Source: Candidatus Saccharimonadota bacterium (GTDB taxonomy: Bacteria; Patescibacteriota; Saccharimonadia; Saccharimonadales; Saccharimonadaceae). Taken from it: a stretch of 32,000 nucleotides of DNA. This document shows positions 1 to 32,000 of the stretch, piece by piece. The notes under the pieces are model-generated. The model made no database searches, was not told where the DNA came from, and saw only the letters and a list, made by a program, of their open reading frames with translations. Each line of letters starts with the position of its first letter. Within the stretch, counting starts at the first letter, position 1. The position numbers and the translations under genes are program-made. Location: NCBI GenBank assembly GCA_023898645.1, contig CP060232.1, positions 540,001-572,000 on the forward strand, in the 5' to 3' direction.

Positions 1-1080
1 ATCAGCCGTATGGTTGCCGCTAGGCGGCAAGAAATGGCATATCCAGCTCGTTTGTATAGCATAGCTAATTTTATGCGTTATGAGCGTCCACAGCGTGGTC
101 GTGACCGAGAATTTTGGCAGCTCAATGCTGATTTGTTTGGTGTTGAGGGTTCGCTTGCCGATGCTGAAATTATCGAACTGGCACACGAGATCATGCAAGA
201 GTTTGGCGCTAAAGGCGACATGTATGTCATCCGGGTAAACAATCGTGACCTTATCGACCACATGATGTCTAGTTATCTTGGCCTTGATGCCGTTGGCTCG
301 CAACTCATGATTAAATTATTTGATCGCAAGGAAAAGATCTCTAATGACGATTTTGCTCAGCAGGCAGCCGAAATTTTTGGCAACGAGCAAGTCGAGGAAG
401 GTCTCGCAAAGTTACGGCAACTTGTTTCAGCTACGTCCATCGAAGACCTGCCGTCTGAATTGCACGAGACAGAATATGTCAAAGAGCTCGAAGACTTATT
501 CGAACAGTTACAAAGTGCTGGCGTTAAGAATGTTAAATTCGACATCACACTTATGCGTGGACTAGATTATTACACCGGCATGGTGTTTGAGGTCTTTGAT
601 CTACATCCGGACAATAATCGTTCGTTGTTTGGTGGAGGCCGTTATGACGGTCTAGTTGGCTTGTTTGGTGCAGAACCTATACCGACTGTCGGCTTTGCTC
701 CTGGTCTGACGACGACAGAACTATTCCTGAGGTCACATGAACTTCTTCCTGTACTTGCTCCGACAACTGAAATAAATATCCTTGTTGTAGACGATAGTAT
801 GTCTGCTGCGCTGGAAGCGGCTCGTAAATTGCGAGAAGAAGGCGTTAAGGTAGAAGTCGACATTAGTGGGCGTAAATTAGATAAGCAAATAAAGTCAGCG
901 CTCAAAAAAGAAGTTCCTTACTTGATGTTTGTTGGATCTAACGAAGTCCGAGAAGGTATATATACGCTGAAAGATACTGCCACGACAACCGAAGAAAAAA
1001 TGAGCTTAGAACGAATTATTGGCAAGGTGAAAGATCATAGGCGCAATGGCGTAGATAGTGACGAACTGCCAAATATTTAA
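1..1080 (+). CDS. hisS: Histidine--tRNA ligase, C-terminal ~359 aa; the 5' end lies outside the window
   Basis: The frame is open from base 1. Class II aaRS motif 2 (FMRYERPQRGRDREFWQLNADLFG) and motif 3 (GGGRYDGL) are present. They are followed by an anticodon-binding-type domain (INILVVDD...VPYLMFVGSNEVREGIYTLKD). Confidence 0.9.
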   Translation: MSRMVAARRQEMAYPARLYSIANFMRYERPQRGRDREFWQLNADLFGVEGSLADAEIIELAHEIMQEFGAKGDMYVIRVNNRDLIDHMMSSYLGLDAVGSQLMIKLFDRKEKISNDDFAQQAAEIFGNEQVEEGLAKLRQLVSATSIEDLPSELHETEYVKELEDLFEQLQSAGVKNVKFDITLMRGLDYYTGMVFEVFDLHPDNNRSLFGGGRYDGLVGLFGAEPIPTVGFAPGLTTTELFLRSHELLPVLAPTTEINILVVDDSMSAALEAARKLREEGVKVEVDISGRKLDKQIKSALKKEVPYLMFVGSNEVREGIYTLKDTATTTEEKMSLERIIGKVKDHRRNGVDSDELPNI

Positions 1081-1153
1081 CAGACTTATACAGCCAAATT
1101 TCATATCATAATAATTGTCCAATGAGTTCCAATTCCAAAGGAGGTCTCAGGAT

Positions 1154-1414
1154 GTGCTGAGGATAAATGCGACAAAAGTCGCAACTCTCGGTGTTCTCGG
1201 AGCCGTCCTGTTTACAGGTGGATCCATGGTTGCTGTTGCTACGGCGCCAGCAGCGAAGGCAGATTATTGTTCCAGTGGATGGGTGCCGACGACTACATGG
1301 TCGACATGCGACTATCCGATTGAACCTGATGGTAGTCACATACATTGCGACGCCGTGTTTGTATTTGGGTTCGGTGGTAGAAATTGCTATCGGGTATATC
1401 CGCCACCACCGTAG
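1154..1414 (+). CDS. Small secreted Cys-rich peptide with C-terminal YPPPP (paralog 1)
   Basis: An in-frame GTG at 1154 lies 9 nt after AGGAGG (1139-1144), the same spacing as in the paralog at 1581. The N-terminus (M)LRINATKVATLGVLGAVLFTGGSMVAVATAPAAKA is signal-peptide-like with an AxA site. The mature ~50 aa has 4 Cys and ends YPPPP. Confidence 0.6.
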   Translation: MLRINATKVATLGVLGAVLFTGGSMVAVATAPAAKADYCSSGWVPTTTWSTCDYPIEPDGSHIHCDAVFVFGFGGRNCYRVYPPPP

Positions 1415-1439
1415 CAGAAGGTCGTCTGTTCTGAGAGCA

Positions 1440-1486
1440 GCTCCGCGTTTACTTTCACCTGGAAGTGGGCGCGGAGCATTTCGTTT
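1440..1486 (+). terminator. Weak hairpin between the two peptide genes; possible partial terminator
   Basis: GCTCCGCG (1440-1447) pairs with CGCGGAGC (1470-1477) and is followed by ATTTCGTTT. The loop is long (22 nt) and the U-tract is interrupted. Confidence 0.3.
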
Positions 1487-1580
1487 GCAGCGACAGTGCT
1501 AGATATTTTACAGACCTGCATGACAGGACCGATTATCATAAAAATACCCAGAGGTACCATTCCAAAGGAGGTCCGAGGAA

Positions 1581-1916
1581 ATGTATAAGAAGTTTGCGGT
1601 AAAAGCTGCAACTCTGGGTGTTCTTGGAGCAGGTTTGCTTCTTGGCGGTACCGTCGTCACGGGAGCGTCGGCTCCCGAGGCGCATGCTAACGGATGCTTC
1701 GGATGGAATGGAATTTTCATTCATGCGCAGTGGTGTGGTGGCGGTCCATGGGGCGGATACCCTGGAATTGGGTATCCGGGAGGATGTGGTGGTTTCGGTG
1801 GGTGCTATCCGAATGTCGGATATCCACCACCTCCATTATTTCCCCCGCCACCTCCGCCACCACCACCGCCACCTCCTATTTGGGGACCTCCGGGTCCCGG
1901 TCCGTGTGGGTGCTAG
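1581..1916 (+). CDS. Small secreted Gly/Pro/Cys-rich peptide with a 12-Pro run (paralog 2)
   Basis: ATG lies 9 nt after AGGAGG. The signal peptide MYKKFAVKAATLGVLGAGLLLGGTVVTGASAPEAHA aligns position-for-position with paralog 1. The mature part shares the C-x-GW, W-x-C and GG-x-CY...YPPPP motifs with paralog 1, has 6 Cys, and ends PGPGPCGC. Confidence 0.65.
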   Translation: MYKKFAVKAATLGVLGAGLLLGGTVVTGASAPEAHANGCFGWNGIFIHAQWCGGGPWGGYPGIGYPGGCGGFGGCYPNVGYPPPPLFPPPPPPPPPPPPIWGPPGPGPCGC

Positions 1917-1932
1917 CCGTCCAAGAACACAC

Positions 1933-1977
1933 TCCGTGTCCCCGCCGCACTTAAAGGCGGGGCACGGAGATTTTTTT
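1933..1977 (+). terminator. Rho-independent terminator after the peptide pair
   Basis: TCCGTGTCCCCGCC (1933-1946) pairs with GGCGGGGCACGGA (1957-1969) with a 1-nt bulge. The stem is followed by GA plus TTTTTTT (1971-1977). Confidence 0.85.
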
Positions 1978-1995
1978 GCGAATCATCGCCACCTC

Positions 1996-2004
1996 TGTTA
2001 TAGT
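1996..2004 (+). promoter_or_regulatory. Extended -10 element (TGtTATAGT) directly upstream of the tig ATG
   Basis: TG is at 1996-1997 and TATAGT at 1999-2004. Only 9 nt separate it from the ATG at 2014, with no Shine-Dalgarno sequence, which implies a leaderless or near-leaderless tig mRNA. Confidence 0.4.
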
Positions 2005-2013
2005 TATGTAAAT

Positions 2014-3288
2014 ATGAAGACCACCACAAAATACCTATCAGATACCAAAGTTATGATGACCATCACGCTCGATAAAAGCGAGTTAGATGATGCCGAAAAG
2101 GTTGCGTTACATAAGCTTTCAAAAAACGTTAAGGCCCCAGGTTTCCGTAAAGGTAAAGTTCCAATCGCCGTCGCTGCCAAATATGTAGATCCAAACACAT
2201 TAGCAAACCAGACGGTTGACGACGCGCTTAGCAAAGCCGTGTCAGTCGCCTTTACTGAAGAAAAGATACAAGCACTTGATCGCCCTCAGGTAGAGGTTAC
2301 GAAATTTGTTCCTGGTCAAGAACTTGAATTCACTGCAGAAGTAGATGTATTACCAAAGGTGAAACTTGGCAAGTATAAGAAAATGGGCGTCAAACGAGTC
2401 GTCAGTAAGGTTAAAGAATCAGAGATTGATGATGTCGTTGAACGAATGCGTAGCGGTCTTTCTGAACGTAAGGAAGTTAAGCGAGCAGCCAAGGACGGTG
2501 ATGAAACCGTCATCGATTTCATCGGGAAGCGTGACGGCGTTGCATTTGACGGCGGTACGGCAAGTGACTACACATTAAAACTAGGCTCTAACCAATTTAT
2601 ACCTGGATTTGAAGAAGGTGTCGTCGGCCATAAAGCTGGCGAGGAATTTGATATATCTCTAAAGTTTCCGGAAGACTATCATGCCGACGCTCTTGCTGGT
2701 CAAGATGTCGTCTTTACAGTTACGCTCAAGACCGTAAATGACGTAGCGCTACCTGAAGTTAATGATGCATTTGCTGCCAAAGCCGGACCATTCAAAACAG
2801 TCAAGGAGCTTCGAGATGACATCGAACGTGAGCTTGCGAAGTCTCACGAGCGTGAAGCAGATGATAAGTTTAAGGATGAGTTGGTTGCTAAGCTCGCAGA
2901 AGTCAGTGACGCCCCTGTGCCTGAAATTCTGATTGAAGACCAAGCTCGCTCAATTGAACAAGATATGTCACAAAATCTCGCATACCAAGGTATGACCATC
3001 GAGAATTACCTCGAGAGCAAAAAGTTGTCTCACGAGGAATGGCTGAAGACAGAGGTCCGCGATGCAGCCGAACGCCGCGTAAAGGCCGGACTTGTATTAG
3101 CAGAGATGAGCAAGGTGGAAGAAATCACTGCGACGAGCGAAGAGCTCGCTGCAAAGGTGAATGAATACCAGCAAATGTATGGTAAGCAATCCGGACAGGA
3201 CTTCACAAGCCCTGAGCTACAGCGCGATATTGCCAATCGACTCTTGACCGACAAGACAATTGACCGACTGGTCGAACTCAATAAATAG
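2014..3288 (+). CDS. tig: Trigger factor (ribosome-associated chaperone/PPIase)
   Basis: The ribosome-binding signature GFRKGKVP is present near the N-terminus, followed by an FKBP-like middle region (DFIGKRDGVAFDGG...IPGFEEG). Length is 424 aa, with typical tig-clpP adjacency. The start is taken at the internal ATG 2014 of ORF 1618..3288. Confidence 0.9.
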   Translation: MKTTTKYLSDTKVMMTITLDKSELDDAEKVALHKLSKNVKAPGFRKGKVPIAVAAKYVDPNTLANQTVDDALSKAVSVAFTEEKIQALDRPQVEVTKFVPGQELEFTAEVDVLPKVKLGKYKKMGVKRVVSKVKESEIDDVVERMRSGLSERKEVKRAAKDGDETVIDFIGKRDGVAFDGGTASDYTLKLGSNQFIPGFEEGVVGHKAGEEFDISLKFPEDYHADALAGQDVVFTVTLKTVNDVALPEVNDAFAAKAGPFKTVKELRDDIERELAKSHEREADDKFKDELVAKLAEVSDAPVPEILIEDQARSIEQDMSQNLAYQGMTIENYLESKKLSHEEWLKTEVRDAAERRVKAGLVLAEMSKVEEITATSEELAAKVNEYQQMYGKQSGQDFTSPELQRDIANRLLTDKTIDRLVELNK

Positions 3289-3292
3289 TAGA

Positions 3293-3324
3293 ATTAGCAC
3301 TCTATTGACGTGAGTGCTAATTTT
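3293..3324 (+). terminator. Hairpin terminator after tig
   Basis: ATTAGCACTC (3293-3302) pairs perfectly with GAGTGCTAAT (3312-3321) and is followed by a TTT run. The loop contains the -35 box of the clpP promoter. Confidence 0.7.
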
Positions 3325-3334
3325 GATTTATACT
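3305..3334 (+). promoter_or_regulatory. clpP promoter: TTGACG, 18 nt spacer, TATACT
   Basis: TTGACG is at 3305-3310 and TATACT at 3329-3334. The ATG at 3341 lies 7 nt after the -10 box and no SD is present, which is the geometry of a leaderless mRNA. Confidence 0.55.
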
Positions 3335-3340
3335 TAATAC

Positions 3341-3937
3341 ATGACAAAACCAACGAACTATTTAGTACCAACGGTTATTGAACAATCTTCAGAGGGCGAA
3401 CGGGCGTTCGACATATATAGTCGATTGCTAAAAGAACGCATTATTTTTCTGGGTGAAGATGTGAATGAGCATACGGCAAATCTTGTTGTTGCCCAGTTAT
3501 TGCATCTTGCCTATGAAGATCCAAAAAAGGACATCAAACTATACATCAACAGTCCTGGCGGTAGTGTGTATGACGGATTTGCTATTTACGACACCATGCA
3601 ATACATCTCACCTGACGTTCAGACGATAGGAATTGGTGTACAGGCAAGTATGGGGGCATTTCTTCTCTCGAGCGGCACGAAAGGCAAGCGTATCGTTCTG
3701 CCAAATAGCCGATTGATGATTCACCAGCCTTCTAGTGGTACTCAGGGAAAGATTACCGATCAAGAGATTTCTCTTCGTGAGGGAATTTACCTGAAGCACA
3801 GGCTTAACGAAATTCTTGCGAAAAACACTGGTCAGAAGCTGGCGAAGGTAGAAAAAGACACCGACCGCGACTTTTGGATGAGCGCCGAAGAGGCCGTAAA
3901 ATACGGCCTCGCCGATCAAGTCATAACAAAGGCTTAA
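3341..3937 (+). CDS. clpP: ATP-dependent Clp protease proteolytic subunit
   Basis: Catalytic Ser context [11 protein letters not shown], His context MIHQPS and Asp context [18 protein letters not shown] are all present. Length is 198 aa. Confidence 0.95.
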
Positions 3938-3967
3938 ATTCGTACTATATTTTATCCTGTAAAACTA

Positions 3968-3996
3968 TTGACTATCTTGTTATAGGTGTTCATAAT
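3968..3996 (+). promoter_or_regulatory. Candidate rpoBC promoter: TTGACT, 17 nt spacer, CATAAT
   Basis: TTGACT is at 3968-3973 and CATAAT at 3991-3996. This would give a ~120 nt leader containing small hairpins. Confidence 0.5.
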
Positions 3997-4121
3997 AACC
4001 TGCAAGAAGTAGAATAGCTTGGTATCCTTATGTCAATTTTTTGTGGCGAAAAAAATGACTACCAAGCCTAGTGGATCTTCGGGCCGGATCACTAAATTAA
4101 CTAAATACATTGCGAGGATAA

Positions 4122-7100
4122 ATGGCAAAGGCAACTCAGGGTAATGCCCGTGTGTTCTTTACTAAGGACGACACCGCGTTACCACTCCCAAACCTTATCG
4201 CTCATCAAAAAGACAGCTGGCGTGAATTCGTCGAGACTGGCTTGAGCGAAATATTTACTGAACTTAACCCGATCGAGGATTATACTGGTCAGAAGCTCGA
4301 ATTGCGCTTCAAGCAGTATCATTTCCAAGATCCAAAACTAACAGAACTTCACGCCAAGGAAAACAACCTGACGTTTGATGCGCCACTACACGTCAATGTA
4401 GAGCTGACCAACAAGGTCACTGGTGAAGTTAAAGAGCAAGAGATCTACCTAGGTGACTACCCATGGATGACAGACCGCGGTACGTTTATCATCAACGGTA
4501 CCGAGCGTGTTGTTGTTTCTCAGCTCATTCGTAGCGCAGGCGTATTCTTTACGGCTGATGTTGCAGCTGGCCGAAACTTCTACGGCGCAAAGCTTATCCC
4601 AGGCCGTGGTGCATGGCTTGAGTTTGAGACAGCTCCCGGTGGTGCAATCTACGTCAAGATTGATCGTCGTCGTAAGCTGCCTGTTACAACACTGTTACGT
4701 GCTCTTGGACACAGCAAAGTGTCTGAAATCAAGACAATGTTTAGCGATGTAGACAATGGCGACATGAAATACATCGAAGCGACTCTCGAAAAGGACCCGG
4801 CCCGTGGTGCTAACGAAGCGCTTATTGAGGTTTACCGTCGCTTGCGACCAGGTGACCTTGCAACCGTAGACAACGCCCGTACTATGATTGAGCGCATGTT
4901 CTTTGACTTTAAGCGCTTCGACTACAGCCGTGTCGGCCGCTATAAGATGAACCAACGCCTTGCCATCGACATGCCAAACACTACTGAAAGCCGCGTCTTC
5001 CAGATGTCGGACTTGATTGCGATCATTCGCGAGATCATCCGCCTAAACAACTCGCAAGAACTTCCAGATGACATCGACGCCCTTAACAATCGTCGTGTCA
5101 AATTGGTTGGTGAGCTGGTTGCCCGCCAGTTCCGCGTCGGTATGCTTCGTATGCAACGAAACGCTATGGACCGTATGTCTATGAGCGACATCGAAACAGT
5201 TACACCTGGTCAGTTGATCAACGCCCGCCCAGTCGTTGCCGCCGTACGTGAGTTCTTTGCAAGTTCACAGCTAAGCCAGCTGATGGACGAGACGAACCCG
5301 CTTGCAGAGCTAAGCCACAAGCGCCGCCTATCTTCGATGGGTCCTGGCGGTTTGAGCCGTGAACGTGCTGGATTCGACGTTCGCGACGCGCACCCAACTC
5401 ATTACGGACGCCTTTGTTCTGTTGAAACACCTGAAGGCGCAAACATTGGTCTCGTGCTCAACCTTTCTACCTACGCACGTATCAACGAATACGGTTTCAT
5501 CGAAACCCCTTACCTAAAAGTCGTTAAGGGTAAAGTGACTGACGAAGTAGTTTATCTTGATTCAAGTCAGGAAGCTACAGAAGTCATCGCTGATGCTGGT
5601 GCTGCACTCGACAAAGACGGTAAATTCGTCGACGAACGTGTTAGCGCCCGAAATGGCCTCTTGCCAGAGCAAGTTGACGCTTCAGAAGTGACTTTCATGG
5701 ACGCCGCACACAAGCAGATTCTTGGTTCAACCGCATCACTCGTGCCATTCATCGAGAAAAACCGTGTCGACCGTTCTTTGACCGGCTCAAACATGCAGAA
5801 GCAGGCTGTACCACTTCTTAATCCTGAATCTCCAATTGTTGGAACGGGTATTGAGGCAGAAATCGCAAAGAATACGAGTCAACTAGTTGTTGCCGAAGGC
5901 GCGGGCGAAGTTGTTCGTGCAGATGGCGACGAAGTTCACGTTAAATACGCTGATGGAGTTAAGAAATACGAGCTGATCCACTTTGCCAAGAGCAACGACG
6001 ATCGTTCGATTAACCAAAAAGTTCGCGTTACACGTGGCGACAAGGTTACTAAGGGTACAACATTGATCGAAGGTGCATCAATCGCCGATGGCGAACTTGC
6101 ACTTGGCCGTGACATGCTTGTTGCCTTTATGCCTTGGGGTGGATACAACATGGACGACGCCATCGTCCTTAGCGATCGCCTTGTCAAAGACGATGGACTA
6201 ACCAGTATTAACATCAAGGATTACAACGTTGAAGTACGCGAAACTAAGCTTGGTGCTGAAATCGTTACTCGCGACATCCCGAATGTTAGTGAAGAATCTC
6301 TACGTCACCTTGACGAAAACGGTATCGTACAAATCGGCTCAGAAGTTAAGGCTGGTGACGTGCTTGTCGGTAAGATTACTCCAAAAGGCGAGCAAGAGCT
6401 CAGCTCTGAAGAGCGTCTGCTCCGAGCTATCTTCGGTGAAAAAGCCAAAGACGTTCGCGATACCTCACAGCGCATGAACAATGCCGGTGGCGGTAAGGTT
6501 GTCGGTGTGAAGATCTTTAGTCGTGAGAACGGCCATGAGCTAAAAGCCGGCGTATTGATGCAAATTCAAATCTTTGTAGCTCAGCTTCGCAAGATTAGCG
6601 TAGGTGACAAGTTAGCTGGTCGTCACGGTAACAAGGGTGTTGTAGCGCGTATTCTACCTATCGAAGACATGCCGTTCATGGAAGATGGCACACCTGTTGA
6701 CGTCGTTTTGAACCCGCTTGGTGTCCCGAGCCGTATGAACATCGGTCAGTTGTTTGAGACTCACCTAGGTATGGCGGCTCGCGCACTTGGTTATAAAGTT
6801 GCAACTCCTCCATTTAACGGAGTACCTAACGACGTAATCAGTGACGAACTTGAAAAAGCTGGTTTTGCCCGTGACGGTAAGAGTCAATTATTTGACGGCC
6901 GCACAGGTGAGGCGTTTGAGGAACGAACTACTGTTGGTGTGATGCATATCATTAAGCTACACCACATGGTTAGCGACAAGATTCACGCTCGTTCAACCGG
7001 TCCATACACTATGGTCACTCAGCAACCTCTCGGTGGTAAAGCGCAAAACGGTGGTCAGCGCTTCGGAGAGATGGAGGTTTGGGCACTTGAAGCTTATGGC

Positions 7101-7487
7101 GCAGCCACTACACTACAAGAAATGCTTACAATTAAATCTGACGATGTCTACGGACGTGCAAAGGCGTATGAGTCAATCATTAAGAACGAACCGATTGTCG
7201 GTCCAAAGCTTCCAGAAAGCTTTAACGTCCTCGTGAAAGAGCTGCAAGGTCTTGGTTTACGCGTTGACTTGCTGGACGAGATTGAAAGCGGTGAAGGTAT
7301 CGTAATCGATGCAGAGGAAGTCATCGCAGAAGGTGGCCCAGAGGACAAGACTGTTCCTGTGGCACTCAGCGCATCGGATGACGGAGAAGAAACTGTTTTG
7401 GATGAAGCAGATGATGTAGATCTTGAAGAAGATGGCATGAGCATCCAGGACTTAGATGAAGTAGAAGAAATCAAGGAGGAGGTATAG
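4122..7487 (+). CDS. rpoB: DNA-directed RNA polymerase subunit beta
   Basis: Full-length beta subunit homology, including the Rif-cluster region FFASSQLSQLMDETNPLAELSHKRRLSSMGPGGL and GNKGVVARILPIEDMPF. An SD-like GAGGA lies upstream. The protein carries a 69 aa acidic C-terminal tail. Confidence 0.97.
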   Translation: MAKATQGNARVFFTKDDTALPLPNLIAHQKDSWREFVETGLSEIFTELNPIEDYTGQKLELRFKQYHFQDPKLTELHAKENNLTFDAPLHVNVELTNKVTGEVKEQEIYLGDYPWMTDRGTFIINGTERVVVSQLIRSAGVFFTADVAAGRNFYGAKLIPGRGAWLEFETAPGGAIYVKIDRRRKLPVTTLLRALGHSKVSEIKTMFSDVDNGDMKYIEATLEKDPARGANEALIEVYRRLRPGDLATVDNARTMIERMFFDFKRFDYSRVGRYKMNQRLAIDMPNTTESRVFQMSDLIAIIREIIRLNNSQELPDDIDALNNRRVKLVGELVARQFRVGMLRMQRNAMDRMSMSDIETVTPGQLINARPVVAAVREFFASSQLSQLMDETNPLAELSHKRRLSSMGPGGLSRERAGFDVRDAHPTHYGRLCSVETPEGANIGLVLNLSTYARINEYGFIETPYLKVVKGKVTDEVVYLDSSQEATEVIADAGAALDKDGKFVDERVSARNGLLPEQVDASEVTFMDAAHKQILGSTASLVPFIEKNRVDRSLTGSNMQKQAVPLLNPESPIVGTGIEAEIAKNTSQLVVAEGAGEVVRADGDEVHVKYADGVKKYELIHFAKSNDDRSINQKVRVTRGDKVTKGTTLIEGASIADGELALGRDMLVAFMPWGGYNMDDAIVLSDRLVKDDGLTSINIKDYNVEVRETKLGAEIVTRDIPNVSEESLRHLDENGIVQIGSEVKAGDVLVGKITPKGEQELSSEERLLRAIFGEKAKDVRDTSQRMNNAGGGKVVGVKIFSRENGHELKAGVLMQIQIFVAQLRKISVGDKLAGRHGNKGVVARILPIEDMPFMEDGTPVDVVLNPLGVPSRMNIGQLFETHLGMAARALGYKVATPPFNGVPNDVISDELEKAGFARDGKSQLFDGRTGEAFEERTTVGVMHIIKLHHMVSDKIHARSTGPYTMVTQQPLGGKAQNGGQRFGEMEVWALEAYGAATTLQEMLTIKSDDVYGRAKAYESIIKNEPIVGPKLPESFNVLVKELQGLGLRVDLLDEIESGEGIVIDAEEVIAEGGPEDKTVPVALSASDDGEETVLDEADDVDLEEDGMSIQDLDEVEEIKEEV

Positions 7488-7489
7488 TC

Positions 7490-10400
7490 ATGTCACGAAT
7501 AGTCCCAGGCACCGGAATCGCTGACTTTGACGCTGTGCGCCTCGCAGTTGCCAGCCCCGAGGATATCCAGAAATGGAGCCACGGTGAAGTTACAAAGCCG
7601 GAAACAATTAACTATCGTACCCAAAAACCTGAACGAGATGGCTTGTTTTGTGAGCGCATTTTCGGACCAGTTAAGGATATCAACCCGCACGACAACAAGC
7701 TAAAGGGCGTACGCTCTCGTGAAGCAGCTGTCGACAAAAACGGCGAATTGGTTACTAAATCAATCGTACGTCGTGAACGCATGGGACACATCACCCTAGC
7801 TGCGCCGGTCGCACACATTTGGTTTATGCGCGGCACTCCGAGTGCAATGAGCCTATTGCTCGGCACGACAGTCCGCAACTTGGAACGAGTCGCATATTTT
7901 GCAAGCTACGTTATTTTGAACGTCGAAACAGAGAAGCGAGACAAGATTCTTGCTGATCTTGAAGCCGAAACTGAAGCTGCACAAGCAGCCATAAAGATTC
8001 GCTACGAAAAAGAAGCTGAAGCTGAAAACGTAGACGTCAAGGAACTTGCAACAAGGCAGTCACGCGAAATTGAAGAGCTTAATGAAAACTACAATATCAA
8101 AAAAGCTCAACTCGATAGCCTCGTAAAGGGTGCTTTGATGAATGAGACTGATTACCGCAACCTACCAGAAGAATACGAAGAACTCGTTACCGTTGGTATG
8201 GGTGGTACGGCTCTAAAAGCGTTGCTAGACGAAATTGACTTGCCAAAACTCATTGCACAACTAACTGAAGAAGTTGCTGGTGCAAAGGGTCAACGAGAAA
8301 AGAAGCTGCTCAAACGTCTTAAGGTACTTGAAGGTATGTATGCCGCAGGCATCAAACCAAGCAGCCTTACTTTGACCATTTTGCCAGTTATCCCACCAGA
8401 CCTTCGTCCGATGGTTCAACTTACTGGTGGTCGTTTCGCAACGAGCGACTTGAACGATCTATATCGCCGAGTCATCAACCGTAACAACCGTCTAAAGAAG
8501 CTAATCGACCTCAACGCGCCGGAAGTTATCCGCCGCAACGAAATGCGTATGCTGCAGGAAGCAGTTGACTCACTGATAGACAACAGCGCCGCTCGTGGCG
8601 GTCGTGCTGTAAACGCAACTGGTGGTCGCCGCCGCCTAAAGAGTATCAGCGACATGCTAAAGGGTAAGCAAGGACGCTTCCGCCAGAACCTTCTTGGTAA
8701 ACGCGTCGACTACTCAGGCCGTTCGGTTATTGTCGTCGGACCAAAGCTCAAAATTAGTGAATGCGGTATACCAAAGCAGATGGCACTCGAATTGTTCAAG
8801 CCATTTGTCATTAGCTGGTTGATCCGTGGCGAACACGCTCATAACATCAGAAGCGCAACTCGTCTTATCGAAGCAGGTGATGCACTCGTTTGGGACGCAT
8901 TAGATGCCGTTATCGAGGGCAAATACGTCCTCCTGAACCGTGCACCTTCATTGCACCGTCTATCAATTCAGGCATTCCAGCCGAAATTGGTCGAAGGCAA
9001 GGCTATCCAGCTACACCCACTTGTTGCCAACGGCTTTAACGCCGACTACGACGGTGACCAGATGGCCGTACACTTGCCACTGAGCAAGGACGCACAGCGT
9101 GAAGCTCGTGAGCTCATGTCTGCAACGAATAACTTGCTGAAACCAGCCGACGGTGCGCCAGTGCTTAACATCGGACAGGACGTGGTTCTTGGTAACTACT
9201 ACCTGACATACGAAAAGCCTAGTGCGCAGACAGATAAGGTACGAGCATTTAGTTCGGTCTACGAAGCTGAAATGGCTTACGACGCCGGCGTCATCCAGCT
9301 ACAGACACCAATTCGTCTCCATGCTAAGGGTGAGATCCGCAATACGACACTCGGCCGAGTATTCTTTAACGAAATCCTACCTGCCGACTATCCGTACGAC
9401 AACAACGTCCAGAGTAAGAAGCAACTCAAGAAGGTTCTTGCTAAGATCTTTGATCGCTACGGCGCTGAAGAAACTGCAAAGACAGCAGACCGCATGAAGG
9501 GTCTTGCGTTCCGCTTTGCGACTATCGCTGCCGTATCGACTGGTAAGGACGATTACATTAACTTTGATCAGATCGACGGGTTCGTTAAGGAAGGTGACGA
9601 GCGAAGTGCTCAGATCTCCGACCAGTTCGACCAAGGTTTGATTACTGACGATGAGCGCTACAACCTTACGGTGGCTGCATGGCGTAACGTTGACCGTAAG
9701 GTTACTGAATTCCTGCAAGACCAGCTTAAGAACATGGATACCAGTATCTCCGTCATGGTTAACTCTGGTGCTCGTGGTGATATTTCAAACGTCAAGCTTG
9801 CAAGCGCCATGATTGGTATCATGGTCGACGCAACGAACCGTGAAATTGAGCTGCCTATCCGTTCAAGCTATAAAGCCGGTCTGTCATCACTGGAAGCCTT
9901 CGTGGCAACCCGTGGTGCGCGTAAGGGTCTTATCGACACCGCGCTTAAGACGGCCGACTCAGGTTACCTGACTAGGCGTTTGGTCGACGTGAGCCAAGAC
10001 GTATTCACTGTCGATGATGACGGTGATGAAGACGAAGGCTTTACGATCTATCGCTCAGAGACTGAGGACACGATGATTGAATTCGCCAACCGCTTGAAGG
10101 GTCGCTACACAGCCAAAGAGGTTGCAGGCCATATTGCTGCCGGTGAGCTCATCACACGTGAAATCGCCGACGCTATTGAGGCAGACGAAAAGGTAGAAAG
10201 TGTCAGCATCAAGTCTGTACTGTCGACCAAAAACCTGCATGGTATTCCACGCAAGAGCTACGGTATAGATATGGCTTCTGGCGAATTAGTTGCCGAAGCA
10301 CAGCCTGTAGGTGTTATCGCCGCGCAGTCTGTCGGTGAGCCAGGTACTCAGCTTACGCTGCGAACCTTCCACGCCGGTGGTGTTGCGGGTGGAGACATCA

Positions 10401-11266
10401 CCCAGGGTCTTCCACGTGTTGAAGAGCTGTTCGAAGCTCGTACACCAAAGGGCCAGGCTTATGTAACTGAAGTTACGGGTTCGGTTGATGTATGGGAAGA
10501 TGGCAAAAAGTACATCGTTCAAGTCACACCTGACAAGGGACATGTCGAAAAAATACCTCTCGAAGACCGAAAAGCCGCAGTCAAAGACGATAGCTACGTT
10601 AAGGCTGGCGACGTACTAGCAAATGGCGACAAAGGAACTAAACCACTTGTTGCACCATTTGACGGTTACGTAGAAGTCAAAAAGACGAGTATCGTACTAT
10701 CGGCAAATGCTACTGCACCTGTCCGCTACGAAATTCCAGGCAACACACAGTTAGTTGTGAAGGCTAGCGATCACGTAGTAGCAGGCGATCGTCTAACAAT
10801 CGGCTCACTCAATCTGCACGATTTGATGCGCTTGAAGGGCGAAGAAGCTACTCAGCGCTACATAATCAACGAAGTGCTGCGCATCTACGCCGCACAGGGT
10901 CAAGACGTTGCTGACAAGCACCTCGAGATCATCGTGCGTCAGATGTTTAGCCGTGTACAGATTGAAGATCCAGTCGAAAGCGAATTCGTCACAGGCGATA
11001 TCGTTTCAAAGGCAGCGGTTGTTGAAGCAAACAAAAATCTTTCCCTGCAAGGTAAAGACACTGTTAAATACACACAGCTACTCCTCGGTATCACAAAGGT
11101 TTCCATCTGGAGCGACAGCTGGCTATCAGCCGCTTCCTTCCAGGACACGACCCGCGTGCTTATCAACGCAGCCACCAGCGGCCGCGCTGATCACCTCCAC
11201 GGTTTGAAGGAAAACGTCATTATCGGCCGAAAGATTCCGGTCGGTACGGGCGCTGCCTCATACTAA
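7490..11266 (+). CDS. rpoC: DNA-directed RNA polymerase subunit beta'
   Basis: The catalytic NADYDGDQM motif and bridge-helix/trigger-loop regions are present. It begins 2 nt after the rpoB stop, with GGAGGAGG inside the end of rpoB. Confidence 0.97.
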
Positions 11267-11348
11267 GCTACGTCTGAGGCTGCTCACGACATAGTAGAGG
11301 AAATCGCAGAAGACCTCGATCTCAACGATTAGTAGGGTACGATACAAT

Positions 11349-11383
11349 GAAAACCCCCGCCAGTGTTGTGCGGGGGTTTTCTT
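11349..11383. terminator. Bidirectional rho-independent terminator
   Basis: AAAACCCCCGC / GCGGGGGTTTT: the stem pairs 11354-11360 with 11370-11376, flanked by an A-tract and a T-tract. It sits between the convergent rpoC and the minus-strand gene ending at 11403. Confidence 0.85.
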
Positions 11384-11402
11384 GTAGAACTAAATACGCG
11401 CG

Positions 11403-12365
11403 CTAAAGTGTCGAATTAACTTTGCGAACGTTATCATAGCACTTAATTCCAGCAAAAGCCTTTTTAAGGACACTTGTGTCATAAGAAGAACAGAACGGAA
11501 CACCTTGTGTAACTGTAAAGATTGTCCAGTCCTTGCCTGGTTCCATGTAGTACAAGCCCTGGAAGCTTCCGCTAAATTCATTTTTGTTTTCCTGATAGAC
11601 AATTGCATACTGGTACCCGTCGGCGCCCTTAGCAAGAGTAGGCACGCCAAGCACTACATTGTTGACTGATTTTTTAGTACCGGCCACGTAGGCGTCATAA
11701 AAGGGCTGAAGGGCATTTGCCGCATCCGTGTAGCTACTCTTGTCTGCACACCCTATGCCGACAACGTAGTTCTTGACAGTGGTTTGTGTTGCGTCAGCAT
11801 CAAAAATTGCACAACGAATCTGATTAGACTCGTAAATTCCGTACCAATCGTAAGTGACAATGTCTTTATTGTCCGATATAGGCCCAGTCTGGTCTCTAGA
11901 CGAAGTTACAAATGTGAAGTTATTTTTATTAAAGAAACTCTCCAGCGCTTGATAATTTCTCTTTGCCGTTTCCGAGTCACTTATATAACCCGCACCAGCT
12001 CCACTTGCGGGAAAGGCTTTAAATTTTTTCCCAGAAGGCTGAAGGGTAGGTAAACCGTACGCCCAAAAGCCCGTTGATGTCCTGCCACCCATTCCATCTG
12101 CAATTGTAATATCTTGATTTTTACCTTTAAGATTAATTCTCGCCTGATCAACAAGATTTTGAGCAGAAGGAAACTGAGTTGCTGACTTTTTTGAGTCAGA
12201 TGAATTCTTAACTGTATTAAGTATTCCGTACATGGAATATGCAGATATCATTAAAGCAACTAAAACGATGCCTGCAAAAAACAACCAATGACGCCATTTA
12301 TTTTCCAATCCATCATGGCCAGTTGGCTGACTACCGGTCGCAGACTGCTTTAATTTGTCATCCAT
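11403..12365 (-). CDS. Membrane-anchored extracytoplasmic protein, unknown family (paralog A of 15354..16469)
   Basis: A single N-terminal TM span is present (WLFFAGIVLVALMISAYSMYGIL). The C-terminal ~250 aa aligns with the protein at 15354..16469: LQPFYDAYVAG vs LQPFYDAYVAS, GCADKSSY vs SCADLSSY, and CSSYDTSVLKKAFAGIKCYD vs CDWLTTDTMKKAFNGQPCYD. Four Cys are conserved. Confidence 0.75.
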   Translation of the reverse strand: MDDKLKQSATGSQPTGHDGLENKWRHWLFFAGIVLVALMISAYSMYGILNTVKNSSDSKKSATQFPSAQNLVDQARINLKGKNQDITIADGMGGRTSTGFWAYGLPTLQPSGKKFKAFPASGAGAGYISDSETAKRNYQALESFFNKNNFTFVTSSRDQTGPISDNKDIVTYDWYGIYESNQIRCAIFDADATQTTVKNYVVGIGCADKSSYTDAANALQPFYDAYVAGTKKSVNNVVLGVPTLAKGADGYQYAIVYQENKNEFSGSFQGLYYMEPGKDWTIFTVTQGVPFCSSYDTSVLKKAFAGIKCYDNVRKVNSTL

Positions 12366-12444
12366 TGCTTGAAGTGCCTCGTTATGTTTGTACTCATAGT
12401 TAAAATTACTATGCTTAAGGTTTTAGCGCAACTATCTACGGTGT

Positions 12445-12472
12445 TTGCAAATCCATTTCGCTTATGTACAAT
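12445..12472 (+). promoter_or_regulatory. Candidate promoter of the RCC1-repeat gene: TTGCAA, 16 nt spacer, TACAAT
   Basis: TTGCAA is at 12445-12450 and TACAAT at 12467-12472, upstream of AGGAGG (12506-12511) and the GTG start at 12521. Confidence 0.45.
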
Positions 12473-12520
12473 ATGCACATAGGGTGAAGAGGCGAGAACT
12501 CATTTAGGAGGTGATACCGC

Positions 12521-15295
12521 GTGGGATATAAAAATAGTAAGTCTAGTGCGATTAATGGTTGGATTCGTGGCTTCGTTACATACATAATGGTCGTCAGTAC
12601 GTTAGCTACTCCGATATCGACTTTCTTGAGTAGCAGTGCGGCTGCAGCAAATTCGGACGTTTTACAGGTCTCGACAGGACAAACAACTGCCTGTGCGGTT
12701 GTTGATTTCAAAGCATATTGCTGGGGAGATAATACATATGGTCAGCTCGGCACTGGTAGGGCATATAGCAGCAACATGCAGACAAAACCCGTTGCGGTAG
12801 CTGTAAACAAAAATGCCGTGTCAGTCGGATCAAGCGTATGCTCTTTCAACTTGCTGGGCGCCTGTCTTGCTTCACAGGGCACATCATCGATACCCGCTAG
12901 TCCATTAGCCGGTCTCGAGGTAGATAAAGTTAGCGTTGGAAAAACGCATGTATGCGCCTTGGCCGAAGGCAAAGTATTTTGCTGGGGTGACAATAGCCAC
13001 GGTCAGCTTGGTAATAGGTCTAACACGAGTTCATCAATACCGGTTGCTGTCGATACAAGCGCAACAGACTATACGCCTCCTGTCGTCAAAAAAACGTGTG
13101 GCGTATGGCCTTTTCAGTATAGTTGCGACGAGATACGGCCAACACAGCCAAGAAGTAATCTGAGCGGCAAAATCGTCGTAGATATAGCGGCCGGTGATTA
13201 TTTCACGTGCGCGTTGACGAACGACGGCAAGGTGTCTTGTTGGGGTTATGGAGCCGATGGTCGCCTAGGCCTGAATGGCGACACAACAACTCCGACTGCA
13301 CCTGTAAGTTCAGGTAGCCCTACAATAAAGCCGTCCACCCCAACTCCCATTCCTACTCCAACTCCAACTCCAACGCCAATCTCCACCCGGACTCCTACTC
13401 CAACCCCAGTACCTTCTAGTCGTGTAGGCGGCAATTCAAACACCAATACTAGTAATCGTACGCCCCAATCTACTCCTAGGCCAACTCCAAGGCCGTCTAG
13501 TAGTCCCGCCAAAGTAACGACAAGCAATGTCGAGGCAGAGATTATGAGTCTATATCAAGAAGGCGGAAGTTCGGTAGTTAGTGACAGCGCTGCATCTGGC
13601 GGTAAAGCTGTACGCATGACTTCAAACTCCACTAGTTCTACTGCTGCTCAAACCGGTACTTTAGAAAAAGTAAGCGTACGTGCGCGCGGGGATCAATGTC
13701 TTGGCGCACCGAATGTGCAGGTCAAGGTTGACGGCAAGGTTATCGGAACGCAATCTGTTTCTGCGACGAGTTGGAAGGATTATAGTTTTCCTGTAACACT
13801 CAGCTCGGGTAACCACAGGTTGGATGTAAGTTTTACAAATCAATTCAGTTTAAATCTATTGTTCTGGAAAGTCTGCACCAGAGCTCTCTATCTAGACAAA
13901 GCGTCATTCACTTCTTCTTCCACGGCCGCATCCGTAGAGCATAGTGACAGCAATAAATATGCACTTTCCGGAGCAAACCTTACGAATAATCAACTAGCGC
14001 AGACTACTGAAGCGTCGAATGCTCCCGTCGTTCGTCTAGCAAAAGCTTCGTCGAGCCGCTCAAGCACGAGCACTCCTACTCCGACACCGCCCGTGAATTC
14101 AAACAGTAGGACAAGTTCGGGGAGTAATGGCCGCTCGAGTACTACTGGAAATACCACTACCGATACGGCGGTTAAACCAGTAAGTTACAACGATTACAGT
14201 TACCCTAAGGCAGTTTTTGCGACGTCTGGATCCGCCCTCGCAGGTAAGTGGGGCTTGCAGCTTGCTAGGGTTTCAGGCGGTACTATGTGCGTTTTGGCCG
14301 TACAAAGTACGACACAGCCTGATACGGCCGTCGGCAATCCGTACTGCTGGGGGCGAGGTATCAGCGAAAGCGGCATTCCTGAGCCAAGTGTTAATACTGT
14401 AGCATGTAGTAAAACCTCGCCGACAACTATGCCGAGCAACTCGTCTAACACGACGTATCTTAGCACTTCAAGGCCAGTCGAGATTTCTGATTCGCAGCTG
14501 TTTTCAGCACTCGACAGCAGCGGATACGTGACCGGTCTCAGCAAAAGTGGAAAACCGTATTATTGGGGTATGTACGGATATCGCGCTGTTGAATCATACG
14601 GTTCGAAGAAAACCTGTCACTTTAATTCATGCGTGAGCTACACGACTAACGCCATACTAGCGTCCTATAGCACCAACGGTACACGAACTGTAAGTACTGG
14701 TAGCGGGTCAGTTACGCCTCACTATCAAGGAACGGCTAGTCCGGGCACGGTAGCTGGCGGCAATACCTCGGGCGGCCATATAGGCGGCGGTAACAATAAC
14801 GGAGGGAGCGCTCAGTGTATTTCAGTCACGCATGTCGGCTATACAAAAACGATTGACTATGTGCCTGTAGGCACCATGTCTCCTACTGTGCCGGCTATGA
14901 ATTTCCTTACGCAAAGCACCTTAAGCTACACGTCCGGGAATGTACGCGACGGCCTATTCTGCGCAACAAATGACACAGCGACATACTGCGATGCAAATGG
15001 ATCAAGTATGAATGAGGGTCAAACTGGGAGTAGCTACACGCAAAGTTGTACGACAACAACTACTCTCCTTGTCTTTAAAAATACCACCTGCAAACCGTCG
15101 CCAACCGGGCCACAAAAGGTGTACGCAGCTGGCTGGTTGTCTGATAAGCACGTGCAGATGCTCGACACTGGCACAAGCGGCTACACCTGTGCAATCGCAG
15201 ATGGTTCGCTAGGGTGCTGGGGTGTAAACACAGTAGGACAGCTAGGCTCAGGCGATACAAAGAACAAAAACGTACCAACTGAAGTTACGTTTTAA
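12521..15295 (+). CDS. Large secreted mosaic protein: RCC1-like repeats, PT linker, CBM-like beta-sandwich domain, S/T linker, then degenerate RCC1-like repeats
   Basis: The GTG start lies 9 nt after AGGAGG, and the N-terminus has a hydrophobic signal/anchor (FVTYIMVVSTLATPISTFLSSSAAAA). RCC1 signatures are CWGDNTYGQLGTG, CWGDNSHGQLGN, CWGYGADGRLGLNG and C-terminal CWGVNTVGQLGSGDT. A PTPTPTPTP linker follows the first repeats. The central segment ARGDQCLGAPNVQVKVDGKVIG...SGNHRLDVSFTNQ...CTRALYLDK resembles, from memory, a carbohydrate-binding-module family common in actinobacterial secreted proteins. Confidence 0.85.
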   Translation: MGYKNSKSSAINGWIRGFVTYIMVVSTLATPISTFLSSSAAAANSDVLQVSTGQTTACAVVDFKAYCWGDNTYGQLGTGRAYSSNMQTKPVAVAVNKNAVSVGSSVCSFNLLGACLASQGTSSIPASPLAGLEVDKVSVGKTHVCALAEGKVFCWGDNSHGQLGNRSNTSSSIPVAVDTSATDYTPPVVKKTCGVWPFQYSCDEIRPTQPRSNLSGKIVVDIAAGDYFTCALTNDGKVSCWGYGADGRLGLNGDTTTPTAPVSSGSPTIKPSTPTPIPTPTPTPTPISTRTPTPTPVPSSRVGGNSNTNTSNRTPQSTPRPTPRPSSSPAKVTTSNVEAEIMSLYQEGGSSVVSDSAASGGKAVRMTSNSTSSTAAQTGTLEKVSVRARGDQCLGAPNVQVKVDGKVIGTQSVSATSWKDYSFPVTLSSGNHRLDVSFTNQFSLNLLFWKVCTRALYLDKASFTSSSTAASVEHSDSNKYALSGANLTNNQLAQTTEASNAPVVRLAKASSSRSSTSTPTPTPPVNSNSRTSSGSNGRSSTTGNTTTDTAVKPVSYNDYSYPKAVFATSGSALAGKWGLQLARVSGGTMCVLAVQSTTQPDTAVGNPYCWGRGISESGIPEPSVNTVACSKTSPTTMPSNSSNTTYLSTSRPVEISDSQLFSALDSSGYVTGLSKSGKPYYWGMYGYRAVESYGSKKTCHFNSCVSYTTNAILASYSTNGTRTVSTGSGSVTPHYQGTASPGTVAGGNTSGGHIGGGNNNGGSAQCISVTHVGYTKTIDYVPVGTMSPTVPAMNFLTQSTLSYTSGNVRDGLFCATNDTATYCDANGSSMNEGQTGSSYTQSCTTTTTLLVFKNTTCKPSPTGPQKVYAAGWLSDKHVQMLDTGTSGYTCAIADGSLGCWGVNTVGQLGSGDTKNKNVPTEVTF
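13331..13414 (+). repeat. Degenerate ACTCCA-type hexanucleotide repeat encoding the Pro/Thr linker
   Basis: The tract ccgtccaccccaactcccattcctactccaactccaactccaacgcca...actcctactccaaccccagtacct encodes PSTPTPIPTPTPTPTPISTRTPTPTPVP. Confidence 0.8.
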
Positions 15296-15310
15296 ACGGC
15301 GCATAAAATG

Positions 15311-15344
15311 AAAAGTCCCCGCCTGAGTGCGGGGACAATTTTTT
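15311..15344. terminator. Bidirectional rho-independent terminator
   Basis: AAAA, then GTCCCCGC (15315-15322), loop CTGAGT, then GCGGGGAC (15329-15336), then AATTTTTT. It lies between convergent genes. Confidence 0.85.
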
Positions 15345-15353
15345 GATCTGTTG

Positions 15354-16469
15354 TTATGCTGAAACTATAGATTGTTTCTTAGTGGTTGAATCGTAGCACG
15401 GCTGGCCATTAAATGCCTTCTTCATAGTATCTGTAGTGAGCCAGTCACAATATAGTCCGTCTTGGGACGATCGAACATATGTCCAATCTCTGCCGGCCTC
15501 TTGGTAGAAGAAGCCTTCCGAGCTGTCAAACGGCGATCCGACAGTGCTGATTCCTAGGCTGGCGTTCATGTAGCCATCCATCCCGTCATTAGTCGCGAGA
15601 GGCGCTTTCAGATACGTTGCAGGGCCGCCTGCAGGCTTCACGCTAGCGACGTAGGCATCGTAAAAGGGCTGCAACACCGTAGAAGCTGCCTCGTAACTTG
15701 AAAGGTCGGCACACGATATGCTTGCCATATCAGCATCATCTGCCGTAGATTTTGTCGAATGCGTATATTTTATCTGGCATAAAACTTTCGTCGAGAGATA
15801 CACCAATTCTTGATCCGGTTCAGTAATGAGTGCTGCGTATGGCTCATCCTTCATTTGCGAAAAGCCTTCGTCCTCTAGATAACTTTGTAATGCCGAAAAA
15901 TCAGACTTTGCAACACTGGCTAAGCCCAGAGTACCTGTGCCGTATACGTTTAATGGATCATTTGCGAACTTTTTACCGTCAATTTGATAGGGGTAAGCGC
16001 CGTAAACATTGACGCCTCCGTCAGTTTCGCCGCTCGTTTTATCAGACTTTACGATTGGTGCAATCTTTCCTTGCAGTTTGAGGTCTTTCACTGAAGATAC
16101 AATGTTCTCGGCACTTATAGATGGAGTGGGTGAAGGACTAGAAGTTGCGACCGTCTGTACTTTGGCCTCGTCCTTTGGCTTATTTAAAATGCCAGCGTAG
16201 TAGTAAACGCCATCAGCAATGACAAATAAAGCCAAAACTAGCAACGCCCAAAGCCATGGAGTCTTTTTATTTTTCGGTTCGACGATTGGCAGCTGAATAG
16301 GCCTTATGGGTTCGGTAGTTTCCGACTGCTCTGACTCTATACTGACGCTGTCCTCTACCGATGAAGACGACTCCGTTTCGGCAGTCTGAGCATCCCTTTG
16401 ATTAGTGACTGGTTCTATCCCTGTGTTTTCTGGTGTATTGTCCAGTGATTCCTCGGGCTTATTTTCCAT
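15354..16469 (-). CDS. Membrane-anchored extracytoplasmic protein, unknown family (paralog C of 11403..12365)
   Basis: The acidic/Ser-rich N-terminal ~75 aa is followed by one TM span (PWLWALLVLALFVIADGVYYYAGIL). The remaining domain is homologous to 11403..12365, as detailed for that feature. Confidence 0.75.
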   Translation of the reverse strand: MENKPEESLDNTPENTGIEPVTNQRDAQTAETESSSSVEDSVSIESEQSETTEPIRPIQLPIVEPKNKKTPWLWALLVLALFVIADGVYYYAGILNKPKDEAKVQTVATSSPSPTPSISAENIVSSVKDLKLQGKIAPIVKSDKTSGETDGGVNVYGAYPYQIDGKKFANDPLNVYGTGTLGLASVAKSDFSALQSYLEDEGFSQMKDEPYAALITEPDQELVYLSTKVLCQIKYTHSTKSTADDADMASISCADLSSYEAASTVLQPFYDAYVASVKPAGGPATYLKAPLATNDGMDGYMNASLGISTVGSPFDSSEGFFYQEAGRDWTYVRSSQDGLYCDWLTTDTMKKAFNGQPCYDSTTKKQSIVSA

Positions 16470-16546
16470 ATTTTTCCTGTATTTTTTGTTTTTTAGCGTT
16501 TACATACAGTATATCGCTCTTATGCTCTATAGGCAAGCATCCAGAC

Positions 16547-16575
16547 TGGACAGAATGGTAATTTTTTGCTAATAT
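16547..16575 (+). promoter_or_regulatory. rpsL-rpsG promoter: TGGACA, 17 nt spacer, extended -10 TGcTAATAT
   Basis: TGGACA is at 16547-16552, TG at 16567-16568 and TAATAT at 16570-16575. An ~85 nt leader follows, with two hairpins (16590-16606 and 16608-16633). Confidence 0.5.
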
Positions 16576-16667
16576 AACAGGTGAGTTTCATCCTGCTCGA
16601 CAGGATACGGTACGGGATGCTGACCCGCACCGCTACATTTTTAGAAAACTAAGGAGTATTTTTATAC

Positions 16668-17081
16668 ATGCCTACCATTAATCAATTGGTGCGAAAGCCT
16701 CGCAAGACCGCCGGAAAGAAGACTAAATCACCGGCTCTTGGACGCATTCATAACGCCCTCAAAGTGCGTTACTACAACCAAGACTCACCGCTTAAGCGCG
16801 GCGTCTGTGTCAAAGTGACCACTAAAACACCAAAGAAGCCAAACTCGGCTCTTCGTAAGGTCGCACGTGTGCGCCTAACGAATGGTCACGAAGTCTGGGC
16901 ATACATTGGTGGTGAAGGCCACAACCTACAGGAGCACGCTGTAGTTCTCGTACGTGGTGGACGCGTGCCAGACCTTCCAGGTGTTCGTTACCACATCGTT
17001 CGCGGTGCACTCGACCTTCAGGGTGTTCAAAAGCGCAAAAAAGGCCGTAGTAAGTACGGTGCTAAGAAGGAGGACAAGTAG
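16668..17081 (+). CDS. rpsL: 30S ribosomal protein S12
   Basis: [13 protein letters not shown]..., [17 protein letters not shown] and [33 protein letters not shown] are present. AAGGAG lies upstream. Confidence 0.97.
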
Positions 17082-17083
17082 AA

Positions 17084-17563
17084 ATGCCTCGTAAAGTCAC
17101 CAAGAAGCTCCAGCGTGAGCTCAAACCTGACCGCAAATACCAGTCAATCCTTGTGCAGCGACTTATCAACAAGTCTATGCTAGATGGCAAGAAACTCGTT
17201 GCTGAACGTGCTGTTTACAGCGCACTAGAGCAGGCTGCCAAGAAATTGAACAGTGAAGAGCCACTGGAAGTATTTGAAAAAGCACTTAAAAACGTCAGCC
17301 CGAATTTCGAGGTTAAATCTCGTCGTGTCGGCGGTGCCAACTACCAGATTCCATTCGCCATCCAAGGTCATCGTCAACTACACTTCGCTTTCAGCTGGTT
17401 GGTTCAATCAGCTCGCAAGCGCAGTGGCATGCCATACGAAAAGCGCCTAGCCGCTGAAATCGTTGATGCATACAACGAAGCCGGTGCTGCCTTCAAAAAG
17501 AAGGAAGACACTCACAAAATGGCAGAAGCAAACCGCGCGTTTGCACACTTTGCCCGCGGATAA
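17084..17563 (+). CDS. rpsG: 30S ribosomal protein S7
   Basis: Typical S7 sequence (KSRRVGGANYQIP..., ANRAFAHF). It begins 2 nt after rpsL, with AAGGAGG inside the end of rpsL. Confidence 0.97.
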   Translation: MPRKVTKKLQRELKPDRKYQSILVQRLINKSMLDGKKLVAERAVYSALEQAAKKLNSEEPLEVFEKALKNVSPNFEVKSRRVGGANYQIPFAIQGHRQLHFAFSWLVQSARKRSGMPYEKRLAAEIVDAYNEAGAAFKKKEDTHKMAEANRAFAHFARG

Positions 17564-17580
17564 TTATGTCCGCAACTTCA

Positions 17581-17612
17581 AAAATCTCCGCCTACACGTG
17601 CGGAGATTTTTG
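17581..17612. terminator. Bidirectional rho-independent terminator
   Basis: AAAATCTCCGC (17581-17591) pairs with GCGGAGATTTT (17600-17610). It lies between rpsG and the convergent hsp20 gene. Confidence 0.85.
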
Positions 17613-17619
17613 TATGAAA

Positions 17620-18042
17620 TCATTTCTTACTCTTTACCGAAATCTTCTTTGGCTCGGGTAGGGGCGTGAGCGGTACTTTTACTTTTAGCACGCCATTTTC
17701 CAGCTGGGCGTCGATTTTATCGGCGTCGGCTCGCTGGGGTAGCTGGATGCGCCTATAAAAGGTACTACTGCTTTCGTGCACGACGTATTTTCGCCCTTTA
17801 TGCTCTTCTTTTTCGTGGCGTTGTGCCGACACTACAAGCGCGCCGTTGTCGACCTGGACAGTCACGTCGTCTTGCTCAAAATGAGGCAAGTGCGCCTCTA
17901 CGATCAAATCATTGCCGTCTGTATATACGTCGGTGGTCGGTAAATTTACACCGCTAAGCGGACTCAACCAATCATTGCTAAAAAATTGTCGCTGCAACGC
18001 TTCCATGTCGGCGAACGGATCGTATTTTTGTATATTTGCCAT
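17620..18042 (-). CDS. Hsp20/alpha-crystallin family small heat-shock protein
   Basis: Alpha-crystallin domain (DVYTDGNDLIVEAHLPHFEQDDVTVQVDNGALVVSA...FYRRIQLPQRADADKIDAQLENGVLKVKVP). The start is taken at MANIQ (ATG at 18042), 7 nt after AGGAGG. The longer ORF-track start at 18096 precedes that RBS. Confidence 0.9.
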   Translation of the reverse strand: MANIQKYDPFADMEALQRQFFSNDWLSPLSGVNLPTTDVYTDGNDLIVEAHLPHFEQDDVTVQVDNGALVVSAQRHEKEEHKGRKYVVHESSSTFYRRIQLPQRADADKIDAQLENGVLKVKVPLTPLPEPKKISVKSKK

Positions 18043-18136
18043 GTATAACCTCCTTTGTGCCCACGTACTCCGTGGGATAAACATACTCTTATACATATAT
18101 ATTATAGAGAGGCAGAGGGAGTGAAACTGAGGATAA

Positions 18137-18385
18137 TCATACAGAAACGACCGGCAGCGACTCTACCGGTACGTCAAGGATTTGGGCGAGCTTGTCGATT
18201 TTTTGAAACTTGCAATATTTGATGGCTGAGCCGTCTGCGCGGTAAATGCGGTAGTAATGATCGTAGTGAATCGTTTCATCCTTGAAGTTTTTGGCTTTCG
18301 TCGGTTCGTCAATGCGGCGTATGAACCAGCCATCTGGTTCGTCCGAAAGAATTCTTTTTATCTTTGCGTAATGGTTAAATGCCAT
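18137..18385 (-). CDS. Hypothetical small cytoplasmic protein (82 aa)
   Basis: This is the last gene of a tightly packed three-gene minus-strand unit, with a 3 nt gap to the upstream gene. I recognised no motif. Confidence 0.55.
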   Translation of the reverse strand: MAFNHYAKIKRILSDEPDGWFIRRIDEPTKAKNFKDETIHYDHYYRIYRADGSAIKYCKFQKIDKLAQILDVPVESLPVVSV

Positions 18386-18388
18386 GAC

Positions 18389-18727
18389 TCAGCGTAGTAT
18401 TGTCACCTGCAAAAGTGCAATGAAGACAGCTAGCACAGTAATGCCATACACCTGCAGGGCAGCTGTTCCGTCTGATGGTGGTAAATGCCCGGCACGAATA
18501 CTTTTATCTGTAATCCGATAACGACCGTAGCCAACGACTGCAACCAAAATGCCAAGAAATAAGACTAGAATTCCAGGAAGCGGTGTATTCTGATGAAATG
18601 CCGTTAATGCGATGCCGCCTGCTTCGATAGTGAGGCCTGTGCGCACCCAGGCAAGTAGCGTGCGTTCGTTCGCCAATAAAAAGCGTACGTCGACGTCTAG
18701 CTCTTCTTTTTTGCTTATTTTATTCAT
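18389..18727 (-). CDS. DUF202/YidH-family small membrane protein
   Basis: The DUF202 signature RFLLANERTLLAWVRTGL is followed by hydrophobic spans. The start is taken at MNKISKK (18727), because the longer ORF would overlap the upstream gene, which ends at 18751. Confidence 0.7.
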   Translation of the reverse strand: MNKISKKEELDVDVRFLLANERTLLAWVRTGLTIEAGGIALTAFHQNTPLPGILVLFLGILVAVVGYGRYRITDKSIRAGHLPPSDGTAALQVYGITVLAVFIALLQVTILR

Positions 18728-18750
18728 AAATTCAGTGTACCACGAAACTT

Positions 18751-19359
18751 TTACAGGTATGGTTCGCCGTCTTTGGGGCTTATGCCGAATTCTTCTGGCT
18801 TGATGTTCCGCCTGTCGTATACGATTCCCGATGTGCGTCTCGACGAAGACACTTCGATTTTCGTGTATGCATGTTGCCATGGTGTATCACCACTGGCCTC
18901 GAGTTCTACAATTTCGGTAGCTTTGCTTATAAGAGATGTCAGCGAATTTCGTAGAATATCTTCTTGCTTTGCATTCGTGGATTCGCGAGTGTGGACAAAT
19001 TCCGAGCGTTGGTTGCGCACTAATGGCCAGGTTGTTACAACTGGCATATGGATATACCTAAGCCGTCCACCGAAAGACAAATCTAGTTGCAACGGCATGT
19101 CCTCGTGCTCTAAGTGAAAACTGAGAAACAGGCCATTTTTGAAGAGTGCAGCCCGTACCAGCCCTAACTCCGTCTTATTAAGCGTCGAGAGCTTGTGTAT
19201 ATTATAGTTATCCATTAGGCCGTTCGTTTTTTGTAAAGACGAGTCAGGGCCTGCGGCGAGCTCATGCACGCGATCAATCATTTCTCTGCGCTGAGTTCTC
19301 TCGATACTCTCGCGCTCAATGCTCCACTTACGGTTCGTGCTGTTCTCATGCTCCGACAT
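18751..19359 (-). CDS. Hypothetical protein (202 aa)
   Basis: AAAGGAG lies 4-5 nt upstream of the ATG. This is the first gene of the three-gene unit. It has no TM segment and no motif I recognise. Confidence 0.6.
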   Translation of the reverse strand: MSEHENSTNRKWSIERESIERTQRREMIDRVHELAAGPDSSLQKTNGLMDNYNIHKLSTLNKTELGLVRAALFKNGLFLSFHLEHEDMPLQLDLSFGGRLRYIHMPVVTTWPLVRNQRSEFVHTRESTNAKQEDILRNSLTSLISKATEIVELEASGDTPWQHAYTKIEVSSSRRTSGIVYDRRNIKPEEFGISPKDGEPYL

Positions 19360-19410
19360 AGCGCTCCTTTGTTCAGATTAGTACCATTGTATAACAAACA
19401 AATGGTAATC

Positions 19411-19419
19411 TGATAAACT
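19411..19419 (+). promoter_or_regulatory. Extended -10-like element (TGaTAAACT) 7 nt upstream of the yajQ ATG
   Basis: TG is at 19411-19412 and TAAACT at 19414-19419. Seven nt (TATAGAT) follow before the ATG at 19427, and there is no SD. Confidence 0.35.
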
Positions 19420-19426
19420 TATAGAT

Positions 19427-19921
19427 ATGGCAACATTTAGTTTTGATATAGTTTCGGAATACGACAAAGCCGAAATGAACAACGTATACCAGCAGGTAGA
19501 GCGAGAAATCGCAAATCGCTACGACTTCAAGGGTTCACCAGCCAGTATTGAATGGCTGGCTGACAAAAAAGGCTTCAAAGTTATAGGAAGCAATAAATGG
19601 CAAGTTGATGCTGTCATCGACATTGTTCGAAAGAAGCTATCTGCGCGCGACATCAGCAGTAAGGTTCTTGACCTCAGTAAGAACGTAAATGAAAGCAACC
19701 TCAAGGCGACTAAAGAAGTGCCCTTTGTCGAAGGATTAGACCAAGACAAAGCCAAGAAAGTCTCTGCGCTTATACGTGAGAAATTTCCAAAGGTTAAACC
19801 GCAGATTCAAGGCGAAGCCGTACGAGTAACGAGCGGCAGCAAAGACGACTTGCAGGCTGTGATGACAGCTGTCCGCGCAGCTGATTTTGACTTCGTGACA
19901 AGCTTTACGAACTATCGTTAA
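19427..19921 (+). CDS. yajQ: YajQ-family (UPF0234) nucleotide-binding protein
   Basis: The N-terminus MATFSFDIVSEYDKAEMNNVYQQVEREIANRYDFKGS matches the YajQ family pattern (SFDIVSE...R(Y/F)DFKG). Length is 164 aa. Confidence 0.88.
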   Translation: MATFSFDIVSEYDKAEMNNVYQQVEREIANRYDFKGSPASIEWLADKKGFKVIGSNKWQVDAVIDIVRKKLSARDISSKVLDLSKNVNESNLKATKEVPFVEGLDQDKAKKVSALIREKFPKVKPQIQGEAVRVTSGSKDDLQAVMTAVRAADFDFVTSFTNYR

Positions 19922-20442
19922 ATAAACATGTCTATAACAAAGGCGAGACCGATTACACCGATGATCCATCCGCCGATGATGTCGCTCACGTAGTGAGCCC
20001 CTAGGTAAACGCGCGAGACGCCAATCATAAAGCACACGACAAGCGCTACCGCCCACGCGGCGATAGTAAGCTCTGGCCACCTGTTGCCTATGATGAGCGC
20101 CGCCATAATGAAGCTGACTAACGAACCTGCGGCATGGCCACTTGGAAAACTAAATGTTTTGATAAACATATTTTTTGAGTAGTCGGTTATTGGTCGTCGC
20201 CTGCGTAAAACGAGCTTGAGTAAACTGCCGAAGGCTATCGTGACGAAGGCGATGATACCAGCAGTCTCATAGAGCGGCTTGTCTAAAGCAAAGCCGTACC
20301 CGAACGCGATAGCTGCGACACCAACAGTGACCGGCGGTTCGCCAATCCAGCTAAATAAGTGCATGACGGGGTGCATCCACGATGGCAAATCTGTAATCCA
20401 GTGACCTACAACTCTGTCAAACGCGTGGATGGCTCGTCTCAT
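19918..20442 (-). CDS. PAP2-superfamily lipid phosphatase
   Basis: All three PAP2 motifs are present: KLVLRRRRP (KxxxxxxRP), PSGH, and SRVYLGAHYVSD (SRxxxxxHxxxD). The protein has multiple TM spans. Confidence 0.85.
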   Translation of the reverse strand: MRRAIHAFDRVVGHWITDLPSWMHPVMHLFSWIGEPPVTVGVAAIAFGYGFALDKPLYETAGIIAFVTIAFGSLLKLVLRRRRPITDYSKNMFIKTFSFPSGHAAGSLVSFIMAALIIGNRWPELTIAAWAVALVVCFMIGVSRVYLGAHYVSDIIGGWIIGVIGLAFVIDMFI

Positions 20443-21170
20443 GCTTTGCGAAAGACCCTTGCGGTGGACTTATTGACAGGAACTTTCGCTAGTGGCAACA
20501 CGCGCCATACTAGCACAAGGGCGAGTAACACAGCGAAACCACACATGATCGATGGAATTGCGGCCAGTGTGGATGGATCAACGATATTCGCGAACGTTGT
20601 TGGTACGATGAAAGCCGAGTAGCCGGCCGATGTCCATGTGAGAGCAGCTGCTGATTTTTTATTTCGTTTTGCCAATATTGCGGCAAGAAATACAGTCACC
20701 AGTAGCCAGCCATAGTAATATACGGCATACCACAGCGCACCGAAGCCATGAACGTCAAAAATAGCATAATTTGGAGCGCACTCTCGACTGACTACGGTGT
20801 CGACACCTATAACAAAGTACGCCACGTATGCCGCAGCCGTACCGTATGCCAACCACACAAGTGATCGCATAGACTTATTAGCCTTGCCGAGAGTAGTGAC
20901 TAAATGCAGTCCTAGTGCCGGTAGCACGGTGATTGCGACATATCCTGTTCGCACCCATTCAACATGCCCCAGACCCAATCCGCCGCATATCATATATTCT
21001 GCGAGCTGAAATACTCCGAGCCCAACTAATATTGACGTGACAAGACGCGACACAGTCGTCATTTTATAGCGCCATAACGTGTAAAACGCTAGAGAAAATT
21101 CAATGAGAAGCGTCGCCAGCATGACCGGAGGAGAGAAACACCATAGTTTGTTGTTATATTTCTTATACAT
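20439..21170 (-). CDS. Polytopic membrane protein, unknown function
   Basis: Several hydrophobic spans are present. Its stop overlaps the PAP2 start (ATGA, 20439-20442), which implies translational coupling. Upstream, TATACT lies 6 nt from the ATG and there is no SD. Confidence 0.7.
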   Translation of the reverse strand: MYKKYNNKLWCFSPPVMLATLLIEFSLAFYTLWRYKMTTVSRLVTSILVGLGVFQLAEYMICGGLGLGHVEWVRTGYVAITVLPALGLHLVTTLGKANKSMRSLVWLAYGTAAAYVAYFVIGVDTVVSRECAPNYAIFDVHGFGALWYAVYYYGWLLVTVFLAAILAKRNKKSAAALTWTSAGYSAFIVPTTFANIVDPSTLAAIPSIMCGFAVLLALVLVWRVLPLAKVPVNKSTARVFRKA

Positions 21171-21202
21171 ATATTAAGTATACGGCATGCTAGGCGATTA
21201 TA

Positions 21203-21231
21203 TTGCATTAAAACGAAGCATCCTGTATAGA
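21203..21231 (+). promoter_or_regulatory. Promoter TTGCAT, 17 nt spacer, TATAGA; the -10 box ends 6 nt before the ATG at 21238
   Basis: TTGCAT is at 21203-21208 and TATAGA at 21226-21231, with no SD before 21238. This is leaderless geometry. Confidence 0.5.
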
Positions 21232-21237
21232 TGACGT

Positions 21238-22125
21238 ATGAGCCTTTCAGGGGAGCACATTGGAGAACCGGGCAACAATAAGCCTGATGATGAATGGTCT
21301 ATTGATGACGAATGGGCTGTTTTTAATGCGCAGCAAATCGAACAAGACGAACTAAATGCCCGTACCAAGGTTAAAGCGGACGAGATTATGGATGGCCTTT
21401 ATCAACGCTTTGATGAATACAATATGCCGCGAGTTATCGACTTTGATGAAGATCGCGAGACTGAACTGTTTCTAGAATACGTGCGCTCACGCCAAGACGC
21501 GAAAATTGAGGAGCTGCGATGGTCGCCCGAAGGTCTCGACGACGACGCTTTATGTGAAGCCTCACTCGCAATACTTAAAGACTACTACGAAGAACGAGAA
21601 TATCAGACGAAACTATTCAATTACGCGACGATGCTCATATATGTCACAACGAACCCTGAAGAATTTAGTGACGAAGATTTAGACGTCGATGAAATGAAGA
21701 TGAAGCTACTGGCGACGTTTCAAGTTCACTATAAACTCAGCCCTGAATGGATACGTTTCTTCGATGACGTGACACCGGGAGAAAAACGAAGATACCAGTA
21801 CCCGTTATTTAACGACTACATCGAAGAAGCTTTGGATACCTTGTCGCAATTCGAGTACGAACGTTCGCGGAGATGGATGATTATAGAGATAGCAAAGGAA
21901 ATACTTGGCGTAAACGAAGATGAAGACGACTTGTCTGATGTTTTAACGAATGTTTCACACCTTATAGAAATGCAATTTATCGCCAACACAACCGTAAACT
22001 CAGACTCTGACAGAGCGAACAGAAATGCGGATTTATGGGAATACGGCCGAGAAGTTGGGCTAGACAACGAGTCGCTCCGGTCGATCATCTCATTTTTCGA
22101 ACAGACTTATCAGATTGAGAACTAG
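21238..22125 (+). CDS. Highly acidic cytoplasmic hypothetical protein (295 aa)
   Basis: A long ORF with visibly D/E-rich composition (DDEWSIDDEW, EEFSDEDLDVDE, NEDEDDLSD). It has no TM segment or signal peptide and no recognisable motif. Confidence 0.6.
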   Translation: MSLSGEHIGEPGNNKPDDEWSIDDEWAVFNAQQIEQDELNARTKVKADEIMDGLYQRFDEYNMPRVIDFDEDRETELFLEYVRSRQDAKIEELRWSPEGLDDDALCEASLAILKDYYEEREYQTKLFNYATMLIYVTTNPEEFSDEDLDVDEMKMKLLATFQVHYKLSPEWIRFFDDVTPGEKRRYQYPLFNDYIEEALDTLSQFEYERSRRWMIIEIAKEILGVNEDEDDLSDVLTNVSHLIEMQFIANTTVNSDSDRANRNADLWEYGREVGLDNESLRSIISFFEQTYQIEN

Positions 22126-22222
22126 CATATACCCTCGAAATCTGCTAAAATACCCCTAGAGCGCTATTTTTTATGATTTAAAATAGCAAATAATACGTAA
22201 CAACAGAGGAATAATCGTTATC

Positions 22223-24307
22223 ATGGCAGCAAAAAACGTCCCTTTAGAGGACTTTCGTAACATCGGTATCATTGCACACATCGACGCCGGCAAGACTACT
22301 ACAACCGAAGGTATTTTGTACCGAACCGGACTAAGCCACAAGATTGGTGCTGTTCACGAAGGTGAAACAACAACCGACTGGATGGCACAAGAACGTGAAC
22401 GCGGTATCACGATTACATCTGCTGCCGTCACTGCATTCTGGAAAGACCACAAGATCAATATCATCGACACACCTGGTCACATTGACTTTACTGCCGAAGT
22501 AGAGCGTTCACTACGCGTGCTAGACGGCGCCGTAACTGTCTTTGACGGTAAAATGGGCGTTGAAGCACAGACAGAAACTGTTTGGCGCCAAGCAAACAAG
22601 TACGGCGTGCCTCGTATCTGCTTTATCAACAAGATCAACCAAATCGGTGGCGACTTTTATAAATCACTCGACAGTATTCACAACCGCTTAAGCAAACATG
22701 CGCTGCCTATCCACTTGCCAATCGGTTTTGAAAAAGAAATCAACGGTGTTGTAGATCTTGTAGACATGAAAGCCTACACATATAACGATTTTACTGACCA
22801 CGAACTTATCGTCGGTGAAATCCCTGCCGATATGCTCGAAAAGGCAAAGAATGCTCGCAGCCTGTTAGTTGAAGCTGCCGTCGAAGCCGACGACGAGTTG
22901 TTCGAACGATTCCTCGAAAAGGGTGAAGAGTCAATCAGCGTTGAAGAACTCAGGAGCGCACTTCGTAAGCGCGTCCTAGCTGGCGACTTCTACCTAGTCA
23001 CCGGTGGTGATGGCCGTGGCGTTATCGTCGAAAAGGTTCTTGACCTTGTAGTTGATTTCTTGCCAAGTCCACTTGACGTCGGCGCCGTACACGGTACCAA
23101 CCCAAAAACTGGGGATGTCATTGAACGCCAAGCTGACGACAAAGAACCTCTTGCCGCTTTGGCATTCAAAATTGCGACAGACCCATTTGTCGGACGTCTT
23201 ATCTTCGTCCGTGTATATAGCGGCAAATTAGCTGCTGGTTCATACGTACTAAACACTACTACTGGCGAAAAAGAGCGCATTGGACGTGTTGTTCGTATGC
23301 ATGCCGACAAACGAGAAGATATCGACGGCATCAGCGCTGGCGATATCGCGGCTGTCGTAGGCCTTAAGGGCACCTTTACTGGTCACACTCTATGCGACGC
23401 AGCAAACCCAATCACACTTGAGAGCATTACATTTCCAGAACCACCGGTGTCAATCGCCGTCGAACCAAAGACTAAAGCCGACCAGGAAAAAATGGGTATC
23501 GCTTTGCAGCGTCTTGCAGAAGAAGACCCAACCTTCCGAATCCACACCGATGAAGAAACCAACCAAACTATTATGTCTGGTATGGGTGAGCTACACCTCG
23601 ACATTCTAATTGACCGCATGAAGCGTGAATTTAAGGTTGAAGCAAACGTGGGTGAACCACAAGTAGCCTTCCGTGAAACAATTCGCGGCACCACAGAAGC
23701 GCAAGGTAAGCATGCCAAGCAAACTGGTGGACGTGGTCAGTACGGTGATGTTTGGATTCGTTTCGAGCCAAACGAAGAAGGCGAAGACTTTGTATTTGTA
23801 GACGCCATCAAGGGTGGTGTTGTCCCACAGGAATACCGATCAGCTGTTGAAAAGGGTGTTCGCGATACGCTAGCTGGCGGCGTTATGGCTGGCTACCCAA
23901 TGATTGGCGTCAAAGCGACTCTTTACGACGGTAGCTATCACGATGTCGACTCATCTGAACTTGCCTTTAACCTTGCTGCAATCTTGGCCGTACGCGAAGG
24001 CATCCCGAAGGCAAAACCTGTGCTACTCGAGCCTGTTATGCGCGTCGAAGTTACTACTCCTGAAGAATTCATGGGTGACGTGATTGGCGACCTTAACTCA
24101 CGCCGTGGCCGAATCGAAGCCATGGAAGACCTACAAGGTGGCGCTAAGCTCGTCCGTGCCATGGTTCCGCTTGCCGAAATGTTTGGCTACACTAACGACA
24201 TCCGTTCTATGAGCCAAGGCCGTGCGGCTTCTACCATGGAGCTTGCCGACTACGAAGAAGTTCCGCCAAATGTTGCGCAGGAAATCATCGAGAAGCGCAA
24301 GAAATAA
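22223..24307 (+). CDS. fusA: Translation elongation factor G, with atypical G4 and G5 motifs
   Basis: AHIDAGKTT (G1), RGITITSAA (G2) and DTPGH (G3) are canonical, as are the domain IV tip SYHDVDSSE and the overall length of 694 aa. G4 reads NKIN (22628-22639) rather than NKxD. The G5-equivalent reads GGDGRG (23003-23020) rather than GSA(L/F)K. Confidence 0.95.
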   Translation: MAAKNVPLEDFRNIGIIAHIDAGKTTTTEGILYRTGLSHKIGAVHEGETTTDWMAQERERGITITSAAVTAFWKDHKINIIDTPGHIDFTAEVERSLRVLDGAVTVFDGKMGVEAQTETVWRQANKYGVPRICFINKINQIGGDFYKSLDSIHNRLSKHALPIHLPIGFEKEINGVVDLVDMKAYTYNDFTDHELIVGEIPADMLEKAKNARSLLVEAAVEADDELFERFLEKGEESISVEELRSALRKRVLAGDFYLVTGGDGRGVIVEKVLDLVVDFLPSPLDVGAVHGTNPKTGDVIERQADDKEPLAALAFKIATDPFVGRLIFVRVYSGKLAAGSYVLNTTTGEKERIGRVVRMHADKREDIDGISAGDIAAVVGLKGTFTGHTLCDAANPITLESITFPEPPVSIAVEPKTKADQEKMGIALQRLAEEDPTFRIHTDEETNQTIMSGMGELHLDILIDRMKREFKVEANVGEPQVAFRETIRGTTEAQGKHAKQTGGRGQYGDVWIRFEPNEEGEDFVFVDAIKGGVVPQEYRSAVEKGVRDTLAGGVMAGYPMIGVKATLYDGSYHDVDSSELAFNLAAILAVREGIPKAKPVLLEPVMRVEVTTPEEFMGDVIGDLNSRRGRIEAMEDLQGGAKLVRAMVPLAEMFGYTNDIRSMSQGRAASTMELADYEEVPPNVAQEIIEKRKK

Positions 24308-24346
24308 CGCGCGCCTTTCGTATCTGATCACTTTAGACACGACATT

Positions 24347-24434
24347 AATCAAAGGTATCTGCACCAGCTTCTATATGTCCATTCTGGGCAAAAATCCAGA
24401 ATTGTGCAAAAAAGCCATTGCAATACCTTTGATT
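24347..24434 (+). other. Nested hairpin element in the intergenic region between fusA and the hydrolase gene
   Basis: AATCAAAGGTAT (24347-24358) pairs perfectly with ATACCTTTGATT (24423-24434). This encloses an inner hairpin, ATTCTGG (24381-24387) with CCAGAAT (24396-24402). No U-tract follows. Confidence 0.5.
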
Positions 24435-24511
24435 TAGGTGTATACCAGAGGTGGACGACATATCGACCTAAAAAAGTGCTAAATGTGGTTCGAAAGGAGT
24501 TTTGGGCCATC

Positions 24512-25519
24512 ATGACTCATGAAAAAATCAACACAACAGAGCGTTTAGCAACGGCGGGCACCCTCTTGGGTGCTTTTTCAGTCGCGCTACTCGTAGCAGA
24601 GGCAAAGGCAACAGCCGACGATCGTGTCAAAGGGTCGGACAAAGCATCAGTCATCAGTAACATACGTAACGGCGAGTACGCTACGTTTACTGTGCCCGGC
24701 TATCATGCCGACGGCGCCATACTGGGTAAAAACCTCGACCGACATTTTGAACAAATGGGCACGACTCATTATGCCGTTCACCCCGAAAGAGGCTTTTCGC
24801 TTGATTCAATCCGTGAAGAATGGTTAAAAGCACGCGCACTCGACGGTCATCGGCCAGCTCGCATATACGCCTTGTCTATGGGTGGATTATTAGTTTCGAA
24901 ATTATTTTCAGATCCAGAATTTCACAAAGAGTTCGGTGAGATTGACAGACTAGTACTAGACAGTGCACTTTCGGGTAAAAAAGATCTTAGTAACGGTACA
25001 AAGCTAGCAATGGGACTCGGAGCCGTATTGCCAGTGACATATTCTACCGCTAGGTTTTACCGGATGATATCGAACATAGAAAACAAGGGTCAGTTAGCTC
25101 ACGCTCCCGAAGTAACAGACGCTGAGGTAAAGGAACGATATGCCGCTGGTGCTCGAATGCACTTTAGTGCAGGTAAAGACGAAATCCTTTTTATGCATAA
25201 TGAAGACGTAGAGCGACTTGACCTTCGTGAAGCCGGCAATGAAATAAGAGGCGGTATTATTTATCTACAATCCGCCAAAGACCATTTAGTAAATACACTT
25301 CGGTCGTCTCAGTCATATAGCAACTCATACGAACAAGACATACAATGTCGCATAGACACCGCTAGGCCGCTGGGATCGCATGCTTCCGGACCTGAATTTC
25401 CAAAGGGAGCCGTTGACGCACTTCTTGATCGAGACCCCAACAACTATCGTATCCGCACCATCCGCCACACACTACCAAGATTCAGCCAAAACGCAGTAAA
25501 CCTCAAGCCTGCCGCCTAG
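24512..25519 (+). CDS. Putative secreted alpha/beta-fold hydrolase (esterase/lipase-like)
   Basis: The start is taken at MTHEK (24512), downstream of AAGGAG (24494-24499). The N-terminus is signal-peptide-like (TAGTLLGAFSVALLVAEAKA). RIYALSMGGLL is nucleophile-elbow-like (AxSxG). I could not verify the other catalytic residues by eye. Confidence 0.55.
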   Translation: MTHEKINTTERLATAGTLLGAFSVALLVAEAKATADDRVKGSDKASVISNIRNGEYATFTVPGYHADGAILGKNLDRHFEQMGTTHYAVHPERGFSLDSIREEWLKARALDGHRPARIYALSMGGLLVSKLFSDPEFHKEFGEIDRLVLDSALSGKKDLSNGTKLAMGLGAVLPVTYSTARFYRMISNIENKGQLAHAPEVTDAEVKERYAAGARMHFSAGKDEILFMHNEDVERLDLREAGNEIRGGIIYLQSAKDHLVNTLRSSQSYSNSYEQDIQCRIDTARPLGSHASGPEFPKGAVDALLDRDPNNYRIRTIRHTLPRFSQNAVNLKPAA

Positions 25520-25558
25520 TACCGCCAGAGAGAGGCCGAAACACTTCAACTCTGCTCT

Positions 25559-25586
25559 TTACTTACCTCTAATATCCATGTATAAT
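25559..25586 (+). promoter_or_regulatory. tuf promoter: TTACTT, 16 nt spacer, extended -10 TGtTATAAT
   Basis: TATAAT is at 25581-25586, preceded by TGt, and TTACTT is at 25559-25564. Confidence 0.5.
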
Positions 25587-25660
25587 CAGCATCATACGTC
25601 GCATAGTCAGTGCTCTGATTGTGCGCGAAAATTATAAATAACCAAGGAGATACATCTCAG

Positions 25661-26845
25661 ATGGCAGATTTCGATCGAACTAAGCCGCACGTCAACGTTG
25701 GTACCATGGGTCACGTTGACCACGGTAAAACAACCCTAACAGCAGCTATCACTGCCGTTCTTGCAAAGAAGCTTCCTAGCGAAGTAAACAAACCAATCGC
25801 ATACGACCAAATTGACAACGCTCCAGAAGAGCGAGCACGTGGTATTACCATCGCTTCTTCTCACCAGGAATACGAGTCAGAAGCACGTCACTACGCACAC
25901 GTAGACATGCCTGGTCACGCCGACTACGTCAAAAACATGATTACTGGTGCTGCTCAAATCGACGGCGCAATCCTTGTGGTTGCTGCTAACGACGGTCCAC
26001 TTCCACAGACTCGTGAGCACGTACTTCTTGCACACCAGGTCAACGTTCCTCGTATCGTTGTTTTCCTAAACAAGATGGACCTCGCTGACCCAGAACTAGT
26101 TGAGCTCGTAGAGATGGACGTTCGCGAACTCCTAACCAAGAATGGTTACGATGGCGACAACGCTCCTATCATCAAGGGTTCTGCTACTAAGGCTCTCGAA
26201 GGCGACGCTGCTTCTGAAGATGCAATCATGGAACTAGTTAAAGCTCTCGACGATTACATCGAAGAGCCTGTCCGCGAGCTAGACAAGCCATTCCTAATGC
26301 CAATCGAAGACGTATTCTCAATCAAGGGTCGTGGTACTGTTGCTACCGGCCGTATTGAGCAGGGTATCGTTAAGCTAAACGACGAGATCGAAATCGTTGG
26401 TATCAAACCAACTCAGAAGTCTGTCGTTACTGGCATCGAAGCATTCAAAAAGAACCTTGACCAAGGTCAAGCTGGTGACAACGCCGGCCTATTGCTCCGC
26501 GGTATTGAGCGCGAACAAATTGAACGCGGTCAGGTCGTTGCTAAGCCTGGTACGATTACACCTCACACTGAGTTCTCAGCTGAAGTGTACATCCTTAAAA
26601 AGGAAGAAGGCGGTCGCCACACTCCATTTAGCAAGGGTTACAAGCCACAGTTCTACTTCCGTACAACTGACGTTACCGGTGAAGTTGAGCTACCAGCTGA
26701 CAAAGAAATGGTCATGCCTGGTGACACTGTTACCTTCAACGTTAAGCTTCTTGCACCTATCGCCATGGAAGACGGTCTACGCTTCGCTATCCGCGAAGGT
26801 GGTCGCACCGTTGGTGCTGGTGTCGTAACTAAGATTACTAAATAA
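25661..26845 (+). CDS. tuf: Translation elongation factor Tu
   Basis: [21 protein letters not shown] and GSATKA are all canonical. The start is taken at [10 protein letters not shown], 9-10 nt after AAGGAG. The ORF-track start at 25619 lies upstream of that RBS. Confidence 0.97.
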
Positions 26846-26860
26846 TCTAGCTACACTATA

Positions 26861-26890
26861 AAAAGAGCTGCCCAAGGTAGCTCTTTTTAT
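26861..26890. terminator. Rho-independent terminator after tuf; symmetric, so possibly bidirectional
   Basis: AAAAGAGCT (26861-26869) pairs with AGCTCTTTT (26879-26887), with a 9 nt loop. Confidence 0.8.
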
Positions 26891-26967
26891 ATGTTTAGGC
26901 AAGAACAGAGCCTCGCTACCATAGGACGACGCTCTGTATCATAGGTGTGCGAGGCTACGTAGTTGTC

Positions 26968-27267
26968 CTATCGTCGTAAAGGGATTCGTCTGCGATTCGC
27001 CTTGATTGAAATATGCGTCACAGTTGATCCGCGGCGTCGTCGCTTTGGTAAAAATGTCATGTCGATGACAAAAAGGTCGCCATGAGACGCATCAATCTGC
27101 CTCTTCATAGCCCTTTCTTCGGATGAAGTCAGCTGAATCGGTGCTTCAAACTGAATATTGAAGTGAGAGCGGTTCTTCATCCTAAGACAACTTTCGAGGT
27201 ACTTACGGAGTTCCTGACGGATTGTTTCAAGTTTGCTTGAACGCACCTCCAGATCACTAGACGACAT
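26968..27267 (-). CDS. Hypothetical small protein (99 aa) with an Arg-rich C-terminus
   Basis: This ORF lies between two terminators and has a weak SD (AAAGGA). The C-terminus reads KRRRRGSTVTHISIKANRRRIPLRR. It has no recognisable family. Confidence 0.45.
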   Translation of the reverse strand: MSSSDLEVRSSKLETIRQELRKYLESCLRMKNRSHFNIQFEAPIQLTSSEERAMKRQIDASHGDLFVIDMTFLPKRRRRGSTVTHISIKANRRRIPLRR

Positions 27268-27342
27268 GCTGAGTCCTTTCGAACGGTAGGGTGTAAGGTA
27301 CTTCTATACTAATTATACAATGATTTCAAAGATGTGTCTGGC

Positions 27343-27377
27343 AAAAGAAAAACCCGCGAGTCAAGGACTGCGGGTTT
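27343..27377 (-). terminator. Rho-independent terminator of the gene at 27394..27642
   Basis: On the minus strand, AACCCGC pairs with GCGGGTT (plus-strand coordinates 27351-27357 and 27370-27376) and is followed by TTTTTCTTTT. Confidence 0.8.
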
Positions 27378-27393
27378 GTGGGTGGCTTACTGC

Positions 27394-27642
27394 TTAACGC
27401 CGGGCAATGAGTAATTGTTTACTTATGTCCCAGTTAACTTCAGCACCCAAGTGTCGCTCCAAATAACACAGTAGTGCAGTGTCGGGCTTGCCATAATACG
27501 GCACTGCTACAACGGTTACTTGTTCGGCTTTAATACTGAAGGTCTCTAGCTGATCAGCCACCACTCTAAATGTACGAGCAACTTCTTTATAGTGTCTTTT
27601 TCTCTCGATGGATTCAAAAAAACCTCTGAATAACCGATTCAC
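27394..27642 (-). CDS. Hypothetical small protein (82 aa)
   Basis: The GTG start lies 4 nt after AAGGAAG. The gene has its own extended -10 promoter and its own terminator. It has no recognisable family. Confidence 0.5.
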   Translation of the reverse strand: MNRLFRGFFESIERKRHYKEVARTFRVVADQLETFSIKAEQVTVVAVPYYGKPDTALLCYLERHLGAEVNWDISKQLLIARR

Positions 27643-27676
27643 GGTACTTCCTTAGCCTCGAAGTTTGCCTATGATT

Positions 27677-27685
27677 ATTATAACA
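27677..27685 (-). promoter_or_regulatory. Extended -10 (TGtTATAAT, minus strand) for the gene at 27394..27642
   Basis: The minus strand reads TTATGTTATAATAATC. TATAAT is the complement of 27677-27682. Confidence 0.45.
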
Positions 27686-27723
27686 TAAAATATATATAAT
27701 GAAAGCACGCCAAATCCCAGCAC

Positions 27724-27757
27724 AAATAAAACCCCGCCGCACCGATGGCGACGGGGT
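27724..27757 (-). terminator. Rho-independent terminator of the gene at 27771..28061
   Basis: On the minus strand, ACCCCGTCGC pairs with GCGGCGGGGT (one G-U pair) and is followed by TTTTATTT. Confidence 0.75.
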
Positions 27758-27770
27758 GTCGAGATCGATA

Positions 27771-28061
27771 CTAGGCGGGGGACTTGTAGACCGGAAAAGA
27801 AGTGGTCTTGGGCTGGAAAAAGAAGTGCCCATACTCAGGTAAATACAGTACGTAATGCCCGGCTGAAGCGGTGGTTGCGATGCTCGCAGCCAACGTGTAG
27901 TCGGCGTCGCTTGCCGTGCTATGCTCAACGATTTCTTTGGGTATACCCGTCCGCGAAACAAAGGGGTTACTACTGAACGGCGACACTGCCTGTTGAACCA
28001 GCCAGTTAGCTAGTTCTAGCTGAGCGACGGTGAATTTTGATTCCCGTACCGGACTCATCAC
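27771..28061 (-). CDS. Hypothetical small protein (96 aa)
   Basis: AGGAAGGAAG lies immediately upstream of the tandem ATGATG. The gene has its own promoter and terminator. It has no recognisable family. Confidence 0.5.
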   Translation of the reverse strand: MMSPVRESKFTVAQLELANWLVQQAVSPFSSNPFVSRTGIPKEIVEHSTASDADYTLAASIATTASAGHYVLYLPEYGHFFFQPKTTSFPVYKSPA

Positions 28062-28104
28062 ACTTCCTTCCTGAAAAGTTCAAACGAATATCGTCAGTAA
28101 TGAT

Positions 28105-28132
28105 ATTATAGCATAATCTCTATAAAATACAA
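28105..28132 (-). promoter_or_regulatory. Promoter (minus strand) TTGTAT, 16 nt spacer, extended -10 TGcTATAAT, for the gene at 27771..28061
   Basis: TATAAT is the complement of 28105-28110, TGC the complement of 28111-28113, and TTGTAT the complement of 28127-28132. Confidence 0.5.
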
Positions 28133-28164
28133 TATATCGTTACGGAGCTACTCCCTTTTGGGCA

Positions 28165-28193
28165 TTGCAGTTATCGAATGATGAGGTTATAAT
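28165..28193 (+). promoter_or_regulatory. Candidate rpsJ promoter: TTGCAG, 17 nt spacer, TATAAT
   Basis: TTGCAG is at 28165-28170 and TATAAT at 28188-28193. If used, it gives a ~250 nt 5' leader before rpsJ (28454). Confidence 0.45.
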
Positions 28194-28453
28194 AACCAAC
28201 GTATTATTAATCATACCGAGAACTTGTCTGTGAGCGAATGAGAGCACATTAACATCTATCAAATCACCTAAAAACTTTAGGTCCGGCACTTTACATCTGT
28301 TTTTCGCTTCGCGACGTACCATCTAGGTACACCTTGTCACGATAAGACCGACGGAAAAGCACTGGCTGCTAAAGTTTCGGCCTGATCGATAGATGCTAAT
28401 GGGCTCTCTGCAACACCAGCTCAAGGTTACGGTATAGCACGAAGGAGTATCTC

Positions 28454-28777
28454 ATGGCAGATGCAAAACCAGAAGGATTGCGAATCCGCATCCGACTTAA
28501 GGCCTATGATCACAAGGTCATCGACCAATCAGCAAAACAAATCATCGACACGGCTATACGTACCGGTGCAACTATTGCCGGTCCTGTGCCACTTCCTACG
28601 CGTCGTAGTACGTACACTGTGGTCAAATCACCACACGTCTACAAAACAGGTGGTGAAAGCTTCGAGATGCGCGTACACAAGCGCCTGATCGACATCACCA
28701 ACGCGACGCCAAAGACTATCGACAGTCTGCAAAACCTCAGCTTGCCAGCTGGTGTTGATGCAGAAATCCGAATGTAA
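28454..28777 (+). CDS. rpsJ: 30S ribosomal protein S10
   Basis: [26 protein letters not shown]...GPVPLPTRR...[23 protein letters not shown] is present. AAGGAG lies 7 nt upstream. Confidence 0.95.
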
Positions 28778-28795
28778 TTTATTGGTTACGAGAAA

Positions 28796-28820
28796 GGGAG
28801 CCCGGAAGGGCTCTTTTTTG
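28796..28820 (+). terminator. Rho-independent terminator immediately after rpsJ
   Basis: GAGCCC (28798-28803) pairs with GGGCTC (28808-28813) across a GGAA loop, followed by TTTTTT (28814-28819). Confidence 0.8.
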
Positions 28821-28873
28821 TTCTTGTGATTTAAGCACCGAAATATACTTTGGAGACCCAAAGTATCAAAGGT

Positions 28874-29317
28874 CCTTCTTTTTGTGTCGTCAAAAAGAAG
28901 CAAAAAGCTTTGTGACGGCTTCGCCACGCCGTGACCGACGAAACGACAAAAACGGTCGCTGCGGAATACCCTAAAGGGCAGTCGCGAATATTGATTTTAG
29001 TTACGGATTCGCGACACGTCCTCGCGAATGACTCCGTTCTTGTCATTCCGCCAGCCTCGGGTGCCTGCAGATGTCACGGTTTGGCTGTAGTTTTTACGCA
29101 GCAAAGCTGCGAATTATTAATCAAAATCCTTAATGTGACATCTGCAACGTCCGGAAAAAGTGACGTGTGCCGTCCTGGTTCAGCGAGGATGTTTGAGCCC
29201 GACAGTAGCGCCTGTCGGCGCGAGTTCCGCAGCTGACCAAGACGGGAGACGGAGCTTTTTGTCGCGACGTGAAGCCGTCACGAGCTTTTTGACTCTTTTT
29301 GTCGATACAAAAAGAGG
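28874..29317. repeat. Non-coding element bounded by inverted repeats: candidate large structured RNA or MITE-like element
   Basis: The terminal arms 28874-28922 and 29271-29317 are reverse complements at about 42 of 49 hand-aligned positions. Pairing continues inward: 28944-28952 with 29256-29264, and 28954-28964 with 29227-29238. The interior holds five hairpins: 28981-29015, 29026-29048, 29066-29146 (enclosing 29097-29111), 29147-29166 and 29199-29218. Confidence 0.6.
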
Positions 29318-29364
29318 TGACTTGGTTCTTGGTCATACAAGAACACTTAATTATATAAAACTTA

Positions 29365-29373
29365 TGCTATCAT
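29365..29373 (+). promoter_or_regulatory. Extended -10 (TGcTATCAT) 7 nt upstream of the ATG at 29381
   Basis: TG is at 29365-29366 and TATCAT at 29368-29373. Seven nt (ATAAAAA) follow before the ATG, and there is no SD. Confidence 0.4.
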
Positions 29374-29380
29374 ATAAAAA

Positions 29381-29710
29381 ATGACTCAAACAAACATACG
29401 AAAACAACGCCACCGTACCTATGCCCGCAACCGCCCACGCAGACGAGCCATGCCTCAGCTCCAAGAGGGCGACGGTGTCTATTTCCTAAAACTTGTTGTC
29501 GTGGTCATCCTCGGTACGTTGTGGCTTAAGTTCACGACCCCTCTCAGCTGGAACGGCTTGCCGCTAGCGGCATTTCCGCTAGGCGCACTGATAGCAGTCA
29601 CGATTATAAAGTTGTTTGAGCGCGATCAATACAATCGTAAAATTTGGTTTGCAGTGTTACTCGTCGTCATGATTATCAGCTACTTCGTACCCGCGGGTAT
29701 AGTACTCTAG
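29381..29710 (+). CDS. Small membrane protein (109 aa) with an Arg-rich N-terminus
   Basis: The N-terminus RKQRHRTYARNRPRRRA is followed by three hydrophobic spans. It has no recognisable family. Confidence 0.55.
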   Translation: MTQTNIRKQRHRTYARNRPRRRAMPQLQEGDGVYFLKLVVVVILGTLWLKFTTPLSWNGLPLAAFPLGALIAVTIIKLFERDQYNRKIWFAVLLVVMIISYFVPAGIVL

Positions 29711-30606
29711 TAGCCTCCGCCACTAATGCCCCAATATTGTTCAAGTGTATGTATTCCTTTTGCCTTCATATCCGTAGCTACTGTTGATCCAACATAACGC
29801 CAATGCCACGCCTCTGCATTGTAGCCGGTGAAACTTTCGTAACCCGATTGATACCGTTGAACGAATCCATAATCAGCTGCATGCGCTTTCATCCATACGT
29901 ATTGAGAGCTCTTTGCAAAACATTCGAGATTACAGGTATTATCAGCATCTAGGTCGACCGCGAAACCAGATTGATGCTCACTATAGCCTGGTCGAGCGCT
30001 GACCGTATCTGCAGCCGCCGTACTACCGTTGACTGCCACCCATTTGTTATAGGTAATCAATTGGTTACTATACGAACGATACGCACTGGTAAGTCCGATA
30101 ACTTCTCCCGATGATGCTGCTGCATCAAGCATCGAAACTAAATGCGAATATATTTTATTACTCACAGGGTAGCCCTGATAGTACACGATGTCGCTTGGTG
30201 CGAAATCAATGGGGCTAAAACAGTGCTTTTTGTTTATCAAGACATCAATCTGGTCCGGGTTGCCGTGCGCACCGCTAATTGCACAATTGGGCGTAGCAGC
30301 CTGATCATGTTGCGTCTTGAGAGCAGTCTCAGCAGTCGCTTTTGTCTCGGCAGCTTTCCTTGCGGCAGCATCATCCGCCGCTTTTTTATCTGCAGCTGCC
30401 TTTTCAGCTATTTTTTTAGATTTTATATCTGCAATCGTTTTATCGAGCTTTGCGAGTTCGGTTTGAGATTTTATTTGCTGCTTGGTGATAAGTTCATTGC
30501 CGTAATAGGTAACACCGCTAAATGACCCGGCAAAAAGCAATACAGAAATTAAAATCGAGATATAGAAGATTCGTCTGCTTTTTAGTTTTATTTTGAGCAC
30601 TAGCAC
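29707..30606 (-). CDS. M15-family (VanY-like) D-alanyl-D-alanine carboxypeptidase, membrane-anchored
   Basis: An N-terminal TM span (IFYISILISVLLFAGSF) is followed by an Ala/Lys-rich coiled segment. The zinc-peptidase motifs PGYSEHQSGFAVDL and EAWHWRYVG are present. Confidence 0.85.
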   Translation of the reverse strand: MLVLKIKLKSRRIFYISILISVLLFAGSFSGVTYYGNELITKQQIKSQTELAKLDKTIADIKSKKIAEKAAADKKAADDAAARKAAETKATAETALKTQHDQAATPNCAISGAHGNPDQIDVLINKKHCFSPIDFAPSDIVYYQGYPVSNKIYSHLVSMLDAAASSGEVIGLTSAYRSYSNQLITYNKWVAVNGSTAAADTVSARPGYSEHQSGFAVDLDADNTCNLECFAKSSQYVWMKAHAADYGFVQRYQSGYESFTGYNAEAWHWRYVGSTVATDMKAKGIHTLEQYWGISGGGY

Positions 30607-30687
30607 TATTGTAACAAATGAAAAAGCCCGCAGGTGGGCCTACCGAGGTCTCAATCAGAGAAACCCCAGCAGGCCCTACCATGCGAG

Positions 30688-31224
30688 CTATGATATCGTG
30701 GATCCCACACACTCTTTTGCCGACTCTTCCAATAGGGCGAACATGTCGTCGCGAAGAGCGACATACGCGGGAAATCCATAGAAATTATTGCCTATAAACC
30801 AAGAACGGGCAAAACTAATGCCTTTTCTGGCTTGCACGTACGTGAGCCACCTGTCAGCAGCCAACATGCGCAATTTTTCGTCGGTTGTCGGTTCGCACTT
30901 TAGGTTAAGCCACTGGTCAACGATACAAATGTCGTCAATATTCCCAGACAAAAGCCATATCTGGTGATAACCGATGATGTCACCAAGCCGTCGGATTCGC
31001 TGATACCAAGCGGTCTCCGTGGGGTGAACCAGCTGCTTGCGGCAGAAGCCTATGCTGTCGCAAATTTCTTGCGAATCGCAGGCTATGTCCTCCGGGCAGA
31101 TGAAATCATCCGGCTCTTGATCGTGGCGCTCGGCGCTGGTCGCAAAAGTATGCACGCAGCCCTTGTCTATACACCAGACCGGCGTAGGACAGTTCTCGTT
31201 ACAAGCGCTGAATGGGTGAGTCAT
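30688..31224 (-). CDS. Cys-rich cytoplasmic hypothetical protein (178 aa)
   Basis: The start is taken at MTHPF (ATG at 31224), 7 nt after AGGAG. The ORF-track TTG at 31245 contains that RBS. Eight Cys lie in the first ~60 aa (C-x3-C-x5-C-x4-C ... C-x5-C-x5-C-x5-C). There is no signal peptide. Confidence 0.6.
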   Translation of the reverse strand: MTHPFSACNENCPTPVWCIDKGCVHTFATSAERHDQEPDDFICPEDIACDSQEICDSIGFCRKQLVHPTETAWYQRIRRLGDIIGYHQIWLLSGNIDDICIVDQWLNLKCEPTTDEKLRMLAADRWLTYVQARKGISFARSWFIGNNFYGFPAYVALRDDMFALLEESAKECVGSTIS

Positions 31225-31300
31225 CAGACTGCTCCTAATATGCAATGGAGTGATCCATAATGTGCTTGTTTTGGCCGAATTTGGTCAAGACACGAAAAGT

Positions 31301-31309
31301 ATTTTAGCA
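31301..31309 (-). promoter_or_regulatory. Extended -10 (TGcTAAAAT, minus strand) for the gene at 30688..31224
   Basis: The minus strand reads TTATGCTAAAATAC. TAAAAT is the complement of 31301-31306. Confidence 0.4.
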
Positions 31310-31375
31310 TAAAAATTGTTAAGCAATGCTTAGAATATGCCCTCAATTATTAATACTCCAACAGATAAAAGACTC

Positions 31376-31404
31376 TTGACCCACCTCTATTTTTGTGCTA
31401 TATT
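31376..31404 (+). promoter_or_regulatory. Strong promoter upstream of rplC: TTGACC, 17 nt spacer, extended -10 TGcTATATT
   Basis: TTGACC is at 31376-31381, TG at 31396-31397 and TATATT at 31399-31404. Confidence 0.6.
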
Positions 31405-31519
31405 GAATCGGTAACTTATTACGTAATAAAAACTCGCTTCCGCGTGAATGAGCAAGTCTAAAGGGTAAAACCGACAGATACTACTCGCCACCGGAGGTTT
31501 TAAATGGGAGCAAAGCGCT

Positions 31520-32000
31520 ATGAAAGCACTTCTCGGTACCAAAATTGGTATGACCCAAATCATCAGCAAAGATGGTGTTGCTACTCCAGTAACATTGATT
31601 CAAGCTGGCCCTGTGACTGTGACTCAGGTCAAGTCTGTCGAAACCGACGGCTACAACGCAGTTCAAGTGGCATATGGTGAGGGTAAGAACCTGAGCAAGG
31701 CCGTTGCTGGACACACCAAACCAGCTCAAGTGACCCCGAAGACAATTCGGGAATTTCGCGTTGAAGACCTACCCGAAGATCTGAAAGTCGGTGATGCTAT
31801 CGATGTCAGCCAGTTTGCACTAGGCGACGTCGTAGACGCAACCGGAATCAGCAAGGGCAAAGGCTTCGCCGGAACGGTCAAGCGACACAACTTTAACACC
31901 AGTAAAAAAACGCACGGCGGCAACGGTAACGTGCGTAAACCTGGTTCGATCGGGTCTATGTACCCACAAAAGGTCTTTAAGGGCAAACGTATGGCTGGCC
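31520..32000 (+). CDS. rplC: 50S ribosomal protein L3, N-terminal ~160 aa; the 3' end lies outside the window
   Basis: Translation from the ATG at 31520 gives MKALLGTKIGMTQIISKDGVATPVTLIQAGPVTVTQVK...GKGFAGTVKRHNF...HG. GGGAG lies 9 nt upstream. The frame stays open to the window edge. Confidence 0.93.
   Translation, partial: MKALLGTKIGMTQIISKDGVATPVTLIQAGPVTVTQVKSVETDGYNAVQVAYGEGKNLSKAVAGHTKPAQVTPKTIREFRVEDLPEDLKVGDAIDVSQFALGDVVDATGISKGKGFAGTVKRHNFNTSKKTHGGNGNVRKPGSIGSMYPQKVFKGKRMAG

Follow-up and report, generated by a model that had tools for sequence, protein, structure and literature searches.

A close known counterpart of the secreted protein analyzed here is PilX2 of Nanosynbacter lyticus TM7x, an extracellular seven-bladed β-propeller of RCC1 repeats that is lectin-like by structure comparison and whose deletion halves host binding (bioRxiv 10.1101/2024.11.25.624915). 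PilX2 is described as lollipop-shaped and pilin-like, with a hydrophobic helix at its N-terminus, and its gene belongs to a type IV pilus locus (bioRxiv 10.1101/2024.11.25.624915). BLIP-II (PDB 1jtd, 3qhy) is likewise a secreted bacterial RCC1-type propeller, which consists of the propeller only (270–290 aa) and acts by binding its target. Carbohydrate-binding modules of the CBM60 type (Pfam PF16841) bind xylan or galactan in a Ca-dependent manner and are usually appended to a glycoside hydrolase. With respect to gene arrangement, the capsule locus of pneumococci, located between dexB and aliA, is a site of variable gene content that is exchanged by homologous recombination in competent bacteria.

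The window, a stretch of 32,000 nucleotides from a Candidatus Saccharimonadota bacterium, contains a 5.4-kb gap between rpoC and rpsL that holds three predicted extracytoplasmic genes and two bidirectional hairpins. The original prediction that three such genes separate rpoC from rpsL was thus confirmed by Pfam matches of the flanks and by the open reading frames. The region comprises the following features:

7490..11266, plus strand: rpoC, the conserved left flank (Pfam RNA_pol_Rpb1_1 to _5)
11349..11383, no strand assigned: bidirectional terminator-like hairpin common to rpoC and the clade-A gene (direct reading)
11403..12365, minus strand: P0001, clade-A member of the paralog family, 320 aa (ORF)
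12366..12520, no strand assigned: 155-bp spacer separating the divergent clade-A and RCC1 genes, with a promoter-like site at 12444–12472 (plus strand) and AGGAGG
12521..15295, plus strand: P0003, secreted RCC1-type propeller protein, 924 aa (ORF and Pfam)
13304..14200, plus strand: insertion of about 300 aa in the propeller, made up of a PT-rich linker, a CBM60/CBM6-like module and an S/T-rich linker
15311..15344, no strand assigned: bidirectional terminator-like hairpin where the RCC1 gene and the clade-B gene converge (scan, both strands)
15354..16469, minus strand: P0002, clade-B member of the paralog family, 371 aa (ORF)
16470..16667, no strand assigned: spacer separating rpsL from the divergent clade-B gene, with promoter-like hexamers on both strands that are not above chance
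16668..17563, plus strand: rpsL-rpsG, the conserved right flank (Pfam S12, S7)

Within the genus, amino acid identity is 80–92% for rpoC and 90–98% for rpsL-rpsG, of which rpsL alone occupies 16668–17081 according to Pfam. The hairpin next to rpoC reads AAAACCCCCGC-9 nt-GCGGGGGTTTTC and has a 7-bp GC stem with an A-run on the 5' side and a T-run on the 3' side; it was overlooked by the terminator scan because its 9-nt loop exceeds 8 nt. The hairpin at 15311–15344 has an 8-bp stem with 7 GC pairs, preceded by an A-run and followed by a T-run, so that T-runs are present on both strands. Terminators and divergent promoters had both been proposed as boundaries of the unit. The terminators were found, whereas the promoters are unproven because promoter-like hexamers in the two divergent spacers (9 found vs 8.4 expected) are no commoner than in shuffled sequence.

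The GTG start codon of P0003 is located 8 nt downstream of AGGAGG. The protein has a Sec signal peptide (residues 1–45, ending AAA/ANS), lacks a pilin-type leader and contains 24 Cys. Its assignment to the RCC1 repeat proteins was confirmed by Pfam matches to RCC1 (PF00415, 99 bits in 5 stretches, cut-off 21.7) and RCC1_2 (PF13540, 68.8 bits, cut-off 22), in addition to WD40_RLD, and sequence matches in the PDB were HERC2, UVR8 and BLIP-II, the last with residues 120–242 (E 3e-11). The blades occupy residues 45–262 and 560–924. In an alignment with 6 homologs from the genus, the blades were conserved at both ends and separated by one clean gap. The module in the insertion spans residues 347–470 (13559–13930), and the sugar-binding-like domain suspected there scored above the CBM60 cut-off at residues 384–442 (47.9 bits vs a cut-off of 28.2, E 1.9e-12), with a match that covers just profile positions 2–59 of 91; a CBM_6 match was weak and below threshold. 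None of the 6 homologs from the genus yielded a CBM match. P0003 has gained an insertion of PT-linker, CBM60-like module and ST-linker that is specific to the source genome among those compared.

PilX2 and P0003, compared by description alone, are both extracellular RCC1 propellers of Saccharibacteria. Unlike PilX2, P0003 and its homologs in the genus carry Sec signal peptides that are cleavable at AxA sites, so that the mature protein starts directly with the first blade, and they have no adjoining pilus genes, the partner being a membrane-anchored protein of the paralog family. A pilin-like reading of the RG/F motif in the N-terminus of P0003 was rejected for the ordinary signal peptides of the homologs, and a type IV pilin-like adhesin of the PilX2 type was rejected because the neighbors are rpoC, rpsL and family genes and not a pilus locus. 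In contrast to BLIP-II, P0003 is 924 aa long, its loops are rich in Cys and it includes a CBM60-like module as an insertion; its locus lacks a β-lactamase context. The flanking PT- and S/T-rich linkers of the CBM60-like module resemble those of secreted glycan-binding proteins, but the module sits inside the propeller instead of being attached to a glycoside hydrolase. Sortase anchoring was dismissed since P0003 has no LP.T[GAS] motif and its C-terminus is the last propeller strand. An origin from a defense system or a phage was likewise discarded, as there was no PADLOC match and the PHROG matches consisted of RCC1 repeats alone.

P0001 and P0002, the only two copies of their family in the 1.13-Mb genome, are encoded on the minus strand and are paralogs with 33% identity over 284 aa (BLASTP, E 8e-32). 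In P0001, a short cytoplasmic tail is followed by a single TM helix at about residues 27–49 (12219–12287) and by an ectodomain of 259 aa (residues 62–320, 11406–12182) with two predicted disulfides. The cytoplasmic tail of P0002 is acidic, rich in Ser and about 70 aa long; a single TM helix lies at about residues 76–94 (16188–16244), and the ectodomain shares the four Cys of P0001. Each protein has one hydrophobic segment, and in most family members K and R are commoner before than after this segment, which fits an N-in/C-out topology. A lipoprotein nature of P0001 and P0002 was rejected because no Cys precedes the ectodomain and the hydrophobic segment starts 26–75 residues after the N-terminus. 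The four Cys were invariant or more than 90% conserved among 62 diverse family members and present in 23 of 24 members from the genus, and the blocks LQPFYDAYVA, GCAD.SSY and KKAF.G..CYD were seen in the alignment. Paralogy, the single N-terminal TM helix, the shared blocks and the conserved Cys, all of which had been read from the two proteins initially, hold for the pair, and the last extends to the family.

The original prediction had not recognized this family, and no housekeeping or other curated family was matched in our searches either. P0001 and P0002 gave no significant ectodomain match in Pfam-A, NCBIfam, PADLOC or PHROGs, the PDB sequence search with the family gave none, and the 62 members produced just scattered weak Pfam matches that are attributable to the TM segment or the low-complexity N-terminus. 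A word-based homolog search recovered few members, and the family census was based on a full HMM scan, which returned about 758 metagenomic clusters at E≤1e-3, nearly all of 300–390 aa. No names were found on these clusters; the paralog family is unnamed and restricted to Saccharibacteria. An AF2 model of the P0001 ectodomain built from 3 sequences reached a pLDDT of 57 and gave meaningless Foldseek matches, and a model from a 15-sequence alignment was used instead (pLDDT 93.9, pTM 0.88). With E≤1e-3 or TM≥0.5 as criterion for a structural match, Foldseek found none in the PDB (lowest E 0.013, TMq up to 0.23) or in BFVD (lowest E 0.024, TMq up to 0.26). As judged from this model, the ectodomain has a confidently predicted fold without a match among solved (PDB) or viral (BFVD) structures.

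The family tree places the two paralogs in different well-supported clades, with support of 100/99 for clade A. Nine of the 11 clade-A members in the tree adjoin an RCC1 gene, and altogether 15 adjacent pairs of a clade-A gene and an RCC1 gene were present in 11 genomes. The two genes are either divergent or in tandem, and in tandem they overlap or almost touch (spacing −26 to +15 nt). One such module lies between fusA and the next gene, and in the source genome it lies between rpoC and the resident clade-B gene. These arrangements show that a clade-A gene and a gene for a Sec-secreted, Cys-rich, anchorless RCC1 propeller form a two-gene module that occurs at several sites. Sequence distances of the partners co-vary (Mantel r 0.75, p 0.002; r 0.52, p 0.018 without an outlier pair); since adjacent genes are inherited together, this shows joint movement of the two genes, not binding between their products.

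Clade B has a different habit. A lone family gene was found in the rpoC-rpsL spacer of six genome assemblies and two metagenome contigs, and all but that of genome G005, which falls outside both clades, belong to clade B. P0002 groups with the lone spacer genes of G002, G020, G015, G021 and G001 and also with P0006, P0007, G010 and P0005. The clade-B gene (15354–16469) thereby represents the resident single antisense gene of the spacer, beside rpsL, in this genus. Genes of clade B and of distant family members occur without a propeller gene nearby, and therefore the family has a function that exists without the propeller. A search for related loci returned none in JGI metagenome contigs and one in genome contigs.

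The gap between rpoC and rpsL is itself variable. The spacer measures 50–303 bp in 15 further genera of the order for which rpoC and rpsL are located on the same contig, which agrees with the original view of the trio region as an insertion and not as an ancestral or universal arrangement. Within the genus, the spacer ranges from 0.2 to 5.4 kb and contains family genes or unrelated cargo. The spacers of G004, G006, G007 and G024 contain no family genes, and tblastn detected no remnants of such genes there. Beyond the genus, a targeted set of 20 spacers included spacers of 0.6–3.7 kb with unrelated cargo, from 8 further genomes of the same family and from 8 genomes of a neighboring family; a genome from a third family had a spacer of 2.8 kb. 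Cargo in related genera was labeled by sequence reading as cupredoxin-like, glycoside-hydrolase-like, methyltransferase-like or acidic proteins.

The closest relative by rpoC (92.5%) carries the least similar B allele (32%), and a relative with 87.6% rpoC identity carries the most similar one (48.6%). Such disagreement between allele and flank similarity suggests that B alleles were replaced by recombination, but with few genomes compared, unequal evolutionary rates could give the same pattern. Other accessory genes of the genus are also merely 29–35% identical between genomes; low identity alone is therefore no proof of diversifying selection, and we dropped the notion that the locus is hypervariable in comparison to other accessory genes. 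As in the dexB-aliA locus, conserved flanks (92–98% aa) surround genes that are divergent (32–45% aa) or different altogether, and similarities of allele and flank disagree. It differs from that locus in that the flanks are core information-processing operons, the cargo consists of one to five genes and recombination is deduced from sequence comparison. Natural competence, a further parallel, is ascribed to Saccharibacteria in one report and its preprint (PMC10633639). The main text of the Southlakia Tn-seq paper does not mention rpoC, rpsL or these proteins.

With slightly better than even confidence, we interpret the locus as a variable, composite site for surface proteins, located where two highly conserved operons meet at a junction prone to recombination, and the module of clade-A protein and propeller is probably a variable cell-surface binding device. 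In the genus, the rpoC-rpsL spacer often has one antisense gene for a bitopic (N-in, C-out) clade-B protein. In the source genome, a module of a clade-A gene and a secreted propeller gene lies between rpoC and the resident B gene, and this propeller gained the insertion with the CBM60-like module. The clade-A protein may tether to the cell surface a propeller that would otherwise be free, or may act together with it in another way, and propeller and carbohydrate-binding module could bind glycans of the host cell wall or environmental polymers. Alleles and modules might be swapped between strains of a competent lineage by homologous recombination through the conserved flanks, which would vary the binding specificity. 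By analogy, a role in host contact gains some plausibility from the published RCC1-propeller adhesin of a cultured Saccharibacterium (bioRxiv 10.1101/2024.11.25.624915). A more far-reaching version, in which the family is a Saccharibacteria-specific anchor with a new fold, and in which recombination brings cognate pairs of clade-A protein and RCC1 lectin into the junctions rpoC-rpsL and fusA-tuf as exchangeable determinants of attachment to host or surface glycans, seems unlikely to us in its entirety.

The three products could also be independent surface or secreted proteins, with a junction that collects lineage-specific envelope genes and a clade-A protein and propeller that do not touch each other. 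The many unrelated cargos in related genera would be expected in this case, as would the clade-B and distant family members that occur without a propeller and the second RCC1 protein of the source genome, which has no family gene as neighbor. However, the pair of clade-A gene and RCC1 gene recurs at at least 5 different loci in both gene orders and orientations, with operon-like spacing, and its preservation regardless of site and orientation is unexpected for chance co-location; we regard complete independence as unlikely.

It is quite improbable that the clade-A protein serves specifically to fold or export the propeller, for instance as a chaperone or an aid in oxidative folding, instead of being its lasting anchor. 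The high Cys content of the propeller, a partner that faces the same compartment and is co-transcribed in tandem arrangements, and the presence of SciW/Eag chaperones among the weak, non-significant Foldseek neighbors are compatible with such a role. However, none of the PDB matches comes near significance, and the ectodomain lacks both a CxxC motif and thioredoxin-like features. In the model, its four Cys appear as structural pairs on adjacent elements, and the genes of clade-B and distant members have no potential client gene in their vicinity.

The original prediction went further and took the three genes for one dedicated cassette, in which both bracketing paralogs work with the propeller. 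The genes are indeed adjacent, all extracytoplasmic and bounded by terminators, and the same layout was present in three other samples of the same population. However, the trio was found solely in this population and is absent from every other genome examined, the A gene and the B gene of the closest relative stand in tandem without a propeller, the lone spacer genes are nearly all of clade B, and the two paralogs belong to separate clades. A single cassette was therefore not upheld and is very improbable; in related genomes, the co-occurrence check fails for the trio but is passed strongly by the A-RCC1 pair.

Least probable is a family of bitopic sensors or signal transducers in the style of anti-sigma factors, whose ectodomain would sense a ligand, perhaps the glycan-loaded propeller, and whose tail would signal: the single-pass N-in/C-out topology, the cytoplasmic tails of 25–155 aa and the position of clade B next to promoters of highly expressed operons would suit it, but the tails are low-complexity, acidic or Ser-rich and conserved neither in length nor in sequence, no anti-sigma or other Pfam domain was detected, and no sigma factor or regulator gene is located nearby within the window, for which reasons an anti-sigma factor-like role of P0001 and P0002 was rejected.

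In part of the phylum, the junction of two of the most conserved operons of bacteria is a site of variable envelope genes. Such a junction is useful for strain typing and for the search for candidate genes of host range, and genetic work could possibly use it as a neutral or expressible site of insertion. The sole adhesin candidate that has been tested for host attachment by ultrasmall Saccharibacteria is an RCC1 propeller. A sizeable uncharacterized family is now defined, with a confident model unlike any solved structure, and its recurrent pairing ties the family to secreted propellers and thereby gives rise to a testable hypothesis of an anchor combined with a lectin.

The feature between rpoC and rpsL is real and well-delimited. 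The source genome is closed (1.13 Mb, completeness 99.98%), and Pfam matches in the window give the gene order hisS, tig, clpP, rpoB and rpoC, then the genes for P0001, P0003 and P0002, followed by rpsL, rpsG, approximately 4.6 kb of small accessory genes, fusA, a 371-aa gene and tuf.

Features of the rpoC-rpsL region (window positions)
7490-11266: rpoC (Pfam)
11403-12365, minus strand: P0001, 320 aa, clade-A member of the membrane-anchored four-Cys family
12521-15295, plus strand: P0003, 924 aa, RCC1 propeller protein, predicted to be secreted
15354-16469, minus strand: P0002, 371 aa, clade-B paralog of P0001
16668-17081: rpsL (Pfam)

The GTG start of P0003 is preceded by AGGAGG at 8 nt. The original prediction described two paralogs enclosing an RCC1 protein with a sugar-binding-like domain, bounded by hairpins and promoters. 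The paralog pair, the RCC1/CBM60-type character of P0003 and both GC-rich hairpins, flanked by A- and T-runs, were confirmed; the promoters were not, as promoter-like hexamers in the spacers were no more common than in shuffled sequence. The str operon is interrupted twice more, between rpsG and fusA (window 17564-22222) and between fusA and tuf (24308-25618). The approximately 4.6 kb between rpsG and fusA hold genes for HSP20, an 82-aa ORF, DUF202, a 202-aa orphan and DUF520/YajQ, and further for PAP2, a multi-TM protein and an acidic 295-aa protein. The 371-aa gene between fusA and tuf (24404-25519) has no Pfam match.

P0001 and P0002 share 33% identity over 284 residues (E 8e-32) and are the only two copies of their family in the genome. 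Neither protein has a match in Pfam, NCBIfam, PADLOC or PHROGs, and the family is uncharacterised. A profile built from three members and searched against 1.84 billion representative proteins retrieved 758 clusters at E<=1e-3 and 116 at E<=1e-30, with a length of 300-390 aa in nearly all clusters. A Pfam scan of 62 diverse members gave only scattered weak matches, traceable to hydrophobic or low-complexity sequence at the N-terminus, and a profile search of PDB sequences matched transmembrane stretches and nothing else. Among the cysteines C185, C206, C292 and C309 (P0001 numbering), two are invariant and the other two exceed 90% conservation in the 62-member alignment. All 24 members analyzed from the genus have one hydrophobic segment, which begins 26-156 residues into the protein after a variable, low-complexity N-terminus; Lys and Arg are usually more numerous before this segment than after it, and in 23 of the 24 the four Cys lie C-terminal to it. 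The single segment, the charge bias and the position of the cysteines fit bitopic N-in/C-out proteins with a putatively disulfide-stabilised outer domain. The AlphaFold2 model of the P0001 ectodomain (15-sequence alignment) was confident (pLDDT 93.9, pTM 0.88) and comprises an N-terminal helix, a small sheet and then two consecutive units, each with a long helix and a four-stranded antiparallel sheet. This predicted fold is structurally unmatched among solved and viral structures, with nothing significant found by Foldseek in PDB (best E 0.013, query-normalised TM <=0.23) or BFVD (best E 0.024). The family is patchy, yet extends beyond one genus: a single-sequence search detected it in 15 of the 22 further genomes searched from this genus and in none of the 18 from other genera, and an ectodomain profile gave weaker hits, falling mainly in the C-terminal half, in 13 of 217 genera within the order. 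Family proteins carry no LPXTG motif. Sortase-like genes, so labelled by eye from a TLxTC-type motif, lie a few kb from family members in two relatives (L030 4932-5600, L034 769-1503).

A maximum likelihood tree of 24 members splits the family into clade A, with P0001 (support 100/99), and clade B, with P0002. An RCC1 gene directly adjoins 9 of the 11 clade-A members in the tree, some of which reside at the rpoC-rpsL junction (present genome, G014, G016, G018) and others elsewhere (G003 C7, G006 C11, G016 C81, G018 C5). Lone antisense family genes at the junction belong to clade B in G001, G002, G015, G020, G021 and the metagenome contigs L040 and L041, the sole exception being that of G005, a member of neither clade. 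When genomes were searched throughout with the C-terminal part of the propeller and the family profile, 15 adjacent pairs of a P0003-type RCC1 gene and a family member emerged in 11 genomes. The two genes occur in either order. Tandem pairs have an operon-like ORF spacing of -26 to +15 nt (G016 C81, G006 C11, G003 C7, G008 C35, G016 C52), and divergent pairs share a spacer of 100-200 bp. In G008, a tandem A/RCC1 module (L049 = G008:C35:1-9000, 2492-5686) lies between fusA and a homolog of the 371-aa gene, making this junction a second landing site within the same conserved gene cluster. On contig G016:C52 (L026 952-6699), two modules are stacked between rpsL and the contig end, with a truncated clade-A copy in the middle (307 aa, 2 Cys, TAG within the profile match). 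Sequence distances of the two partners correlate over nine pairs (Mantel r 0.75, p 0.002; r 0.52, p 0.018 without the most divergent pair), which shows that the A/RCC1 pair is inherited as a unit; such a correlation is no proof of contact, and the three products may alternatively be independent surface proteins.

The three-gene unit of the original prediction has to be replaced, as the paralogs belong to separate clades and the complete trio was found elsewhere only in three other samples of the same population (97.6-99.4% nucleotide identity). Instead, a resident clade-B gene occupies a cargo hotspot into which a clade-A/RCC1 module has been inserted. Contig L035, the nearest relative recovered (protein identity 92.5% for rpoC, 98% for rpsL and rpsG), carries A and B genes in tandem without an RCC1 gene. 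It also has a 101-aa ORF between the clade-B gene and rpsL (1348-1653, minus strand) with no counterpart in the window. Although its rpoC is the closest, the B allele of L035 is just 32% identical to P0002, whereas the closest B allele (48.6%; grouping with P0002 supported at 100/98) is that of L041, with an rpoC identity of 87.6%. B alleles thus do not track their flanks, which points to probable allele replacement, but on the present sample unequal evolutionary rates may also explain the mismatch. Exceptional diversifying selection is not claimed, because other accessory genes among genus members are equally only 29-35% identical.

In 15 genera belonging to other families of the order, rpoC and rpsL are 50-303 bp apart. 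Spacer length within the genus varies between 228 bp and 5.4 kb, and the spacer may be empty or contain one family gene, several A/RCC1 modules (G016) or unrelated genes (G007); no family remnants were detectable in family-free genus spacers. In 17 further genomes (eight from the same taxonomic family, eight from a neighbouring one and one from a third), the spacer measures 0.6-3.7 kb. Their cargo, labelled by reading the sequences without a search (L051-L069), is unrelated, comprising acidic 230-aa proteins, a 577-aa secreted protein, an 842-aa protein and cupredoxin-like, methyltransferase-like and glycoside-hydrolase-like 583-aa proteins, and the family profile had no match in these 17 spacers. 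This range of length and content across lineages identifies the junction as a lineage-restricted cargo hotspot. Individual cargo includes a cupredoxin-like membrane protein (L055 6362-6763), the 583-aa glycoside-hydrolase-like protein, which has a PT linker and a TM at its C-terminus (L067 5089-6840), and a single-pass membrane protein of 357 aa that lacks Cys (L063 5143-6216).

P0003 has RCC1 repeats at either end and a CBM60-like segment in the middle, all above Pfam gathering thresholds. Its sequence resembles eukaryotic RCC1-like domains and BLIP-II, a secreted bacterial propeller (E 3e-11), and contains 24 cysteines. Like its genus homologs, it has an ordinary Sec signal peptide with an AxA-type site just ahead of the first blade, which carries a conserved 'QVSTG..ACAV'. 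With this signal peptide, no LPXTG and a C-terminus formed by the last blade, the propeller is predicted to be secreted and unanchored, and would be released from the cell unless held. Alignment with six homologs (564-657 aa) delimits residues ~262-560 as a single clean insertion between blades, composed of a PT-rich linker, a CBM60/CBM6-like module and an S/T-rich linker. No CBM match was found in the homologs; among the genomes compared, the CBM-bearing insertion is specific to the present one. A second RCC1-repeat protein of the genome (691 aa, G000:C1:288175-290250; L050 4175-6250, minus strand) is related to the C-terminal blades of P0003 and has no adjoining family gene.

Beyond the observed composite locus, A/RCC1 module, secreted unanchored propeller, CBM insertion and hotspot, we propose that the clade-A ectodomain may retain the propeller at the cell surface or cooperate with it there. 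Alternatively, the family protein could be a folding helper, or the family proteins could act as sensors. Modules might be swapped by homologous recombination via the conserved flanks; Saccharibacteria are described as naturally competent (PMC10633639 and its preprint). The propeller and the CBM are proposed to bind glycans. In N. lyticus TM7x, host binding depends in part on PilX2, an RCC1-propeller protein of lectin-like appearance; unlike P0003, PilX2 resembles pilins and its gene belongs to a pilus locus (bioRxiv 10.1101/2024.11.25.624915). A surface-held glycan binder is a reasonable putative function of the locus.

Follow-up and report, generated by a model that had tools for sequence, protein, structure and literature searches.

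What is the strongly structured stretch of about 445 nt that follows the ribosomal protein gene rpsJ in this Saccharimonadales genome: a single large RNA, a MITE or a module of another kind? Saccharibacteria, which are ultra-small episymbionts, have compact genomes (about 1 Mb), and to our knowledge no repeat or regulatory-RNA family has been described in them; our full-text literature searches, mostly not restricted to 'Saccharibacteria', found nothing relevant. The first-pass annotation of the window (the whole stretch of DNA analysed here, 32,000 nt) had claimed strong structure between positions 28874 and 29317, and shuffled sequences support this claim with z about -12 on either strand. 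The minimum free energy amounts to -211.9 kcal/mol on the + strand and -209.1 kcal/mol on the - strand, compared to -137 and -131 kcal/mol for the shuffles (z = -11.9 and -12.5, respectively), and 0 of 100 shuffles equalled the native sequence. The pairing that had been described by hand is equally real. The outer arms 28877-28909 and 29283-29315 are 88% complementary over 33 nt, and BLAST aligns 28877-28922 with 29271-29315 at 87% over 46 nt. Further inwards, 28944-28952 pairs with 29256-29264 and 28958-28966 with 29225-29233, each at 9/9 positions, and the 12-bp stem 29066-29077 / 29135-29146 is perfect and encloses a hairpin at 29097-29111.

We set the bounds of the element from covariance-model matches on both strands and from its ends aligned against loci L021, L025, L030, and L037. 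The whole element (28815..29349, no strand assigned) is a doublet of two hairpin units arranged head-to-head around a central linker, with its outermost inverted repeat at 28819-28827 / 29337-29345. The hairpins at 28845-28866 and 29325-29344, previously taken as flanks, both exist but are parts of the element, which spans ~28815-29349. Upstream lies rpsJ for ribosomal protein S10 (28454..28777, + strand), a 107-aa ORF whose identical gene in L001 carries the Pfam domain Ribosomal_S10, followed by its intrinsic terminator (28792..28819, + strand), for which the terminator scan reports a 12-bp stem and then TTTTTT. The T-run of this terminator passes directly into the outer end of the element, and a comparable hairpin is found downstream of rpsJ in L030. 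The position first assigned to the element, between rpsJ and rplC, is correct on the rpsJ side, where it follows the terminator, but rplC is not the next gene and starts only at 31520, beyond a 109-aa membrane-protein gene, VanY (- strand), and a 185-aa ORF (- strand). The membrane-protein gene (29381-29710) forms a + strand feature (29361..29710) with the promoter-like CTTATGCTATCAT, which is common to the window, L008, L013, and L030; in relatives, this gene normally stands close behind rpsJ. The element itself holds no gene, as the first-pass annotation had stated, and no coding signal.

The right arm (29125..29352, + strand) is a canonical A-type unit that matches the covariance model R1 of the family at 228.6 bits with a covarying rod structure, and its predicted folding energy is -93.3 kcal/mol on the + strand versus -81.8 kcal/mol on the - strand. 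All features of this arm lie on the + strand. Its head (29135..29146; GTGACATCTGCA) contains GTGAC as 5' strand of the closing helix P1, the 3' strand of which (29271..29281) lies within GAAGCCGTCAC. Across units, P1 covaries between GTGAC/GTCAC, GGGGC/GCCCC, and GTGGT/ACCAC. The rod carries a near-invariant apical core of ~46 nt (29184..29232; CGAGGATGTTTGAGCCCGACA[GTAGCGCC]TGTCGGCGCGAGTTCCGCAG) with 38 invariant columns across 14 units, a figure that is inflated, partly by ascertainment, because the last 19 nt are the query pattern and several searches required the core. The core is retained also in L021 and L022, both recovered with a pattern other than the 19-mer. Past the rod follows a U-rich tract (29282..29302; GAGCTTTTTGACTCTTTTTGT) with YTTTTG conserved family-wide, and the terminator scan finds a terminator-like site at 29268-29282, then AGCTTTTTGA. 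Judged from its letters, the tract is a possible candidate terminator tail in the sense direction. Two tail hairpins complete the arm: hairpin 1 (29293..29316) is helix 6 and covaries, and hairpin 2 (29324..29345; GGTTCTTGG..CAAGAACA), helix 7, forms the outer end of the element.

The left arm (28837..29087, - strand) is a diverged B-type unit, which R1 matches at full length (87.7 bits, E 1e-16) and which is more stable on the - strand (-101.4 kcal/mol) than on the + strand (-91.4 kcal/mol). The rod fold is retained, as is the motif pair CGAGGA / UUCCGCAG, but the apical hairpin GAGCCCGACA is missing; the left-arm profile matches right arms as reverse complement over ~125 positions. From the outer end of the element inwards, always on the - strand, the first feature is a degenerate additional copy of the outer tail hairpin (28819..28839; TGTTCTTGTGATTTAAGCACC, corresponding to GGTTCTTGAAATCACAAGAACA in L021 when the ends are compared directly). 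Tail hairpin 2 (28845..28866) is present as the variant ATACTTTGG/CCAAAGTAT, and tail hairpin 1 (28875..28900; CTTCTTTTTG..CAAAAAGAAG) is a perfect 10-bp hairpin, the helix 6 that covaries family-wide. The 3' strand of the left-unit P1 (28912..28922; GTGACGGCTTC) is the complement of GAAGCCGTCAC. At the position of the left-arm apical hairpin (28981..29015; GTCGCGAAT..ATTCGCGAC, placed by alignment), L021 has GTCATTTTT..AAAAATGAC, a series of compensatory changes relative to the window. The adjoining conserved block (29016..29038; ACGTCCTCGCGAATGACTCCGTT, complement containing CGAGGACGT) is identical in the window and L021 and in part retained in L025, L030, and L037. The head of the left unit (29065..29077; CTGCAGATGTCAC) is the left edge of the central linker (29078..29134, no strand assigned), which is a cargo site left empty here and contains a small hairpin, CGCAGCAAAGCTGCG, at 29097-29111. 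This linker has a homologue in L021 that is split by a promoter and a NUDIX gene of about 490 nt, located between the head repeats.

BLASTN, nhmmer, and cmsearch of the 32-kb window return only the two arms of this one doublet; beyond it, there are related units at 15 further Saccharibacteria loci, where they form doublets or stand alone and, at one locus, enclose the NUDIX gene between the arms. These loci were recovered by three routes: (i) a scan of genomes with the pattern of the terminal inverted repeats gave homologues at other sites in 2 other Saccharibacteria, (ii) a scan of metagenomes with the 19-mer gave 11 further distinct loci and L032, which is the copy of L026 from a second sample, and (iii) a protein search with spurious ORFs gave 2 additional loci. 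GC-rich chance matches to the patterns were dropped from the metagenome set (L028, L029, L034, L035, L036, L040, L041, and L042; 8 of 20 loci) and the genome set (L018-L020; 3 of 5). Pattern scans of IMG/VR and BLASTN against phage and plasmid collections produced, between them, a single chance match, which lies within a phage ORF (L017). R1 detects 16 units of the A type and, on the opposite strand, 5 left arms; all are matched at full length save for four units that lie at the end of a contig or close to it (L027, L038, and L039). Five inverted doublets combine the two unit types, each with a B-type unit on the - strand and an A-type unit on the + strand.

Alignment covariation confirms that the pairing is conserved: 90.9% of cells are paired compared to 40-44% with the partner slid, 55 of 75 pairs have changed on both sides, and the covariation score is 0.486 compared to 0.06-0.10 after sliding. 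None of 500 shuffles reached any of the five covariation measures. The fold also prefers one strand. Of 18 units, 16 are more stable as the sense strand; the mean advantage is 10.2 kcal/mol, and composition accounts for 4.6 of this; predicted pairs include 33 G-U versus 14 A-C, and two U-G pairs of the core are invariant or nearly so. The family, previously uncatalogued, is best read as a structured intergenic repeat particular to Saccharimonadales.

The units occupy different intergenic sites: after rpsJ, rpsG, and gltX, beside atpC, before infC and the L10 leader, and adjoining thioredoxin. At the rpsJ site, only the window and L030 carry the element, with the same junctions and in opposite orientations, while at least 11 distinct sequences (L008-L016 and L045-L053) have rpsJ without an element behind it. 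More than one copy per genome is indirectly suggested by L039, whose contig bears a piece of a unit at either end, separated by 3.2 kb, and by contigs from the window's own strain, which break within the core (29217-29232). The positive loci themselves hold about one additional copy for every 100 kb. The unit of L044 is nested within another inverted repeat. Terminal inverted repeats measure 33-46 nt at 87-88% in the window and 81 nt at 86% in L021. The suggestion that the element is a MITE gains from the inverted arms, the missing gene, the copies at other sites, and the presence/absence at rpsJ; it loses from the flanks of 5 doublets and 10 solo ends, which show no consistent target-site duplication (a possible TTAGT occurs in L025 only), and from the lack of an autonomous parent insertion sequence at the loci examined. 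No transposase or recombinase adjoins the copies at 16 loci, where the neighbours are housekeeping genes.

The explanation to which we give somewhat better than even credence sees 28815-29349 as a copy of a Saccharimonadales repeat that is non-autonomous, is mobilisable or recombines, and acts through a single-stranded fold. A unit of ~230 nt would fold as a single strand into a long rod composed of the closing helix GUGAC/GUCAC, a freely covarying stem of ~35 bp, and the near-invariant apical motif of ~46 nt, with the U-rich tract and two small tail hairpins on its 3' side. In the window copy, the canonical unit (+ strand) and its diverged partner (- strand) stand head to head across a short linker. 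Presence/absence and placement suggest that the lineage leading to the window and L030 acquired the element in the spacer downstream of rpsJ, right behind the rpsJ terminator. An element without its own gene that entered the rpsJ spacer in one lineage behaves as a non-autonomous mobilisable or recombining repeat, as BIME/REPIN, ERIC, and MITEs do. Each unit probably acts via the fold of one strand, the one that reads from head to tail, either in read-through RNA or in exposed single-stranded DNA, and the apical motif is a putative site at which a conserved protein docks. At its present location, the doublet may constitute a very stable hairpin block that extends from the rpsJ terminator to the promoter of the next gene. 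Against this reading, the A-type units of the window and L030 are only 65% identical yet have their helices intact, which looks like in-place purifying selection, and hence a host function, and not like a decaying selfish insert.

Part of this evidence could be read differently, and an RNA-level role of the unit is plausible from its letters. The A-type unit (29125-29352, or its 150-nt rod at 29135-29281) might be a new structured RNA family that is immobile today, either derived from 3' UTRs or transcribed independently, with a protein bound to the apical motif, the rod and the U-tract serving as terminator or stabiliser, and the left arms representing decayed inverted copies. The strong covariation, a sense-strand bias in excess of composition, the U-G pairs of the core, and the closing helix followed by a U-rich tract all favour such an RNA, as do a structure kept across 35% divergence at the shared rpsJ locus and three solo units placed immediately after the 3' end of a co-directional gene (gltX for L039, other genes for L026 and L031). 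However, we found no conserved promoter upstream of the unit heads, 4 of 7 solo units face away from the neighbouring gene, and one locus holds the element in both orientations. The left arms keep the fold as well and have a sense bias of their own on the other strand, and a multi-copy, non-syntenic spread would be unusual for a housekeeping RNA. Taken together, we regard a present-day immobile RNA family as possible, yet rather unlikely.

That the entire ~445-nt stretch is one multi-branch RNA of the + strand, with the arms closing around a multi-hairpin core as first proposed, is improbable. Pairing between the arms does improve the predicted energy by 10-50 kcal/mol over separate arms in 4 of 4 doublets tested, and the minimum-free-energy fold contains a closing helix of ~48 bp. 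The single RNA gene is nevertheless not borne out in the form in which it was proposed, since the module is the ~230-nt arm, which also exists solo without a partner arm. P1 covaries within a single arm, including the solo units L024 and L033, the arms of doublets are 42-57% alike with long stems that are unable to pair mutually, and the arms prefer opposite strands, the left arm being more stable on the - strand. Moreover, the element is not syntenic, and an entire gene fits into the linker.

We consider even more remote an invertible DNA switch, in which a recombinase flips the segment between the inverted repeats and thereby alters transcription of the neighbouring genes. It would account for the opposite orientations at the same junctions in the window and L030, which are two different organisms, for assemblies that break within the element, and for a promoter-like site on the - strand of the linker (29141-29113). 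Yet the 109-aa gene is served by a promoter of its own that lies outside the element and is conserved in element-free relatives, the contigs break in the repeated core (29217-29232) and not where the inverted repeats have their inner edges, solo and cargo-bearing copies do not fit, and no recombinase gene is found nearby. Finally, a protein encoded by ORF 28931-29236 (101 aa) or other short ORFs is next to inconceivable: ORFs of 68-101 aa do exist on both strands, and in two metagenomes such ORFs carry a gene-caller annotation, but Pfam is negative for 4 of 4 internal ORFs, 2 weak relatives among 5.8 billion proteins share the translated core only, the internal ATG is lost in variants GAGGACTGT, and indels that are not multiples of three together with whole-hairpin replacements among homologues keep no frame.

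The recurrence of a covarying 230-nt hairpin module between core genes implies a putative partner protein. The family also flags a source of rearrangement by insertion, inversion, and gene capture within otherwise conserved ribosomal-protein operons, it explains assembly breaks at such places in Saccharibacteria, and covariance model R1 provides a means of annotating it. Should the unit prove to be RNA, it would add a new class of structured RNA; a mobile repeat at the DNA level would instead point to a putative mobilising enzyme in the phylum. We tentatively suggest, as a possibility well short of an even chance, that the unit represents a new functional single-stranded class, a rod-shaped RNA or ssDNA site with a protein-bound apical motif, and that doublets provide a slot for the capture and movement of genes such as NUDIX in L021. 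If true, this would be a hairpin-based gene-cassette or 3'-end RNA system that is new for the candidate phyla radiation.

How does the element compare to known systems? The earlier failure to match RNase P, tmRNA, SRP, or 6S RNA is upheld by Rfam 15, which gives nothing at gathering score in the window, nothing at E <= 10 inside the element, and nothing at E <= 10 at six other unit-bearing loci; we take the lack of an Rfam match to mean that the element is not a known RNA family. ARAGORN reports nothing in the element. Lookalikes of the apical motif were judged by eye from the short similarities GAGC..GUUC, CGAGGAUGU, and UGCGGAA/UUCCGCA and served as leads only. Group II intron domain V, group I P/Q elements, and the K-turn were rejected, as were a CsrA site (RUACARGGAUGU), a mimic of the 23S GTPase centre, and the T-loop of tmRNA/tRNA, all for wrong spacing or pairing and without an Rfam match. 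OLE, ROOL, GOLLD, raiA, HEARO/omega RNA, and group I/II introns share the size of several hundred nucleotides and an extensive conserved secondary structure; some are tied to mobile DNA, and introns may carry ORFs in loops. They differ by a compact multi-domain core in place of the simple rod, whereas the present element occurs in multiple copies, at non-syntenic sites and in either orientation, with no IscB, TnpB, or reverse transcriptase gene nearby.

Integron attC sites resemble the unit as single-strand hairpins of conserved shape and variable sequence that lie directly 3' of an ORF and show a strand preference, and the L021 linker, a gene plus hairpin apparently inserted beside a similar hairpin, resembles an integron cassette. 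By eye, however, the aligned units show no R/L core sites (RYYYAAC / GTTRRRY), the neighbours in the fetched loci (Pfam run on some) include no integrase-like ORF, and there are no same-orientation arrays, the neighbours being housekeeping genes in place and not cassettes. MITEs and MICs such as MIC231 of Bacillus cereus likewise combine long terminal inverted repeats with a length of <600 bp and no transposase, and a MIC can carry a passenger gene between its ends, as L021 carries NUDIX. In contrast to these, the copies show no consistent target-site duplication and, at the loci examined, no matching autonomous insertion sequence, solo arms are common, and the arms are conserved as covarying folds of ~230 nt and not as short transposase-binding ends.

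ERIC (IRU) and Correia elements, which are thought to affect mRNA processing, stability, or termination, are imperfect palindromes that are predicted to form long hairpins and lie in intergenic regions that are transcribed. They share with the present family the presence/absence at orthologous sites in either orientation and larger variants with insertions at fixed points. Both belong to another host phylum and are single palindromes (ERIC, 127 bp, enterobacteria; Correia, 100-155 bp, Neisseria), whereas each arm described here is a standalone hairpin unit; Correia elements further show a TA duplication as well as IHF or promoter sites, and no duplication was found here. REP, BIME, and REPIN are proteobacterial and mobilised by RAYT transposases (Y1 HUH); no RAYT-like gene was seen within 1-32 kb around each copy of the present family. 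Their likeness lies in intergenic palindromic units that fold as single strands and hold no gene of their own, in two unit types inverted around a linker (compare Y and Z REPs) alongside singlets, in sites after genes and near terminators, and in a structure maintained by compensatory change. The differences concern scale and content: units of ~230 nt compared to 20-40 nt in REP, copies seemingly on the order of ten compared to hundreds, an apical motif of ~46 nt in place of a GTAG-type tetranucleotide, and a linker that can house a gene.

We examined the structured stretch that follows rpsJ (28454-28777) in a Saccharibacteria (TM7) chromosome segment carrying rpoB/rpoC, rpsL/rpsG, fusA, tuf and rpsJ; relatives of its S10 protein are annotated as Saccharibacteria. 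The rpsJ intrinsic terminator, expected directly before the element, was found at 28792-28819. The interval 28874-29317, to which the first-pass annotation had assigned the element, folds with −211.9 kcal/mol on the plus and −209.1 kcal/mol on the minus strand, far below shuffled sequences (approximately −137 and −131 kcal/mol; z = −11.9 and −12.5), confirming strong structure, and all pairings listed there are present in the sequence. Covariance-model matches of two units extend the true span to approximately 28815-29349, so that the hairpins described as flanking are the tail hairpins of these units. The element was also placed between rpsJ and rplC, but rplC starts only at 31520, beyond three other genes: a 109-aa membrane-protein gene (29381-29710), a VanY-type carboxypeptidase gene (29707-30606, minus strand) and a 185-aa ORF (minus strand) without Pfam match.

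The S10 operon is thus split by approximately 2.7 kb (28777-31520) holding the element and these three genes, and the gene content of this spacer varies in nearly every relative fetched. The 1.6-kb tuf-rpsJ spacer (26845-28454) contains four small minus-strand ORFs (26968-27267, 27394-27642, 27771-28061 and 28140-28322), two of which were searched against Pfam and gave no hit above threshold. Two of the four ORFs are preceded by AT-rich sequence (27676-27703 and 28103-28128) bearing a weak likeness to the promoter region of the 109-aa gene (~80% over 26-28 nt, E 0.6). In four organisms, the start codon of that gene is preceded, at a distance of 7-12 nt, by a promoter-like motif, CTTATGCTAT(n)AT (window 29361-29373 and, among the comparison loci fetched from other genomes and metagenomes, L008 ~8155-8175, L013 ~10455-10470 and L030 300-330, minus strand), and the leader would therefore be very short or absent.

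A search for homologues, as the first-pass annotation had proposed, recovered related elements in other Saccharibacteria genomes and metagenomes. Scanning a genome collection with a pattern satisfied by both window arms, CAAAAAGCTN{1,2}GTGACGGCTTC, identified two further Saccharibacteria MAGs, one with a ~1-kb version (L021) and one with a single arm beside the rpsG terminator (L022), a site other than rpsJ. An exact 19-mer common to these copies and the window retrieved 20 loci from JGI metagenomes, of which 12 are true homologues representing 11 distinct loci (L032 is the L026 copy from a second sample). Two further loci came from searching proteins with a spurious ORF that spans the core. 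Phage, plasmid and IMG/VR collections yielded no homologue.

The recurring module is the single arm and not the 445-nt whole. A left-arm profile matches right arms in reverse complement, and R1, a covariance model trained on 14 right arms, matches right arms on one strand and, at full length on the opposite strand, the left arms of five doublets (window right arm, 29125-29352, plus strand, 228.6 bits; left arm, 28837-29087, minus strand, 87.7 bits). The window element is thus a pair of head-to-head units. From head to tail, the unit comprises GTGAC (5′ strand of the closing helix P1), ATCTGCAG, a ~35-bp stem, the apical core CGAGGA(c)TGTyTGAGCCCGACA-loop-TGTCGGCGCGAGTTCCGCAG, the returning stem strand, GAAGCCGTCAC (containing the 3′ strand of P1), then a U-rich tract and two tail hairpins, CTTCTTTT..AAAAGAAG and GGTTCTTGG..CAAGAACA. 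The diverged B-type left arms retain the rod fold along with the motif pair CGAGGA / UUCCGCAG; their apical hairpins differ from those of canonical A-type units. A sigma-70-like promoter match (29141-29113, minus strand; ATGTCA, 17-nt spacer, AATAAT), whose first hexamer is the right-arm head repeat, points into the left arm on that arm's favoured strand.

Doublets without cargo occur in the window, L025, L030 and L037, with a short one in L027. In L021, a 149-aa NUDIX gene (Pfam 1.8e-14) and a promoter-like sequence lie between the head repeats CTGCAGATGTCAC / GTGACATCTGCAG, interrupting a linker whose remaining sequence is homologous to window 29078-29134. Solo A-type units lie after gltX (L039), after genes without assigned function (L026, L031), between thioredoxin and an L10 leader (L023), before infC (L038), beside the atp operon end (L026) and beside rpsG (L022). 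The L10 leader (L023 629-770, minus strand; Rfam, 61.7 bits) is directly 3′ of the unit, and L038 carries an RNase P RNA (1433-1768; Rfam, 254 bits) after rplT. The gene 3′ of the L021 element (7761-8000) resembles by eye, in its N terminus, the PMT_2-type glycosyltransferase 3′ of the first unit fragment in L039 (154-1680). Because these downstream genes are similar, both loci appear to have a unit at the same position, L039 having another after gltX. A second, far smaller REP-like palindrome, GCCGTCATCC..ACTTGATC..GGATCC, recurs several times within a 10-kb stretch in L044 (45-75, 365-395, 421-450, 10083-10113 and 10344-10375) and lies ~40 nt past a unit tail in L026 (9921-9946, minus strand). 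In L044, two ~75-nt inverted repeats, both ending in this palindrome, enclose the unit, and tandem 7-nt arrays (GGAAGAT, GGAAATA; 9960-10330) adjoin the small palindromes.

The unit fold is kept by compensatory change. For the consensus of individual minimum-energy folds on a MAFFT alignment of 14 right arms, 86% of cells are paired compared to 41-44% with the partner slid, both sides change in 48 of 75 pairs, and none of 500 shuffles reaches any measure. In a model-based alignment of 21 units, 90.9% of cells are paired, both sides change in 55 of 75 pairs and the covariation score is 0.486 (0.06-0.10 slid), but this alignment was itself fitted to the structure, which makes the MAFFT figures the fairer ones. 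P1 covaries inside one arm, solo units included (GTGAC/GTCAC, GGGGC/GCCCC, GTGGT/ACCAC), and therefore the arm closes on itself. The covariation that the first pass had suggested testing is strong and lies within single arms. The core helices are invariant and therefore uninformative on pairing. This invariance is partly by construction, as the 3′ 19 nt of the core served as metagenome search pattern and the protein search also depended on the core. The 5′ half is almost as constant, though it was not required; the 19-mer is intact in L021 and L022, both found with another pattern, and L043 has one substitution.

The head-to-tail strand folds better in 16 of 18 units, which are related and not independent trials, by a mean of 10.2 kcal/mol, of which composition accounts for 4.6 kcal/mol (dinucleotide shuffles). 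When the pairs predicted from the two strands are pooled, G-U outnumber A-C combinations by 33 to 14 (25 to 14 without one core column), and two core U-G pairs are invariant or nearly so. This bias speaks for a single-stranded state of one strand, either RNA or DNA, and for opposite strands in the two arms of a doublet. A doublet transcribed as a single RNA would favour inter-arm pairing by 10-50 kcal/mol; the closing helix first proposed thus makes physical sense but is not the feature that the family conserves.

Compared by sequence, the element is apparently an insertion at the rpsJ site. Relatives without it after rpsJ include L008, L009-L016, L045-L051 (rpsJ 77-83% nucleotide identity), L052 (84.5%) and L053 (86.4%); in L008 only 46 nt separate the rpsJ stop codon from the homologue of the 109-aa gene. 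L030, the closest relative among those with tuf (86.8% nucleotide identity compared to 81-82% for the others), has an element in opposite orientation between the same landmarks, an rpsJ terminator with similar hairpin and the CTTATGCTAT promoter of the 109-aa gene. Even so, the window A-type unit is only 65% identical to that of L030, compared to 79% for that of L043. Two histories fit: (i) a single old insertion that was later inverted and underwent copy replacement or (ii) two terminator-adjacent insertions. Three, possibly four, unit tails abut a terminator T-run. The copy flanks compared show no consistent target duplication, and no copy has a transposase or recombinase gene next to it.

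Contigs encoding the same S10 protein match the window at 100% identity, and three of them, from the window's own strain, stop inside the element core (29217-29232). The L027, L038 and L039 contigs end or begin inside units; in L039, the first 53-59 nt are the tail of one unit and 3197-3336 the head of another. Beyond the copy that recruited each locus, ~114 kb of positive loci contain one extra copy, which suggests, as a rough estimate, of the order of ten copies per genome.

A coding reading, already doubted in the first pass, is excluded by homologue alignments, protein search and Pfam on internal ORFs. Short likenesses of the apical motif to group II domain V, the group I P/Q element, a CsrA site, the 23S GTPase centre and a K-turn failed on inspection. 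As in the first-pass comparison with RNase P, tmRNA, SRP and 6S RNA motifs, no match emerged in Rfam 15 at any threshold tried or in a tRNA/tmRNA search. The first pass reasonably wavered between a MITE and a structured RNA. On the evidence, the element is best read as a lineage-specific, non-autonomous structured repeat composed of hairpin units, and an RNA-level function of the unit is a live, though distinctly less probable, alternative. The unit may act via its single-strand fold, a protein may bind the apical motif, and the doublet would form a hairpin block between terminator and next promoter. The nearest known kinds to this structured repeat are BIME/REPIN doublets, ERIC and MITE/MIC elements, from which it differs in its large unit, its conserved apical motif, doublets that join two unit types, and a cargo slot.
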